The notes beneath the pieces were generated by a model. The model had not been told where the DNA came from. It saw only the letters and a list, made by a program, of their open reading frames with translations, and did not search any database. This document shows positions 1 through 64,000 of a stretch of DNA of 64,000 nucleotides, piece by piece. Positions within the stretch are counted from its first letter, which is position 1, and every line of letters starts with the position of its first letter. Source of the stretch: an uncultured Verrucomicrobiota bacterium (GTDB lineage: Bacteria; Verrucomicrobiota; Kiritimatiellia; Kiritimatiellales; Pontiellaceae); contig CAZWZW010000001.1 in assembly GCA_964639125.1 (NCBI GenBank), forward strand, positions 14,483-78,482, read 5' to 3'. The translations under genes were made by a program, and so were the position numbers.

Positions 1-2
1 TG

Positions 3-413
3 AAAATCAATGCAAAGGGACTGCCGGCCGGGCTGCGCAAGGGCAGCGGATCATTGCACTGGAAGTTTGGGCTGGAGCAGCCGGGCCAATACCGTATCGA
101 GGTGTTGACCAATCGACATTGGAGCCATGAATGGGTCGACGGGGTTCATCTGAGAATCGAGACGGGGGGAATGGCCACGGGGGGTGGTTTGCAGCAGGAT
201 ATCGAACGCGATAATATTCAGTCGAAATACCACCCGGAAACCATCAGCCATCTTGGGGAGGTTGGGTTTGACCGGCCGGGTATGCAGGATCTGAAGTTAA
301 CGGTCACTGAAATGCCGGATGGCGTGGCGAAGGATCCTCTGTGCGAGGATCTCGAGGATGATCAAACCCTGAATTTGATTGAACTCCGGCTTGTACCGGC
401 GAATGAAGGATAA
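3..413 (+). CDS. hypothetical protein, C-terminal fragment (5' end lies upstream of the window)
   Basis: Frame 3 is open from the window edge to TAA at 411-413. The lyase start with its own RBS follows 4 nt later. No catalytic motif recognised. Confidence 0.5.
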   Translation, partial: KINAKGLPAGLRKGSGSLHWKFGLEQPGQYRIEVLTNRHWSHEWVDGVHLRIETGGMATGGGLQQDIERDNIQSKYHPETISHLGEVGFDRPGMQDLKLTVTEMPDGVAKDPLCEDLEDDQTLNLIELRLVPANEG

Positions 414-417
414 CCTT

Positions 418-3400
418 ATGATGCGTTTTGTTTGCTTTCTATCACTCTGTCTGGTCGCTGCTTCTTCGGCGAATATCCCCATCGCCGGAGCTTCGTTTGA
501 GAATAGGGATGAGCTCGAAAACTTTTCCGGTAGCGGGGCGGAGATTGTAGGCGAACGGGCACAGTTTGGTTCCAACTCGTTACGGTGGATGTTCAAACCC
601 GCCGGAACCCTGGTTGTATCAGGTATCCGTTCGCTGTCGCCGGAGGAGAGCGGCTCGAAATATGGTTCGCACTTTCCGCTCAGTCCGGCATTTGTGATGT
701 CGCTTTACAACGGGAACCCGTTGAAGGACAAGCTGCGGATCGAATTCAATGGGGAAACGTACTTTGATCTGAATCTCGATTTTAAAGGATGGCGGACGGT
801 CTGGGTTCCGTTTCACGAGATGAGTGGGAAGCCCCCGGTTCCTGAAGCGCCCTATCCGGTGGAACAGGTTCGTTTCGTTGCGCCACCGGCTGCAGGAACA
901 CTTTGGTTCGACGATATTGTCTTTAGTCAATACATTGACGATCGCCATCCATACCCGGGGCTCGAAGTACCGTTCATTAAAGAGGGTGGTGCGCATGTCC
1001 ACGACCACTGGATGCCCAAACTGCCGCATTGGAAACTGCTTTCCGGACTTTCGGTTTTACCCATTTCGGCAGTACAGGAAGCTGACCTCCAGACGGTGAA
1101 GGACCGGTTGCGCTCGGTCTATTCCAAAAAAGTTTCGCGACCCGTCGGAGCACAATGGTTCCGAAAAAAACTCAACTTCGAAAAGCCGCTAAAAATAGGC
1201 AAGCAGATCGAGCCGGTGCGATATATCAACCCCGACTATAACGATCTGCGTGATTTTGGCAAAACGATGCTCAAGCTGGCGGGCGAGTCGCTTTCGACCG
1301 GTGATCCGCAACTGGCGGACCTGTTCGCCGAAGCCGCAGCCTATTCCCTTGATCAGGGATGGGCGGCCGGCAGTTCCCAGGGAACGGCGCACCATATCGG
1401 CTACAGCACGCGCGAGCTGCAAACCGCCTTCTTCATGATGAAGGATACGCTTCAGGAGCGGGGATTGCTGGAGGCCATCGGCAACTCGGTGCGCTGGCAG
1501 CTCAATTTTGGTGAAATGCTCGACCCCGAACATTTGGAATCGAATCTCGACTATTATAACACGCAGTCGGTATTCCGCCTGATGTCGGCCTTCCTGACCC
1601 ACGATCCCGCGCGACAGGTGGCGTTGCTCAAAACCTATTCGGACCACCTGTCTGCCGCGCTGGCGCTGACCAACAGTCAGGGGTTCCGTCCTGATGGTAC
1701 GGCATGGCATCATTATGGACATTATCCCGCCTATGCCACGGGCGCGTTCGACCGCGTTCCCGTCAGCCTCAAGGCATTGGCCGGCACCTCGTTCCGGATC
1801 GGCGAAGCCGGGCATGCCAACTTCAAGCGCGCGTTTATGGCGGCAACGATCTACAGCAATCCGCTCTACTGGGGACTCGGCCAGGCCGGACGTCATCCAT
1901 TGGGCGGAAACATCAACAAGTTGAAGGATGCCTGTTTGTCGCTCGCTTTGAGTGGCACCCCCGACGGGAAGCAAGCAATCGATGCCGAGGTGGCTTCCTG
2001 CTATGTCCGGTTGTGGGGCGAGCCCGAGGGCAATCTGTTTGCGGGGCTTGATCTGGATGTTGAACCGCCGAACGGCCACTGGACGTTTCCGTATGCTGCG
2101 CTGTCCGTCCACCGTCGCGCCGACTGGTCGGTGAACATCAAGGGCTACAACCGCAATGTTTGGGCATCGGAAATCTACAACCTGGACAACCGTTATGGTC
2201 GCTACCAATCCAATGGCGTCGTGCAAATTCTTCCCAACCTGTCGCAGGACGCAGCGGGTTATACCGAAGCCGGGTGGGACTGGAACCATCCGCCGGGGGC
2301 CACCACCATCGAGCGCCCGTTCGCCGAGCTGGAGCCGAAAAAGTCGCTCGTCATGTTTAAGTCGGAGGAAACCTATGCCGGCGGCTGCGCTCTCCATGGC
2401 GACGGCGTCTGGGCCATGAAACTTAATGAGGCCGCCGGATTCACCATCGACCCGGTCAAAGTGAAGATGTCATTTCCCGGCAACCTCAAGGCGCGCAAGT
2501 CGGTCTTTTGTTTTGGCGAACAGCTGCTCTGTCTCGGATCGGATATCGAGGCCGACGATCCCTCCGCACCGGTTCACACCACGCTTTTTCAGAATGGTAT
2601 CAAGCAGGTTGACGATACCATCTACGGCAATGGGCGGGGATTGCTGCTCGATCCCATCGGAAACGGATATAAAATTTTAGACGACTCAAGGGTTGTTGTA
2701 ACCGTTGGTGAGCAATCGTCACCGAATAATAAGTATTCACTTTGGACCGGTAAGGGTAAAATGGGGGCACCTGCGAGTGCCTCCGGGTTGTTTGCCAAGG
2801 CGTGGATCGACCACGGCTCGGCACCGGCAGACGATTCATATGCCTATGCCGTCTACCCGCAGGTTGGAAGTGTTGATTTCCAAGCCTTGGGAAAGCGTAT
2901 CGCAGCGTTCCCTTCCCTTGGAATCCTCCGTCAGGACCATATTGCCCACATTGTGGAGGATGCCGAAAGCAAGACCATTGCCTATGCCTGCTTTGAGGCG
3001 GGATCGCTGGAGGAGGGCTGGCTGGAATCGGTGTCGGTTCCTTGTTACGTGATGATCCAGGAGGGTGCCGATTCACTGAACCTGGCTGTCGCGAATCCTG
3101 ATCTCAATCAGGAGTATGACGAGGTCAAAGGCAATTACCATGGCGATTCCAGGGAAGCACGGGTCACCCTCAAGCTGGCCGGGGCCTGGAAGGTGAAGGG
3201 TGTCGCCGAGGCCTGGACGGTGGCCGACGGGGATTCTACGCTGTTGAACGTGAAGTGCATTGAAGGAAAATCGATGGGGATCGAGTTGGAACGGAGCCGG
3301 GATCAATCCCGGTTTGAACAGGCACAATTGCTCAACTGGAAACCGCTTTTCAAAAGCCGCGGGTCGCAGGATTGGATTGCCGATGGCAGGTTTTCAACCG

Positions 3401-4017
3401 TTAAAGATACGCCTGATGGGATGGAATTTTCAGCCGGACCTGAGGAGTGGAACCATGCGCACCATGATGTGCTGTGGACTAAGGTTTCGTTCAAGGGCGA
3501 CCTGAAGATCGAATACGACTACACCCGCCTCGACGACATCCACAAATGGGTCAATATTCTCTATATCCAGGCGACAGGGAAAGGAGGTCTATTCTCGAAG
3601 GACATCATGGACTGGGCGGACTACCGCAAGGAACCGTGGATGAAGTACTATTTCAACAACATGAAACTGTTGCACATCAGCTATGCCGCCTACGGCCGTG
3701 ACGACAACGGCGTCGATGACGACTATGTGCGCTGCCGTCGCTATCCCAAGGATCTGAATGGCGATTTTTCCAAAACGGAGATCAAGCCCGACTCGTTTCG
3801 AACCGGGCTGTTCCGCACCGGCAAGACCTACCACATTACCGCTCTTAAGAAGGGCGACCGGCTGTTCTTCAATGTTGAGGGCGATGGCAAGGAACGGCTG
3901 TTTGCCTGGCAGTCTCCATTGATCAGCGAAGTGACCGAGGGTCGCATCGGCCTGCGCCACATGTGGATGAAATCCGCCCGCTATAAAAATTTTACGGTTT
4001 CCGTTTTGGAGAAATAG
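418..4017 (+). CDS. polysaccharide lyase family 8, chondroitin sulfate ABC lyase-like, with extra C-terminal DUF1961-like domain
   Basis: 1199-aa ORF from ATG 418, with a GAAGGA RBS 8 nt upstream and a signal-peptide-like N-terminus MMRFVCFLSLCLVAASSA. Chondroitinase-ABC-like signatures: RPDGTAWHHYGHYPAY, AGRHPLGG, NVWASEIYNLDNRYGRYQSNGVVQI, GWDWNHPPGATTI. The ORF-track start at 379 overlaps the upstream gene and was not used. Confidence 0.88.
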   Translation: MMRFVCFLSLCLVAASSANIPIAGASFENRDELENFSGSGAEIVGERAQFGSNSLRWMFKPAGTLVVSGIRSLSPEESGSKYGSHFPLSPAFVMSLYNGNPLKDKLRIEFNGETYFDLNLDFKGWRTVWVPFHEMSGKPPVPEAPYPVEQVRFVAPPAAGTLWFDDIVFSQYIDDRHPYPGLEVPFIKEGGAHVHDHWMPKLPHWKLLSGLSVLPISAVQEADLQTVKDRLRSVYSKKVSRPVGAQWFRKKLNFEKPLKIGKQIEPVRYINPDYNDLRDFGKTMLKLAGESLSTGDPQLADLFAEAAAYSLDQGWAAGSSQGTAHHIGYSTRELQTAFFMMKDTLQERGLLEAIGNSVRWQLNFGEMLDPEHLESNLDYYNTQSVFRLMSAFLTHDPARQVALLKTYSDHLSAALALTNSQGFRPDGTAWHHYGHYPAYATGAFDRVPVSLKALAGTSFRIGEAGHANFKRAFMAATIYSNPLYWGLGQAGRHPLGGNINKLKDACLSLALSGTPDGKQAIDAEVASCYVRLWGEPEGNLFAGLDLDVEPPNGHWTFPYAALSVHRRADWSVNIKGYNRNVWASEIYNLDNRYGRYQSNGVVQILPNLSQDAAGYTEAGWDWNHPPGATTIERPFAELEPKKSLVMFKSEETYAGGCALHGDGVWAMKLNEAAGFTIDPVKVKMSFPGNLKARKSVFCFGEQLLCLGSDIEADDPSAPVHTTLFQNGIKQVDDTIYGNGRGLLLDPIGNGYKILDDSRVVVTVGEQSSPNNKYSLWTGKGKMGAPASASGLFAKAWIDHGSAPADDSYAYAVYPQVGSVDFQALGKRIAAFPSLGILRQDHIAHIVEDAESKTIAYACFEAGSLEEGWLESVSVPCYVMIQEGADSLNLAVANPDLNQEYDEVKGNYHGDSREARVTLKLAGAWKVKGVAEAWTVADGDSTLLNVKCIEGKSMGIELERSRDQSRFEQAQLLNWKPLFKSRGSQDWIADGRFSTVKDTPDGMEFSAGPEEWNHAHHDVLWTKVSFKGDLKIEYDYTRLDDIHKWVNILYIQATGKGGLFSKDIMDWADYRKEPWMKYYFNNMKLLHISYAAYGRDDNGVDDDYVRCRRYPKDLNGDFSKTEIKPDSFRTGLFRTGKTYHITALKKGDRLFFNVEGDGKERLFAWQSPLISEVTEGRIGLRHMWMKSARYKNFTVSVLEK
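3330..4014 (+). other. DUF1961-like (concanavalin-type) domain appended to the lyase
   Basis: About 220 aa lie beyond the usual end of chondroitinase ABC. Motifs: WIADGRF...PDGMEFSAG, HHDVLWTKVSFKGDLKIEYDY, NILYIQATG, LLHISYAAYG, GRIGLRHMW...RYKNFTV. Boundaries are approximate. Confidence 0.5.
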
Positions 4018-4635
4018 ATGAGATTGGATTTCGAAGCAGCCCGTTATCCCGATTATGGTCCCGCATATTCGTTTGCCCGCAGCACGGATCGCGAGGGCGT
4101 TCCACTGGAGGGTGCCGCCGTTCGGTTTGCCTGGGACGAAGCCGGCCTGCATGTTTTTGCCGAACTGGAGGATAGCTGCCTGATTGCGCTCAATCGCAAA
4201 GACGAACAGCTGCACTATGAAAGTGGCGATGTGTTCGAGCTGTTCGTAAAACCGCTGAATGCACCCTACAAGTGGGAGATGTACGCCACTCCGAGCGGGA
4301 ACAAGTCGACGCTGTTTTTCCCGACCTGGCCAACGGAGCTGTCGCCGGTTGAGGCATTGACCCGGCACGACTTTCATCGTTTGGAGGTTTCGGTTGAGGA
4401 GACTTCCCAGGGATGGAACGCGCAGCTGTTTGTTCCGGTTGAGCAGCTCACCGCCCTTGGCGAAGGGTGGGGCGGAGGGACGGCATGGACGGTCTTTTGC
4501 GGGCGCTACAACTATAATTCAGAAAATCTCGCCGAGCCCGAACTTTCCATGGCACCCGCCCTGTCGAAAACGGACTACCACCTGAGCGATGAGTATGCAC
4601 GATTAGTGTTGAACGGGGTATCCTGTCGGTCATGA
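4018..4635 (+). CDS. carbohydrate-binding family 9-like (CBM9/DOMON-type) protein
   Basis: ATG immediately follows the lyase stop. Pattern VRFAWDEAGLHVFAELED...SGDVFELFVKP...YKWEMYATPSG is typical of CBM9-like proteins. No signal peptide seen. Confidence 0.55.
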   Translation: MRLDFEAARYPDYGPAYSFARSTDREGVPLEGAAVRFAWDEAGLHVFAELEDSCLIALNRKDEQLHYESGDVFELFVKPLNAPYKWEMYATPSGNKSTLFFPTWPTELSPVEALTRHDFHRLEVSVEETSQGWNAQLFVPVEQLTALGEGWGGGTAWTVFCGRYNYNSENLAEPELSMAPALSKTDYHLSDEYARLVLNGVSCRS

Positions 4636-5318
4636 ATAACTTATCCATCACACCATCGATCCGCCCTCCTCAACCCGATGTGGAAAACCATATTGTGATG
4701 TGGATGGAGAAATATGGACGTCAGCTGCAGGCCACACGAAACATGCCGGATTGCAAACTGCTGTTTGTTGGAGATTCCATTACCGAGCATTGGCCGCTGG
4801 AAGGCTATGCGCCGGAACTCTGGAATCAATACTACTCACACCACAAAGTGATCAACGCCGGAAGTGGTGGAGACTGCACCGAAAATATTCTGTGGCGGTT
4901 GCAGAACGGACTGCTCGATCATATTGCCCCCCGGTTGGTTGTGCTCATGGCCGGCACCAATAATACCGGCCGCCGGATGGATACGCCTATGGAGATTCGC
5001 AACGGTGTCAGGGCCATCATCGAATGTATCCATGCACACTCGCCCTCCAGTCAAATCCTGCTGCACGCCATTTTTCCCCGTGGGCGTGACTCGTCCGATC
5101 CGATGCGCCTAAACAACGAGGCTGCCAACCGCCTGCTTGAGTCGGTGGCGGAATCCGATTCCCGGATCGAGTTTATTGATATCAATGCCGTTTTCCTTGC
5201 GGATGACGGCATGTTGAGTGAAGACATCATGCCGGACCTGCTCCACCCGGGAGCGGAAGGATACCGGCTGTGGGCGGAAGCAATTGACGATTGGATCAAA
5301 GCCTGTCTGGATGCTTAA
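4632..5318 (+). CDS. SGNH/GDSL hydrolase (PAF-acetylhydrolase-like esterase)
   Basis: SGNH blocks present: LLFVGDSITEHW, NAGSGGDCTEN, LMAGTNN, DLLHPGAEGY. 4-nt ATGA overlap with the upstream gene. Confidence 0.85.
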   Translation: MNNLSITPSIRPPQPDVENHIVMWMEKYGRQLQATRNMPDCKLLFVGDSITEHWPLEGYAPELWNQYYSHHKVINAGSGGDCTENILWRLQNGLLDHIAPRLVVLMAGTNNTGRRMDTPMEIRNGVRAIIECIHAHSPSSQILLHAIFPRGRDSSDPMRLNNEAANRLLESVAESDSRIEFIDINAVFLADDGMLSEDIMPDLLHPGAEGYRLWAEAIDDWIKACLDA

Positions 5319-5321
5319 GGC

Positions 5322-6176
5322 TCAGTGTCCGTTTCGGTAGGCGCGGGGCGTCTGGCCCGTCTCTTTCTTGAAAACCCGGTTGAAGGCCTGGGGCGATCCG
5401 AAGCCCGCCTCCTCGGCGACCCCCGCGATGGAAAGATCGGAGGTACGCAGCAAGGCCATGGCGCGGTTAAGACGATAGTTATGGATGTAGCTTCCGAGCG
5501 GAATGCCAGCGGCTTCTTTAAATAACACGCGCAGGCGCGATTCGGAAAGCTCCAAGGCTTCGGCCACATCGGCCACTACGACCGTCCGGCCACGCCATTC
5601 GGCCATTAGGCGATTCACATTCCGCAGAAGGTTGTCCCGGGGTTCGGGCGGCAGGTCCGTACCGGAGAGCTGTCGATCCTGTTTCAGCGAAAGCAAAAGG
5701 TGGAGCAGTACGGATTGAAGTTGCTCGGCCTGTAGTTCCGAAGGAGGCTGATGCCATTCGTGGAGTAGCTCCTCCAAGGTTTGCTGTGTTCTTTCGCCCA
5801 TATCCATTACCCGGTTTCTCAAGGGCTCAAGGAAGGTTCGGGCTTCCATCTCGAATGTGCAGATCAACCATTTGAGTTGTTGCGAAGCCAACTGGCTGAA
5901 GTGATGGAACTGGTAGGGGAGGATGAGCAGCGCCTGACCGGGACGGAAGGGCAATGCAAGATTGTCGATGTGTACATATCCCTGGGTTTCCAGATTGAAG
6001 AGCAGAACAAAGCGGTGGTGCGACCGGTTTTGCAGCGCTTCCTGCTGCAGCTTCTCTCGGCTCGGTCGAAGAAAAAGAAGGATATTGACCGGGGTCGGCA
6101 ACTTGGTTTGTCCAATACCCTTGAAGTAATCCGGAGGTTCTTCGATTTCCGCCAGGGCTTTTTCGAATGCATTCAT
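5322..6176 (-). CDS. AraC family transcriptional regulator
   Basis: N-terminal cupin-like sensor domain and a C-terminal double HTH (VADVAEALELSESRLRVLFKE...GVAEEAGFGSPQAFNRVFKKETGQTPRAYR). Divergent from the ROK operon. Confidence 0.88.
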   Translation of the reverse strand: MNAFEKALAEIEEPPDYFKGIGQTKLPTPVNILLFLRPSREKLQQEALQNRSHHRFVLLFNLETQGYVHIDNLALPFRPGQALLILPYQFHHFSQLASQQLKWLICTFEMEARTFLEPLRNRVMDMGERTQQTLEELLHEWHQPPSELQAEQLQSVLLHLLLSLKQDRQLSGTDLPPEPRDNLLRNVNRLMAEWRGRTVVVADVAEALELSESRLRVLFKEAAGIPLGSYIHNYRLNRAMALLRTSDLSIAGVAEEAGFGSPQAFNRVFKKETGQTPRAYRNGH

Positions 6177-6307
6177 GGAACTATCCTGCTTATTTCCACC
6201 AAAAAGTCAATATAGTTAACTTTCAGTTAATAGTGATAATTTATTGATCTTTATGTCTATCTGTTCCTGCTCCATGGTGTTTGGCATCACTTGAAAAGGA
6301 AGAAACC

Positions 6308-7705
6308 ATGAACATTGAAGTATCACTTAAACCCGAGCTGGATCCGGATTTTGTTCCGGCCGGACTCTGGAACCGTGCTTATCAGCAGCAGGTGGAAGCA
6401 TCCGGTATGCCGGTCGCCGTTTCCATGGCGCTGGTACGCCCCGACGAAACGTGTTCGATTTTTAAAACCAGCATCTTGCCGCTCACCGATGAAAACGAGG
6501 CGCTGACGCTGCGTTACCTTGAGCGCATCCTCAAATTCCTGTTGTGGCAGCGTGGCGGATGCAAGGTATTGATTGCCGGGTGCGATCCGCTGGCCGAAAA
6601 ACTGGCCGCCATTTATTCCCCCGGCGGCGAGCGTGAATTCGATCACGAATTCTTCGGTGAAAAAACCTATCTCCAACCGTTGGAGGTTCGTGCTTGTTCT
6701 CTCGAGGAAATCCCCGAAGCACATGAACGCTCGATGCCGTTGGGTCGCCATCTCGATGGTTGCCGGATCGGCTTCGACCTTGGCGGGTCCGACCGCAAGT
6801 GCGCGGCAGTGATGGACGGCAAAGTCGTGTTTTCCGAAGAGGTGGAATGGAATCCCTATTTTGAAAACGATCCGACCTATCACATTGAAGGCATCAACGA
6901 CACACTCCAGCGCGCCGCTTCGCATCTGCCGCGTGTCGATGCCATTGGCGGCAGCTCGGCCGGGGTCTACGTCAATAGCGAAGTCCGGGTGGCTTCGCTG
7001 TTTCGCGGGGTGTCGGCGGATGATTTTGAATCGAAAGTCCGCCACATTTTCTTCGATCTCAAGGAACGCTGGGACAATGTTCCGTTCGATGTGGTGAATG
7101 ACGGCGAGGTAACCGCGCTGGCGGGATCGATGTCGATGAATGAAAACGCGGTGCTCGGCCTCGCCATGGGCACCAGCGAAGCGGTTGGCTATGTGACCCC
7201 CGAGGGCAACATTACCCCGATGCTCAACGAGCTGGCCTTTGCTCCGGTGGATTATCGCGATACCGCCCCGGTCGATGAATGGTCGGGCGATGTGGGGTGC
7301 GGCGTGCAGTATTTTTCGCAGCAGGCCGTTGCCCGGCTCGTGCCGGCCTCCGGGATCGAGCTTCCCGTCGATATGCCCTTCCCCGAACAGCTGGTGGCGG
7401 TGCAGAAGCTCATGGCCGAAGGCGATGAGCGTGCGGCGAAAATCTATTCCACCATCGGAACCTACCTTGGATACACGATTGCCCACTATGCCGATTTCTA
7501 CGAAATCAAGAAGATGCTGCTGCTGGGTCGCGTAACCAGCGGACAGGGCGGGACGATCATGATCGAGAAAGCGCGGGAAGTGCTTGCCGCCGAGTTTCCC
7601 GAACTGGAAAAGCAGATTGAAATTGTAACCCCGAACGAGAAGGACAAGCGCCACGGCCAGGCGGTCGCCGCCGCGAGCCTTCCGATGATTGGAGGATCGA
7701 AATGA
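6308..7705 (+). CDS. ROK family sugar kinase with ~150-aa N-terminal extension
   Basis: ATG 6308 follows an AAGGAAG RBS. ROK/actin-fold ATP motif at IGFDLGGSDRKCAAV. Later blocks: GGSSAGVYV, VNDGEVTALAGS. Confidence 0.75.
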   Translation: MNIEVSLKPELDPDFVPAGLWNRAYQQQVEASGMPVAVSMALVRPDETCSIFKTSILPLTDENEALTLRYLERILKFLLWQRGGCKVLIAGCDPLAEKLAAIYSPGGEREFDHEFFGEKTYLQPLEVRACSLEEIPEAHERSMPLGRHLDGCRIGFDLGGSDRKCAAVMDGKVVFSEEVEWNPYFENDPTYHIEGINDTLQRAASHLPRVDAIGGSSAGVYVNSEVRVASLFRGVSADDFESKVRHIFFDLKERWDNVPFDVVNDGEVTALAGSMSMNENAVLGLAMGTSEAVGYVTPEGNITPMLNELAFAPVDYRDTAPVDEWSGDVGCGVQYFSQQAVARLVPASGIELPVDMPFPEQLVAVQKLMAEGDERAAKIYSTIGTYLGYTIAHYADFYEIKKMLLLGRVTSGQGGTIMIEKAREVLAAEFPELEKQIEIVTPNEKDKRHGQAVAAASLPMIGGSK

Positions 7706-8499
7706 ATCCCTATCTTAGATTTGTTCAAAACATCGAGGCCGGTGTAAAAGCGGAAAAGAACCGATCGGTTTCCGGGCAAAAAAAATGTGTGGAATCCGAA
7801 TTCAAAGTGCTGCTGTTTTCGCCGCATCCGGACGACGAGTGCATCACCGGATTGCTGCCGTTGCGCCTACAGCGCGAAGCCGGCAAGCAGATCATCAATG
7901 TTCCGGTGACCTTCGGCAGCAATGTGGAACGCCAGTCCGGGCGGGCCAGGGAGTTGGCTGCGGCCTGCGGCTATCTCGGGTGGAACATCCTCCACACCAC
8001 CGACGACTACCGCAACCTGGAAGTCGACGATATTGTTGCCATCCTGAAGGATGTTCAGCCGGAAACCATCATTATGCCGCATTCGAAGGATTGGAACTCT
8101 CGCCACATTTCCACGCACTTTCTGGTGGTTGAGGCACTTGAGAAAATGCCGGCCGACTTCTCCTGCACGGTGGTTGAAACCGAGTTTTGGGGGGCAATGG
8201 ATGATCCCAACCTGATGGTCGAAGGTGATGCCGGGTTGGTTGCCGATCTGGTGGCGGCGACATCGCTGCACGTCGAAGAGGTTGCCCGCAATCCATACCA
8301 TTTGCTGCTGCCCGCCTGGATGCAGGATAACGTGCGGCGCGGCGGCGAGCTCGTCGGCGGTCAGGGCGGCGCGGTGCCGGATTTTAGCTTTGCCACGCTG
8401 TACCGCCTGCGGAAATGGCAGTGCGGAAAATTTGTTGAGGTACTCGACAGTGGAACGGTGCTCCCTATGGGTTCCGAATTCTTGAAGGAGATATTCTAA
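7702..8499 (+). CDS. PIG-L/LmbE family N-acetyl(hexosaminyl) deacetylase
   Basis: Signature LLFSPHPDDECITG (metal-binding HPDD) plus downstream MPHSKDWNSRH. GGAGGA RBS and ATGA overlap with the ROK stop. Confidence 0.8.
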   Translation: MNPYLRFVQNIEAGVKAEKNRSVSGQKKCVESEFKVLLFSPHPDDECITGLLPLRLQREAGKQIINVPVTFGSNVERQSGRARELAAACGYLGWNILHTTDDYRNLEVDDIVAILKDVQPETIIMPHSKDWNSRHISTHFLVVEALEKMPADFSCTVVETEFWGAMDDPNLMVEGDAGLVADLVAATSLHVEEVARNPYHLLLPAWMQDNVRRGGELVGGQGGAVPDFSFATLYRLRKWQCGKFVEVLDSGTVLPMGSEFLKEIF

Positions 8500-9287
8500 T
8501 GGAAATTATCATTAAGCAGGATGCGTTGACCGGCAGTCAGGCCGCCGCCCGTGTGGTCGCTCGTTTGGTCCGCGAAAAGCCGAATGCCGTCATTGGTCTG
8601 GCCACGGGCAGCACGCCGTTGATGCTCTACAAGGAGCTGATCCGTATGCATAAAGAGGAGGGCCTGGATTTCAGCCGCGTTACCACCTTCAATCTCGATG
8701 AATATATCGGGCTGCCAAAGGAGCACCCGCAATCCTACCACAGCTTTATGTGGAACCATCTCTTTAGTCAGATCAACATCCCGTCTGAGCGAATCCATAT
8801 TCCCGATGGCATGGCGGAGGATATTCCGCTGTCGTGCGCAACCTACGAGGCGGCCATTACGGCGGGCGGGGGGATTGATTTGCAGATCCTGGGCATTGGT
8901 TCCGACGGGCATATCGGGTTTAACGAACCGACCTCGTCGTTTGGCTCGCGTACACGCATCAAGACGCTGACGCAGCAGACCGTGGCCGACAATGCCCGGT
9001 TCTTTGGCGGTGACGAGTCGCAGGTTCCCCGGCACTGCATCACGATGGGTATTGGCACCATTATGGACGCGCGCATGAACCTGATGCTTGCCTTTGGCGA
9101 AAACAAGGCCGAAGCGGTTGCCGCAACCATCGAGGGGCCCGTGACGGCCATCATGCCCGCCTCGATCCTGCAGCACCACCCGATGGCCAAAATCTTTATC
9201 GACGAGGCCGCAGCGTCCAGACTTCAGTTGGTCGACTATTATCGGTGGGTATACAACGGCAAACCGGATTGGCAAAAGGATGCCTAA
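8499..9287 (+). CDS. nagB: glucosamine-6-phosphate deaminase
   Basis: Full-length NagB pattern: VIGLATGSTPL, TFNLDEYIGL, ILGIGSDGHIGFNEP. TAATG overlap with the deacetylase gene. Confidence 0.92.
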   Translation: MEIIIKQDALTGSQAAARVVARLVREKPNAVIGLATGSTPLMLYKELIRMHKEEGLDFSRVTTFNLDEYIGLPKEHPQSYHSFMWNHLFSQINIPSERIHIPDGMAEDIPLSCATYEAAITAGGGIDLQILGIGSDGHIGFNEPTSSFGSRTRIKTLTQQTVADNARFFGGDESQVPRHCITMGIGTIMDARMNLMLAFGENKAEAVAATIEGPVTAIMPASILQHHPMAKIFIDEAAASRLQLVDYYRWVYNGKPDWQKDA

Positions 9288-9303
9288 CTTAAAGGTGGGA
9301 AAG

Positions 9304-10394
9304 ATGGAACAATTAAATGAAATCGCGGCGGCATTCCAATGCCCCGGAACGTATCTGGGTGAAGAGCCGTATGGGTCGGGGCACATCAACGACACCTACA
9401 AGGTATTCTACAATGAAAATGGACGCGAGGTGCACTATATCCATCAGCGGGTGAACCACAACATTTTCCAGGATGTGCCCGGGCTGATGGAAAATATTGG
9501 CCGGGTGACTCGCCATCAGCGCAAAAAGTTCGAGGAAGCCGGTGCGGATGAAATCGATCGCCGCGTGCTCACCTTGATCCCGACCGTGGACGGGAAGGAT
9601 TTTTACCAGGACTCGGAGGGAAACTATTGGCGCACCTATGTTTTTATCGAAGATGCGATTGGAATCGATGTCATCGAAAATACGGATCAGGCCTATAAAT
9701 CGGCCAAGGCCTTTGGCGAGTTCCAGTGCCAGCTGGCGGACCTGCCCGGGCGGCTGAACGATACGATTCCCAACTTTCACCACACCCGCTCCCGCTACGA
9801 TACGTTGATGCAGGCGATCGAACAGGATGCTCATGGGCGCGTTGCAAATGCTCAGGCCGAAATTGCTTTCGCAAAGGAGCGCGAGGGAATCGTGGATGTG
9901 GTCATTGATCTGATGGCTTCGGGCGAAATTCCAGAAAGAGTGACGCATAACGACACCAAGCTCAACAACGTGTTGATGGATTGTGAAACGGATGAGGGCA
10001 TGTGCGTGATCGATCTGGATACCGTGATGCCGGGGTCCGTGCTCTACGACTTTGGCGACATGATCCGGACCACCACCAATCAGGCGGCCGAGGACGAGCG
10101 TGACCTTTCCAGAGTGGAAATGAACATTGACTATTTTGAAGCACTGGTGAAGGGCTACCTTGAAACCGCAGACGGATTTCTGACTGTCAAGGAGCGCGAG
10201 CTGCTGGCCTTTTCCGGAAAACTCATCACCTTCGAGATCGGACTACGCTTTTTGACCGACTATCTCCAGGGCGACACCTATTTCAAGACGCACCGGGAAG
10301 GACAGAATATTGACCGTTGCCGCAAACAGTTTAAGATGGTTCAATCGATGGAAGATCAGATGGATGCCATGCAAAAGATCGTAGAGGGATTTTA

Positions 10395-10395
<1 letters not shown>
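9304..10395 (+). CDS. nahK: N-acetylhexosamine 1-kinase (NahK/LnpB-like, APH fold)
   Basis: Near-exact NahK signatures: EPYGSGHINDTY, RVTHNDTKLNNVLMD, VIDLDTVMPGSVLYDFGD, FLTDYLQGDTYF. ATG 9304 preferred over 9280 because an AAGGTGGGA RBS precedes it. Confidence 0.8.
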
Positions 10396-11309
<914 letters not shown>

Positions 11310-11334
11310 GATGCAAAGGGAGGGAAGGGGATTC

Positions 11335-12456
11335 ATGAAACCGACTAAGATTGCAGAACAATTTGAGGTTTCAGGGTTGCTGGCCAGCATCCGCCCAACG
11401 GGTAGCGGGAATGTAAACGACACCTATCTTGCCGTTTTTCGCACCCACTTTTCCGAAGAGCGTGTCATTATCCAGCGTGTGAACCGCCATGTCTTCGCCA
11501 ATCCCGAATGGATCATGGAGAACATGAGCATCCTCACCAGCCACTGCCACAAGCAACTGCAGTCCGAAAGCGGAACGGCGGATCGCATCTGGCAGCTTCC
11601 GCGTATTGTGCCCTGCCGCGACGGACAGGATTTCTTCAAGGATACCAACGGCGACTTCTGGCGCGCGTTAACCCTCATTGCTTCGGCTAAATCCTATGAT
11701 GTGGCCCAGAACGAGGAGCATGCTTTCGAGATTGGAACGGTGCTTGGCCAGTTTCACCGACTGGTCTCCAGCATGAATCCGTTGAGCCTGCGCGATACCC
11801 TGCCCGGGTTCCATGAGACGCCGAGCTATCTGGAGCAATATGATGCGGTTGTTCAGACACCTGAAGCACAAGAGCTCATCAAGAGCTCCATGGAGGTTCG
11901 GAACCTGCAGCAGTTTATCGAGGAACGGCGCGGGTTTGCTTTCGCATTGCAGAATGCATTGGAATCCGGCGAGCTGAGCATACGTTTGATCCATGGCGAT
12001 CCGAAGATCAGCAACATCATGATCGATGACGATACCGGTAAGGGGACGGCCATCATCGATCTCGATACCGCCAAGCCCGGCCTCATCCACTACGACTTCG
12101 GGGATGCCTTGCGTTCGCTCTGCAACCGGGCCGGGGAGGAGACGGACGAGATCGGCAAGGTGGTGTTCGATTTGGATTTGTGCGAAGCATTTGTGCGCGG
12201 ATACATCGGCCATGCCAGAGATTTCCTCACGGCCAACGACAAGAAATACCTCTACGACTCCATCCGCCTGATCACCTTTGAACTGGGGCTGCGCTTTTTT
12301 CAGGACTATCTTGTCGGTAACCGCTATTTCAAGGTCAAGAGTCCCGAGCAGAACCTCCAGCGCGCACAGGTGCAGTTCCGCCTGTGCGAAAGCATCGAGA
12401 CCCGCCGCCGCCAGATCCAGAAGGTGCTGGAGCTGGCACTCAAAGGCGGGGATTGA
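11335..12456 (+). CDS. divergent NahK-like / APH-fold sugar anomeric kinase paralogue
   Basis: Same architecture as the 9304 gene (TGSGNVNDTY, IIDLDTAKPGLIHYDFGD, FFQDYLVGNRYF) but an altered catalytic loop, LIHGDPKISNIMID. ATG 11335 follows an AGGGAAGGGG RBS. Confidence 0.65.
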   Translation: MKPTKIAEQFEVSGLLASIRPTGSGNVNDTYLAVFRTHFSEERVIIQRVNRHVFANPEWIMENMSILTSHCHKQLQSESGTADRIWQLPRIVPCRDGQDFFKDTNGDFWRALTLIASAKSYDVAQNEEHAFEIGTVLGQFHRLVSSMNPLSLRDTLPGFHETPSYLEQYDAVVQTPEAQELIKSSMEVRNLQQFIEERRGFAFALQNALESGELSIRLIHGDPKISNIMIDDDTGKGTAIIDLDTAKPGLIHYDFGDALRSLCNRAGEETDEIGKVVFDLDLCEAFVRGYIGHARDFLTANDKKYLYDSIRLITFELGLRFFQDYLVGNRYFKVKSPEQNLQRAQVQFRLCESIETRRRQIQKVLELALKGGD

Positions 12457-12458
12457 GG

Positions 12459-12584
12459 CTAGAGCATTTTAGAAATGTCGTATCCGCTTCGTTTATGTAC
12501 TGGAGGGGCGGAGGCTTCTCCGCCCGGGCGCTCGGCGAGCGCCCCTCCACCGAGGTGGCTATGGTTTTGTTTTAAATGCTCTAG
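12459..12584. repeat. 126-bp palindromic intergenic element, copy A (MITE/REP-like)
   Basis: Terminal inverted repeats CTAGAGCATTT / AAATGCTCTAG. Two internal GC hairpins: GGCGGAG-GCTT-CTCCGCC and GGGCGCTC-GGC-GAGCGCCC. About 96% identical, in reverse orientation, to 24066-24165. Confidence 0.85.
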
Positions 12585-13477
12585 TCCCAGAGTCTGGGCG
12601 GATAGGTCCCGGCGGCGTGCATGGCCTGCAGGGCCGCAACGACGGTGGGCTTGTCTTCGGGATAGGTGACGCCGAACCATTTTCCTTCAGAGCTGAGCAC
12701 CTTGACGCGGGTTTGTCCGTTGTTGATCATGTCGTCAACAATTTCCGGGATATACCACTCGGACTTCAGTTCCTGTCCCTTCGCTTTAAGGAATGCGATG
12801 AACTTTTCTTCCAGGGTTTGGAAAAACGAGGGGCTGAAGCCCCAGAAGTTCATGGAGCAGATTTCCTCGCCGGTCATATCGGTGACGGTATTGTTCTCGT
12901 GAAACTGGATGGTGCCGTCTTCGTTGGCTTCAATGTGCGTGCGCTCGACGATGCTGGAAAGAAAGCCATCGGTGGTGCCGCAGATGCCGCGTGAGACGGA
13001 GCCATGAGGCGAAAGCGTATTGCGGATCAGGTAGCCGACCATGCAGCTTTCGCCTTCAGGCATGCTTGCGAACGCCTCGCTGATCGTTTGGTAGGCTTCC
13101 GCTCCATAAAAGTCATCGGCGTTTTGCACGGCAAAGGGTTCGTTGATCAGACCCTTGCAGGCGAGTACGGCCTGGCCGGTGCCCCATGGCTTGGTGCGAC
13201 CCGCGGGGAGGGTGAATCCGTCCGGCAGGTTTTCCAGAGACTGGAACGCATACTGCACCTCGATCATGCCTTCAAAGCGGCTTCCGACCTGTTCCTTGAA
13301 TTCGGCTTCGAAGTCGGTGCGGATGACGAATACGATCTTGCCAAAGCCAGCCTGGATGGCGTCGTGGATGGAATATTCGAGCAGGGTTTCGCCGTTGGGT
13401 CCAACGGGGTCCATTTGCTTGAGTCCGCCATAGCGGCTGCCCATTCCGGCGGCCATGATTACGAGTGTCGGTTTCAT
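12581..13477 (-). CDS. sugar-1-phosphate nucleotidylyltransferase (NTP_transferase family)
   Basis: N-terminal LVIMAAGMGSRYGG pyrophosphorylase loop, KPWGTGQAV, NADDFYG. AAGGAA RBS. The TAG stop lies inside the repeat terminus. Confidence 0.75.
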   Translation of the reverse strand: MKPTLVIMAAGMGSRYGGLKQMDPVGPNGETLLEYSIHDAIQAGFGKIVFVIRTDFEAEFKEQVGSRFEGMIEVQYAFQSLENLPDGFTLPAGRTKPWGTGQAVLACKGLINEPFAVQNADDFYGAEAYQTISEAFASMPEGESCMVGYLIRNTLSPHGSVSRGICGTTDGFLSSIVERTHIEANEDGTIQFHENNTVTDMTGEEICSMNFWGFSPSFFQTLEEKFIAFLKAKGQELKSEWYIPEIVDDMINNGQTRVKVLSSEGKWFGVTYPEDKPTVVAALQAMHAAGTYPPRLWD

Positions 13478-13524
13478 CTTAATGGTTCCTTTGAGGTGAA
13501 GGTTGATATTGGATCTCGTCCCCG

Positions 13525-15288
13525 CTATTCCGTGGACCGATTTTTATTGTAGAAGAAGCGGAGCACACCGCCTATCACAAGAAAGACGCCGCCGGCATAG
13601 ATAAACAACAGGCGACCGTCAACGTTGTTCGGGATGAGCGCGCCCAGTGTGATGGCCCCGCCGTATACAAAACACATTAGGCTCATGTTTCGGTACTGGG
13701 CGGTATCCTGATTGATGTTGTCTTCGGAGACGTGGTCGATGGGGGTGTTCATATCCTTGTAGAAGGAGTCGACACTTTCACGGTATTCCCTGGTGGCGCA
13801 CTTGTCGTAGAAAAGGGCGGTGATGAAATACCAGATCGTTCCGGCGAGGAGGGTAATGAGTCCGCTAACGATGAAGATCATGTCTTTTGCCTCCAACGCA
13901 TTGAGCGGCATCTGCATGCCGAGCCTTGCCGCCAGCGTTTCAATGTCGAGGAATCGCTGTGTCAACCAGGCGGTGGACATGGAGACCAGCACGGTACTCC
14001 AGCAACTCCAGCCGGGGGTGCGCTTATAGAGAATGCCCAGTACCATCGGGATGATGAGCGGGAACTGGAGCAAGACGTTGAACTTGAGCAGCATCGAGAA
14101 GAGGTCGGCTTCGCGGAACATGGAAATAAGGATGGCCGTTCCCATTACGATACCCCCGAATACGATTGAAAAAACGCGGCCCAGACGGAGCAGGGTCTTT
14201 TCGGAGGCGTTGGGGTTCAAAATATCGCTGTAAAAGTTTTTCACGAAAAATCCGGCGTTTTTATTGAGCGCGGTATCCATGCTCGAAAGCGTTGCAGCAA
14301 AAATGGAGCAGACCATCAGTCCCATCATGCCCTGCGGCAGTACTTTGTTGGCGATGGCAACATAGGCTCCTTCGCTGGCGCTTTTGAGGTTCGGAAACAT
14401 GGAGGGCAAATCAAGGTCCATCATGCCGGCGGCCATGATCGGCGTAAAGGCGATGAGCGGGACGATGGCGGTACCGATGATCATCATCATGCAGGCTTTT
14501 TTAGCGTGCTCGCCATCCTTCACGGTGAGGAACTTGGCTCCGTTGGTGTTCAAGTCCAGTGCGCGAAGTACATTGACGGTGGTGAACATCATCATGAGCG
14601 AAATCCATACTGCGGGACGCTCGAAAATGTTGAAGTTGATGTAGTGCTCCGGAAGTTGGCTGAAGAAGCCGGAAAAACCACCCACCTCCGGAAGCAGCAG
14701 GCTGCGGATAAAGATGGTCGCGGAAACAACGATGATGATCAGCATCTGAATGAAGTCGCTGGCGGAAACGGCATAGGATCCGCCGCTACTGGCCAGTACG
14801 GTGACGGCGATCGCCAGCACGATAATGGTTGGTGTGATGGGAAAGCCGACTGCGGCGCTGACGAACAATGAAATGACATAAAGCATGATGCCGCCCTGGA
14901 AAAGGCCGATCGGCAGGGCCGTCCAGACCCAGAACTGTTCCGTTGGCTTTCCAAAGCGACGGCGGATGGCATCGCAGACGGTGACTGCGCGCATTTGGCG
15001 GTAGCGCGCCGCGAGGAAGAAGTAGATCAATAGGTAGGGAATGAGGCCGAAGAGATAGACGATGACCAGCAGGAAGCCGGTTTCGAACACCTTGGCGCCG
15101 GCGGCGGTAAAAGAGTAGGCCGTCAGACCAACCGCCAGCGATGACATCCCGTTGATCCACCACAGGATGTTTCCGCCCCCGCGGAAAAAGTCGGAGGCAT
15201 TTTTATTGATTCGGCTCCAAAGAAATCCGATGCCCATCATGAAGGTCAGATAAACGCCGATTACTGTATAGTCCCATCCTGTCAGCAT
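13525..15288 (-). CDS. sodium:solute symporter (SSF) family transporter
   Basis: Multi-TM protein with an SSF-like N-terminus, DYTVIGVYLTFMMGIGFLWSR...DFFRGGGN. Start moved to ATG 15288, which has an AGGAG RBS 7 nt upstream. The ORF-track start 15366 has none. Confidence 0.85.
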   Translation of the reverse strand: MLTGWDYTVIGVYLTFMMGIGFLWSRINKNASDFFRGGGNILWWINGMSSLAVGLTAYSFTAAGAKVFETGFLLVIVYLFGLIPYLLIYFFLAARYRQMRAVTVCDAIRRRFGKPTEQFWVWTALPIGLFQGGIMLYVISLFVSAAVGFPITPTIIVLAIAVTVLASSGGSYAVSASDFIQMLIIIVVSATIFIRSLLLPEVGGFSGFFSQLPEHYINFNIFERPAVWISLMMMFTTVNVLRALDLNTNGAKFLTVKDGEHAKKACMMMIIGTAIVPLIAFTPIMAAGMMDLDLPSMFPNLKSASEGAYVAIANKVLPQGMMGLMVCSIFAATLSSMDTALNKNAGFFVKNFYSDILNPNASEKTLLRLGRVFSIVFGGIVMGTAILISMFREADLFSMLLKFNVLLQFPLIIPMVLGILYKRTPGWSCWSTVLVSMSTAWLTQRFLDIETLAARLGMQMPLNALEAKDMIFIVSGLITLLAGTIWYFITALFYDKCATREYRESVDSFYKDMNTPIDHVSEDNINQDTAQYRNMSLMCFVYGGAITLGALIPNNVDGRLLFIYAGGVFLVIGGVLRFFYNKNRSTE

Positions 15289-15310
15289 AACACCACTCCT
15301 TGTCCAAATT

Positions 15311-15389
15311 GATGTCGCAAATTGTATTCTGAAGCACGCCGCCGCACAAATCAAGTTGTACGCCAATTAGATGATTGATTTGCGACATC
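15311..15389. promoter_or_regulatory. pair of perfect 12-bp inverted repeats upstream of the symporter gene
   Basis: GATGTCGCAAAT (15311-15322) and ATTTGCGACATC (15378-15389), 55 bp apart. The proximal arm ends about 10 nt from the symporter RBS. Confidence 0.3.
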
Positions 15390-15518
15390 GGAAGGGCTTT
15401 CACGGGGAGGTGCAAAAACTTAATCTACGTTGAATTTAGCTGAAAACAGGGCTCTTCCCCGGGAACTGGGGGCGTTGGCCTCAAATTCCGGAATACGACC
15501 CCAAGGATAAACAGGACA

Positions 15519-17000
15519 TTAGCGCAGTTCGGCCTGAACACCCAGTTCGCCGAATACGAAGGGCACCTTGATGAAGGCAATCTTCTTGCCGATCTGTCTG
15601 GCTTCGGCTTCGTTGGCGGCTTTGATGGCTTCTTCCTTAAGGGCGGCATCGCCATGGCTGGCTTCGATGGCGGCGGCAATGGTCTTGACCCGGGTGGCCT
15701 TGATGATCTCCGCCATTTCAAAGAGGCCGAGTAGCAGCTGCGCGCCGTAACCGCGGCCGATCACGTCATAGCCCGGACGACCAAAGCCGTGGTCGGAGGC
15801 CGGTGCATGGTCTGGACGGAAGACGCCCTGCCAGCCGAGGTCGACCAATGTATGCACGACCTTGGCCAATTCTTCGCGGTGCTCGGCATGGTGCCCTTCA
15901 CGGAAATTCTTGCCGTCGGTCTCGACCGGTCGCAGGTGGATATGGGGAAAGATTTCCTCCGTCGACATCCCTTTCATGCGGCCATATTCGGCAATCTCAC
16001 GGATCACGGTGGTGATGTCGCGGTTGCTTTCGTTGGCCATTAACGAGCCGATGCACATGTTCACCCCGCAGCCGTGGTCGAGTAGGAATTTGTAACCCTC
16101 CGCTCCGCCGACCGCGCGTGGCGTTCCCAGAAAGGGCGAAAACGCGGGGTCGTCGGCATGGCAGCAGAGGCGCACTCCGGAAGCGGTGGCAACCGGTACG
16201 ACGGCGTTCAGGAAGTAGGCGATATGTTCCTGCAATACATTCACCGACATGCCTTCGTATTTGGACACCGCGGCGCGGAAATCATCGAGTGTGAAACCCT
16301 CTTGCGCGCCGGGCAGGCCGGCGGTGATCATATCGGTCAGCGCTTGCTGGCGCTCCGGGTCGTCCGCAAGATACTTGTTCCAATACAATCGAGCCTCTTC
16401 CACTTCTTCGGCGGAGAATGAGCCGTCGGCGATATAGTCCTGTTCGCTGTCGTGGCGTTTAAGCAGGAAGATGTCGAAGGCGGCAAAAGCGGAGTGGATA
16501 TACTTCAAGGTTGAAGATCCGTCGGGCAGGGTTGCCGTGCTGGTGCGGGTCCAGTCGGCGACCAGCATAAAGTTTCCGACCACGTTGTTGACGCCAAACC
16601 GACCGAGGTTTTTCAGGCTCTGTTTGTAGGTTTCAATATGGTGCTTGCGGTTTGGGCTGCCGTTTTTGATGTCTTCGGTAAACACCAGGCTTTCAGCCGT
16701 GTCCCAGACCAGTCCGGTGCGCTCGCCATGAACTTTATACCATTTGAACAGCGGCATGCCTTCCTCGTCTGGCGGGGCATCGGGGTGGGGCAGGAACTCC
16801 ACCTCGATCTTGCGTTTGGCAATCTCGGCCTCCGTCCAGATTTCGCCGGCGGGAATATGATGCAGGGCCGTAATAATGTTTGTGACGCCCGGCGTTTGTT
16901 GAATGTTGCGTATGGATACCTGATCTTCGGGGCCAAACCAGCGCATGCCGGCACGCACACGTTCCCGATTCCAGTTTTGGTTAAATATTTCGCTCATCAT
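15519..17000 (-). CDS. uxuA: mannonate dehydratase (long form)
   Basis: MRWFGPEDQVSIRNIQQTPGV..ITALHHIPAGEIW, ADWTRTS, LPDGS, GLPGAQEGFTLDDF, HADDP, FRPDHAP all parallel E. coli UxuA. Start taken at the MMSEIF pair (17000/16997). Confidence 0.9.
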   Translation of the reverse strand: MMSEIFNQNWNRERVRAGMRWFGPEDQVSIRNIQQTPGVTNIITALHHIPAGEIWTEAEIAKRKIEVEFLPHPDAPPDEEGMPLFKWYKVHGERTGLVWDTAESLVFTEDIKNGSPNRKHHIETYKQSLKNLGRFGVNNVVGNFMLVADWTRTSTATLPDGSSTLKYIHSAFAAFDIFLLKRHDSEQDYIADGSFSAEEVEEARLYWNKYLADDPERQQALTDMITAGLPGAQEGFTLDDFRAAVSKYEGMSVNVLQEHIAYFLNAVVPVATASGVRLCCHADDPAFSPFLGTPRAVGGAEGYKFLLDHGCGVNMCIGSLMANESNRDITTVIREIAEYGRMKGMSTEEIFPHIHLRPVETDGKNFREGHHAEHREELAKVVHTLVDLGWQGVFRPDHAPASDHGFGRPGYDVIGRGYGAQLLLGLFEMAEIIKATRVKTIAAAIEASHGDAALKEEAIKAANEAEARQIGKKIAFIKVPFVFGELGVQAELR

Positions 17001-17090
17001 ATCCTCTGTTGTTAAACAGCGGCGCAATATGGGTGGTCCGAGGATAAAAATCAATGTTTTTGCTTGCTAAAAATGCAATATAATCGTTTT

Positions 17091-17104
17091 CTCAAACCAT
17101 TGAG
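17091..17104. promoter_or_regulatory. palindrome CTCAA-ACCA-TTGAG in the uxuA/kdgK divergent promoter (operator candidate)
   Basis: Related to the two CTCAAA-NN-TTTGAG sites at 25141 and 25218. Lies about 90 bp from both divergent start codons. Confidence 0.4.
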
Positions 17105-17198
17105 GGTTGAAGTTGGCGGGGTTGTGCTGAAATAAAACAACGGCGGCGCGAATGGAAGATCAGCCGCCGGCCCGAAATAAGCCGTTTATGGAGGAAAT

Positions 17199-18272
17199 AT
17201 GACTGAAACAGCATCAAAAAAGTATTCACTGCTTGTTGCAACCAGCATGGGGGTTCGGCTGACACCGGTGGATTCGCAGCCCTTCCATTGCAGCGATACC
17301 TTCAAAATGCAGGCCACCAGCGCGGAAAGCAATGTGGCTAGTGTTGCTTCGTATCTGGGCATGCCGGTCAAGGTTCTGACGGCCTTCGTTAAGGACAGCC
17401 CCGTATCACACTTCATAAAGGATAACCTCAAAAGCCGCCGCATGGACTTTGAGGGGCCTGAGTTTGAACAGGACAACCCATGGGGCTATCGCCATCAGAT
17501 CAATATGGCCGACAGCGGCTGGGGAGCCCGCGGTCCGAGGGTTCAGAACGATCGAGCCGGTGAAGTCGGTCAGGAGCTGTGTGCGGATGACTTTGATCTC
17601 GAGCGAATATTTGCGGAAGAAGGAGTTGGAATTGTTCATCTATCGGGACTGATTGCCGCGCTATCACCCAAGACCAGCCGCTTTTGTCTTGATATTGCCC
17701 GTGTTGCCAAAGAAAACGGTTCGCTGGTTTCGTTTGATCTCAACCACCGGGCCAGTTTCTGGAAGGGTCGGGAGGAAGAGCTCGCCGAAGCGTTCGCCGA
17801 GATTGCCTCCCGCGCCGATATCCTGATTGGTAACGAGGAAGACTTTCAGCTTTGTCTGGGGATTCAGGGGCCGCAGTCCGGAGGGCAGGGACTGGACGAG
17901 AAGATCGACGGCTTCAAGGAGATGATCGGCCGGGTTCAGGCCGCTTATCCCCAAGCTCGTTATTTCGCGACAACCCTTCGGGAAGTCGTTTCGGCAAACA
18001 GCCATCTGTGGGGCGCGCTGGTCACGGACGGCAAGGAGTGGGAAGTGATCAAGCCGCGCGAGATTGGTGTGCTCGACCGTATTGGCGGCGGGGACGGGTT
18101 TGTCGGCGGGATGCTTTACGGCATTCTAAAGGGGTGGGATGTCGAGCAGTGCGCCCGGTTTGGCTGGGCCAGCGGGGCGCTGGCGGCGACGATGTTGACC
18201 GATTACGCCCAGCCTGCCGATGAAGACCAGCTCTGGAGTATATGGAACGGAAACGCTAGAGTTAAACGTTGA
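17199..18272 (+). CDS. kdgK: PfkB-family sugar-acid kinase (2-dehydro-3-deoxygluconokinase-like)
   Basis: PfkB blocks SFDLNHRASFWKG and DRIGGGDGFVGG. GGAGGA RBS. Context is uxuA/uxaC/eda. Confidence 0.72.
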   Translation: MTETASKKYSLLVATSMGVRLTPVDSQPFHCSDTFKMQATSAESNVASVASYLGMPVKVLTAFVKDSPVSHFIKDNLKSRRMDFEGPEFEQDNPWGYRHQINMADSGWGARGPRVQNDRAGEVGQELCADDFDLERIFAEEGVGIVHLSGLIAALSPKTSRFCLDIARVAKENGSLVSFDLNHRASFWKGREEELAEAFAEIASRADILIGNEEDFQLCLGIQGPQSGGQGLDEKIDGFKEMIGRVQAAYPQARYFATTLREVVSANSHLWGALVTDGKEWEVIKPREIGVLDRIGGGDGFVGGMLYGILKGWDVEQCARFGWASGALAATMLTDYAQPADEDQLWSIWNGNARVKR

Positions 18273-18286
18273 TGGAGATAAATGAT

Positions 18287-19735
18287 ATGAAAGCAGATAT
18301 TGGACTGATTGGATTGGCCGTGATGGGCGAAAACCTTGTGCTCAACATGGAGAGCAAGGGCTTCACCGTGGCGGTGTTCAATCGCACCGTCGAAAAAGTC
18401 GACAAATTTATGGCCGGCCGCGGTGCCGGTAAAAACTTTATTGGGTGTCATAGCATTGAAGAGCTGTGTGCCAACCTCGAACGCCCACGCAAGGTGATGA
18501 TGCTGGTTAAGGCCGGGCAGGCCGTTGACGACTTCATCGAAAAGATCATTCCGCACCTCGAAGAGGGCGATATCATCATCGATGGCGGCAACAGCCACTA
18601 TCCCGATACCATTCGCCGAGCGGAGTATGTTGAAAGCAAAGGGTTGCTCTACATCGGCACCGGTGTTTCCGGAGGGGAAGAGGGTGCATTGCTTGGTCCC
18701 TCCATCATGCCGGGAGGATCGTCCAGCGCATGGGTGTCCGTGAAGCCGATTTTCCAGAAGATATCTGCCCAGACCGAGGCAGGGGAACCTTGCTGCGAAT
18801 GGGTCGGCGATAACGGTGCCGGCCACTTTGTGAAGATGGTGCACAACGGCATTGAATACGGCGACATGCAGATGATCTGCGAAACCTACCAGATGATGAA
18901 GCAAGGGCTCGGGCTCTCCAATGAGCAGATGCACGACGTCTTCAAGGAGTGGAACGAGAGCGAACTCGATTCCTATCTCATCGAAATCACCCGCGATATC
19001 CTCGGCTACAAAACCGAAGTGGGGGAAGCGGTCATCGATCAGATTCTCGACACCGCCGGACAGAAGGGTACCGGAAAATGGACTGCGGTTTCCGCGCTGG
19101 ATTTTGGCCAGCCGCTGACCCTCATCGGCGAAGCCGTTTTTGCCCGGTGTCTTTCCGCACTGAAAAATGAACGTGTCGAGGCCGCAAAGGTGCTTACGGG
19201 GCCGTCGGTCACCTTCGATGGCGACAAGGCCGCTCTGATCGACGATCTCAAACAGGCGCTCTATGCCTCGAAAATTGTTTCCTACGCTCAGGGGTACCAG
19301 CTCATGCGAGCCGCCGCCGAAGAATATGGATGGACGCTCAACAATGGTGAGATTGCATTGATGTGGCGGGGTGGATGCATCATCCGCTCGGTCTTCCTCG
19401 GCAAGATCAAGGAAGCATTCGACACGAAACCCGATCTCGTCAACCTGCTGCTGGATCCGTTTTTCAAGGATGCGGTTGAAAACGCGCAGGCGGCCTGGCG
19501 ACGCGTCATCATGAAGTCGGTGGAACTCGGTATCCCGATGCCGGCCATCAGTGCGGCGCTGGCTTATTTCGACGGCTACCGCGCGGCTCGCCTTCCGGCC
19601 AACCTGTTGCAGGCACAGCGCGATTATTTCGGTGCGCACACCTACGAACGCGTCGACAAACCTCGCGGCGAATTCTACCACACCAACTGGACAGGCCGCG
19701 GGGGCAATACTTCCGCGTCCACCTACATCGCGTAG
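18287..19735 (+). CDS. gnd: 6-phosphogluconate dehydrogenase, decarboxylating (NADP-type fingerprint)
   Basis: IGLIGLAVMGENL (GxAxxG), FNRT 2'-phosphate motif, GTGVSGGEEGA, GHFVKMVHNGIEYGDMQ, QAQRDYFGAHTYER. ATG 18287 follows a GGAGA RBS. Confidence 0.92.
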   Translation: MKADIGLIGLAVMGENLVLNMESKGFTVAVFNRTVEKVDKFMAGRGAGKNFIGCHSIEELCANLERPRKVMMLVKAGQAVDDFIEKIIPHLEEGDIIIDGGNSHYPDTIRRAEYVESKGLLYIGTGVSGGEEGALLGPSIMPGGSSSAWVSVKPIFQKISAQTEAGEPCCEWVGDNGAGHFVKMVHNGIEYGDMQMICETYQMMKQGLGLSNEQMHDVFKEWNESELDSYLIEITRDILGYKTEVGEAVIDQILDTAGQKGTGKWTAVSALDFGQPLTLIGEAVFARCLSALKNERVEAAKVLTGPSVTFDGDKAALIDDLKQALYASKIVSYAQGYQLMRAAAEEYGWTLNNGEIALMWRGGCIIRSVFLGKIKEAFDTKPDLVNLLLDPFFKDAVENAQAAWRRVIMKSVELGIPMPAISAALAYFDGYRAARLPANLLQAQRDYFGAHTYERVDKPRGEFYHTNWTGRGGNTSASTYIA

Positions 19736-19804
19736 ACGATGCTTCCCGCTTCGTTGCGGCTGCATGGCAACGAAGCAAGATGCTTCGTCTACATTGGAGA
19801 CCAC

Positions 19805-21091
19805 ATGATCAGTAAATTTGGCGAAGATATTTCCATTCAGCAGGATGAATTACGCGAATTGGTTTTCCAAACCCTGGAAACCTCCGACCAGCCTTTGCGG
19901 AAGGTATTGATCCTTCCACCGGACCATACCCGCCTGAATTCCATGGCGGGACCGATTACGGCGATGGTTTACGAAAAGCTCACGGCGGCCGGTACGCAGG
20001 TGGATATTCTTCCAACCCTTGGAACGCACAATCCCATGACCGAAGCGCAGCTGCGCATGATGTTCGGCGACTCGATTCCGCTCGAAGCATTTAAGGTGCA
20101 TGACTGGCGCAATGAGGTGGTTCGGAAGGGATTGGTCGAAGGGGAGATGCTCGCGGAACTTTCCGGCGGGAAGGTGGATTATACCGTGGGCGTGGAAGTC
20201 AACAAGATGCTGTTCGATGGCTATGATCTGATGCTCTCTGTCGGGCAGGTGGTGCCGCACGAGGTGGTCGGCATGGCCAACTACACCAAAAACATTGTCG
20301 TGGGTGCCGGCGGATCGGACATTATCAATAAGTCGCACTTTCTCGGCGCGGTGGCTGGCATTGAAAATATTCTCGGGCAGACCGACTCGCCCGTACGCAG
20401 GCTCTTCAACCATGCGGTGGGTGAATATCTGTCCGATTTGCCGATCACTTACATCCTGACCGTAATGGAACAGGACTACAACTCCCGTGAAATGCACATG
20501 CGCGGCTTCTATGCCGGCGACGAGGTGGCTGTGTTCGAAGAGGCCTGCAAGCTGGCGCGTGCGGTGAACATTACCCTGCTCGATCGCGAGCCGAAGAAGG
20601 TGGTGGTCTATCTCGATCCACACGAATTTCAGAGCACGTGGCTCGGCAACAAGTCGGTCTACCGCACGCGCATGGCCATCGCGGATGATGGCGAATTGAT
20701 CGTGCTCGCCCCGGCGCTCAAGGAGTTTGGCGAAGATCCGACCATCGATCGCCTGATCCGCAAGTTTGGCTATTGCGGAACGCCCGCGACGCTCAAGGCG
20801 GTGGAGGAAGACGAAGAGCTCGGCGGCAATCTGGGTGCGGCGGCGCACCTGATCCACGGTTCGTCGGAAGGGCGTTTTAAGATTACGTATTGCCCGGGCG
20901 AGGGTGGTGTAACACTCGATGAAGTGCGCTCGGTTGGTTTTGCGGCCGCATCTTACGATGAAATGGCCGCGCGCTATAATCCGGAAACGCTCAAGGATGG
21001 CTTTAATACGCAGCCCGACGGCGAAGAAATTTTCTATATCAGCAACCCCGCCCTTGGCCTTTGGGCCTACAAGGAAAAATTCGCCCGGTAG
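19805..21091 (+). CDS. LarA-like (lactate racemase N-terminal domain / DUF2088) hydroxyacid racemase/epimerase family protein
   Basis: LarA active-site pattern retained: PPDHTR, LGTHNP, PHEVVGMANYTK (H-x9-K), and a His 16 residues after that Lys (NKSHF). ATG 19805 follows a GGAGA RBS. Confidence 0.75.
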   Translation: MISKFGEDISIQQDELRELVFQTLETSDQPLRKVLILPPDHTRLNSMAGPITAMVYEKLTAAGTQVDILPTLGTHNPMTEAQLRMMFGDSIPLEAFKVHDWRNEVVRKGLVEGEMLAELSGGKVDYTVGVEVNKMLFDGYDLMLSVGQVVPHEVVGMANYTKNIVVGAGGSDIINKSHFLGAVAGIENILGQTDSPVRRLFNHAVGEYLSDLPITYILTVMEQDYNSREMHMRGFYAGDEVAVFEEACKLARAVNITLLDREPKKVVVYLDPHEFQSTWLGNKSVYRTRMAIADDGELIVLAPALKEFGEDPTIDRLIRKFGYCGTPATLKAVEEDEELGGNLGAAAHLIHGSSEGRFKITYCPGEGGVTLDEVRSVGFAAASYDEMAARYNPETLKDGFNTQPDGEEIFYISNPALGLWAYKEKFAR

Positions 21092-21117
21092 GGCTCGATA
21101 TTTAAAGAGGAAATCGA

Positions 21118-22524
21118 ATGAAAAATACAGATATTGGAATGATCGGCATGGGAGTTATGGGGTCCAACCTTGCCCGCAACATGGTTTCGAAGGGGTTTCG
21201 GGTGTCGTGCTACGACTGGGACGAATCCTTGCGCAATAGTTTTGCCGGGCAGTATACGGAAGGCTTTGTCCATGCGGGCGACCTGAAGGAATTTGTTGCG
21301 TCGATTGAGCGACCGCGCAAAATCATGATGATGATCAAGGCGGGGTCGCCTGTGGATTCCGTGCTCAACGAACTGGCTCCGCTGCTGGAGCCCGGCGATG
21401 TGCTGATTGATGGCGGAAACTCGCAATGGCAGGATACGGATCGACGTATTGAGTTTTGCGAAGAACAGGGCTTGCTCTTTGTCGGTTGCGGTGTGTCCGG
21501 CGGTGAAGAAGGCGCGCTCAACGGTCCAGCGCTGATGCCGGGAGGATCGGCCGGAGCGTGGGATTTGATCCAGCCCATCTTCGAGGCGATTGCCGCACGT
21601 ACGGCCAAGGGCGATGTCTGCGTGGGATGGATCGGGCGGGGGGGCTCAGGTCATTTTGTAAAGATGGTGCACAACGGCATTGAGTATGGCGATATGCAGA
21701 TGACCTGCGAAACCTATCAGGTGATGCGCGATGGCCTCGGCATGTCGAACATTGCGATGTCGGAGGTGTTTGGCCGCTGGAACAAAGGAAAACTGAATTC
21801 CTACCTGATTGAAATCACGCGGGATATTCTGGCCTTCGAGACCGAAGGGGGTGAACAACCGGTTGACTACATTCTCGATGCCGCCGGGCAGAAGGGCACC
21901 GGCAAGTGGACGCTGATTGCGGCACTGGATGCCGGCGAGCCGTTGCCGTTGATTGGCGAGGCGGTATTTGCCCGCTGTCTTTCGGCGCTGAAGAGCGATC
22001 GCGAAATGGCCGCGTCACTGTTGCCGGGGCCAAAACCCCACATCGATGTTGAGCCGGAGGATTTTGTTGCGGAGGTAAAGGAGGCGCTTTATGGGTCGAA
22101 GATCATTTCCTATGCGCAGGGCTTCCAACTAATTCAGCAGGTATCGAAAGAACGCAACTGGAACATTGATCTTTCCGGTTTGGCCCAACTGTGGCGGGGC
22201 GGGTGTATTATTCGGTCGACGTTGTTGCGTACAATCAAGGAAGCCTTCGAACGGAATCCCGATTTAACGAATCTGCTGCTCGACCCTCTCATCTCTGAAT
22301 CGGTCGGCGAGGCTCAGGTTCACTGGCGCAATGCCGTGGCGCGGATGACGCGCGCGGGTATCGCGTCTCCGGCGATGAGCTCGGCGCTTTCGTACTATGA
22401 CGGTTTCCGCACAGCGCGGGGCTCGGCCAACCTGTTGCAGGCACAGCGCGACTATTTCGGGGCGCATACCTACGAGCGTACCGACCGGCCGCGCGGCGAG
22501 TTTTTCCACACCCAATGGAACTGA
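21118..22524 (+). CDS. gnd: 6-phosphogluconate dehydrogenase paralogue (NAD-type fingerprint, short C-terminus)
   Basis: Same catalytic blocks as gnd at 18287 (GCGVSGGEEGA, GHFVKMVHNGIEYGDMQ, QAQRDYFGAHTYER). Differs in IGMIGMGVMGSNL (GxGxxG) and YDWD in place of FNRT. Ends at HTQWN. Confidence 0.88.
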   Translation: MKNTDIGMIGMGVMGSNLARNMVSKGFRVSCYDWDESLRNSFAGQYTEGFVHAGDLKEFVASIERPRKIMMMIKAGSPVDSVLNELAPLLEPGDVLIDGGNSQWQDTDRRIEFCEEQGLLFVGCGVSGGEEGALNGPALMPGGSAGAWDLIQPIFEAIAARTAKGDVCVGWIGRGGSGHFVKMVHNGIEYGDMQMTCETYQVMRDGLGMSNIAMSEVFGRWNKGKLNSYLIEITRDILAFETEGGEQPVDYILDAAGQKGTGKWTLIAALDAGEPLPLIGEAVFARCLSALKSDREMAASLLPGPKPHIDVEPEDFVAEVKEALYGSKIISYAQGFQLIQQVSKERNWNIDLSGLAQLWRGGCIIRSTLLRTIKEAFERNPDLTNLLLDPLISESVGEAQVHWRNAVARMTRAGIASPAMSSALSYYDGFRTARGSANLLQAQRDYFGAHTYERTDRPRGEFFHTQWN

Positions 22525-22541
22525 AATCTACCGAGGAAAGA

Positions 22542-23966
22542 ATGATGAAAAAATTCATGGATGACGATTTCCTGCTGCAGACCAAGACGGCCAAAAAACT
22601 TTATCATAACCATGCGGCGAAGATGCCGATCTATGACTACCACTGCCATTTGCCGACGCAGGAGATTGCCGAAGACAAACAGTATGACAACCTCGGCGAG
22701 ATCTGGCTGGGTGGAGACCACTACAAGTGGCGCGCCATGCGGACCAACGGCGTAGCCGAAGAATATGTGACCGGCGAACAGGATGGGTATGCCAAGTTTG
22801 AAAAGTGGGCGGAGACCGTGCCGCAGACACTACGCAACCCGCTCTACCACTGGACGCATCTGGAGTTGAAGCGCGTCTTCGGGGTCGAGGAACTGCTCAG
22901 TCCGGCCACCGCAAAGGAGATCTTCGATCGCTGTACGGCACTGCTGCGCACGCCGGAATATTCGGCACGAAACCTGATGCGCAAAATGAATGTCAAGCTG
23001 GTCTGCACCACCGACGATCCGGTCGACTCGCTTGAATATCACAAGCATCTTCAGCAGGAAGGGTTCGAGATCAAGGTGCTGCCGACCTTTCGTCCCGACA
23101 AGGCGGCCCACCTGGCCGACCCCGCGGCATATCGGGAATATATCCAAACCCTGGAAAATGTTTCCGGTATCTGCATCAAGGATTTTTCCTCGCTGGTCGA
23201 AGCGGTCGACAATCGGCATGAATATTTTCATTCCGTTGGTTGCCGCCTGTCGGATCACGGCGTGGCCTATGTGCCCGATGCGGAAGCGTCGGAGTCCGAA
23301 CTGGACGCCACCTTCAAGAAGGTGATGAAGGGCAAGGCAGTATCGGCCGAGGACGCAGATGCCTTTCTTGCCGCGTTCCTCTATGAAGCCGGAAAAATGA
23401 ACCACAAGCGCGGTTGGGCGCAGCAGTTCCATGTCGGCGTCTTTCGCAACAACAACAGCCGCCTGTTCAAGGCGCTGGGCCCCGATACGGGGTTCGATTC
23501 GATTGCCGACTATCGCCAGGGGCCGGGGCTGATCCGGTTGCTGGATCGTCTCGACAGCTCCAACCAGCTAGCCAAATCCATTCTCTACAACATTAATCCG
23601 GCCGACAACGAGCTGATGGCCACGATGATCGGTAACTATCAGGATGGCTCGTGCCCCGGTAAAATGCAGTTTGGTTCGGGGTGGTGGTTTCTCGATCAGA
23701 AGGATGGCATGGAAAAGCAGATGAATGCACTCTCCCAGCTCGGGTTGCTCAGCCGCTTTGTCGGCATGCTAACCGATTCGCGCAGCTTTCTCTCTTACTC
23801 GCGGCACGAATATTTCCGTCGGATCCTCTGCAACCTGCTCGGCAACGATGTGGAGAACGGGGAAATCCCGGCCGATATGGAACGGCTGGGAGCCATGGTC
23901 GAAAACATCTGCTATAACAATGCGGTCGAATATTTCGGGATCCAACCCGGGGCCGAAAACGAATAA
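22542..23966 (+). CDS. uxaC: glucuronate isomerase
   Basis: FMDDDFLLQTKTAKKLYHNHA..PIYDYHCHL matches the UxaC N-terminus, as do later blocks DHYKWR and GSGWWFLDQKDGM. GAGGAAAG RBS before ATG 22542. Confidence 0.92.
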   Translation: MMKKFMDDDFLLQTKTAKKLYHNHAAKMPIYDYHCHLPTQEIAEDKQYDNLGEIWLGGDHYKWRAMRTNGVAEEYVTGEQDGYAKFEKWAETVPQTLRNPLYHWTHLELKRVFGVEELLSPATAKEIFDRCTALLRTPEYSARNLMRKMNVKLVCTTDDPVDSLEYHKHLQQEGFEIKVLPTFRPDKAAHLADPAAYREYIQTLENVSGICIKDFSSLVEAVDNRHEYFHSVGCRLSDHGVAYVPDAEASESELDATFKKVMKGKAVSAEDADAFLAAFLYEAGKMNHKRGWAQQFHVGVFRNNNSRLFKALGPDTGFDSIADYRQGPGLIRLLDRLDSSNQLAKSILYNINPADNELMATMIGNYQDGSCPGKMQFGSGWWFLDQKDGMEKQMNALSQLGLLSRFVGMLTDSRSFLSYSRHEYFRRILCNLLGNDVENGEIPADMERLGAMVENICYNNAVEYFGIQPGAENE

Positions 23967-24065
23967 GACCGTGCTGCTTGAAGTCAATGGGCGGCGGCAT
24001 AATGGAATCCCCGTAACCGTTTTGTTCCAGCACCGCGTTTCTAATCCGGACGGTTGATTCGGGCG

Positions 24066-24165
24066 TTAAAACAAAACCATTGCCACCTCGATGGAGGGGC
24101 GCTCGCCGAGCGCCCGGGCTCCAGTACATAAACGAAGCGGATACGACATTTCTTAAAATGCTCTA
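24066..24165. repeat. 100-bp palindromic intergenic element, copy B (reverse orientation, one terminus degraded)
   Basis: Its reverse complement aligns to 12459-12584 with 1 single-nt indel, 2 mismatches and one 17-nt deletion (the first hairpin). Retains GGGCGCTC-GCC-GAGCGCCC and one AAATGCTCTA terminus. Confidence 0.85.
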
Positions 24166-25131
24166 ACCGGAGTTTCGGATGATCAGTTCCGGGGGCAACA
24201 GATGGGTTTCGTTCGGGCAGTCGCCGTTGGCAACGGCTTCAAAAACTTTCTCCGCGATCTCTGCAATGGGCTGCCGGATCGAGGTGAGTGGCGGCAGGAA
24301 CTGGGCGGCGGCGGGGATGTCGTCGTACCCGACGACTTTCAGGTCTTCGGGGATTCGAATGCTCGCATCGCTTGCGGCATGGATGGCCCCCATGGCAATC
24401 CGGTCGTTGCCGCACACCAGCGCATGCAGGCGGCCTTGTTCGAGGAGTTGCAGGGTCAGCTTTCGGCCAATATCGAAAGAGGTGTGTTCATGATTCGAAC
24501 CGAAGTGTACTGAGATCTCCAGCTCGGGGGCGGCATTCTTGAAGATCTCGCTGCGTTTGCGGTGGATTGCCGTGTCGGCACCAAGGAAGGTGGCCTTTTG
24601 AAGGTGGCTTGCCTGGAAGTGTTCGGCGAGCTGGGCATACCCGGACTGTTCGTCGGAGGTGACTTTGAGGGATTGGATATTTTCGTTTCCATAGCCTATG
24701 CGGGCGCAGGGCAAATGACTGAAATTTTCCGGCCAGCTCTCCGCCAGGTCACTGCCTACGGCAATGATTCCATCAAGGTTGAATTTGGATAAGGGCTGGA
24801 GGTCTCGTTCGTTCGGGACGCGGTTCTGGAACCCGACCAGCAGCAGGGTGTAGCTATGGTCGTGTGCGAGGGATTGCAGGTGGTGGACCATCGTTCCGAA
24901 GAAGGGGTCTTTAAAGTCGTAAACCACTACGCCGATGGTACGGGTGGATTTCCCTTTGAGGCTTAGCGCGGCGGCACTGGGCACGTATCCCATTTTTTCG
25001 GCGGTTATCATGACCCGCTCGATGGTATCTGGCGCAATGCCGATTTCCGCCGCTTTTCCTGATAATACGCGCGATACCAGCGCAATGGATACGCCCAGCT
25101 TTTCTGCAATCTGTTTCTGGTTTACCGCCAT
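24163..25131 (-). CDS. LacI family transcriptional regulator
   Basis: N-terminal HTH MAVNQKQIAEKLGVSIALVSRVLSG followed by a periplasmic-binding-fold sugar domain. The TAG stop is inside repeat copy B. Confidence 0.9.
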   Translation of the reverse strand: MAVNQKQIAEKLGVSIALVSRVLSGKAAEIGIAPDTIERVMITAEKMGYVPSAAALSLKGKSTRTIGVVVYDFKDPFFGTMVHHLQSLAHDHSYTLLLVGFQNRVPNERDLQPLSKFNLDGIIAVGSDLAESWPENFSHLPCARIGYGNENIQSLKVTSDEQSGYAQLAEHFQASHLQKATFLGADTAIHRKRSEIFKNAAPELEISVHFGSNHEHTSFDIGRKLTLQLLEQGRLHALVCGNDRIAMGAIHAASDASIRIPEDLKVVGYDDIPAAAQFLPPLTSIRQPIAEIAEKVFEAVANGDCPNETHLLPPELIIRNSG

Positions 25132-25140
25132 TAGGGTCTC

Positions 25141-25154
25141 CTCAAACTTTTGAG
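25141..25154. promoter_or_regulatory. perfect palindrome CTCAAA-CT-TTTGAG (operator candidate overlapping the lacI-family gene RBS)
   Basis: 6-bp arms. Lies 10 bp upstream of the LacI-family start codon on the minus strand and overlaps its GAGGAG RBS. Confidence 0.45.
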
Positions 25155-25217
25155 ATCATGGTTTTTGGGGATATAAAAAGCAAGTTTTAGCTTGATAATT
25201 TTGGATAAAAGGTCTAT

Positions 25218-25231
25218 CTCAAACATTTGAG
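25218..25231. promoter_or_regulatory. perfect palindrome CTCAAA-CA-TTTGAG (operator candidate upstream of the SDR-kinase-eda operon)
   Basis: 6-bp arms, 24 bp upstream of ATG 25255. Flanks resemble the 25141 site (GGTCT..CTCAAAC). Confidence 0.45.
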
Positions 25232-25254
25232 GAAAATTATTTGGAGGTATAGAG

Positions 25255-26067
25255 ATGAAGTTGTTTGATCTGTCGGGAAAAGTCATCGCCATTACTGGAG
25301 CAGCTGGAGTGCTGGCTGGTGGAACGGCAAAATATTTACAGGAACAAGGCGCGTATGTCATCTATTTGGATTTGCATCAAGAGGCGGTCGATAAGACCGT
25401 TGAAGAGGCCAGGAAGATTTCTGAAAAGTGCTGTGGCTATGCCTGCAACGTGCTCGACCAGGCGGCGCTGGATGGCGTATATGAAAAAATCATGAGCGAG
25501 ATCGGCCGCGTCGATGTCCTCATCAACGGCGCAGGCGGCAACATGCCCGGAGCCACCATTGGCCCTGATCAGGATGTGTTCGATCTGAAGATCGATGACT
25601 ACAGCAAGGTCGTGGATCTCAATCTGAAGGGGACGGTTATGCCGACCATGACCTTTGCCAAGGCCTTCAAGGCCCAGAAGTCAGGTTGTGTCGTCAACTT
25701 TTCGTCGATGTCGGCGACACAGGCGCTGACCCGCGTGCTCGGTTATTCCAACGCCAAGGCGGCAATCGACAACTTTACAAGATGGATGGCGACCGAAATG
25801 GCGCTGAAATATGGTTCGGCTGTTCGCGTCAACGCACTGGCCCCGGGCTTCTTTATCGGAAACCAGAATCGTGCCTTGCTGATCAATGAAGACGGATCAT
25901 ACACGGAACGCGGCCAACAGGTCATCAACAAGACCCCGTTCCGCCGGTTTGGGGAGCAGGAAGAGGTTTACGGAACCATCCATTACCTGATTTCGGATGC
26001 CGCCGCCTTTGTGAGCGGAGTAATTGTTCCGGTTGATGGTGGTTTTTCCGCATACACAGGGGTTTAG
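25255..26067 (+). CDS. SDR family oxidoreductase, UxuB-type D-mannonate/fructuronate reductase candidate
   Basis: GKVIAITGAAGVLAGG cofactor motif, NGAGGN, SSMS...YSNAKAA (YxxxK). GGAGG RBS. Hexuronate context. Confidence 0.72.
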   Translation: MKLFDLSGKVIAITGAAGVLAGGTAKYLQEQGAYVIYLDLHQEAVDKTVEEARKISEKCCGYACNVLDQAALDGVYEKIMSEIGRVDVLINGAGGNMPGATIGPDQDVFDLKIDDYSKVVDLNLKGTVMPTMTFAKAFKAQKSGCVVNFSSMSATQALTRVLGYSNAKAAIDNFTRWMATEMALKYGSAVRVNALAPGFFIGNQNRALLINEDGSYTERGQQVINKTPFRRFGEQEEVYGTIHYLISDAAAFVSGVIVPVDGGFSAYTGV

Positions 26068-26071
26068 ATTT

Positions 26072-27172
26072 ATGGCATCATTGATGGTTAAGTCCGCGGA
26101 GGATTGTCGCTATGACATCCTGTCGTTGGGGGAAGTCATGCTTCGCCTCGATCCCGGCGAAGGGCGCATCCGCACAGCGCGCCAGTTCCGCGCCTGGGAA
26201 GGTGGCGGCGAATACAACGTGGCGCGCGGCCTGCGCCGCTGCTTTGGCCAGCGCGCGGCCATTGCAACCGCCGTTGCCCGGAACGAGGTCGGTCTGTTGA
26301 TGGAGGACTTTATCCTGCAGGGCGGGGTGGATCCCTCGCTGATCAAGTGGATGGACTATGACGGCATCGGTCGGACTGTACGCAACGGCATGAATTTTAC
26401 CGAGCGCGGTTTTGGCCTCCGTGGCGCAGTCGGCTGTTCCGACCGCGGCAACACCGCGGCGTCGCACCTGAAGACCGGAGATATCGATTGGGAATATATC
26501 TTCGGTACGCTCGGGGTGCGCTGGTTTCACACCGGCGGCATCTTTGCAGCCTTGTCCGGAACGACCGGCGATGTCGTGATCGAGGCGGCCAGGTCCGCCA
26601 AAAAATATGGAACCATCGTTTCGTACGACCTCAACTACCGCCCATCGCTTTGGAAAGGTTTTGGCGGGCTCGAGAAATGTCGCGAGATCAACCGCGAGAT
26701 TGCAGAATATGTCGATGTGATGATTGGCAACGAAGAGGACTTTACCGCCTGCCTCGGCTTTGAGGTGGAGGGTACGGACGAAAACCTGACCGATCTCGAT
26801 GTCGGCTCGTTCCAGAAAATGATCGAAAAAGCCGTGGCCGAGTTTCCGAACTTCAAGGCCACCGCCACCACGATGCGCGGCGTCAAAACCGCGACGGTCA
26901 ACGATTGGGGCGCCATGTGCTGGGTCGACGGCAGGTTCTACACCGCCACGCATCGCCCGGAGCTGGAAATCATGGACCGTGTCGGTGGGGGAGACAGCTT
27001 TGCCTCCGGCTTTATCTATGGTCTGATGGAGCTGGGCGATCCAGCCAAGGCTATTGAATACGGCGCCGCGCACGGTGCGCTGGCTATGACCACGCCGGGC
27101 GATACCACGATGGCTTCGCTTGCGGAAGTTGAAAAGGTGGTTGCGGGTGCGGGCGCACGCGTGGACCGTTAA
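26072..27172 (+). CDS. PfkB-family sugar-acid kinase, second paralogue (KDG kinase-like)
   Basis: SYDLNYRPSLWKG, DRVGGGDSFASG. Start taken at ATG 26072 (MASLMVK), just after the SDR stop. Confidence 0.72.
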   Translation: MASLMVKSAEDCRYDILSLGEVMLRLDPGEGRIRTARQFRAWEGGGEYNVARGLRRCFGQRAAIATAVARNEVGLLMEDFILQGGVDPSLIKWMDYDGIGRTVRNGMNFTERGFGLRGAVGCSDRGNTAASHLKTGDIDWEYIFGTLGVRWFHTGGIFAALSGTTGDVVIEAARSAKKYGTIVSYDLNYRPSLWKGFGGLEKCREINREIAEYVDVMIGNEEDFTACLGFEVEGTDENLTDLDVGSFQKMIEKAVAEFPNFKATATTMRGVKTATVNDWGAMCWVDGRFYTATHRPELEIMDRVGGGDSFASGFIYGLMELGDPAKAIEYGAAHGALAMTTPGDTTMASLAEVEKVVAGAGARVDR

Positions 27173-27837
27173 TGATGGAACAATTCAACGGAGTTGATTT
27201 TATGTTGAATGAACTTTTGAAACGGCCGGTGATCCCGGTGATTGTCATCGACGATGCCAACGATGCGGAACCCTTGGCGGAAGCCCTGCTGGAAGGCGGG
27301 ATGGATGTCATCGAAGTAACCTGCCGCACAGCGGCGGCACCCGAAGCACTGGCGCGCATTAAGAAGGCCTTCCCGGATATGTTGCTGGGGGCCGGCACGG
27401 TGGTGACACCCGATCAGGCGAAAATGTGCATCGATACCGGCGTCGGCTTTGGTCTGGCGCCGGGACTGAATCCCGATACCGTGCGGTTCTTCCAGCAAAA
27501 CGACACGCTCTTCATTCCGGGCATCATGACCCCGTCGGAAATCGAACAGGGGTTGGCGCTGGGCTGCCGGATGCTCAAGTTTTTCCCGGCCGGTGCGGCA
27601 GGTGGCGTGAATATGCTAAAGAACCTGGGCGCACCCTATGCATCGTTCGGGGTTCGGTTTTGCCCGACCGGCGGGCTGAATCTCGCCAATATGAATGACT
27701 ATTTGTCGATGCCGATTGTAAGTGCGATTGGTGGATCATGGTTGGCAACCAAGCAGCAGATTGCGGATAAGCAGTGGGGGCTCATCACCGAACAGGTCAA
27801 GGCTGCGCTCGCGAAGGCGGCCGAGGTTTGTGGCTAA
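27172..27837 (+). CDS. eda: 2-dehydro-3-deoxyphosphogluconate (KDPG) aldolase
   Basis: VIPVIVIDD, IEVTCRT, GAGTV, KFFPA, and a C-terminal GGSWL-type block typical of Eda. TAATG overlap with the kinase. Confidence 0.88.
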   Translation: MMEQFNGVDFMLNELLKRPVIPVIVIDDANDAEPLAEALLEGGMDVIEVTCRTAAAPEALARIKKAFPDMLLGAGTVVTPDQAKMCIDTGVGFGLAPGLNPDTVRFFQQNDTLFIPGIMTPSEIEQGLALGCRMLKFFPAGAAGGVNMLKNLGAPYASFGVRFCPTGGLNLANMNDYLSMPIVSAIGGSWLATKQQIADKQWGLITEQVKAALAKAAEVCG

Positions 27838-27874
27838 AGCGTTCCTAAGGAGACAACATTGGGGCCAATTTTAT

Positions 27875-27910
27875 AAATATATCGAGATATTTATTCGTGT
27901 AAGTTACACG
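27875..27910. promoter_or_regulatory. two adjacent palindromes in the AT-rich region upstream of ftsQ
   Basis: AAATATATCGAGATATTT (27875-27892, 1 mismatch) and CGTGTAA-G-TTACACG (27896-27910, perfect 7-bp arms), about 95-130 bp upstream of ATG 28003. Confidence 0.3.
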
Positions 27911-28002
27911 TAGATAACAAATTGAAACTTTAGTTGCTTGCGGGCGTTGAATCATGGCACGGGCTCATCTATAGTTCCGCCATTCTTTTAAGGGTGTAGG
28001 GG

Positions 28003-28839
28003 ATGGCCAAACGGACCAAGACAACAAAACGTAAAAAGCCTCAGTATGTTAAGGCAAAGAAGCGCAAAGACGAATCAGCGGCCTTGGTGCGTCGTGCCCT
28101 TACTGTTTTCATGCTCTTGCTGTTGTTTGGCGGCATCATTTTCGGGGTTATGCAAGGGGTCCACTGGATTGGCCGCAAGCTTTACACCGAAAATTCTCGG
28201 TTCGAAATCCAGCACCTGGTCATTGCTAGCGACGGCAAGCTGACGGAGGACCGTATTCGCGAATACACGGGCTTGAAAGAGGGCACCAACCTGTTCGCGG
28301 TTGCATTTGAGGACGTGGAATCGAGTCTGGACAAGGTGCCGGTTGTCGAGTCGGTCTATCTGGAACGCAAGCTTCCCAACACGCTTATCGTCAAGGTCAA
28401 GGAGCGCGTACCCGTTGCTCGCATTTCCGGTCGGATGAAGCGCCGTTACCCCTTTGTGACCGATCGCTATGGATATGTGCTGCCTCCCCGTCAAAGCGCG
28501 GAAAGCCTTCCGCTGATTAAAGGGTTCGAGCTGGATTTGCGGCTAGGCCTTCCGGTTGACCATCCTGATGTTGAAACGGCGCTGAAAATCATTGCCTTAA
28601 GCGATAGCTCCGGCTATCTGCGCAACTATGTCCGGATCGAAAGCCTGGATGTAAAATATTCTGATTTTATTGATATGCGGCTGCAGGGCGGAATCCGGGT
28701 GCGCATGCCGCGGTTTTCGCTCAAACCCAAGCTTCAGAAACTGGCGAGCCTCATCAAGATCGCCAACGGGCAGGGGCATCGTGTAAAGGAAGTTGACCTC
28801 ACTCTCGATTCCGCCAAAGTGCCCGTGACGTATTATTGA
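28003..28839 (+). CDS. ftsQ: cell division protein FtsQ (POTRA domain)
   Basis: Basic N-terminus, a single TM (ALTVFMLLLLFGGIIFGV) and a POTRA-like block FEIQHLVIASDGKLTEDRIREYTGLKEGTNLF. Sits directly upstream of ftsA and ftsZ. Confidence 0.8.
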   Translation: MAKRTKTTKRKKPQYVKAKKRKDESAALVRRALTVFMLLLLFGGIIFGVMQGVHWIGRKLYTENSRFEIQHLVIASDGKLTEDRIREYTGLKEGTNLFAVAFEDVESSLDKVPVVESVYLERKLPNTLIVKVKERVPVARISGRMKRRYPFVTDRYGYVLPPRQSAESLPLIKGFELDLRLGLPVDHPDVETALKIIALSDSSGYLRNYVRIESLDVKYSDFIDMRLQGGIRVRMPRFSLKPKLQKLASLIKIANGQGHRVKEVDLTLDSAKVPVTYY

Positions 28840-28852
28840 TCTCAGGGGAAAC

Positions 28853-30079
28853 ATGGCGATCGAAGCAACGGCAGTTTTGGAAATTGGAACGAGCGCGATT
28901 CGCGTGGTGGTGGGTGAGCTGCGTGAGGACGGCATTGTTTCAGTAATTGGCATTGGCGAGGCGCAGTCGCGCGGAATCCGCAAGGGCGAGATCGTCAACC
29001 GCGACAATGCAATATCCTGTGTTCGCGCCGCCATCAAGAAGGCGGAGGAGGACCGTCGCAAAAGCATTCATTCTATTTTCCTGGTCACCTCCGGCGGACA
29101 AGCCGAAGGAAAGACCAGTACCGGAATCCTCAAGCTGGTCGATGCCGATGATAATCAGCCTTCGGAGATTGGCAAAGACGATGTGAACGAGGTGATTGAG
29201 CTGGCGCGAAAAGTGGCTTTACAGGAAAACCGGATCAAGTTGCACAGTCTACAGCAATATTTCCAGGTCGACGATGTGTTGAACATTACCAGTCCGGTCG
29301 GCATGGCGGGCGAGGAGTTGCGGCAGGATATGCTGACCATTCACGGCAAACGCAGCACGGTAGATAACTTCCGGAAAATCGTCGACGACGCGCCTATTGA
29401 ATGTGCGGATGCCGCTTTCAGCGGTTTGTGTTCTGCGATTGCGGTTGCGAACGATGAGCAGAAACGTTCCGGGGTTCTGGTGGTTGATATTGGTGGCGGT
29501 ACAACTGACTTTGTGCTCTACCACGATGGTTTCGCTCAGACCGCAGGGTCGCTGGCGGTAGGTGGCGATCATGTCACCAACGATATTGCCGTGGGCCTGC
29601 AGATTCCTTCCAGCCAGGCGGAATACGTTAAGATGAAGGATGGCAGTGCGCTGACCAATCTGATGGAGCGCGATCACAATATTTCGATTCCGGCGGCCTC
29701 GCAGGGCTTTTCCGGAAAGATGGTGCGGGCCGTAACGCTGAACACCATCATTAATGCCCGTATGGATGAAATTTTCTCGCTGGTGAAGGAACATGTCGAC
29801 CGGCATTGCCCGAATGTTCCGCTGGGGGCCGGCGTATTGCTGACGGGTGGCGGATCGTTCCTGAACGGGACACGCGATCTGGGGCAGAAGATCTTTAATG
29901 TTCCCTGTGCACACGGAAAGCCATTCGATGTTCAGGGGCTGCCCTCCGCAAAGGAAGGCCCGCTGTATGCCGCGCACATCGGATGCATTCGCTATGCCGC
30001 TTCGCTACAAACGACCGAGGAAAAACCCGGGTTTCGGGATAAGCTTATAAAGTTGTTCTGGGGAGGTCCCCATGCGTGA
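28853..30079 (+). CDS. ftsA: cell division protein FtsA
   Basis: Actin-fold motifs AVLEIGTSAIRVVVGE and VVDIGGGTTDF. C-terminal amphipathic tail KLIKLFWG. Confidence 0.88.
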   Translation: MAIEATAVLEIGTSAIRVVVGELREDGIVSVIGIGEAQSRGIRKGEIVNRDNAISCVRAAIKKAEEDRRKSIHSIFLVTSGGQAEGKTSTGILKLVDADDNQPSEIGKDDVNEVIELARKVALQENRIKLHSLQQYFQVDDVLNITSPVGMAGEELRQDMLTIHGKRSTVDNFRKIVDDAPIECADAAFSGLCSAIAVANDEQKRSGVLVVDIGGGTTDFVLYHDGFAQTAGSLAVGGDHVTNDIAVGLQIPSSQAEYVKMKDGSALTNLMERDHNISIPAASQGFSGKMVRAVTLNTIINARMDEIFSLVKEHVDRHCPNVPLGAGVLLTGGGSFLNGTRDLGQKIFNVPCAHGKPFDVQGLPSAKEGPLYAAHIGCIRYAASLQTTEEKPGFRDKLIKLFWGGPHA

Positions 30080-31229
30080 ACAGACTTCTTCCGATGTAAC
30101 GCCTTTGTCGGTTCCGCGCATGTTGTTGATGGGGATTGGCAGTAGCGGTGTACGCGCGGTTGAAAGCATGTGTCGGCGCAATTCCGGACTGGGTGCCGTC
30201 GTTGTTGATACGGACTCGAAAGTACTTCAAACCGTGACGGCGGGGCAGGTTATCCATGTGGGTAATACGGTTACCAATGGCTTGAGTGCCGGCGGTGATG
30301 TTGAGCTGGGGCGGCAATCGATCGAGAAGGATTCGTCCAGTATTCGGACCTTGTTGCGCAATGTTGACCTGTTGGTGATCGTGGCAGGACTCGGCGGAGG
30401 GACGGGATCGGGAGCGGTTCCGGTGATCACCCGGCTGGCCCGCGAGGCGGGGTCTTTGGTGCTTTGTATGGCCTCCCTCCCATTCAATTTTGAGGGCAAG
30501 AAAACCGCAAAAGTGGCTGACGAAGCACTGAAACGGATCCGCACACATGCCGATGCCATCATCCGTATCCCCAACGAGATGCTGTTGGTGCGTTCCGATA
30601 CGGATATTCCGGCAGAGCAGGCTTTTTCCCGTAGCCATCACCTGATGGCCGACGGCATTTTTTCGCTGTGGCGATTGCTGTCGACCACGGGCATTTCCGG
30701 TCTTGATTTTGCCTCGGTCCATACGATGCTTCGCAACTGCGATGGTTTTTGCCATTTCGCGAGCGCAGAAGGATCCGGAACGGATCGGGCTGCGATCGTG
30801 GCGGAGGGCCTGCTTTCGCATCGGTTGCTCAACAACGGCAAGGTCCTCGGGAAATCGGCGGGTATTATTGTTGGTTTGACCGGCGGGCACGATCTGATGC
30901 TGAGCGAGATCGAGGCCATCATGAATCGGGTTCAAGAGAACCTTCCCGATGAAGTCTGGGTGCAGCTCGGGGTAGCTGTTGATCCGTCGTTTGACGGATG
31001 CCTGTCCGCCATGGTGCTGGTGGCCGAGCACTGGCGGGAGCCGCTGGTGGACAGTGCCAACCGGCAGATGGGACTGACGTTCAGCCGTAGACTGTCGCAA
31101 GAGCAAGGGGAGCTTCCTCTTGAAGCTACAGGGAAAGGCCGGTTTACCCACCTCGATCCCACGATTCACGAAAATCAGGATCTGGATGTTCCAACCTATA
31201 TTCGCCGCGATATCAAACTGCCGCGCTAA
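30072..31229 (+). CDS. ftsZ: cell division GTPase FtsZ (divergent)
   Basis: Tubulin signature GLGGGTGSGAVPV, PFNFEGKK, IPNEML, and a C-terminal peptide DLDVPTYIRRD. GGGAGG RBS. 8-nt overlap with ftsA. Confidence 0.88.
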   Translation: MREQTSSDVTPLSVPRMLLMGIGSSGVRAVESMCRRNSGLGAVVVDTDSKVLQTVTAGQVIHVGNTVTNGLSAGGDVELGRQSIEKDSSSIRTLLRNVDLLVIVAGLGGGTGSGAVPVITRLAREAGSLVLCMASLPFNFEGKKTAKVADEALKRIRTHADAIIRIPNEMLLVRSDTDIPAEQAFSRSHHLMADGIFSLWRLLSTTGISGLDFASVHTMLRNCDGFCHFASAEGSGTDRAAIVAEGLLSHRLLNNGKVLGKSAGIIVGLTGGHDLMLSEIEAIMNRVQENLPDEVWVQLGVAVDPSFDGCLSAMVLVAEHWREPLVDSANRQMGLTFSRRLSQEQGELPLEATGKGRFTHLDPTIHENQDLDVPTYIRRDIKLPR

Positions 31230-31231
31230 CG

Positions 31232-31855
31232 CTACTGCATGAAAAAATTGGTGATGCGTTCGATGCCAATGGTGGTGTCGGGGCCATGTCCCGGATAAAC
31301 GCGGATTTCATCGGGTAGCTGTTTAAGCTTGTTGAGCGATTCCTTGAGCTGGCGCGCATCTCCGCCGGGCAGGTCGGTCCGGCCACACGACCCCTTGAAA
31401 AGCGTGTCGCCGGAAACCATGATTCCGGATTCGGGGAAAAGCAGACAGCACGAACCGGGGGTGTGGCCCGGGGTTTCCAAACATTGAAAATGCATGTCGG
31501 CAAAATTCCAGTCCTTTTCCGTTTCCAGTGGAAGGATCGGGGCGCTGCCGGGACGTTTGGGGACCGGATAGTAGGGTGCAATCTGGTTTCGGCGGTCAAA
31601 AGCCCACTTCAAATCCTTCGAGTGCATAGCAATGGGGGCGGGGTGTTTTACATGCAGTTGCGCCAGCGCATTAATATGGTCGGCGTGCCCGTGCGTACAG
31701 ATATAGGCGGAGACGCTCAGGCCGTTCTCGGTCAGTACTTGGCTGATCCTGTCGGCGTCGTAGCCCGGATCAAAGACGATGGCCTGCTTTTCTGTGTTCC
31801 AGACGAGGTAGCAGATTTCCTCAAAGGCCCCGGTAGGAATCGATTCAATGTTCAT
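31232..31855 (-). CDS. MBL-fold metallo-hydrolase (glyoxalase II-like)
   Basis: HxHxDH motif (CTHGHADH), later TPGHTPGS, and a C-terminal VYPGHG. Confidence 0.85.
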   Translation of the reverse strand: MNIESIPTGAFEEICYLVWNTEKQAIVFDPGYDADRISQVLTENGLSVSAYICTHGHADHINALAQLHVKHPAPIAMHSKDLKWAFDRRNQIAPYYPVPKRPGSAPILPLETEKDWNFADMHFQCLETPGHTPGSCCLLFPESGIMVSGDTLFKGSCGRTDLPGGDARQLKESLNKLKQLPDEIRVYPGHGPDTTIGIERITNFFMQ

Positions 31856-31864
31856 GTGCGAGGA

Positions 31865-32416
31865 TTATTTTTTTTTCTTGTTGGCCGAGGCCTTGCGGGT
31901 ATAGGCGCAGTGGATAACCATGTTGCCTTTGAGCTTGCCCGTGTTTTTCCCGACCGGTTGCACGTTGAGGGTGCGGACGTCGTAGCGGACGCCCTGTTGT
32001 TGCAGATCGGCGAGAAAGCCAACCATGGCTTTGAGCTTGCCTTCCCATGTGCAGTTAATGCCCAACTCAAAAAGATCTCCGGTCGGTTTCTCGTTAAAGG
32101 GTTGGCTTCGGGTGATATCAAGGCCGTGTTTGTGCGAAATGGATTTGATCGTTTTCATCAGCTCCGGAGACACGGAACGCTGTTTGGTGCCGAATACCCG
32201 AAGTTCTTTCTGTAGCGCGTCAAGTTCGCCCTTCCAGCTGTCCTGACGCTTGATGGCGGTTTCGTGCAGTCTGATTTGCTGTTCGAGGTTTTCAATCTCG
32301 GTTTGCATGGCTTTCCATTCATCCGTCTTGCGGTCGACGAGATACCAGGTGGTGCCAATGAGCAGGCAGCCAATCGTTGCAACGCCGAGGATCATTTCCC
32401 GTTGAGAAATCTTCAT
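31865..32416 (-). CDS. PilO/GspM-like pilus or type II secretion assembly protein
   Basis: Single N-terminal TM (MILGVATIGCLLIGTTWYLV), a coiled-coil segment, then an alpha/beta domain. ATGA overlap with the upstream PilMN-like gene. Confidence 0.6.
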   Translation of the reverse strand: MKISQREMILGVATIGCLLIGTTWYLVDRKTDEWKAMQTEIENLEQQIRLHETAIKRQDSWKGELDALQKELRVFGTKQRSVSPELMKTIKSISHKHGLDITRSQPFNEKPTGDLFELGINCTWEGKLKAMVGFLADLQQQGVRYDVRTLNVQPVGKNTGKLKGNMVIHCAYTRKASANKKKK

Positions 32417-33804
32417 TTGGTTTCCTTCTCCGAGGGCAGGACGAGGGTGACGGAAAAAATAGTGCGCCGGGAGCCTTTAGTCGTCTTTGTGGTTCTCGAC
32501 TCGTCTTTTAGTCGTTCAAACAATGGAGAGTCGCTCAGGGTGATGAAAAAGTTGCCTACAATGTCATCGTCGCTGGCCGTGCCACGCAGGGTTACTCCTT
32601 TGCCTTTGATATATTTGAAGGAGACCAGTTCAATGTCGCCGATTGGAAGCAACTGCGTGATCTCGCGCAGGCATTCGAGCGAGGAATCGGTGCGGTCGGT
32701 GTAGGCCTTGAGAGCCTTGAGCTTGTCCCGGTTTTCAAGCGCCTTGTTGGCAAGCGGGGCAATTTGATTGGCGCGTTCCTGTGTGTTGGCCAATCGGGTG
32801 GCGCGTACTTTGTAGATGCTGAAGAAGGTAATTAGAACGACGAGCCAGACGGTAGCAATTATTCCTGTGGTCCGGAAAAACCGTCGCTGAAGCGCCTTTC
32901 GTTTTTGAAGCTCAATCCATTCGCTAGGAATCAATTCAATGTGGAACTCACCGGCCAGCGAACGGCGGACAATCCCTTCGGAAAGCGGCGGGAGGGTCGT
33001 TAGATCATGATGAAGGATCTCGAGCCCTGTTTTTTTTGCCAACTCGTCGCATAATGATGCAGAATCGGTTCCGCCGTTCCAAAGCTGGATGGAGGCGGGT
33101 GCGGGCAGGTCATATTCTGCATCGAGCATCATCAGCGTATAGCTGAGTTCGGTGGTTAGTTCGTCCAATATGTTCGGTGCATCAAAATCGGCATGCAACG
33201 AGCGGAAGGCAATGGGTTGCCCGGTCAGCAGTACGGCCAGGGTCACTTCAATCTGATCGTCGATGATCAAGATTTCGCAGCCTTCGTTGGCAATGAGCTC
33301 CTGCTCATTCAGCAGCTGCAGCCAGCCGAGTACGCGCGCATCGATGCTGTGTATGTTTACGCCCCTCTTTTCAAAGGCTTCGCCGATTTCGTCGATGCAA
33401 CTCCGTTTTGCGGCCGCCATCAATACCCAGGCGGATTCGTCGGTCTGGTTTAGGATTTCGTGGGATATGGCCAGCTGATCGGTGGGGAAGGGGGACACTT
33501 TGTCGATCTGGAACCCCACCATCTCGGCAATCTCGGACGGGTCGGGGGTCGGGAATTCCATGGTGCGCATCAGGAGTTCGGAAGTGCGCAACGAAAGTGT
33601 AATGACCCCCTCCAGTTTTTCCGCTATCTCTTCGGGAAGTTGTTTCAGGTCGAGTTGCTCGCCTTCACCTTCATGATGGATTAAGGGGAGCTCGCCCTGA
33701 TGGACAAGCTCAGTGCTTTCATCCTGCTTGATTTTCAAGCAGGTCCATTCAATGCCCTTAGCTGTGCGGCAGGCTGCTGTGATGATCTTATCGCGTATTT
33801 GCAT
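32413..33804 (-). CDS. fused PilM-like (actin-fold) / PilN-like assembly protein (GspL-type architecture)
   Basis: About 290-aa cytoplasmic domain, a TM (TGIIATVWLVVLITFFSIY), then a PilN-like periplasmic domain. Confidence 0.65.
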   Translation of the reverse strand: MQIRDKIITAACRTAKGIEWTCLKIKQDESTELVHQGELPLIHHEGEGEQLDLKQLPEEIAEKLEGVITLSLRTSELLMRTMEFPTPDPSEIAEMVGFQIDKVSPFPTDQLAISHEILNQTDESAWVLMAAAKRSCIDEIGEAFEKRGVNIHSIDARVLGWLQLLNEQELIANEGCEILIIDDQIEVTLAVLLTGQPIAFRSLHADFDAPNILDELTTELSYTLMMLDAEYDLPAPASIQLWNGGTDSASLCDELAKKTGLEILHHDLTTLPPLSEGIVRRSLAGEFHIELIPSEWIELQKRKALQRRFFRTTGIIATVWLVVLITFFSIYKVRATRLANTQERANQIAPLANKALENRDKLKALKAYTDRTDSSLECLREITQLLPIGDIELVSFKYIKGKGVTLRGTASDDDIVGNFFITLSDSPLFERLKDESRTTKTTKGSRRTIFSVTLVLPSEKETK

Positions 33805-34804
33805 CTTTTTTGACCGGTCCCTCGTTCCAATAGACCACCAAGGAGTCTTTTTGCCTTAGCAGAAAGATACACTCGATTTGGTATTGGGTGCCGAATATGT
33901 CACCCACAGAAGTTACCTTCACATAATTACTTTGCAATTTAAATTTGTTGGGATCAGCTCCGACATCGGCCAGATTCTTGATTCCATCATCAAGGGTCCC
34001 TCCTTGTCCGTCGAGCCCCAATCGTGCATCAAGCACGCCTTCGAGCTCCCAGTCCTCGTATTCTGCATAGCTCAGCATCAGGTTGGTACTCGCCGTATTC
34101 AAGTTGACTTTTCCATCGCCCCAGACCGAAAGGAGGTCGCCAATTCCGTATATTTCATCGCTGTCTTCATCAGCGGCCTTGCCGTAGAGAATGTCCGGTC
34201 CCCATCCTTTGACCAGCAGCAATTCCTCAACGCTGTCAAGTGGCCCGTTTTTAACAGGGTATCCTTGTTCTTCATAAAAAGGGTCGTCGGATTCCGCGCC
34301 ATTCAACTGATGGAGGTCGCCCTCGTCTTTCCAGTCTTCGAGGCAGTCGATCATCGTATCCCACTCCGTAGAGGGCACATTTGCGAATTCAAAGATATCG
34401 AGCCATTGCTCGCGTGTAAGCAGGTTGACGTTGCGCCCGGCTTCGGCCGATTCGATCGTAACGGAAAAGGAGCCGTCGCCCATTTGGATTTCCGAGGTGG
34501 TGGAGAGGCCGCGTTTAATGTACAGCGCGGCTTGCATAAAGCCATCCTTGTCCTCGTCCATATCTTCAATTTCAAGCTCCTTTGCCTCGTTTTGCTTATC
34601 CAGGAGCGCCTGGGCATATTCAATTCCAGAATGTGCGAGCATCTCGGCGTGGAACTTCTTGCGCTTGTACGAAACCAGCATGGATTCCAGCTTAACTTCG
34701 AAGGCGAACGAACCCACGATCAGCGAAAGAATAATCAGCACCCAAAGCGCCACCAGTAGAGCGGCCCCTTCTTTGGATTTGAAGATGGTTCTTCGTGTTG
34801 TCAT
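33788..34804 (-). CDS. GspK-like minor pseudopilin
   Basis: N-terminus KEGAALLVALWVLIILSLIVGSFAFEV and the size are typical of GspK. No Glu at +5. Confidence 0.7.
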   Translation of the reverse strand: MTTRRTIFKSKEGAALLVALWVLIILSLIVGSFAFEVKLESMLVSYKRKKFHAEMLAHSGIEYAQALLDKQNEAKELEIEDMDEDKDGFMQAALYIKRGLSTTSEIQMGDGSFSVTIESAEAGRNVNLLTREQWLDIFEFANVPSTEWDTMIDCLEDWKDEGDLHQLNGAESDDPFYEEQGYPVKNGPLDSVEELLLVKGWGPDILYGKAADEDSDEIYGIGDLLSVWGDGKVNLNTASTNLMLSYAEYEDWELEGVLDARLGLDGQGGTLDDGIKNLADVGADPNKFKLQSNYVKVTSVGDIFGTQYQIECIFLLRQKDSLVVYWNEGPVKKDANTR

Positions 34805-34810
34805 GGAATT

Positions 34811-35680
34811 TTACCTGCCGCCCCCCAGGGGCGGGGTTCCGCCGGCCCCTCCGGATCTGCCAGCCCCTCCGGATCTGCCAGTCTTTCCGGATCCGCCAGT
34901 CCTTCCGGATCCGCCAGTCCTTCCGGATCCGCCTGCTCCACCGCCCCGATTAGCGGAAGCGCCGCTCTGATTTGCTCCGCCGCTTGGGCCTGTGAGCTTG
35001 GCTTCCTGCGAGGGGGCCACGGGAATATCCAGTACACGAACAAACTCCATCGGCTCTTCATCCGGGTCTTCCGATGCCACAAAAACACGAAGAAGGACTC
35101 GCTCGGGAACGGCATTCTCTTTTTCCCAATCATCGGTCCAATCTTCCGTCTCCTCATCCCAGATGAGAATTTCCAGACCCTGTACGGATCGGGTCACCAG
35201 CAGCGGCTCTTCGTCGTACTCTTCCTCCACTTCGTCGTCGTTGGCGACGGCGGGCATGGCGGATGCAAACAAGGCGGGGTCGCCATAGTCGTCATCATCG
35301 ATAAAGATTCTAAGCCGATGAGGCCCTTTTTCAAAGGGCGATCCGGCAGGCATAAATGCGCTGCTGGCGGTCACAAAGCTGATGGAGTCGGTTGGAAGCC
35401 CCCTTGTGGTATCCTTCTCGATTTCGAAGGCATAATTTTTGCGCGGATTGAAAAAGTAGATCGTTGAGTTGATCGCGGCGGCCAGCTGCGCCATTGCAAA
35501 GTCACCATGCTTGATGCCCTCGACCACTTCGGTTCCCCGCTTCCAGCCGCGGATGGTGGCGGTGAACGCCTCGAAGGCAATCGACATTGCAATCGTCAGG
35601 AGCACCATCGCCACCATCAGCTCCAGCAGGGTGAAGCCGCAGCGATCTCTCAGGTTCTGGTTTTCAGTCTCACGTTTCAC
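34811..35680 (-). CDS. GspJ-like pseudopilin with Gly/Arg-rich repetitive C-terminal tail
   Basis: Prepilin motif CGFTLLELMVAMVLLTIAMSIA. Acidic middle region. Tail GGAGGSGRTGGSGRTGGSGKTGRSGGAGRSGGAGG. Confidence 0.7.
   Translation of the reverse strand: MKRETENQNLRDRCGFTLLELMVAMVLLTIAMSIAFEAFTATIRGWKRGTEVVEGIKHGDFAMAQLAAAINSTIYFFNPRKNYAFEIEKDTTRGLPTDSISFVTASSAFMPAGSPFEKGPHRLRIFIDDDDYGDPALFASAMPAVANDDEVEEEYDEEPLLVTRSVQGLEILIWDEETEDWTDDWEKENAVPERVLLRVFVASEDPDEEPMEFVRVLDIPVAPSQEAKLTGPSGGANQSGASANRGGGAGGSGRTGGSGRTGGSGKTGRSGGAGRSGGAGGTPPLGGGR
34846..34935. repeat. 5 x 18-bp perfect-register tandem repeat inside the gspJ-like CDS
   Basis: Units: CCCCTCCGGATCTGCCAG x2, TCTTTCCGGATCCGCCAG, TCCTTCCGGATCCGCCAG, TCCTTCCGGATCCGCCTG. 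In frame (6 codons per unit). Confidence 0.9.
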
Positions 35681-35683
35681 GTT

Positions 35684-36094
35684 TTAAAACTCTTTCGTCA
35701 CGCTTTCGGCATTGGGCGCATACTTGTAGGAAAGGACTTCTTCAAAGGTATCGCGGCCGCGTTCCGACCATTGAACCCGGGTTGTGACCAAAAACAGTCC
35801 CGGTCGTTCCTCTTCATCGACCATCAAAATTTCCCGATTCCAGAGATAACCTTCCGTATCTTCAAAATCACCGGAATCAGCGGATTCCTCAATAGTTTTC
35901 TTGTCGATCGGGTTTTCAACGTCGACCCGGCGGATCAGTGCACGGGCGACTTCCCGGTTGCGCGCCGTGCGCACAACGGAGAGGCAACGCGCCATGGCCA
36001 TCATCATGGATGATACCCCGACGCTCAGGATGACCAGGGCAATGAGAACCTCAATGAGCGTCATACCCCTTTTAAATGCGAATGGCTTTTCCAT
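35684..36094 (-). CDS. GspI-like pseudopilin
   Basis: Prepilin cleavage/methylation motif KRGMTLIEVLIALVILSVG. 136 aa. First gene of the minus-strand operon. Confidence 0.7.
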   Translation of the reverse strand: MEKPFAFKRGMTLIEVLIALVILSVGVSSMMMAMARCLSVVRTARNREVARALIRRVDVENPIDKKTIEESADSGDFEDTEGYLWNREILMVDEEERPGLFLVTTRVQWSERGRDTFEEVLSYKYAPNAESVTKEF

Positions 36095-36220
36095 AGTTGC
36101 AAACAGATGTTCCCAATTTGTGTCCGTGAAATAAAGACAAACATACCCTGCTTTTTATTGCTGGCGAAAAGGCTTATTTTTCGGCATTTTCTCCGGATAG
36201 TCAGATGAGGCGTTCATGTA

Positions 36221-37216
36221 ATGAAAGGTATATCCCATTTTATCTCCGGTGTGGCGCTGGCTTCCTGCTGTCCATGGACGGTTGATGCCGCACTCAACGG
36301 CAATCCTTCCTATTTTATTCTCGGTGCGATTTTCGGCCTTTTGCCCGACACCATCGACTTTAAGTTCTATCGCTTCTTTTATCACTATGACCAAATCATC
36401 ACGCCCGACCCATCTAATCCAGATCCGCAGGCCATGGCCGATCAGCTTGCTGAGGCGGTGGATGCGGCGCTAACGAACGATGGCATATACCGGCTGAAGG
36501 TTAACACCCTGCAACTGTCGGCCGACCAATGGCGCCAGTTTAAAATCCGTTTTGATACGAAGCGGCAGGCGGTCGAGGTTCAACTTGGGCCCATCGTCAC
36601 AACCGGGCAGATACCTGTGCCCGGAACGCTTCCGAAAAATATGCCCTTAGGCTGCAAAAAACTTTCTATTCCCATCAATAAAACCTACGAAGCCGTTACG
36701 ACCGTCGATATTTTCGACGGACCCGCCTTCGGCCTTGAAAAAGATGCTGACGGGCGGTTAACCGTTCATTTTTTGCCGTGGCACCGCAACTGGACGCATA
36801 GTCTGGTGGTTGCCGGTGCCCTGGCCGGTGCGGTTGTACTCGTTGCCGGCTGGCGGGCCGGTCTGGTGGCCTTCGGCGCATCCGCCGTCCATATTCTGGA
36901 AGATCAGTTGGGTTTTATGGGGTCCAACCTGTTTGCGCCGTTTACCTGCAAGCGGGTGAAAGGACTCTGCTGGATGCGCTCCGGCGACGCACTGCCCAAC
37001 TTTGCAACGGTTTGGTTCTGCTGCCTGCTCATCTTTTGGAACTGCTACCGCGCCATGCCCGACCCGCTGTACCACTTCGGATTTCTCCGGCTCATGCTCT
37101 ATGGCGGAATCATCCCGCTCGGCATATTCGGTTTGCTGCACCTTCTGCTTTCAGGAAAATCAAGCTGGCGAGAGCCAATCGATACCTCAACCGAGTGGGG
37201 CGAAGACCGTGCTTGA
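36221..37216 (+). CDS. membrane-bound metal-dependent hydrolase, YdjM/DUF457-like with large soluble insertion
   Basis: SHFISG at the N-terminus, WHRNWTHS and HILED motifs in the C-terminal TM region, and about 150 aa of non-membrane sequence between them. Confidence 0.55.
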   Translation: MKGISHFISGVALASCCPWTVDAALNGNPSYFILGAIFGLLPDTIDFKFYRFFYHYDQIITPDPSNPDPQAMADQLAEAVDAALTNDGIYRLKVNTLQLSADQWRQFKIRFDTKRQAVEVQLGPIVTTGQIPVPGTLPKNMPLGCKKLSIPINKTYEAVTTVDIFDGPAFGLEKDADGRLTVHFLPWHRNWTHSLVVAGALAGAVVLVAGWRAGLVAFGASAVHILEDQLGFMGSNLFAPFTCKRVKGLCWMRSGDALPNFATVWFCCLLIFWNCYRAMPDPLYHFGFLRLMLYGGIIPLGIFGLLHLLLSGKSSWREPIDTSTEWGEDRA

Positions 37217-37328
37217 GGCGATTGCTTTCAAGTATGTGGGGCAGACTTTCGCTATCGCTACCCATGACCGTCTGGATTGGTATTGAAAAATCGGCAAACT
37301 GCCGGTAATTTCTTTTATCTATGCAAGA

Positions 37329-37403
<75 letters not shown>

Positions 37404-37500
37404 ATTTCCCTTTTTGCCATCCTCGCTGGGGCGAGAGGTGCATATTGAAAAGAAATAATCCTGTAATCTGTCCGCAAAAAACAGTTTTATACGGCCACCT

Positions 37501-38487
37501 ATGAACAACGACATCATTACACCCGACATTGAGTTTGAGCAAAAGCTGCGGCCATCGCGCTTTGAGGATTTTACCGGACAGGATAAAATCAGGGAGCGGC
37601 TGGAGCTTTTCGTGGAGGCAGCACGGCAGCGCGACGATGTGCTGGACCATGTATTGCTGTCGGGGCCTCCGGGGCTGGGGAAAACCACGCTATCCTACAT
37701 CATCGCCAATGCGATGGATGTAAACATTAAGTGCACCTCCGGTCCGGTAATCGATAAGCCAGCCGATCTGGCGGGACTGCTGACGGGGCTGGAGCGCGGC
37801 GATGTGTTGTTCATCGATGAAATCCACCGCATGCAGCGCTCGGTGGAGGAATACCTCTATTCCGCGATGGAGGACTTTGTGATTGATATCATTATCGATC
37901 AGGGTCCCAACGCTCGCTCGGTGCGGTTGAATATCCCCCCCTTTACCCTGATTGGGGCCACCACGCGTAGCGGCATGCTTTCCGCTCCGATGCGCTCACG
38001 CTTCGGCCTGGTCAACCGGCTCGACTACTATGATGCCCAAACGCTGACTCTGATTGTTAAGCGTTCGGCGCAGATCCTTGGTGTTGAGATCGACGAAGAG
38101 GGGGCACTTGAAATTGCTTCACGTTCCCGCGGAACACCACGTATTGCGAACAATCTTCTACGTCGTGCGCGCGACTATGCACAGGTGAAGGCCGATAACC
38201 GCATTACCCGTGAGTTGGCGGATCAGGCGCTGAATCTGCTCGATATTGACGGCGACGGGCTGGAGGAGATGGATAAACGCATTCTTTCCTGCATCATCGA
38301 TAAGTTTGGTGGCGGCCCGGTCGGCCTGAACTCCATGTCGGTCTCGGTCGGCGAAGAGGCCGACACGATCGAGGAGGTGTATGAGCCCTACCTGATTCAG
38401 GAGGGCTATCTCCAGCGGACACCGCAGGGCCGTGTGGCCACGGCGCTGGCCTATCGAAAGTTTGGCCTGGTGCCGCCGGAAAAGTAG
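37501..38487 (+). CDS. ruvB: Holliday junction branch migration ATPase RuvB
   Basis: [15 protein letters not shown], Walker [10 protein letters not shown], Walker [15 protein letters not shown] sensor, [13 protein letters not shown]. Confidence 0.95.
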
Positions 38488-38493
38488 CTGTAG

Positions 38494-38538
38494 GCGGGAT
38501 CGGTGATCCCGCTCCACATGATCCGGGGTCGGCGACCC
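38494..38538. terminator. two GC-rich triloop hairpins between convergent ruvB and ppiC
   Basis: GCGGGATC-GGT-GATCCCGC (38494-38512) and GGGTC-GGC-GACCC (38526-38538). No clear U-tract, so terminator function is tentative. Confidence 0.4.
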
Positions 38539-38556
38539 GCCCCGGCTACACTATCC

Positions 38557-38838
38557 TTAGTCTGTGCGGTGGGTCACTTCCACGAGGTGGAAGCCAAACT
38601 GGGTCTTCACCGGACCCTGAACTTCGCCGACCGGCGCGCTGAAGACCACGTCATCGAATTCCTTTACCATCTGGCCGGGGCCGAAGGTGCCAAGTGCGCC
38701 GCCTTCTGCGCCTGACGGGCATTTGGAATGAGCTTTTGCCAGTTCTGCAAAATCAGCGCCGTCTTCAATCTGCTTTTTCAGATCTTCACAATCGGCTTCG
38801 GTGGCCACTAAAATATGTCGTGCTGCTGCGGATGCCAT
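38557..38838 (-). CDS. ppiC: parvulin-type peptidyl-prolyl cis-trans isomerase (PpiC-like, 93 aa)
   Basis: ARHILV, SKCPSGAEGGALGTFGPGQMVKEFD, and GFHLVEV at the C-terminus. Confidence 0.88.
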   Translation of the reverse strand: MASAAARHILVATEADCEDLKKQIEDGADFAELAKAHSKCPSGAEGGALGTFGPGQMVKEFDDVVFSAPVGEVQGPVKTQFGFHLVEVTHRTD

Positions 38839-38913
38839 AACGATACTCCTTTATTGTTATTGAAAGGGCTCGACGTTGCCGCTTTTTTGCCCGGCGTACA
38901 AGCCGGACATCAC

Positions 38914-39453
38914 TTATTTTTGATTCTTGGGGGATGAAGCGAGGCGCTCGGTAAGTGGAACAAACCGGTCAACCAGACGCATCTGCTCATCGGTCATGTT
39001 CGTTTGCATGCGCTGCCGGACATATTCGATGGCCTCCCCGGTGGATTGGCCTGTAATGTCGCGGACGATGGCGCAGGTCATCACGCCGGTACGCCCCACT
39101 CCGGCATTGCAGTGCACCGCCACGTTGGCTCCGGCGCGCAGATAGCCGGAAATCCGGTCGACGACTTTCGAAAAGGCGTGCAGTTCGGGGCTGGTATAGT
39201 CGGCAATCGGGAAGCGGATCGGCTCAATGTTGTTTTGCTTGTAAATGGCGAGCACATCACGTTTGGCTTTTTTCTCCAACTCGGAATCGGTCACCAGCAT
39301 CACGACAAACTCGATGTGGTTTTGTTTGTAGATCTTCAGCAGGGCATTGCCCGGGTCATACGGGCCGAACGGCATTGGGCTGACGAACAGCTTGCCCTTC
39401 AGCTCCAGTGGAATCTGTATGCAGGTTTTTTCCTGCTTCCGGAATAAAAACAT
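38914..39453 (-). CDS. dual-specificity / tyrosine protein phosphatase
   Basis: CX5R P-loop VHCNAGVGRTG. ATG 39453 (GGAGAG RBS) preferred over the TTG at 39465. Confidence 0.8.
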   Translation of the reverse strand: MFLFRKQEKTCIQIPLELKGKLFVSPMPFGPYDPGNALLKIYKQNHIEFVVMLVTDSELEKKAKRDVLAIYKQNNIEPIRFPIADYTSPELHAFSKVVDRISGYLRAGANVAVHCNAGVGRTGVMTCAIVRDITGQSTGEAIEYVRQRMQTNMTDEQMRLVDRFVPLTERLASSPKNQK

Positions 39454-39579
39454 CAAACTCTCCAATGTTGAAAATATCCTATATCCAATGGGTTGGAAAA
39501 TGAAACGAGAATTAACGAATAAGCAGGACGGGAAGTTTGAATGGTTCCGGTTTGAAATTGAAAGTCGGAGGGGTCACAA

Positions 39580-40239
39580 TTGATCGTTATGAAGATTGAG
39601 CGGTATATCAACGAGGTCCCTTTTTTTAAAGGCTTGAGCGAGGAGCACCGAAGCGAGCTGTCAGAAATCTGTAGCCTCAAGCAGGTGAAGAAACGCGACT
39701 ATCTCTTTCACGAGGGGGAAAAAGGGCGCAGCATGTTCATGCTGGTGGATGGGAATATTCAGTTGCACAAAAATACCGAAGATGGCCGAGAGGTCGTCAT
39801 TCGCGTGGTTAAACCCGGAGATGTTTTTGCAGAGGTCGTGCTGTTTGAAAAGGAGCGCTATCCGGTATCTGCCCGCGCGGTCACGAATGCCGATGTGCTC
39901 GTCTTTCCTCGTGAAGATATTCACCGCCTGTTGGCGGAAGAAGGATTCCGGAACGATTTTATATCGCTGTTAATGGCCAAGCAGCGCTATCTCGCTGAGC
40001 GGATACAAGAGTTGACCACGAAGGATGTCGAGCATCGCCTGTTTACGTTTCTGCGCAGCCAGTACGGAGAAAGAGAAACCATTCACACGCCGCTCTCCAA
40101 AAAGGATATCGCCGCCGCCATCGGCACCACGCCCGAGAGTCTGTCGCGGTTGATTTTGCGTCTGCACGAAGATAAAATTATCGATTGGCAGGGCAAGGAG
40201 ATCCGTATTCTCTCCAATCCGTGGAAGTGGTTGGATTAA
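39580..40239 (+). CDS. Crp/Fnr family transcriptional regulator (no Fnr Cys cluster)
   Basis: cNMP-binding fold (FFKGLSEEHRSEL...GEKGRSMFMLVDG) and a C-terminal HTH (KKDIAAAIGTTPESLSRLILRL). Start is either TTG 39580 (GGAGG 7 nt upstream) or ATG 39589. Confidence 0.85.
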   Translation: MIVMKIERYINEVPFFKGLSEEHRSELSEICSLKQVKKRDYLFHEGEKGRSMFMLVDGNIQLHKNTEDGREVVIRVVKPGDVFAEVVLFEKERYPVSARAVTNADVLVFPREDIHRLLAEEGFRNDFISLLMAKQRYLAERIQELTTKDVEHRLFTFLRSQYGERETIHTPLSKKDIAAAIGTTPESLSRLILRLHEDKIIDWQGKEIRILSNPWKWLD

Positions 40240-40246
40240 ATAGATT

Positions 40247-40293
40247 TTAAACACCAAGGCACAAAGGACTCGAAGGGGAGTCTTCGTGTTTAA
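40247..40293. terminator. stem-loop between convergent crp-like and prfA genes
   Basis: Outer arms TTAAACAC / GTGTTTAA, inner GACTC / GAGTC. A U-rich run follows on the plus strand only. Confidence 0.4.
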
Positions 40294-41376
40294 TTATGCT
40301 TCCATCTGCTGCTTGATGCGTTCTTCGACATCGTGCTCGTAGAGGGCGGTGAGGATTTCCTCGAGGGTGCCTTCCATGACGCGGTCGAGCTTGTAGAGCG
40401 TGAGTCCGATGCGGTGGTCGGTTAAGCGATTCTGTGGAAAGTTGTAGGTGCGGATCTTTTCGGAGCGGTCGCCGGAGCCGACCATGGATTTGCGCTCGGA
40501 GGCTTGGGCCGCTTCGTTTTCCCGTTGTTGAGTGTCGTAGATTCTGGCGCGCAGCATTTTCATGGCGGCGGCTTTGTTCTTATGCTGTGAACGTTCGTCC
40601 TGGCATTGTACGACGGTGCCGGTCGGGATATGGGTGATACGGATGGCTGAGTCTGTGGTGTTGACGTGCTGTCCGCCGGCACCCTGTGCGCGGTAGGTGT
40701 CGATGCGGAGGTCTTCGGTGCGGATTTCGATGTCGACTTCTTCCACTTCCGCGAGAACGGCAACGGTTGCGGCGGAGGTGTGCACGCGGCCTTGTGTTTC
40801 CGTGGCGGGTACGCGCTGCACCCGGTGGGTGCCGCCTTCGTGTTTAAGGGCTTTATAAACGTCGTCGCCTTCGACGGAGAAGGAAACCTCTTTGTAGCCA
40901 CCGGATTCGGATGGGCTGACGTCGAGCACTTTGTGTTTCCAGCCTTTGACGTCGAAGTAGCGGGTATACATGCGGTAGAGGTCGCCGCAGAAGATGCCGG
41001 CTTCGTTTCCGCCGGTCCCGGCACGAATTTCCATGATGACGTTTCGGCTGTCGGTCGGGTCCGGCGGAATGAGGGAAATCATCATTTCGCGCTCGGCCTG
41101 CGGAAGCTTTTCCCTGATATCGGCCAATTCCATTTCGGCCATTTCGCGCAATTCGGCATCGGAAGAGGAGTCGGCCAGAATGGCTTCGCTCTCTTCTTTT
41201 GAATCAGCCAGGGCCAAAAAGTTTTTTGCACATTCCGCCAACTTCTTATGATGGGCGTATTCGCGCATGCAATCCTGCATCTTCTTGGGGTCGGCGGAGA
41301 CCTCGGGCTGCGACATGCGCGTTTCGAGTACACCCAGCTTGGACTGAAGCTGTTCAAGATATGCGTGATCGATCAT
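40294..41376 (-). CDS. prfA: peptide chain release factor 1
   Basis: PAT tripeptide ([13 protein letters not shown]) and GGQ motif ([22 protein letters not shown]). Confidence 0.95.
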
Positions 41377-41412
41377 GGATTTTACCGTTTAGGGAATCAA
41401 AGACTACAGACG

Positions 41413-41448
41413 CAAAAAGGCCGAACCGGCTTGCGCGGGTCCGGCCTT
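41413..41448 (-). terminator. intrinsic terminator-like hairpin downstream of rpmE
   Basis: On the minus strand: AAGGCCG-(18-nt loop with an inner CCGG/CCGG pairing)-CGGCCTT followed by TTTG. Confidence 0.55.
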
Positions 41449-41464
41449 CCGGGAAACCGTTTGT

Positions 41465-41671
41465 CTAATACGTGCCTTCTGCGAAACGCTTCTTGAAGCG
41501 GTCGACGCGGCCTTCCGTATCGATGAGTTTCGCGCTACCTGTAAAGAACGGGTGGCAACTGGAGCAGGTGTTCACGTGCATTTCCTTGACGGTGGATCGG
41601 GTTGCGATCTCGTTACCGCAGGCGCAACGGATCACTGCGTCTTCATATTTCGGGTGAATTTCTTTGTTCAT
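41465..41671 (-). CDS. rpmE: 50S ribosomal protein L31
   Basis: MNKEIHPKY..., CxC...CSSCHPFFTG zinc-ribbon pattern. ATG 41671 follows a GAGGA RBS. Confidence 0.93.
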   Translation of the reverse strand: MNKEIHPKYEDAVIRCACGNEIATRSTVKEMHVNTCSSCHPFFTGSAKLIDTEGRVDRFKKRFAEGTY

Positions 41672-41805
41672 TGCTAAAATCCTCGTGTTCAATTGGGAGC
41701 GTGGTTTTTAAACAAACCGCCGGAGCAAACGCAAGGTTAACTTTTTGTTTTTTTGGAAAGAATAGTCTTCCCGACTTATCCTCCCTTAAGTACAGTTTTA
41801 GCGTT

Positions 41806-44661
41806 ATGTGTAATATTATCCGCGATATATGGGGAAGAGGCGTCCGTTTTATACTGTTTGTGACTCTGTTATGGGTGCCTCTGGCAACGGTATTCGGTCG
41901 TGGTGTAACGGAGAGTCAGCTGGCCAAGTTGGACCCGGCTTCCGAGGCCACCAGTGTGTTGCTTGAAACCATTAAGGAGCTCCTTAAAAACGAGCAGATT
42001 GCGGAGGCGGAACCGTTTCTTGAAGAGGTTGTTCAGCGGCTTGAAGGCGACGAAGATCGCAAGGCACGCCAAACGCTGGCCTTCAGCACATACCAATTGG
42101 CGCATTGCCGGATGAAACTGGGCGAATATGCCCGCGCCGCCAAAAGCTTTATCGAGTTTGCCGACGAATTTCCCGACGATCCCCAGAATGATTCCGGCCG
42201 GGTGCTGGCGGCGCAATGTTTGACCTTGCAGCAAAAATGGGCGGATGTTGAAACGCAGGTGGCCATGGTGCTGGAAAACCGCCGCTTGGCTGAGGATTTG
42301 AAACTTGCCGCCAATCAATTGCTGGCGGAGGCCCGTTATCAGCAGGAAAAATGGAGTGCTGCCATTCCACCGTTGATCTCGCTTTTCCGGTCCGCACGGA
42401 AAGATACCGTGCGCGCCGGCACGGCCGTCATGCTCGTGACCTGCTATGTGCGGGTAAATGATTTTGCCAATCTGTTTAAGTTTCTCCCTCATTGCGATAT
42501 GACCGCGCGCCATGATGTGGGGCTGAACCTGGCGCTGTTGGAGGCTGGTGATGCCCACTATAATGCCGGCGAATTTCAGAAGGCCCTGCTGCTCTACCGG
42601 CTTGTGTTGCTGAAAGAGGAGTTGGTTGCGCATTATGAAAACCGCATACGCGACCTGAAGCACAACATGAAACCGTTCGTGGCTGGAGGATCCCAATCGC
42701 TTTTCGAGTTTAAGGATCAGCAGGTTAAGCAACAGCAGATACTTGAGCGGCTGCAAAAGAACTATCAGGTCCTCACGGAGCTTCCGGATTATGATATGGA
42801 TGTGACCCTGCGCATGGCTCAGTGTTATAATGATCTGGGCCGCAACTGGCCGGCGCATGCCATCTATCAGCGCATCTATCGCGAAACGCCCACCAGCCCG
42901 TTGGCCGATCAAGCGCGTTTCTCCGCGTTCGCCGTAATGCTCGATGAAAGCGAGTGGGCTCAGGCGATTACCGAGGGCTATGAGTATGTTGAGCAGATGC
43001 CTCAAGGTGAATATATAGATGATGTGACGCTCAACCTGATGCAGGTCCACATGCAGCAGAATCAGTTTGATCTCGCCTATGACATTGGCCGGAAAGGACT
43101 GGAGATTTCTCCGAACCACAAACATATCGATCAGGTGAAATACTTGATGGGCTACATCCGCTTTATGCAGTTTGATTATGCGGAAGCCCTCGCAGCGTTC
43201 GAAGAGGTGCTCAAGAACTGGCCGGACAGCCGCTACTATGAGTCGGCCGAGTATTGGCGCTCGATGGCGAAACTATTCCTGGGCCGCTACACCGAAGCCG
43301 TCACCGCTTTCAGTGCCTATCTTTCCAATCCGAAGTATGATCCGCACTTTTACGAGGAAGACGCCTCCTACCGGATGGGCATTGCCCAATACGGTGCCGA
43401 GCAGTTTGTAGAGTCCGAAGCCACCTTCAACGCATTTGTGGAAAAGTATCCCGAAAGCCACTTGCTCTCGGAGGCGTATGCCATGCTCGGCGATCTGCGT
43501 GCGGCAGAGGGCGACCTGCAGGTTGCCCTCGATTTCTACAAACTGGCGCGTGAAAAGGCGCTCAACATGGCCCAGATAAACTATCCGCTGTTCCAGGCGG
43601 CGAAGGTGCTGGAGCTGGACAAAAGATTTTTGGATATAGTTGGACTGATGGATGGTTACCTGAAGAAGTGGGGCGCAAAAGGAGACTTTTCCAATGCCGC
43701 CAATTGGAAGGGCAAAGCCTACAAGGCGCTGGATGAATATCCGCGCGCGCTGGACGCCTACTTCACTACAGTGGATGCCTTTGGAAACGATGCCGATCTG
43801 GCAGGGATCGATCTGATTCTCAACGAGGTAATCAATGATTATACAGGTGAAGACTGGGTGGCGTATCGCTCGGTTATCACCGACAAGCTCGATGCCCGTC
43901 TAAATGCAGCCGTGGAAAGCCGTCAAAAGACACTGGAACTGCACTACCTGACCGTGTTTGCACGTATATACAAAGATGATGCTCGCTCCTTTTACGTGGA
44001 TGAAGTTGTTCAGGAGCGGAATGTTCCGGCGGCGGGGTCGGGTACACTCGTGTTGATCGCTCGCGAAGGCGTGGCCCGGAAGGATTATGAACTCGTACAC
44101 GCGGCATACAACCGCTTCATGTCCACCTTCGAAATTTCCAATAACATGCTTTATATGATGAATGCCAACCTGGATGCGCTTGTGGGCGACGGAAGTTATG
44201 ACGATGCCCTCGCACTGTCCGAGGAAATTCTCATGAAGTTTGGCTACAGCAAGTCGGTCGGCTGGGCACGGAAGCGCCGCGGGGATGTCTACCGTATGCA
44301 GAAAAAGTACGATCTGGCCCTTGAAGCCTATAAAGAAGTGCTGGCCATTCGCGAGTGGCGGGGTCCACTCACCCCGGAAGCGCTCTATTGCAGCGGGATC
44401 TGCAAGTTGGAGCTTGGCGAGGTCGAAGAAGCCTATGCCTACTTCCAGCGCATCTATGTGCTTTACGAGGATTACACCCAATGGGTTGCCCCCGCCTATG
44501 CAAAAAGTATTAAGTGTCTGGAACTGCTGGGTGGCCGGGGTGAAGAAATCATTAATACATATCGGGAAATGCTGAAGAATGAAAAGGTGGCGGCCACACC
44601 CGATGGGAAAACGGCTCGTAAACGTCTACAGGAATTGGCTCCGGCGGGAGAAACATTATGA
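41806..44661 (+). CDS. large secreted tetratricopeptide-repeat (TPR) protein, 951 aa
   Basis: Signal/TM-like N-terminus (VRFILFVTLLWVPLATVFG) and repeated TPR-like A/Y/L periodicity throughout. The ORF-track start 41602 overlaps rpmE and was rejected in favour of ATG 41806. Confidence 0.7.
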   Translation: MCNIIRDIWGRGVRFILFVTLLWVPLATVFGRGVTESQLAKLDPASEATSVLLETIKELLKNEQIAEAEPFLEEVVQRLEGDEDRKARQTLAFSTYQLAHCRMKLGEYARAAKSFIEFADEFPDDPQNDSGRVLAAQCLTLQQKWADVETQVAMVLENRRLAEDLKLAANQLLAEARYQQEKWSAAIPPLISLFRSARKDTVRAGTAVMLVTCYVRVNDFANLFKFLPHCDMTARHDVGLNLALLEAGDAHYNAGEFQKALLLYRLVLLKEELVAHYENRIRDLKHNMKPFVAGGSQSLFEFKDQQVKQQQILERLQKNYQVLTELPDYDMDVTLRMAQCYNDLGRNWPAHAIYQRIYRETPTSPLADQARFSAFAVMLDESEWAQAITEGYEYVEQMPQGEYIDDVTLNLMQVHMQQNQFDLAYDIGRKGLEISPNHKHIDQVKYLMGYIRFMQFDYAEALAAFEEVLKNWPDSRYYESAEYWRSMAKLFLGRYTEAVTAFSAYLSNPKYDPHFYEEDASYRMGIAQYGAEQFVESEATFNAFVEKYPESHLLSEAYAMLGDLRAAEGDLQVALDFYKLAREKALNMAQINYPLFQAAKVLELDKRFLDIVGLMDGYLKKWGAKGDFSNAANWKGKAYKALDEYPRALDAYFTTVDAFGNDADLAGIDLILNEVINDYTGEDWVAYRSVITDKLDARLNAAVESRQKTLELHYLTVFARIYKDDARSFYVDEVVQERNVPAAGSGTLVLIAREGVARKDYELVHAAYNRFMSTFEISNNMLYMMNANLDALVGDGSYDDALALSEEILMKFGYSKSVGWARKRRGDVYRMQKKYDLALEAYKEVLAIREWRGPLTPEALYCSGICKLELGEVEEAYAYFQRIYVLYEDYTQWVAPAYAKSIKCLELLGGRGEEIINTYREMLKNEKVAATPDGKTARKRLQELAPAGETL

Positions 44662-45479
44662 ATCCGTTAGGAAAAATATCATCTATTCTGTTGGTCGTGT
44701 GTGGGTTTGCCGTGGTCTCGAATGCCCAGTATGCAGCGAAGGTTATACTCAACTCGGGCAACTCTTTCGTGGTACAAAAGCTAAATATTCGTGGGGGGCA
44801 GCTCTATTCGGAAACGGGGCAGGCTTCGACTTCGCTCTCCATGGTGAAAGCGGTAGAGTTTCGATTTGTCGGACTTAGTCTGAAGATGTGCGAAGACAAG
44901 TTCCGCTCCGGCGACCACCGGTCGCTCGAAGCGTTGCTCAGTCAGTATGTCGACCCGGTGATCCAATACAGTTATTTGCCGGGCAATCTGGGCGACTATC
45001 TGATCTGGCAGCTTCGCGTGCAATATTGGAACCGCAACTATGCCGCAGCGGCGGAGACGATCCGGCAGCTCCGAAAGTCCGGCAATCAGGCGTATGTCGA
45101 TGCTTCCAGCCTTTACTATGCACTGCTGCTTCTTGATCAGGAAAAACTCGAAGATGCCAAAGTCATGTTTTCCAATGTGGTCGATCCAGAAAAGGTTTCA
45201 GTGCCGATGACGGAATATTACCGCGGCCAGCTGGCGCTAAAGAGCGGCGACTATCGGCAGGCCATGCAGCACGTTGCAAAAATTCTTGCTTTTCATAGTC
45301 GCGACGCCGAATGGCTTCCGCCTGCCACGCTGCTCGAAGCTCGCATCTATCAAGACTCCGGCCACTCCGAAAAGGCCGAAGTTGTTGCAGACGAATTGAT
45401 AATGGCCTATCCCGGCACGCAATGGAGCAAGCTGGGGGAAAAGATTAAACGGGAAGTAAACGGAAAACGTGGAGGGTAG
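44658..45479 (+). CDS. secreted TPR-like protein, 273 aa
   Basis: Signal peptide (ISSILLVVCGFAVVSNAQ) and TPR-like helices. ATGA overlap with the upstream TPR gene. Confidence 0.6.
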   Translation: MNPLGKISSILLVVCGFAVVSNAQYAAKVILNSGNSFVVQKLNIRGGQLYSETGQASTSLSMVKAVEFRFVGLSLKMCEDKFRSGDHRSLEALLSQYVDPVIQYSYLPGNLGDYLIWQLRVQYWNRNYAAAAETIRQLRKSGNQAYVDASSLYYALLLLDQEKLEDAKVMFSNVVDPEKVSVPMTEYYRGQLALKSGDYRQAMQHVAKILAFHSRDAEWLPPATLLEARIYQDSGHSEKAEVVADELIMAYPGTQWSKLGEKIKREVNGKRGG

Positions 45480-45484
45480 TTAAG

Positions 45485-46246
45485 ATGAAAAAAAGATATT
45501 TTGGTTTGATGGCCATGCTGGTGTTGTTGGTCGCAATGGTATTGCCGATCGCCACGACATTGGCACAGGACGCAGCCGTTGCACCGGCCAGCGAGGCTGT
45601 AGATGTGGGTGAATCGATTACTTTCGGCGCATTGATCAAGCAGGGGGGGTGGGCAATGTATCCCTTGGGTTTCTTCTCAATGGCCACCCTCTATTTTGTC
45701 ATTCGCAACAGTATCATGCTGCGCGAAAAAAACATGCTACGGGCGGATTTGAAGGCAGATATTGAGTCGTTGATGCGCAATCGTGATGTGGCTGGGGTTC
45801 GCTCCCTGTGTGCCGAGCATGACTGCCTGCTGACGGCCGTACTCGATGCCGGAATGGAGCGTATTTCCGAGGAACATGAATATGATGCTCCCCATGTGAT
45901 GGAAGCCATCGAAGAGGCGGGCAACGAGCAAATGGTCCTCTTCATGAAGCCGATTAACTATCTCTCCATCATTGGCGGAACCTCTCCCATGCTGGGATTG
46001 CTGGGTACGGTTTCCGGTATGATCAAGGCCTTCCAGACCATCGCGTCCGGCGGCATGGGAAATCCGGAAGAGCTTGCGGGGAACATCGGCGAGGCTCTGA
46101 TTACAACGGCTGCCGGTCTGATCATTGCTATTCCGGCCATGATTGCCTACTTTATCTTCAAGAACAGCTTCATCAAGAGCATGTCTTCGATGGGGCGTCT
46201 GGTCGGCCACTTTATGAATATTTTCCGCTACGCTAAAGGTAAATAG
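45485..46246 (+). CDS. exbB: MotA/TolQ/ExbB proton-channel family protein
   Basis: C-terminal channel block GGTSPMLGLLGTVSGMIKAF...LAGNIGEALITTAAGLIIAIPA. Confidence 0.88.
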   Translation: MKKRYFGLMAMLVLLVAMVLPIATTLAQDAAVAPASEAVDVGESITFGALIKQGGWAMYPLGFFSMATLYFVIRNSIMLREKNMLRADLKADIESLMRNRDVAGVRSLCAEHDCLLTAVLDAGMERISEEHEYDAPHVMEAIEEAGNEQMVLFMKPINYLSIIGGTSPMLGLLGTVSGMIKAFQTIASGGMGNPEELAGNIGEALITTAAGLIIAIPAMIAYFIFKNSFIKSMSSMGRLVGHFMNIFRYAKGK

Positions 46247-46264
46247 ACCGGCCGGAGGCTGTCC

Positions 46265-46696
46265 GTGAAATTTAAAATTCCAGTTGAAGGCGGTGACGAC
46301 GATATCAACATGGCTCCCATGATTGATATGGTCTTCTTGCTGCTCATTTTCTTCATGGTTGCATCGCACCTGACGAAGATGGACCGGACACCGGTTGAGC
46401 TTCCGGTGGCCACCAAGTCTGTGGTGCCTGAGAGTGCCCGCGGACGGCAGATGATTACTATCCGTTCGCAGGACATGACCGGCGAAGAGGTCGATATTTT
46501 TATGAATCTAAGAATGATCTCGGTGGAGGAAATCACACCCGTTGTCCGCAAGTTGCTTGCGGACAACAAGGATGCCGAGGTCTACCTGCGGGCTGATCGC
46601 TATGCCAAGTATAAACACGTAAGGGAAGTCATGGCTTCCTGTGCGGAAGGCGGCGTGGCCAATGTAATTTTTGCCACGTTTGAATCGGGGAACTAA
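46265..46696 (+). CDS. exbD: ExbD/TolR biopolymer transport protein
   Basis: INMAPMIDMVFLLLIFFMV motif. GTG start with GGAGG 6 nt upstream. Confidence 0.85.
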   Translation: MKFKIPVEGGDDDINMAPMIDMVFLLLIFFMVASHLTKMDRTPVELPVATKSVVPESARGRQMITIRSQDMTGEEVDIFMNLRMISVEEITPVVRKLLADNKDAEVYLRADRYAKYKHVREVMASCAEGGVANVIFATFESGN

Positions 46697-46698
46697 TC

Positions 46699-47139
46699 AT
46701 GAAAGCCTGGATGGATGAACTCCTCAATGAAAAGACCGAGTTGCAGATTGCTCCGTTGATTGATGTGGTCTTTCTGCTTTTGATCTACTTTATGGTCAGC
46801 TCCACACTCAAGCGTACGGAAGCAGATCTGACGTTGGCGTTGCCGGGTGCGGTGTCGGTATCAACCCAGATCGAATTGCCGGATGAGCAGATCATCGAAG
46901 TAATGGCCGATGGAAAGATCATACTCAACAACAAGATTTATGCAGCGGAAGACAAGTCCGATCTGCCCGGGCTTGAATACACCCTCCTTCGCTATCGGCA
47001 GGCTGCAAAACTCTCCAACACCAAGGCCATGATCACGATTGCGGCGGAAGATGACGCCGTGCACGAACGTGTGGTCGATGTGTTGAACGTTTGCGCCGGA
47101 GCCGGCATTAAGAATGTAACCTTCGGCACCGCCCAATAG
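46699..47139 (+). CDS. exbD: ExbD/TolR biopolymer transport protein, second copy
   Basis: LQIAPLIDVVFLLLIYFMV motif. Starts 2 nt after the previous stop. Confidence 0.85.
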   Translation: MKAWMDELLNEKTELQIAPLIDVVFLLLIYFMVSSTLKRTEADLTLALPGAVSVSTQIELPDEQIIEVMADGKIILNNKIYAAEDKSDLPGLEYTLLRYRQAAKLSNTKAMITIAAEDDAVHERVVDVLNVCAGAGIKNVTFGTAQ

Positions 47140-47330
47140 TCTGCCTCTGGTTGATGCCCTCCGGTTTTTGCTGGATGGAAGAGGGCGGAATCCTGCGAAA
47201 ACAAAATGATTGAAAGGGTGAGTCTCTTTTCGGGGTTAATGGCTGTACCGTTCGGCTCGATTAGGCTATAAACCCATTTCGATTTAAATAATTTAGAGTG
47301 AATATAGACGACAGATGAGGAGTTGTTAGA

Positions 47331-48002
47331 ATGAATGTTTTGCACGTATGCGCTAATCCGAAGCCAACCGAGGAATCGGTTTCCAAGCAGCTCGCTGCGG
47401 CTTTCTTTGGAAAATTGATTGAGCTTAAACCGGAAGTCGAGCTGGTTAATGTGGACCTCTACGACGAAAAACCTCCATTTTATTCCTACGAGCTCTATAA
47501 GCGCGTCTGGTATCCGGTTTTCGACGAGTCCTATGAGCCGGCGAAGGTTGAGGAAATGGCCATGAACTATGCCGCCAAGCAGGCCGAAGCCTTCAATAAC
47601 GCAGATGTGCTCGTGCTGACCATGCCCATGTGGAACTATAGCACTCCTGCCATCATGAAAGCTTGGATCGATCAGGTGCTTTGCCCGGGTCTGACCTTCT
47701 CAATCAGCAAGGAAGACGGGGTTAAACCGCTGCATAAGATTAAGAGCATTGTTCTGCTGGTCTCTTCCGGCGGTGTCTACAAAGAAGACGACGAACGCGA
47801 TGCACTGACGCGGCAGGTGCGCCATGGTTTCGAGTTTATTGGTGTCAATGACCTCGAGATTGTATGGGCGGAAGGTCAGAATCCGCTCTTCTTTGAAGAC
47901 TGCGAAGAAAACAAGCTGATGGCTATTGAAGCGGCTTCCGAAATTGCCGAAGACATTGCTGAAATTGATCTGACTGCAGCCGAAGAGGTTGCTGCCGAAT
48001 AA
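47331..48002 (+). CDS. azoR: FMN-dependent NADH-azoreductase
   Basis: MNVLHVCANPKP...SVSKQL N-terminus, LVLTMPMWNYSTPAIMKAWIDQV flavodoxin-like block. Confidence 0.82.
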   Translation: MNVLHVCANPKPTEESVSKQLAAAFFGKLIELKPEVELVNVDLYDEKPPFYSYELYKRVWYPVFDESYEPAKVEEMAMNYAAKQAEAFNNADVLVLTMPMWNYSTPAIMKAWIDQVLCPGLTFSISKEDGVKPLHKIKSIVLLVSSGGVYKEDDERDALTRQVRHGFEFIGVNDLEIVWAEGQNPLFFEDCEENKLMAIEAASEIAEDIAEIDLTAAEEVAAE

Positions 48003-48007
48003 GTCCG

Positions 48008-48625
48008 ATGGGCGTATTTGTAAAAATTTGTGGAATCTGCTCGGAGGGTGACCTCGAGCAGATTTCTGCTTTTAAGCCCGACGCAGTGGGCTTCATTCAG
48101 TGGCCCCGATCGAAACGCTATGTTGCTCCGGAGACCGTTGGTCAATGGGATACGATTGGGGGCATTAAACGCGTTGGCGTATTCGTGGATCCCTCCGAAT
48201 CCGAGTTGGTTCATGCCGTTGAATCTGCCCGATTCGATGTGGTGCAGGTTCATCGCATTTCCAATGATTGGACCGTCAAGCGTTCAGTATTCCAAGACAT
48301 GGAGTTTTGGAGAGCGCTTAATCCCGATGAATTTGAATCGGTCGGAACCGGATTCGTTTTTGATCGCTGTCTGGTGGATTCCTACGATCCGGAAACCATC
48401 GGAGGCACCGGGCAGACCTGCGACTGGAACCAGGCTCGCGAGCTGATCGATGCGATGGAAACGCCAATCCTGCTTGCCGGTGGCCTGACACCGGATAATG
48501 TGGCTGCGGCCATTGAGACCGTTGTCCCTTGGGGCGTCGATGTCAGTTCGGGGGTCGAGATTGAACCCGGAAAAAAAGACATCAGGAAGGTCAAAGCCTT
48601 TATTGCTGCTTGCAGGGCGCTATGA
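48008..48625 (+). CDS. trpF: phosphoribosylanthranilate isomerase
   Basis: VKICGI N-terminus, VQVH, GGTGQTCDW, LAGGLTPDNV. Confidence 0.88.
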   Translation: MGVFVKICGICSEGDLEQISAFKPDAVGFIQWPRSKRYVAPETVGQWDTIGGIKRVGVFVDPSESELVHAVESARFDVVQVHRISNDWTVKRSVFQDMEFWRALNPDEFESVGTGFVFDRCLVDSYDPETIGGTGQTCDWNQARELIDAMETPILLAGGLTPDNVAAAIETVVPWGVDVSSGVEIEPGKKDIRKVKAFIAACRAL

Positions 48626-49530
48626 ACCTCAGTTCCCTTCCCGAAGGAGTGACGACCCGGTTTGCCCCAAGCCTGACTGGTTATCTGCATCTAGGGCATG
48701 TGCTGCACATGCTTTATGTATGGGGAATTGCCCGCGCCAAGGGGGGTAAAGTGATTTCGCGAATCGAGGATCACGACCTTTCGCGCCGCCGCCCAGAATA
48801 TGAACGCGCCATTCTGGATGATATGGAATGGCTCGGCTTTACCCCTGATTGCGGCATCTCGGCAGCAGAGACCGCGAGGTATTCGCTATACCGCCAAAGC
48901 GATTCTTCCGGGGTCTACGAAGAGGTGCTTGCAGAGTTGTACAAAAAAGGTTTTGTGTATGGCTGTGAATGTAGTCGTAGGGAAATCTTTAAAAAGCAAT
49001 CGGATGGACAGGGCGAACTGTGTTATCCGGGAACCTGTGAAAATAAGAACCTTCCACTCGAGGGCAACACGGTCCGTTTCCGCCTGCCGGCGGGAGCGGT
49101 TTCCTTTTGCGATATTTCGTTGGGGGAATGCCATCAAGCCCCTATGGGGCAATGCGGTGATTTTTCGTTGCGCGATCGGCAAGGTCAGTGGACCTACCAG
49201 TTTTGTTGCGTATGCGATGATATCCGTCATGGCGTCGACCTTGTGATTCGCGGGGAGGATATTCTCTCCAGTACGGGACGGCAGATTGTGTTGTTCAAGG
49301 CGCTGGGCGAAGAGCCTCCTCGCTATCTTCATCATGCGTTGGTTTGCGATGAACATGGCGAAAAGCTCAGCAAACGGCAACGTTCCGAAAGTGTCACCCA
49401 AATGCGCGAAGCGGGCGTGTCTGCTTCCGAAATCATTGGCTTGGCTGCCTTTGCCAGCGGTTTAATACCCGATCAGAGGCCAATTCGTCTTGAGGAGGCG
49501 CTTGCGTTGTTGGTTTCCGATAGCTCGTAA
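48622..49530 (+). CDS. gluQ: glutamyl-Q tRNA(Asp) synthetase (truncated GluRS paralogue)
   Basis: RFAPSLTGYLHLGH (HIGH), RIEDHD, KLSKR (KMSKS), Cys-rich CxC...C cluster, about 300 aa with no anticodon-binding domain. ATGA overlap with trpF. Confidence 0.82.
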   Translation: MNLSSLPEGVTTRFAPSLTGYLHLGHVLHMLYVWGIARAKGGKVISRIEDHDLSRRRPEYERAILDDMEWLGFTPDCGISAAETARYSLYRQSDSSGVYEEVLAELYKKGFVYGCECSRREIFKKQSDGQGELCYPGTCENKNLPLEGNTVRFRLPAGAVSFCDISLGECHQAPMGQCGDFSLRDRQGQWTYQFCCVCDDIRHGVDLVIRGEDILSSTGRQIVLFKALGEEPPRYLHHALVCDEHGEKLSKRQRSESVTQMREAGVSASEIIGLAAFASGLIPDQRPIRLEEALALLVSDSS

Positions 49531-49565
49531 CACCCAACGCCCACTATCGTGTATGATAGATGTTA

Positions 49566-50378
49566 TCAAAGGAGTGCTTCCGCGATCGATTTCCTGATTT
49601 TCCGATGAAGGTAAAAAACGTCTTTCCCTTGATATGCCTGGGGGAGCAGCTCATTGGGTAACAAGGGGTCCCTCCGCATGCATTGGATATAGGCTTCGGC
49701 CTCGGCATAAAGAAGATCCATTACGTACTCTGCCGTGTTATTGCCGTTCTTCAGTTGTTTGAGGTTTTTTTTAAACACGGATATGTAGCGTTCCTGCAAT
49801 TCAATCAGCCAATCAAAGTTCCATGATTCATCCACGATTTCAGCGGTATCCTGATGAAGAACTGTGCGTGATTCCAGCAGATAGGAAACTGCATGCACAT
49901 TTGCCGCTTGCTCCAGACTGTCATATTCGGGTCGTATGTCGCGCGGCGTAATCCACACGCTTTTTTGCAGGCAACCCATGCGAAGGCGTTTCAGGAAGCC
50001 ACGAAGCGTGTCGCGGTAGTGACGTTCCTTTTCTGGCACATCGAAAATCAACATGTACCAAATACCGTTCCATTTAGAGTTCCACAGCTCTTCCGGCCGA
50101 TGATAGGCCGGAAGACGATTTTGAGCTTCAGTAGTCAATCGTAGGCAGGGGAGTTTTCCTGCGGTATTGGACCGAACAATGAGTCCAGCTTTACGCATAC
50201 GTGACATTGCCATATTATAGGCCGTTTGGCTGGGATAGGATTTATTCCATATCATTGAGCGCCCGTTTGTGGCGAGCACTTCGCCGACATCCTTCATGAG
50301 ATCAATCCATTCCTCGGTTAATCTGCGCTTCACCACAGGAAGCGACCAGTCAGGGTGGTGAAATGATTTCCAATTCAT
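49566..50378 (-). CDS. PaaX-family transcriptional regulator-like protein
   Basis: N-terminal wHTH-like region, WNGIWYMLIFDVPEKERHYRDTLRGFLKRLRMGCLQKSVWITP, and a PaaX_C-like RRDPLLPNELLP. No obvious SD sequence. Confidence 0.6.
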   Translation of the reverse strand: MNWKSFHHPDWSLPVVKRRLTEEWIDLMKDVGEVLATNGRSMIWNKSYPSQTAYNMAMSRMRKAGLIVRSNTAGKLPCLRLTTEAQNRLPAYHRPEELWNSKWNGIWYMLIFDVPEKERHYRDTLRGFLKRLRMGCLQKSVWITPRDIRPEYDSLEQAANVHAVSYLLESRTVLHQDTAEIVDESWNFDWLIELQERYISVFKKNLKQLKNGNNTAEYVMDLLYAEAEAYIQCMRRDPLLPNELLPQAYQGKDVFYLHRKIRKSIAEALL

Positions 50379-50379
50379 G

Positions 50380-50419
50380 ATAACATCTAAATTAAACGAT
50401 CGTGGTATTTAGATGTTAT
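50380..50419. promoter_or_regulatory. perfect 13-bp inverted repeat abutting the paaX-like start codon
   Basis: ATAACATCTAAAT (50380-50392) - 14 nt - ATTTAGATGTTAT (50407-50419). A third TAGATGTTAT copy at 49557-49566 overlaps the gene stop. Confidence 0.5.
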
Positions 50420-50528
50420 TGGGTGTGGTTGGCAAGGATAAAGGGCTGAGAGGGGACTTTGATTAGCCTTGAATTGCCGGGCGCAGGAGAACATTATCCG
50501 GGCTCGTTTTTGCAAAGGATTTTATACG

Positions 50529-51731
50529 ATGAAACCAACCCAACCCGATTCACATGGCCACTTTGGAACATATGGAGGCATGTTTGTTCCTGAGACGCTC
50601 ATGGAACCGTTGAATGAGCTGACACGTGTCTACAAAGAAGTGCGCAAAGACCCAGCGTTCAAGGAAGAACTGCAGTATTATCTCCGCGAATATGTGGGAC
50701 GCCCGACACCGCTTTATTTTGCGGAGCGCATGACGAAACAACTGGGCACGGCAAAAATCTATCTGAAGCGCGAGGATCTTTGCCATACGGGTGCGCATAA
50801 GATCAATAATTCCATGGGACAAATCCTGTTAGCAAAGCGGATGGGGAAAAAGCGCATTATTGCTGAAACCGGGGCGGGACAGCATGGCGTGGCAACTGCG
50901 ACGGTTTGTGCCATGTTCGGCATGGAGTGCGTCATCTATATGGGCAAGGTTGATATGGAGCGTCAGGCACTCAATGTCTTTCGGATGGAAAGCCTAGGGG
51001 CTTCGGTGGTCCCGGTTACGGTGGGCCAGCAGACGTTGAAAGAAGCGGTAAATGAAGCCATGCGCGACTGGGTCACGAATATTCGGAGTACACACTATAT
51101 TCTCGGTTCGGCCCTTGGGGCGCACCCATACCCCATGATGGTTCGCGATTTTCAGAGCGTGATCGGTCGTGAAGCCCGCAAGCAGATTTTGAAGGCGGAA
51201 GGGCGCCTGCCCACCGGTCTCATTGCTTGCGTGGGCGGCGGTAGCAATGCCATTGGTTTGTTCCATCCGTTCATCAAAGATGATGGCGTCCGGATGATCG
51301 GCGTTGAGGCGGGCGGTTTCGGAATTGAAGGAGGTATGCATGCAGCCCGTTTTGCGGAAGACAAGATTGGCATTCTGCAAGGCACCAAAACCTATGTTTT
51401 GCAGGATGATGATGGCCAGATTGCGCTGACGCATTCTATCAGCGCTGGGCTCGATTATGCTGCGGTCGGACCCGAGCACAGTTTACTTCGCGATCTTGGC
51501 CGCGCCGAATATTCCTATGTGACAGATGAGCAGGCGGTTGATGGGTTCGACAAGCTATCGCAGTGGGAGGGCATTTTGCCCGCGCTCGAGAGCTCGCATG
51601 CGATTGCATGGATGATCAACAATGCCGATAAATTTTCAAGTGAGGATCTACTGATTATCAATGTTTCCGGTCGAGGTGATAAGGATGTGCAGCAGATCGC
51701 CGAATGGAAAACGAAGAAGGCCGAGGGGTGA
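50529..51731 (+). CDS. trpB: tryptophan synthase beta chain
   Basis: [24 protein letters not shown] (PLP lysine), [23 protein letters not shown] 50529 preferred over the in-frame upstream start. Confidence 0.93.
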
Positions 51732-51798
51732 CCGCCAAGGTTTATGATCGCGGCCTTTATGTTTGTCTGGATATAATCTCGGACTTGGGAGACGTGAA

Positions 51799-51972
51799 AT
51801 GAAAAGCATGCCAAACAAAAAATCGGGTATAGGTATCGTTGAATATTTGATTGTGGTTCTTATTGTGGCCATCGGCACATTGCTCGTTTTTGGTATTTAT
51901 GGTGACGCGATCAAGGGGAAACTTATGGGCGGTTCATCGGAAACCAACGCGGTCCACGCATTGGATAAATAA
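51799..51972 (+). CDS. Flp/Fap family type IVb pilin (57 aa)
   Basis: Flp motif G-IGIVEY followed by a hydrophobic helix LIVVLIVAIGTLLVFGI. GGGAGA RBS before ATG 51799. Confidence 0.6.
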   Translation: MKSMPNKKSGIGIVEYLIVVLIVAIGTLLVFGIYGDAIKGKLMGGSSETNAVHALDK

Positions 51973-52012
51973 GTTGTACCGTGCGATAAGGCTGCAGGAT
52001 TAAAGGATTAAT

Positions 52013-52894
52013 ATGGCACTGAAAAGCATGACAGGATTCGGCACAGGAATCGCATCGGCCGATGGTATTCGCGTTACGGTGGAGCTAAGTTCCGTTAACC
52101 GAAAACAACTCGACATTAACGTATCGCTGCCACGCAACTTGATTACGCTCGATGCGCAGGTGCAAAACTTAGTGCGCCATAATTTTTCGCGCGGTCGCAT
52201 CTCGGGCATCGTCCGGGTTGAAGCGGCAGACGGATCGACCGGTCGTGTAAAGATCGACCACAAGCTGGCGAGCCAATATATTGAAGGGCTCCGGGCTAGC
52301 GCAAAGAAGCTTAAGTTAACGGATGATCTTGGGGCTGAATCCATTGCGCGGTTTCCCGGCGTGGTCAATATTGAGCAGGAAAATCTGGATGCCGATCATG
52401 TGGGTTCCGTGCTGGAACAGGCTATGAAAAAGGCGCTGAGGGGCTTGGGCCGCATGCGTTCGACCGAAGGCAAGGCGCTGGAAACGGATCTGCGCGCGCG
52501 GCTCGGCATGCTCGATGAAATGAAAAAGGAGATTCGCAAGTTGGCGCATACCGTGGTGGCCAGTTATCGCGAAAAACTTTTCCAGCGGTTGGAGGATGCG
52601 GGGCTGAGCGACCTGGCCTCCGATGAACGGGTCGTGAAGGAAGTGGCCATTTTTGCCGACCGTTGCGACGTTAGCGAGGAGTTAACCCGTTTGAAGAGTC
52701 ACCTGTCGCAGGCGCGCAAGCTTTTGCGCTCGGGCGAACCGGTTGGTCGCACGCTGGATTTCCTGTGCCAAGAGCTCTTTCGGGAAATCAACACGATTGG
52801 ATCGAAGGCCAACGAGGTCGCGATTACCCGCCTCGTTGTGACCTTTAAGACGGAGCTTGAACGCATTCGTGAACAGGTGCAGAACATAGAATAG
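52013..52894 (+). CDS. yicC: YicC family stress-induced protein
   Basis: MTGFG start motif, SVNRKQLD, and C-terminal DVSEELTRLKSH...ELFREINTIGSKAN. Confidence 0.88.
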   Translation: MALKSMTGFGTGIASADGIRVTVELSSVNRKQLDINVSLPRNLITLDAQVQNLVRHNFSRGRISGIVRVEAADGSTGRVKIDHKLASQYIEGLRASAKKLKLTDDLGAESIARFPGVVNIEQENLDADHVGSVLEQAMKKALRGLGRMRSTEGKALETDLRARLGMLDEMKKEIRKLAHTVVASYREKLFQRLEDAGLSDLASDERVVKEVAIFADRCDVSEELTRLKSHLSQARKLLRSGEPVGRTLDFLCQELFREINTIGSKANEVAITRLVVTFKTELERIREQVQNIE

Positions 52895-52916
52895 AGCAGG
52901 ATCAGAGGAAGATAAT

Positions 52917-53561
52917 GTGGAAGATTCAAATAACGAATTAATACAGGAACCGCCAGCGGTTCCGCGCTTGGCGCGACCGTTGATGATTGTGGTTTCTGCA
53001 CCCTCCGGTGCCGGAAAAAGCACGCTTTGCAATCGGTTGATCGAAGCATTTCCAAAGATGAAATATTCTGTATCCTGCACAACCCGTGCACCGCGCGGGG
53101 ATGAAAAGGACGGTAGCCACTACTACTTCTTGTCTAAAAAGGAGTTCAAAAACCGCATCAAAATGGGCGAGTTTATTGAGTATGCCAAGGTGCACGGTAA
53201 TTATTACGGCACACTCGAGGATACGGTGCTTTATGCTATGGAAGAGGGGAACCATGTCCTCCTTGATATTGATGTGCAGGGAGCCAGCCAGATTCGCGGT
53301 TCGCTCGTACGGTTGGATCCACGTCATCCGATTCGTCGCGGATTTACCGATATATTTATTGCACCTCCATCCCTTAAGGAGCTCGAGCGCCGGTTGCGCG
53401 GCCGGGAAACCGACGAAGAAAAGGTGATTCAAAAGCGGCTCGAAAATGCCAAGGGTGAAATGGAATATGCTTCCGAATATGCCCACCAGATCGTTAACGA
53501 TGATCTAGAGCAAGCCTTCGCCGATCTCAAGTCGACCATTTGTTCCCTACTTGAATCGTAG
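52917..53561 (+). CDS. gmk: guanylate kinase
   Basis: P-loop SAPSGAGKSTL, SCTTRAPRGDEKDGSHYYF, GNYYGT. GTG start after AGAGGAAG. Confidence 0.9.
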   Translation: MEDSNNELIQEPPAVPRLARPLMIVVSAPSGAGKSTLCNRLIEAFPKMKYSVSCTTRAPRGDEKDGSHYYFLSKKEFKNRIKMGEFIEYAKVHGNYYGTLEDTVLYAMEEGNHVLLDIDVQGASQIRGSLVRLDPRHPIRRGFTDIFIAPPSLKELERRLRGRETDEEKVIQKRLENAKGEMEYASEYAHQIVNDDLEQAFADLKSTICSLLES

Positions 53562-53566
53562 ACTGA

Positions 53567-55816
53567 TTAGTTCTTCGCCGAAATCCCGATTACTTGTCTG
53601 AACTCAATAGATTCAGCGGCGAGAACCAGCGCGAGTGGGGGCATTTCCTTGGAGGATTCCATCAGGGTTCCATAGTAGTGGCTATATTCCTCTACCGATT
53701 CTTCTTCGCCGGGTTGACGCATGCCCATGAAAACGAGGCCCGCATCTGCTGAGGCCTGGCGAATGATGTCGTAGAAGCTCGGTAATCGTTTGATCAGCAC
53801 GTCGGCCTGAGCCGGGATACGTTGCTCTTCAATAAAGGTTTCCAGTCGTTCGCGGGCGGGACCTCGCTCATCCTCGGTTTCGACGATGGTTTTTAGAATA
53901 AGTTTTGATTGTTTCCAGATCGGACTCTTCTGAATCTGGTAGGCAAGGGTGAGCATCAGTCCAATATTGTCTTTGTTTCCACCCCACCAAACGTGGATTT
54001 CGTCGGCTTCCGCGGAGGCTTCAACATCGCTCTCGCGAAGCATGATCAGGTTGCGCTGGGTGCGGTAGACCAGTTGGATCAGCTCGGCAAACTCGTTGAA
54101 GCTCGATCGGTTTTCCGTATCCCCCAGTAAAATAGTATTAGGGGTTAGTGGGCCATAGCCATAGGCGCGAACCAGGGCACGTGCCCCGGAAAGCATATCG
54201 GGCGAGGGGAATATTTTTACCATGGCATCGACCTCCCGCTTTTCGAGGTAGTCGCGCATCGTATCTTCCGTGCTTTTGACTTTTTCTGCCGACCATTCCT
54301 CGACCGGCAGGATGCTGGCCACGGTCAGTGCGCTGCTGTGGCGGGTCAGTGAGTTGGCCATTTCGATCAAATGCCATCTGGATTTTGGTGAACCGCTCAG
54401 GGCGAGAATATTTGGCTGCCAGGTGCGTTCATCTGGTTTGAGCTTGTTGAGTCGGTGCACGGCAAAGCGCACCAGCAGGGTCAGGATGCCATAGCGCATA
54501 TCCGCCCAGTGTGCATTCAGGCGTCGGCGTTTCACGATATAGAAGACCATGGAGGTCACGAACAGGGCAATCAATGTTGCGCCGGCGTTAATCATCAGCA
54601 TGACCATGAAACAAGCGGCTCCGCCGAGCAGCGAAATGCCATAGTGGATCCTGAATTTAGGGCGCCACGAAGGGCTTTCAATAAGCCCTTCCAGTCCGGC
54701 GGATAGGTTGAGCAGACCATAGGAAAGCAGGAAGAACATGGAGAGAATCGGGGCGATCAGGTTCAAGTCGCCGAGCAGTACTGCACCGAGTGCCACAATA
54801 AAGGAGATGGCTGTTGCGATGCGCGGGTCGGCCTTGTTCTTGCCGAATCCGCGGCCGATGAAGCGTGGAATGACGCGGTCGAGCGCCAGCGCCTGCAAGG
54901 TGCGTGGTGCGCCCAGCAAAGAGCCCAGCGCACTTGAAAGCGATGCCGCAAAAACACCCATCACGATTAGGAAGCCCCAGCGCGCCACGGTCGACATAAT
55001 ATTCGGATCAATCAGGAGCAGGTTTGAATCAGGAACCACCCTGTGCAGGAAAACGGGTAGGACCATGTAGACCAGATAGCCCGTGCCAATGGCCAGCAGG
55101 GTGCCCCGCGGGAGTGACTTGGCCGGGTTTTTTAGGTCTCCGGAAAGCCCCAGTCCAGCTTCGATACCGGTTACGGCAGGGAAGAATACAGCAAAAACAA
55201 CCCAGAAACTGGCCCGGGGGGGGATGATGGCGTCTGGTGGGACGACGAGGATCTCCGGTGCAGGATTTCCAATGAAAAAGGAGACGAGCGAAAGGGCGAT
55301 GGCTGCAAAGATACCAAACTGCACTTTCAGCGCGAGATCGGCAGAGAAGTAGGCCAGAGCGGTTAGCAAGGTCAGTGTCGAAGCCGAAATGATTTTGGCG
55401 GCAACCGCAGGGTCAATGCCCATCGAGGCAAGGGGGTTTCCCAGGGCCATCAGTGCTTCTGTAAAACCGGCGATATAGAACGCCACCCCGAAGGCGCGCG
55501 CAAAAAAGAGCGGCAGTCCGATGGCGGCACCGGCTTCAAGTCCGAGCGAACGCGAAATGATATAGTAGGCACCGCCGCCGCCCACCTTCATATTGGTGGC
55601 CATGGCGGAGATCGACAACCCGGTGAGAAAGGTAATGGCCGTGGCAATCGTGACAACCAACAGAGTGGCCGGTAGGCCGACGTTACCGAGAACCCAGCCA
55701 AAACGCAGGTACATGATAACCCCGAAGATCGTCAGCACACTCGGGGTGTAGACGCCTTTGAAGGTACCAAATGCGTAGCCCTTCTTTTCAGATGCTTCGC
55801 CCATGCCGTCTCCCAT
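53567..55816 (-). CDS. cation-chloride cotransporter (SLC12/CCC) family, APC-superfamily transporter with large cytoplasmic C-terminal domain
   Basis: N-terminal FGTFKGVYTPSVLTIFGVIMYLRFGWVLGNVG, about 12 TM segments, then a soluble domain of about 290 aa. Confidence 0.78.
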   Translation of the reverse strand: MGDGMGEASEKKGYAFGTFKGVYTPSVLTIFGVIMYLRFGWVLGNVGLPATLLVVTIATAITFLTGLSISAMATNMKVGGGGAYYIISRSLGLEAGAAIGLPLFFARAFGVAFYIAGFTEALMALGNPLASMGIDPAVAAKIISASTLTLLTALAYFSADLALKVQFGIFAAIALSLVSFFIGNPAPEILVVPPDAIIPPRASFWVVFAVFFPAVTGIEAGLGLSGDLKNPAKSLPRGTLLAIGTGYLVYMVLPVFLHRVVPDSNLLLIDPNIMSTVARWGFLIVMGVFAASLSSALGSLLGAPRTLQALALDRVIPRFIGRGFGKNKADPRIATAISFIVALGAVLLGDLNLIAPILSMFFLLSYGLLNLSAGLEGLIESPSWRPKFRIHYGISLLGGAACFMVMLMINAGATLIALFVTSMVFYIVKRRRLNAHWADMRYGILTLLVRFAVHRLNKLKPDERTWQPNILALSGSPKSRWHLIEMANSLTRHSSALTVASILPVEEWSAEKVKSTEDTMRDYLEKREVDAMVKIFPSPDMLSGARALVRAYGYGPLTPNTILLGDTENRSSFNEFAELIQLVYRTQRNLIMLRESDVEASAEADEIHVWWGGNKDNIGLMLTLAYQIQKSPIWKQSKLILKTIVETEDERGPARERLETFIEEQRIPAQADVLIKRLPSFYDIIRQASADAGLVFMGMRQPGEEESVEEYSHYYGTLMESSKEMPPLALVLAAESIEFRQVIGISAKN

Positions 55817-55891
55817 TGGTTGGAAAATTATGCATGGAGTTTTTCAGACCTTGGAACAAAAGGGAAGCCCTATTAGAGATAGGGGCGCGTA

Positions 55892-56551
55892 CTAAATCTG
55901 TTTTATGAGCGTGATGATAACAGCTTTTGAAATGATCTCTGCAATCACGAGACCGATCACGAATGTTCGGCCTGCTTTTCCGCCATCAGGGTTGCATGAG
56001 GTTTTGTAACTGCAATACATCAACCGAATCATCCAGACCAACACCAGAAGCATTATGATAACGGCTCCGCCGAAAAAAACGGTATCCATTGGATTGAGAC
56101 CTTCGGGGATTCCCTGAGTGCGCAAGGATTGAATAAGCGCGCGGTTGAAGCGTGAGAAGGCGGGAGGAAGAGTTGCGAGGGTGGTAAAGAGGGTCGGCCA
56201 ACGGGCCAATGCCTGAGTTCCAAGAATATCGATGGTTCTGAAAGGCTTTTTGGAGATAATTTTTCCAACCATTAGAAAAACGATTCCCATGCACAGCCAG
56301 TCAATAATTCCAGCGGCCAGAAAAAACCAGTGGGGTGCGGTTCCTCCTGAATGAACATCGAGGACGCCATCGAAATGGGTATTGCTGTACGAACCAATAT
56401 GGCCTGCCGCCAGAATGGCGACGATCCCGATCAAGAGCGCTTTCCAGCCTGCCACGTAGACAAAAGGGTTGAACAGCCAACTTGCCTTTTCATTCGAATC
56501 ACTCGTTATCCACTCTTTCAGTTGGAGGGCCACTTTTTTTGAATTATTCAT
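55892..56551 (-). CDS. hypothetical multi-pass membrane protein
   Basis: 4-5 predicted TM helices. ATG 56551 overlaps the DUF2089 gene stop by 8 nt. No family recognised. Confidence 0.55.
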   Translation of the reverse strand: MNNSKKVALQLKEWITSDSNEKASWLFNPFVYVAGWKALLIGIVAILAAGHIGSYSNTHFDGVLDVHSGGTAPHWFFLAAGIIDWLCMGIVFLMVGKIISKKPFRTIDILGTQALARWPTLFTTLATLPPAFSRFNRALIQSLRTQGIPEGLNPMDTVFFGGAVIIMLLVLVWMIRLMYCSYKTSCNPDGGKAGRTFVIGLVIAEIISKAVIITLIKQI

Positions 56552-56834
56552 TATCTGCTCCCTGATTCGTTTCAATGGTCTCAATGGTTCCGATGATTTC
56601 GTTCAGTTTGTTGCGGACGGTCGGATAGCTGACCTTTAAGAGTTTTGCCATCTCCTTGAGGCTTCCGCTTGCTTTGATGAAATTCAGAACGAACGCCTGG
56701 TCTTCATTTGAAAAGCTGCTTAGTGGTGGTAGAGGGTACAAGCCTTCTACTTCGGTTTCGCAGGTTTCGCACTGTAGTCGCTTAACAGCAAGCCGCTCAT
56801 TGCAGCTCGGACAATGTATTGGTAGTTTTTTCAT
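56544..56834 (-). CDS. DUF2089-family protein (zinc ribbon plus HTH)
   Basis: CPSCNERLAVKRLQCETCETEVEG zinc ribbon and LKEMAKLLKVSYPTVRNKLNEI HTH. Confidence 0.78.
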   Translation of the reverse strand: MKKLPIHCPSCNERLAVKRLQCETCETEVEGLYPLPPLSSFSNEDQAFVLNFIKASGSLKEMAKLLKVSYPTVRNKLNEIIGTIETIETNQGADNE

Positions 56835-56850
56835 ATATCAGCACTATTAG

Positions 56851-56902
56851 TTAATAATATTGATTGATATGTCAATAATATTAATTAATAGGTTTGATAT
56901 GT
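56851..56902. promoter_or_regulatory. AT-rich inverted and direct repeats upstream of the DUF2089 gene
   Basis: TTAATAATATTGA (56851-56863) / TCAATAATATTAA (56872-56884), 1 mismatch. TTGATATGT is repeated at 56864 and 56894. Confidence 0.4.
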
Positions 56903-56951
56903 TGATTTGTTAGGTGCAAAAAGCTGATTGAGCTGGTTTTAGCGCTTAATT

Positions 56952-59900
56952 TCAAAGCTCTTTGCGGCCTTTGAATAGTTGCGCGGCGTCTTCGAGAATC
57001 ATGGTGAGCGAGGGGATCAGCAGCAGGGTGATACCCGTGGCAAACAGGATGCCGAAGCCGAGTGAAATCGCCATGGGGATGAGAAACTTGGCCTGGCGCG
57101 AGGTCTCAAAAATCATCGGCGTTAGCCCGAAGAAGGTGGTGAGCGTGGTGAGAATGATCGGGCGGAAGCGTTGGATGCCGGCCTGATGGACGGCGTCGTG
57201 CATGGAGGCTCCTTCGCGTCGTTTCTGGTTGGCGAAGTCGATGAACACCAGCGAGTCGTTCACCACCACGCCCGAGAGGGCAACCACGCCGAAGAGGCTC
57301 ATCAGGCTGAGACTGTAGCCCAGCAAGAGGTGTCCCATCACGGCACCCACAATGCCGAAGGGGATACTGACCATGATGATCATCGGTTGCCAGTAGCTCT
57401 TGAAAGGGATGGCAAGCAGGACATAGATCAGCAGCACCGCGGCGAGCAGGCCGTTGAGCAGGCCGCCGATGCTCTCGCGCTGGTCGGCCTGACGCCCTTC
57501 GAACGAGTAGGTGAGGCCGTTGTATTTCCGCATCAGCTGCGGCAAAATATCGGTGGTCATCGCTTCCGTGATCTGCGGAGTTTGGTCGCGCGGGGTGACG
57601 TCGGCCGAGACGGTGATGACGCGGCGACCATCGCGGCGGGTGATGGTGGTATAGGCGCGGCCGCGCTTGACCGAAACGACTTCGCGCAGGGGAACCTCGG
57701 TGCCGTTCGGGGTGCGCACGATCATTTCCTCGAGGCTGAATTCGGTGTCGCGTTCGGCTTCGGGGAGGCGGACCATGATTTTGATTTCGTTGCGGCCGCG
57801 CTGCTGGCGGATCGCTTCGGAACCATAGTAGGAGTTGCGCACCTGGCGGGCGATTTCGCGCGATGTGAGGCCGAGGCTGCGCCCGGCCGCATTGACCTGG
57901 AAGTCGATCTGGGGCTTGCCGGGGGTGAAGCCGTCGTCGATATCGCGCACCATCGGGAAGACACGCAATTCTTCGGCGAGTTCCTTGCTGGCCTGTTCGA
58001 GCACGGCCATGCTGCGGTGGGAGAGATCGACGGTGAGTGCATCGGAGCCGCCGCCGGGGCCGCCTGAATCGTCGCGGAAACGGATATTCTTGAGGCCGCT
58101 GATGGGGCCGGTTGCCTTGCGCCAGCGGTCGACGAATGCTTTGGTGGAGACCGGGCGGTGGTCGGGGTCGACCAGCTCGTAGGTGATCTGCGCAACGTGT
58201 CCGCCGCCGGGGCCGCTGCGCCCGCCCGCTCCAATCTCCGAATAAACACCCTTGACGAGTTTCTTGCCGGATTCCTTTTCGATTTCGGTGATGAGCTCGT
58301 TGCCTGCGGCAATGATGCGGTCGCGGATGGACAGGGTTTTCTCGACGGGGGAGCCGTAGGGGAGGGTGAATCTGCACAGTGCGAGATCGGATTCCACACT
58401 CGGGAAGAATTCAAAGCCCATGCGACCGCTTTTCACATAACCAATGGTAAGGATCAGGATTACGAGCCCGATGCTGACGGTGATGTAGCGCAGGCGCAGG
58501 GAGAGATCGAGGAGCGGGCCGTAGAAGTTGTGCACGAAATGTATGAACTTGCGACTGAATTTTTGCTGCCAGCGGTGGAGGAAGTGCGGGTTCTTCAGGT
58601 CTTTCTGGTGGGCGAGGTGGGCCGGCAGGATGTAGAGCGCTTCGACCAGCGAAATGATGAACGTGGAGCAGACCACCATCGGGATCACCCGGAAAAACTT
58701 GCCCATGACACCCGGCACGAAATAGAGCGGTAGAAAGGCCACAAGATTGGTGAGGATGCTGAAGGTGACCGGTACGGCGATTTCCCGTGCTCCCGCAATG
58801 GCCGCCTGAAGGAAGGGCATACCGTCCTGATGGCGGTGGTATATGTTTTCGCCGACCACAATGGCATCGTCCACCACAATTCCGAGTGCGATGAGGAACG
58901 CAAACATGGAAATCATGTTGAGGCTTACGTCCATGGCGCCCATGAAGAGGAAGGTGCCGAGGAAGGAGATCGGAATGCCGAGCATGACCCAGAAGGCCAG
59001 GCGCAATTCAAGGAAAAGGCCGAGCAGAATGAAAACCAGCGTCAATCCCATCATGCCGTTCTTGAGCAGCAGGCCCATGCGCCCGCGGAACATGTCGGCC
59101 CGGTTGTTCCAGATGGTGTACTCGAGCCCGTCGGGCATGGTTTCGCGCAGGTCTTCGAGCACCTTGAGTGCGGCGGCCTCGACGGTGAGCGGGGTTTCCT
59201 TCCCGACGCGGTAGAGCGTAATGCTCATGGCGGGCTTGCCGTTGTAGAAAGAAAACTTGTCGGACTCGTCGAAGTGGTCGCGGATATCAGCGATATCTTC
59301 GAGCCGGAGCTGGGTGCCATCCGGCGCGGTGACGATCGGGATGCGGGCGAATTCGCGCCCGAAGTCGCGGCGGTCCTTGATGCGCACAAGGATTTCGCCG
59401 CCACTGGTCTTCATGCCGCCGCCGGGAAGCTCCAGTGCGCTGCGTGCAATAATGTCCGATACTGCCTGTAACGACAGGTTGAGTTCGCGCAGTTTATCCT
59501 GCGGGATTTCGATGGCGATTTCATAGTTTCGAACGTTGGACAGTTCAACCTGCGTGATGCCGCCGGATTGCAGCAGGCGGTCGCGGGTTTGTTCGGTGAG
59601 TTCGCGCAGGACATTCTCGGAAACATCTGCCGCCACGATCACATCCATCACTGCGCGCTTGAGCTTGACGGCGCTGATGATCGGGTTTTCGGCGTCGAGC
59701 GGAAAGGTGCGGATGCGGTCGACCTCGTTGCGTACATCGTCGGTGACGCGGTTGACATCGTAGCTTTCGAGTACTTCGATGCGCACCGATCCGTTGCCTT
59801 CGGAGGCGGTGGACGTGACGCGCTTGACGCCGTCGATCCCGCGTACGGCCTCTTCGACGGCCAGCAGGATGCCCTGTTCGACCTCGTCCGGGCTCGCGCC

Positions 59901-60077
59901 GGGGTAGGGCACGTTGACGGAAACTTCGTCGAGTTGCGCCTCCGGAAGAAATTCCTGGTTCACTTTGGTGGCGGCAATCAAGCCGCCCGCCAGCAGGATC
60001 GCCATCAGGATGTTGGCGGCCACGGAATTCTTCGCCATCCAGGCCATAGGCCCGCGGGTTTGGGTTTTGAGTTCCAT
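56952..60077 (-). CDS. RND efflux transporter permease (AcrB/HAE family)
   Basis: 1041 aa with 12-TM RND architecture. N-terminus [20 protein letters not shown]. Conserved TM4 block [14 protein letters not shown]. Confidence 0.93.
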
Positions 60078-60081
60078 GAAT

Positions 60082-61257
60082 CTATTCCTTGTTGTCGGCT
60101 TGGTCTTGCGGGTTGCCCTTCGGCTGGCCCTTGCCGGTATTCACGTCCATACCCTGGATCGGGGTTGTGAGGTCGGAGACGATGAGTTGCTCGCCGTCGG
60201 CGAGGTTGTCGCGTACGAGCAGTTGGGTGGTATCGCGCCAGAGGACGTCCACTTTTCGGATATCGAGTTTGTCGGACTGGGCAATCCAGAGTTTTCCGTT
60301 GTCGTGCAGGGCCTTGCGGGGAATGGAATAGACGCCTTGGAGTTCGCTTCCGCTGATTTGTGCCTTTACGTATTCGCCGATGAGCAGTGGTTGCTTATCG
60401 GCGTTTTCCGGGCGGAGGCAGAGCGGGTCTTCCACCTCGAGCAGCAGGCGGGCCATGCGCCCTTTCTCTTCCAGATTACCGAGCAGCTTGATGACGCGGC
60501 CTTCGCGTTCGGCTCCGCTGGAGGAAAGGAACTTGGCGGTGCTGCCCGGAATGGTAACCCAGCCGATGCGGTCGACGGGAATGGAAACGATGACCCAATA
60601 GACATCGGTTCCGGCCAGGCGGGACAGTTGATCCTGCAGGGAAGCTTGCGAACCAACGTTGATTTTACGCTCAAGCACGATGGCATTGAAGGGGGCCTTG
60701 ATTTTCGTGCGTTCCAGGTCGATCCGGCTCTGCTCCAGTCGGGCCTCGGCAGCGGCCAAGGCCGCTTTCTTCGCCGCCAGATGCGGGATGCGCAGGGCGA
60801 GTTCCCTTTCCTGTGGGGTGGCATCGTCGGTTTTGAGCAGATCCCATTCGCGTCGGGCAACATCCTGTCGACCGAGTTCAAGCTTGTAGTCGAACTGCGC
60901 CGTCATCCGCGCCGATTGGGCGGAGGCCAGAGCCAGCTCGTAGTCTACGGGGTCGATCGTAAGAATAGTTTCTCCTTTTTTAAAGAGGCCGCCTTCGAGG
61001 AATTCGGGCGCAATGGAAACAATTTCCCCGCTAACGCGGGTGCGCAATAGCACTTGTTGTTCGGGAACCACGGTGCCGGTCAAGTGTAATACCACCTGTT
61101 CATCGGTGGCCTTGAGCGGGAGTGTTTCCACCAGCGGTGCCATTTTGGGCGGGCGCTTCTTTTCGGCTTTCGGCGCGGTCTTGACAATGATGATGTTCGC
61201 CACAATGGCTGCGAGTATGAGAGCAATCGATAGGATGGCAATGTATGTTTTACGCAT
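60082..61257 (-). CDS. RND efflux periplasmic adaptor (membrane fusion protein)
   Basis: N-terminal anchor, coiled-coil hairpin (AALAAAEARLEQSRIDLERTKIKAPFNA), and beta-barrel domains. Confidence 0.88.
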   Translation of the reverse strand: MRKTYIAILSIALILAAIVANIIIVKTAPKAEKKRPPKMAPLVETLPLKATDEQVVLHLTGTVVPEQQVLLRTRVSGEIVSIAPEFLEGGLFKKGETILTIDPVDYELALASAQSARMTAQFDYKLELGRQDVARREWDLLKTDDATPQERELALRIPHLAAKKAALAAAEARLEQSRIDLERTKIKAPFNAIVLERKINVGSQASLQDQLSRLAGTDVYWVIVSIPVDRIGWVTIPGSTAKFLSSSGAEREGRVIKLLGNLEEKGRMARLLLEVEDPLCLRPENADKQPLLIGEYVKAQISGSELQGVYSIPRKALHDNGKLWIAQSDKLDIRKVDVLWRDTTQLLVRDNLADGEQLIVSDLTTPIQGMDVNTGKGQPKGNPQDQADNKE

Positions 61258-61269
61258 GGGGGTTCTCCG

Positions 61270-62661
61270 TTAATTCGGTGAGATTTCGTTGGGCCACGAG
61301 CCACCGAGGGCGCGATATAAATTTATGCGATATTGAAGCAGGGTGTACTGCGCTTCGATGCGGTCGCGTTCCAGATTCTGCAGGTTGCGCAGCTCGACGA
61401 GTACCGTGAGGTATTCAACCAATCCGTTGCGGTAGCGGTTGACTGCTTCATTGTAGGAGTTGCGGCTCATCTCCAGATTCTGGTCGAGCGATGCAAGGTA
61501 TTCGTGCTGCTTTTGTTCGGAAACCAAAGCGTCTTCGACTTCCTTAACGGCGTTGATCACCGTTTCCCGGTAGGCCGCCAGCCGTTCATCGACGACCGCC
61601 CGGGTGCGAGCAACTTCGGCCTTGCGGCGTCCGCCTTCAAAGATGGGGCCGGTTACATTGGCGGCGAGGGCGGATAACCAATTGTCGAAGAGATTGCTCA
61701 GTTCGCTGCTGGCATAGTTTGCCGAGGCGGTCAACCGGATGGCCGGCAGGCGATCGGCGCGCGCGGCACTTACTGCCCAGTCGGCCGACTTCAGCTGCAG
61801 CCCGGCCTGCCGCACATCCGGGCGATTGGCCAGTACGTCGGCGGGAATTCCGATCGAGGGAAGTGGACCCATGCCGGGAAGTACGTCTTCCGTGATTTCC
61901 AGTTGCTGGAGGTTCGCATGGCCCAGCAGTGCGGCCAGCTCGTTGAGCAATAGCTCTTCGCGCAGCTCGGCCAGCGGAATACGGGCTTTTGTTCCGGCAA
62001 CGGCCTGCTGTTGCTGGTAGACATCAAGTGCGGTCGCAAGCGACTTGCGGAAGCGTAGTTCGATCAGTTCGAGCGAGGTTTGGTTGGCTTCAAGCTGCTG
62101 CCGGATCAGTTCGGTCTGCAGGCGTTGCGCCACGATGCCGGTCCAGCGCAAGGCCACCTGCGCTGAGAGGGTGATGGCCGCGGTATTGAGCTGTTCTCTT
62201 GAGGCTTCATGATCGAGCGCTGCCGCTGCGGTTTGCGATTTGATGCGGCCCCATAGATCGATTTCGTAGGCGGTATTCAGCCCCAGTGAGTAGTTTTTAA
62301 TGGCGATAGAACTTCCGCTCGTTAACCACCGTTCGGTTCTTGATGCGTTGGCATCGTAGTTGAGGGTGGGGTGACGCGCTGCACCGGATTTGGTGGCGAT
62401 GGCATCGGCCTGCGCCAGTCGCGCCCACGCCTGTTGAATGGATGGGCTGTTGGTGAGTGCTTCGTTGATCAGTGCGTCGAGTTCTGCCGATTCAAAACTT
62501 TCCCACCAGCGATTGGTGGTGTCCACGTTTTCGGAATAGAGCGAGAATTTCCCCGGCAGCCTGGCGTCCAGATCGCCCCGTTCCACGGGTGCAAAAATTG
62601 CGCAGGAAGAGAGGAGCAATGAAGTTAGGGCCAATGCGAAAATTGGACGAATCGATCTCAT
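61270..62661 (-). CDS. efflux outer-membrane factor lipoprotein (NodT/TolC family)
   Basis: Lipobox LLLSSC. Duplicated OEP repeats. C-terminal LYRALGGSW. Confidence 0.88.
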   Translation of the reverse strand: MRSIRPIFALALTSLLLSSCAIFAPVERGDLDARLPGKFSLYSENVDTTNRWWESFESAELDALINEALTNSPSIQQAWARLAQADAIATKSGAARHPTLNYDANASRTERWLTSGSSIAIKNYSLGLNTAYEIDLWGRIKSQTAAAALDHEASREQLNTAAITLSAQVALRWTGIVAQRLQTELIRQQLEANQTSLELIELRFRKSLATALDVYQQQQAVAGTKARIPLAELREELLLNELAALLGHANLQQLEITEDVLPGMGPLPSIGIPADVLANRPDVRQAGLQLKSADWAVSAARADRLPAIRLTASANYASSELSNLFDNWLSALAANVTGPIFEGGRRKAEVARTRAVVDERLAAYRETVINAVKEVEDALVSEQKQHEYLASLDQNLEMSRNSYNEAVNRYRNGLVEYLTVLVELRNLQNLERDRIEAQYTLLQYRINLYRALGGSWPNEISPN

Positions 62662-63296
62662 GGTTTAAAGCCTTTCTGGATTTCCTTTAACCCGCCCATG
62701 GAGAAGGAGGCAATGTGTCGGGCAATTTGTTCAATTTCTTTTTCGGACAAAGTGCTCTTGCCGATCACACGTTCGCGCAGCGGGCGGCTAAAGTTGTAGA
62801 AGGCGCATTGACCAATGATGCTGTGCATGCAGCGGCGAATGCTTTCATCTTCAATGTCCGGTGACAGGGCCGCATGCACGGCTTTTCCCAGAAACTGGCT
62901 TTGGGGGAAGAGTACTTCCTTGGCGATTCGGTCGAGCGCAAGGGTGGGGTTCGACATTTCCTGATGCAGCAGCTTTGGAAACAGCCCGGCTTCGTCTTCG
63001 CAGAATATGCGATGTATCAAGGCGTTGGCGTAGCTGTACAGATAGTCTTCGAGGGTCGGGTTTTGCGGAAGGCTGCCATGAATGGGGTAGGCTGCCGATG
63101 TTATGCTGAAGGCGTATCGCCAGACGGCATCGTAGAGCGATTCTTTGTCGCCAAAGTGATAGTTCACAGAGGCGATGTTGGCTTCGGCCCGTTCGCAGAT
63201 TTCCGCTACCGTCGTGTCGCGGTACCCTTTTGCGGCAAAAACGGCGCAGGCCGCATGCAACAGCCGCTCTTTAGTGTTTGGTTTGTGATTCGACAT
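62658..63296 (-). CDS. TetR/AcrR family transcriptional regulator
   Basis: HTH TKERLLHAACAVFAAKGYRDTTVAEICERAEANIASVNYHFGDKESLY. ATGA overlap with the OMF gene. Confidence 0.9.
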   Translation of the reverse strand: MSNHKPNTKERLLHAACAVFAAKGYRDTTVAEICERAEANIASVNYHFGDKESLYDAVWRYAFSITSAAYPIHGSLPQNPTLEDYLYSYANALIHRIFCEDEAGLFPKLLHQEMSNPTLALDRIAKEVLFPQSQFLGKAVHAALSPDIEDESIRRCMHSIIGQCAFYNFSRPLRERVIGKSTLSEKEIEQIARHIASFSMGGLKEIQKGFKP

Positions 63297-63310
63297 GGTT
63301 TAAATAAATA

Positions 63311-63330
63311 TTTCAAATATACATTTGAAA
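63311..63330. promoter_or_regulatory. 20-bp palindrome TTTCAAAT-ATAC-ATTTGAAA (TetR operator candidate)
   Basis: Perfect 8-bp arms, 15 bp upstream of the tetR-family start codon, in the tetR/ruvC divergent region. Confidence 0.5.
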
Positions 63331-63407
63331 AATAGCATGGCATTGGCGTTTGTCAAGACCGGCGTTTTTTCTTTCTAGGCATGTTCAAGCGCGATACCTT
63401 CCACACC

Positions 63408-63920
63408 ATGGCACGGGAAACCATTCGAATTCTGGGTATCGACACCTCGTTGCGGTCAACGGGGGTGGGGATAATCGAGGCAAGAGGCTCGGAGCTGAGG
63501 GCGATTGTCTATGGCCGCATCCATAACAAGCCGAAGGTGCCTCATTCGACGTGTCTGGAAAATATTTTTAATTCGCTCACCGACCTAATTGAGGATCATC
63601 AACCGACCTGTGCTGCAATCGAAGGTGCCTTTTTTGCAAAAAATGCCAATACGGCCATGGTGCTAGGGCAGGCGAGGGGGGCGGTCATTACGGCTTGCGC
63701 CCGGCTGGGGCTGGAAATTTCCGAGCACTCGCCGAGGAAGGTTAAGCAATCGCTTGTTGGAACGGGTGCAGCGCAAAAGGATCAGGTGGCAAAGATGGTT
63801 ATGAGACTGTTGAACCTTGAGGAACAGCCGCAGGAAGATGCTGCCGATGCGCTTGCCGTTGCAATCTGTCATTTTCATCAATCTGCATTGCCGGAAAAAA
63901 TGCAGGCAAAGAAAATCTGA
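63408..63920 (+). CDS. ruvC: crossover junction endodeoxyribonuclease RuvC
   Basis: RILGIDTSLRSTGVGII (catalytic Asp), AIEGAFF, and a C-terminal DAADALAVAICH block. ATG 63408 preferred over 63381. Confidence 0.9.
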   Translation: MARETIRILGIDTSLRSTGVGIIEARGSELRAIVYGRIHNKPKVPHSTCLENIFNSLTDLIEDHQPTCAAIEGAFFAKNANTAMVLGQARGAVITACARLGLEISEHSPRKVKQSLVGTGAAQKDQVAKMVMRLLNLEEQPQEDAADALAVAICHFHQSALPEKMQAKKI

Positions 63921-64000
63921 TCTCAGTGGCGTTTAATCAAAATAATTCGAATCGCCAGCCAAGGGATGCCGAAAAAGAGGAAGAGCATCATCTTTAGTGC

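Follow-up and report, generated by a model that had tools for sequence, protein, structure and literature searches.

The conversion of mannonate to gluconate as an entry into the pentose-phosphate pathway was proposed for gntE of Thermotoga maritima by Rodionova in 2012, as recounted in two later papers (PMC7583248, PMC6978723). GntE activity was then shown in 2020 (PMC7583248), with mannonate/gluconate epimerase activity measured for T. maritima GntE2 (PDB 4NAR; PMC7583248). For LarAH group 18, the neighbouring genes have been tabulated, namely, 6-phosphogluconate dehydrogenase (6PGDH, 32%), SDR (36%), ribokinase-family kinase (16%), and UxaC (12%) (Table S1 in PMC7583248). LarAH15 of Phytophthora nicotianae is a narrow-spectrum gluconate/mannonate 2-epimerase with a Km of 9.4 mM and a kcat of 111 per s (Urdiain-Arraiza 2024, PMC11770544). 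For 6PGDHs, a cofactor motif rule is available from Chen 2016 (PMC5090862).

Operon layout and the proposed shunt

In the window (the whole stretch of DNA analysed, 64 kb), ORFs and family scans place five co-directional genes on the + strand at 17199-23966, i.e., a PfkB kinase, Gnd1, a LarA homologue, Gnd2, and UxaC, which is the order read earlier from the sequence. The gaps are short, as was also noted then: 14, 69, and 26 nt for kinase/Gnd1, Gnd1/LarA homologue, and LarA homologue/Gnd2, respectively, and the Gnd2 and UxaC ORFs overlap by 10 nt (a spacing of 17-20 nt if an internal Met is the UxaC start). The features are as follows:

13525-15366, - strand: sodium:solute symporter (SSF; PF00474, E 1.5e-32), downstream of uxuA
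15519-17054, - strand: UxuA mannonate dehydratase (PF03786, E 3.5e-74; NF003027, 296 bits vs cut-off 191)
17091-17104, no strand: palindrome CTCAAACCATTGAG, candidate operator in the uxuA/pfkB1 divergent promoter region
17199-18272, + strand: PfkB1, cassette-specific KdgK-like PfkB kinase (PF00294)
18287-19735, + strand: Gnd1, decarboxylating 6-phosphogluconate dehydrogenase (TIGR00873, 777.8 bits)
19805-21091, + strand: LarA homologue, group 18 (PF09861 Lar_N, E 2.5e-13; NF052594, 606.8 bits, cut-off 500)
21118-22524, + strand: Gnd2, second full-length 6PGDH (TIGR00873, 666.8 bits)
22515-23966, + strand: UxaC glucuronate isomerase, last gene of the operon (PF02614, 693.8 bits; NF002794, 650 bits)
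24163-25131, - strand: LacI-family regulator (PF00356, PF13377, PF00532)
25141-25154, no strand: palindrome CTCAAACTTTTGAG, lacI/SDR divergent promoter region
25218-25231, no strand: palindrome CTCAAACATTTGAG, lacI/SDR divergent promoter region
25255-26067, + strand: SDR-type D-mannonate oxidoreductase (fructuronate reductase; NF006132, 345.4 bits vs cut-off 281)
26024-27172, + strand: PfkB2, candidate for the canonical KDG kinase, next to eda (PF00294)
27172-27837, + strand: Eda, KDPG/KHG aldolase (PF01081, E 4.1e-60; TIGR01182, 225.6 bits vs cut-off 156)

The UxuA gene is divergent from the shunt operon; with orthologues of 492-494 aa, its true start probably lies downstream of 17054. The best NCBIfam matches of PfkB2 are KDG kinase models, every one below cut-off, and translation more probably starts near 26072 than at 26024. 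Judging by its position, the SSF symporter is a possible importer of the pathway substrate. Both divergent promoter regions (uxuA/pfkB1 and lacI/SDR) contain the palindrome CTCAAAC-NN-TTGAG, which occurs three times in the 64 kb where 0.16 sites would be expected, and the uxuA/pfkB1 copy is at the same intergenic position in the related loci L001, L004, and L007. The LacI-family regulator, which may bind these sites, is a candidate repressor of both operons; the shared palindrome is one of the smaller new points and counts in favour of the shunt.

All steps of the proposed pathway are deduced from gene content. UxaC would isomerise glucuronate, and the SDR mannonate oxidoreductase would reduce the UxaC product to mannonate, supplying two branches. 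The window carries a full parallel route (UxuA, SDR D-mannonate oxidoreductase, the second PfkB kinase, and Eda), and in this Ashwell route mannonate would pass via UxuA and the KdgK-type kinase PfkB2 to Eda. In the shunt, the epimerase, competing with UxuA for mannonate, would turn it into gluconate, the cassette kinase PfkB1 would phosphorylate gluconate, and Gnd1 (NADP-type) or Gnd2 (NAD-type) would decarboxylate 6-phosphogluconate to ribulose-5-phosphate. As the shunt would use one reduced cofactor and return one, it would be redox-neutral. The presence of both the cassette kinase and the KdgK-Eda pair in the window speaks for the shunt, and most likely the role of this widespread cassette is to redirect mannonate formed in glucuronate breakdown to the pentose-phosphate pathway. 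The earlier note had interpreted the locus as such a shunt parallel to UxuA-KdgK-Eda and knew of no described operon of this kind; its chemistry is the reading best supported by the comparative evidence, but its novelty did not stand, given the Thermotoga model of 2012 and the group-18 neighbours already tabulated in 2020 (PMC7583248).

The LarA homologue and its gene context

The model NF052594, "nickel-dependent putative hexonate epimerase" in NCBIfam, corresponds to LarAH group 18 of Desguin 2020. An identical 428-aa protein in the protein collection (P0001, which may be the window's own product) fits the start at 19805. In its numbering, D40-H41-T42-R43 corresponds to D72/R75 of LarA, G73-T74-H75 to H108, P151-H152 and, after 9 residues, K162 to H174/K184, H178 (exactly 16 residues past K162) to H200, and K283, in STWLGNK, to K298. 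The active-site matches reported in the earlier note (DHTR, GTH, PH-x9-K, and the His 16 residues on) are confirmed, all of these residues being invariant in an alignment of the window protein with ten group-18 homologues, and the agreement reflects family membership rather than chance. No catalytic or cofactor-binding residue is missing. Identity to published group-18 members is 43-54%, with D/R/H/H/K/H/K invariant, and the E-V loop past the catalytic His is a GntE-typical feature. Clustering with non-catalytic DUF2088 members had been named as a finding that would speak against an epimerase; the protein groups with catalytic members instead. Its best PDB sequence match is 4NAR (E 3.4e-30), and its AlphaFold model (mean pLDDT 72.5, i.e., moderate, with poor active-site loops) is also closest to this entry in predicted fold, with TM 0.78/0.80. 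Its clade is a cluster of 82-89% identity. The protein is under strong purifying selection: over 100 clusters are 78-89% identical to it, and none varies in a catalytic residue.

The well-conserved LarA homologue belongs to a nickel-cofactor sugar-acid epimerase family that had been catalogued before. The 19805-21091 product is probably an NPN-dependent LarA-superfamily C2-epimerase of LarAH group 18 (GntE branch), for which the cofactor would be available and which would interconvert D-mannonate and D-gluconate, feeding the Gnd shunt.

Gene context was counted in 83 related loci from several phyla, most of which have kinase, Gnd, and epimerase together. SDR orthologues are part of the cassette in 50/83 loci and UxaC is present in 27/83, while co-occurrence of larA-like and gnd genes in relatives, a point raised in the earlier note, is seen as a Gnd1-type 6PGDH in 59/83. 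Of the 46 loci that extend for 5 kb or more on both sides, 36 contain the kinase or Gnd. The kinase gene usually neighbours the epimerase gene, PfkB1 orthologues (65-73% identity) adjoining the LarA homologue in 47/83 loci. In loci from Bacteroidota and other phyla UxaE is added, which funnels tagaturonate via fructuronate to mannonate, and in other loci extra dehydrogenases (PdxB-like, GFO/IDH/MocA) adjoin the epimerase gene. The operon structure is kept in three Pontiella-like genomes, and the cassette shares 88-90% identity with its counterpart in the planctomycete Novipirellula, a likeness that suggests inter-phylum transfer. Counting against the shunt, larB, larC, and larE were not found in the 64-kb window, nor did any of 85 related loci have a PP-loop (LarE-like) ORF at a distance of up to 10 kb.

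Cassette kinase and dehydrogenases

For PfkB1, no NCBIfam model scores above its cut-off. Its closest PDB entry is T. maritima KdgK (2AFB), and a gluconate kinase of the known GntK or FGGY types is missing, both of which count against the shunt. PfkB1 is 31% identical to PfkB2, the window's other PfkB kinase, and source labels for PfkB1-type kinases are only "sugar kinase" or "2-dehydro-3-deoxygluconokinase". It is proposed that PfkB1 acts as a gluconate 6-kinase or, alternatively, as a mannonate 6-kinase. A new point is that the cassette kinase, judging from sequence, forms a separate and highly conserved clade of KdgK-like PfkB proteins, whose database label is KDG kinase or sugar kinase.

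Gnd1 has the NADP-type N-R-T motif (VFNRT). Gnd2, with 56% identity to Gnd1, has D-W-D where the NADP-binding N-R-T is expected, D-W-[D/N/S] is found in 49/49 members of its clade, and from this motif Gnd2 is predicted to prefer NAD+. It resembles natural NAD-preferring 6PGDHs, with Asp at the N32 position and no Arg33, as well as engineered N32D/E-R33I-T34I mutants (PMC5090862); unlike the NAD+-preferring enzymes of that paper, its clade is labelled NADP-dependent by NCBI. Gnd2 is at the same operon position in P. desulfatans and P. sulfatireligans. Its apparent NAD-type signature and its insertion in the operon only in Pontiella-like genomes are a further new point.

Alternative readings and known systems

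It is unlikely that the order of steps is reversed, with PfkB1 as a mannonate 6-kinase and the LarA homologue epimerising 6-phosphomannonate to 6-phosphogluconate. In Lactobacillus suebicus extracts, mannonate and ATP gave 6-phosphomannonate and then 6-phosphogluconate, and free gluconate was not formed (PMC6978723). Such an order would agree with PfkB1 not being of a recognised gluconate kinase type, with the usual adjacency of kinase and epimerase genes, and with the high Km of LarAH15 for free mannonate (9.4 mM), determined in assays that covered non-phosphorylated substrates. However, three of three characterised GntE-branch enzymes, the group-18 member included, act on free mannonate with turnover rates of 59-197 per s, the candidates of the L. 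suebicus authors are GntK homologues rather than PfkB kinases (PMC6978723), and phosphate binding is not shown for any sequence feature. No later paper naming the genes of that route was found in the literature searched.

There is little reason to expect that a different hexonate or sugar acid is epimerised (e.g., altronate/allonate, L-gulonate/L-idonate, or an aldarate) and that the linkage to Gnd is indirect: gluconate is the sole hexonate that feeds 6PGDH once phosphorylated, and mannonate is its sole C2 epimer. Desguin 2020 went no further than "putative hexonate epimerase" for group 18, with "putative" retained in the NCBIfam name, and suspected that sister group 19 acts natively on something other than mannonate (PMC7583248); GntE1 of Corynebacterium glutamicum has a Km for mannonate of 120 mM and its native substrate is therefore doubted. 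The PdxB-like and GFO/IDH/MocA dehydrogenases beside the gene in other loci would also fit another substrate, but the SDR scores above the cut-off of the D-mannonate oxidoreductase model, many loci carry UxaE, which likewise leads to fructuronate and mannonate, and the spectrum of LarAH15 is very narrow and centred on gluconate/mannonate. Least probable, with only a very slight chance, is an inactive LarA homologue for which the NPN cofactor is not made and which is left over from a cassette gained by horizontal transfer. The absence of lar biosynthesis genes from the window and the flanks of related loci and the likeness to the Novipirellula cassette would be in line with this, but such genes often lie apart from larA homologues and are not among the listed neighbours of group 18 (PMC7583248), and the invariant catalytic residues, the strong purifying selection, and the operon structure kept in the three Pontiella-like genomes argue for function.

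Among the known systems, LarAH15 is of the same LarAH group 18 lineage as the window protein and differs in being eukaryotic and having no operon context. Its cloning primer encodes M-A-T-L-L-F-A-E-G, matching MTLLFAEG, the LarA-domain start of P. infestans PITG_09435, which is listed in group 18; diatom group-18 sequences are ~48% identical to the window LarA homologue. The lactate racemase LarA of L. plantarum (PDB 5HUQ) has the same NPN-binding Lys and His, the same pair of catalytic His, and, according to the model, the same fold (TM ~0.6). It is ~15% identical over the structural alignment, did not reach E <= 1 in the PDB sequence search with the window protein, and has F-F in its substrate pocket after the catalytic His where the window protein has E-V. 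GntE1 (LarAH19) of C. glutamicum is likewise of the GntE branch, with the E-V/S loop signature, and its gene context is uronate-linked; in group 19, unlike group 18, larB and larE are often adjacent (33%). The L. suebicus route (Valk 2020, PMC6978723) offers the same net conversion of mannonate via 6-phosphogluconate to ribulose-5-P and a redox-neutral rationale in an anaerobe, but its step order is reversed and its candidate kinases are GntK homologues. GntE2 (LarAH20) of T. maritima has fold and catalytic residues in common with the window protein, but belongs to group 20, is ~20% identical over the structural alignment, and is partnered by an FGGY-type kinase (COG1070, 86% of group-20 loci) instead of a PfkB kinase. 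As far as later accounts describe it, the T. maritima hexuronate locus is built on the same pathway scheme (an SDR reductase, an epimerase, a kinase, and Gnd into pentose phosphate), without the second Gnd of the window. The proposed shunt is the known Thermotoga model, which has had biochemical support since 2020.

The uronate operon and its surroundings

The LarA homologue is encoded within a plus-strand operon whose gene order (kinase, gnd, larA-like, gnd-like, uxaC) and short gaps had been read from the sequence in an earlier note and were confirmed here by ORF listing and family scans. The gaps in the order pfkB1, gnd1, larA homologue, gnd2 are 14, 69 and 26 nt, and gnd2 and uxaC either overlap by 10 nt or, with the UxaC start at an internal Met, are spaced by 17-20 nt. 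An identical 428-aa sequence in the protein collection, perhaps the window's own product, agrees with a start at 19805. When all large ORFs of the window were scanned against Pfam and NCBIfam, the complete canonical UxuA/SDR/PfkB2/Eda route also emerged beside the operon.

Uronate genes and candidate operator sites, with supporting evidence
15519-17054, minus strand, divergent from the operon: UxuA (Pfam/NCBIfam scans)
17091-17104: palindrome between uxuA and pfkB1
17199-18272, plus strand: PfkB-family kinase, PfkB1 (ORF listing and family scans)
18287-19735, plus strand: Gnd1, full-length decarboxylating 6-phosphogluconate dehydrogenase (TIGR00873, 777.8 bits; cut-off 426.7)
19805-21091, plus strand: LarA homologue (NF052594, 606.8 bits; PF09861)
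21118-22524, plus strand: Gnd2, second 6PGDH, also full length (TIGR00873, 666.8 bits; same cut-off)
22515-23966, plus strand: UxaC (family scans)
24163-25131, minus strand: LacI-family regulator (Pfam/NCBIfam scans)
25141-25154 and 25218-25231: palindromes between lacI and the SDR gene
25255-26067, plus strand: SDR above the cut-off of the D-mannonate oxidoreductase model (345.4 bits; cut-off 281)
26024-27172, plus strand: second PfkB kinase, PfkB2 (Pfam/NCBIfam scans)
27172-27837, plus strand: Eda (Pfam/NCBIfam scans)

The palindrome CTCAAAC-NN-TTGAG is found at three sites in 64 kb against 0.16 expected, a chance estimate that is optimistic since the pattern was derived from the three sites themselves. 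In the window it is confined to two divergent promoter regions of uronate genes. Three related Kiritimatiellota loci share it, conserved in position (L001:7242-7255, L004:7333-7346 and L007:1971-1984): in P. desulfatans and Tichowtungia it falls between uxuA and pfkB1, and in a related MAG it precedes the cassette. It occurs in 0 of 82 other loci. It is a plausible candidate for a LacI-family operator, which would bring both branches under a single regulon. Scanning 15300-28100 for generic promoters and terminators yielded no more hits than in shuffled sequences, and no claim on transcription units is based on it.

Upstream of the uronate genes, region 379-13477 encodes a 1212-aa PL8 polysaccharide lyase with a DUF1961 domain, a GDSL esterase, an AraC regulator, a PIG-L deacetylase, a NagB-like isomerase, two APH-family kinases, a GalE-like epimerase and a nucleotidyltransferase. 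Combined with the uronate genes, this set resembles a utilisation region for glycosaminoglycan-type substrates (uronic acid plus amino sugar). Elsewhere in the window, a minus-strand gene run at 32413-36094, directly after ftsQAZ, encodes proteins with N-terminal methylation motifs and T2SS-K-like and PilN-like domains, and is assigned to a pseudopilin cluster of the type II secretion or type IV pilus kind.

A group-18 LarA homologue

The LarA homologue belongs to an already catalogued family. It matches PF09861 (Lar_N, E 2.5e-13) and the equivalog model NF052594 ("nickel-dependent putative hexonate epimerase", NPN_18_hexonate; cut-off 500 bits) over profile positions 4-410 of 411, and scores below 55 bits in each of the remaining LarA-family models of the NCBIfam scan. 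The model name corresponds to LarAH group 18 of Desguin 2020, there termed "putative hexonate epimerase / G2E3" (PMC7583248). The LarA catalytic residues D72, H108, H174 and K298 are represented by D40, H75, H152 and K283, and the residues binding the nickel-pincer nucleotide (NPN), R75, K184 and H200, by R43, K162 and H178, with LarA-like spacing. All active-site motifs named in the earlier note (DHTR, GTH, PH-x9-K and a His 16 residues further on) were recovered as D40-H-T-R43, G-T-H75, P-H152-x9-K162 and H178, 16 residues past K162, and the K298 equivalent lies within STWLGNK. The catalytic and NPN-binding residues are invariant in 37 close homologues and in an alignment of the window protein with ten sequences, seven of them published group-18 members to which it is 43-54% identical. 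The E-V loop and the TWLGNK Trp, described as a group signature (PMC7583248), are likewise kept and invariant in this alignment, as PHEV (E-V after the catalytic His) and as the W in the helix preceding the catalytic Lys.

The closest solved structure by sequence is 4NAR (E 3.4e-30), and an AlphaFold model of moderate confidence (pLDDT 72.5, pTM 0.76; active-site loops below pLDDT 50) superimposes on it with TM scores of 0.78/0.80. In the structure search all 19 matches at E <= 0.001 were LarA-family structures, with 4NAR on top, so the model shows the two-domain fold of LarA. Placement among non-catalytic DUF2088 members, raised as a possibility at the outset, is excluded by the NF052594 score, the residue invariance and the sequence and fold matches to 4NAR.

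The 4NAR protein is T. maritima GntE2, an enzyme shown by activity measurements in 2020 to be a D-mannonate/D-gluconate 2-epimerase (PMC7583248). In Phytophthora nicotianae, LarAH15 epimerises gluconate and mannonate with a narrow substrate spectrum, a Km of 9.4 mM for mannonate and a kcat of 111 per s, as determined with a substrate panel free of phosphorylated compounds (Urdiain-Arraiza 2024, PMC11770544). Its cloning primer encodes M-A-T-L-L-F-A-E-G, which agrees with the start of the LarA domain, MTLLFAEG, of P. infestans PITG_09435, a group-18 member in the 2020 dataset (PMC7583248), and from this fit we infer that group 18 now includes a biochemically characterised member. The number in "LarAH15" was rejected as a reference to group 15 of the 2020 paper because that group is Anaeromyxobacter-type and lacks the catalytic residues. 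Mannonate/gluconate interconversion has been measured only in the relatives GntE1, GntE2 and LarAH15, and the activity of the window enzyme is predicted.

As for the cofactor, a Pfam scan of all 57 large ORFs of the 64-kb window detected no larB, larC or larE, and the LarE-like PP-loop motif SGGxDS was found in 0 of 3312 flank ORFs of 85 related loci, a motif search being a weak test. A search of the literature on Kiritimatiellota and lactate racemase returned nothing.

The cassette in related genomes and its two Gnd paralogues

Close homologues of the LarA homologue (78-89% identity) are numerous, and one carries the NCBI name "D-mannonate epimerase"; those with a named source come from Pontiellaceae and other Kiritimatiellales, plus one from the planctomycete Novipirellula. 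P. desulfatans and P. sulfatireligans have the exact arrangement of the window (uxuA and, divergently, pfkB, gnd, larAH, gnd, uxaC), Tichowtungia has pfkB-gnd-larAH and Novipirellula SDR-pfkB-gnd-larAH. A scan of species-representative genomes added at least 80 further loci, mostly from Verrucomicrobiota, Lentisphaerota and Bacteroidota; the matches listed were mostly 55-65% identical, and the window's own genome was not among them.

Genes near the LarA homologue among the matches listed (fractions: within 10 kb in 83 non-redundant loci; plain counts: clustering of remaining ORFs)
Gnd1-type 6PGDH: 59/83 loci
SDR: 50/83 loci
PfkB1-type kinase, with 65-73% identity between phyla among the scanned genomes: 47/83 loci
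UxaC: 27/83 loci
KdgK-type second kinase: 13/83 loci
Eda: 11/83 loci
UxuA: 8/83 loci
PdxB-like dehydrogenase: 35 loci
UxaE tagaturonate epimerase: 32 loci
LacI regulators: 31 loci
GFO/IDH/MocA oxidoreductase: 21 loci
MFS transporters: 18 loci

The co-occurrence of larA-like with gnd in related genomes, which the earlier note had proposed to check, is borne out by the Gnd1-type count. Group-18 neighbours had been tabulated before, with SDR at 36%, 6PGDH at 32%, a ribokinase-family kinase at 16% and UxaC at 12% (Desguin 2020 Table S1, PMC7583248), so the association is confirmed and extended here, not discovered; all four neighbour types are found in the window. The recurring core of SDR, PfkB1, LarAH18 and Gnd would lead from fructuronate to ribulose-5-phosphate.

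In Novipirellula artificiosorum (locus L005), the kinase, Gnd1 and epimerase are 88-90% identical to those of the window and the SDR 75%, and this cassette is as near to the window as Pontiella's own; these identities suggest that it was recently transferred between phyla. A PdxB-like D-2-hydroxyacid dehydrogenase with DUF3410 lies between the LarA homologue and gnd at L054:12355-13485 and in 34 other loci, mostly of Bacteroidota. The L054 protein scores 463.5 bits on NF001309 (cut-off 434) and 287 on NF011966 (cut-off 687); it could be an ordinary pdxB product retained through conserved gene order, or it could act on a phosphorylated 2-hydroxy acid of the pathway. At L053:4784-6031 and in 31 other loci the cassette comes with a tagaturonate epimerase of the UxaE family (PF16257), which would bring in galacturonate by way of fructuronate and mannonate, as T. 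maritima does; the window itself showed no UxaE.

Gnd1 and Gnd2 are 56% identical, and the catalytic and substrate-binding motifs GHFVKMVHNGIEYGDMQ and QRDYFGAH are kept in both. Gnd1 carries N-R-T, the triad responsible for binding the NADP 2'-phosphate, and cassette Gnds of other loci have N-R-T or N-R-S in 59/59 cases with the region readable (among the matches listed). Gnd2 and its P. desulfatans orthologue carry D-W-D in place of the N-R-T triad of NADP-dependent 6PGDHs. The 49 closest relatives of Gnd2 (P0241-P0289; 64-90% identity), those with a name coming from Kiritimatiellales only, all have D-W-[D/N/S], and 6PGDHs at 62% identity or less have mostly N-R-T. Natural NAD-preferring 6PGDHs have a conserved Asp at the first triad position (Chen 2016, PMC5090862), and N32D/E-R33I-T34I mutants shift the preference to NAD+ (PMC5090862). 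Since Gnd2 falls in the D-W-[D/N/S] clade, which this motif rule would place with NAD-preferring enzymes, and more distant clade members have other gene contexts, it is, as judged from sequence, an old lineage-specific 6PGDH recruited into the operon in Pontiella-like genomes and not a recent tandem duplicate, and is probably of the NAD type. The NCBI label "decarboxylating NADP(+)-dependent" is probably wrong for this Kiritimatiellales clade.

The predicted route and its relation to known pathways

In the predicted route, UxaC and the SDR would convert glucuronate to mannonate, the LarA homologue would epimerise mannonate at C2 to gluconate by the NPN hydride-shuttle mechanism, PfkB1 would phosphorylate gluconate at C6, and Gnd would decarboxylate 6-phosphogluconate to ribulose-5-phosphate, all beside UxuA-KdgK-Eda. 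The main rival reverses the middle steps, with phosphorylation by a mannonate kinase preceding the 2-epimerisation of 6-phosphomannonate. This order has been demonstrated in extracts of L. suebicus with the genes left unassigned (Valk 2020, PMC6978723), and no later identification of the L. suebicus mannonate kinase or epimerase genes was found in the literature searched. However, the three characterised GntE-branch enzymes all act on free acids, which favours epimerisation first, and the free-acid order is the best-supported reading.

PfkB1 is only 31% identical to PfkB2, its closest structure is 2AFB (T. maritima KdgK), and database entries of its type are labelled solely "sugar kinase" or "2-dehydro-3-deoxygluconokinase". 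A role as a plain KDG kinase is nevertheless judged unlikely, because PfkB2 adjoins eda and both kinase types occur together in 9 surveyed loci (among the matches listed); a different substrate is probable for the cassette kinase so labelled. The fullest joint reading is unlikely to hold as a whole; in it, PfkB1 would represent a previously unrecognised sugar-acid 6-kinase family mislabelled as KDG kinase, and in Pontiella-like anaerobes the additional NAD-type Gnd2 would render the passage from hexuronate to pentose phosphate NADH-neutral.

Group-18 LarA homologues of Kiritimatiellota, Planctomycetota, Lentisphaerota and Bacteroidota can be interpreted as components of a self-contained module leading from fructuronate to ribulose-5-phosphate, and a redox-neutral branch at mannonate bears on the fermentation of uronic-acid-rich polysaccharides by strict anaerobes. 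The dedicated PfkB kinase clade, the motif-predicted NAD-type second Gnd and the candidate operator are modestly new.

The shunt put forward in the earlier note makes chemical sense and has good support from gene context, but repeats a model already in print: the same route was proposed for T. maritima by Rodionova 2012, as cited in PMC7583248 and PMC6978723. Current understanding is not overturned; a pathway previously proposed and partly demonstrated is extended here. UxaC, fructuronate reductase, the epimerase homologue and Gnd of the Thermotoga-type shunt are all encoded in the window, and Pfam/NCBIfam scans of its large ORFs detected no FGGY or GntK-type gluconate kinase. Whereas the Thermotoga-type shunt employs an FGGY gluconate kinase (COG1070 in 86% of group-20 loci), the window has a KdgK-like PfkB kinase instead.
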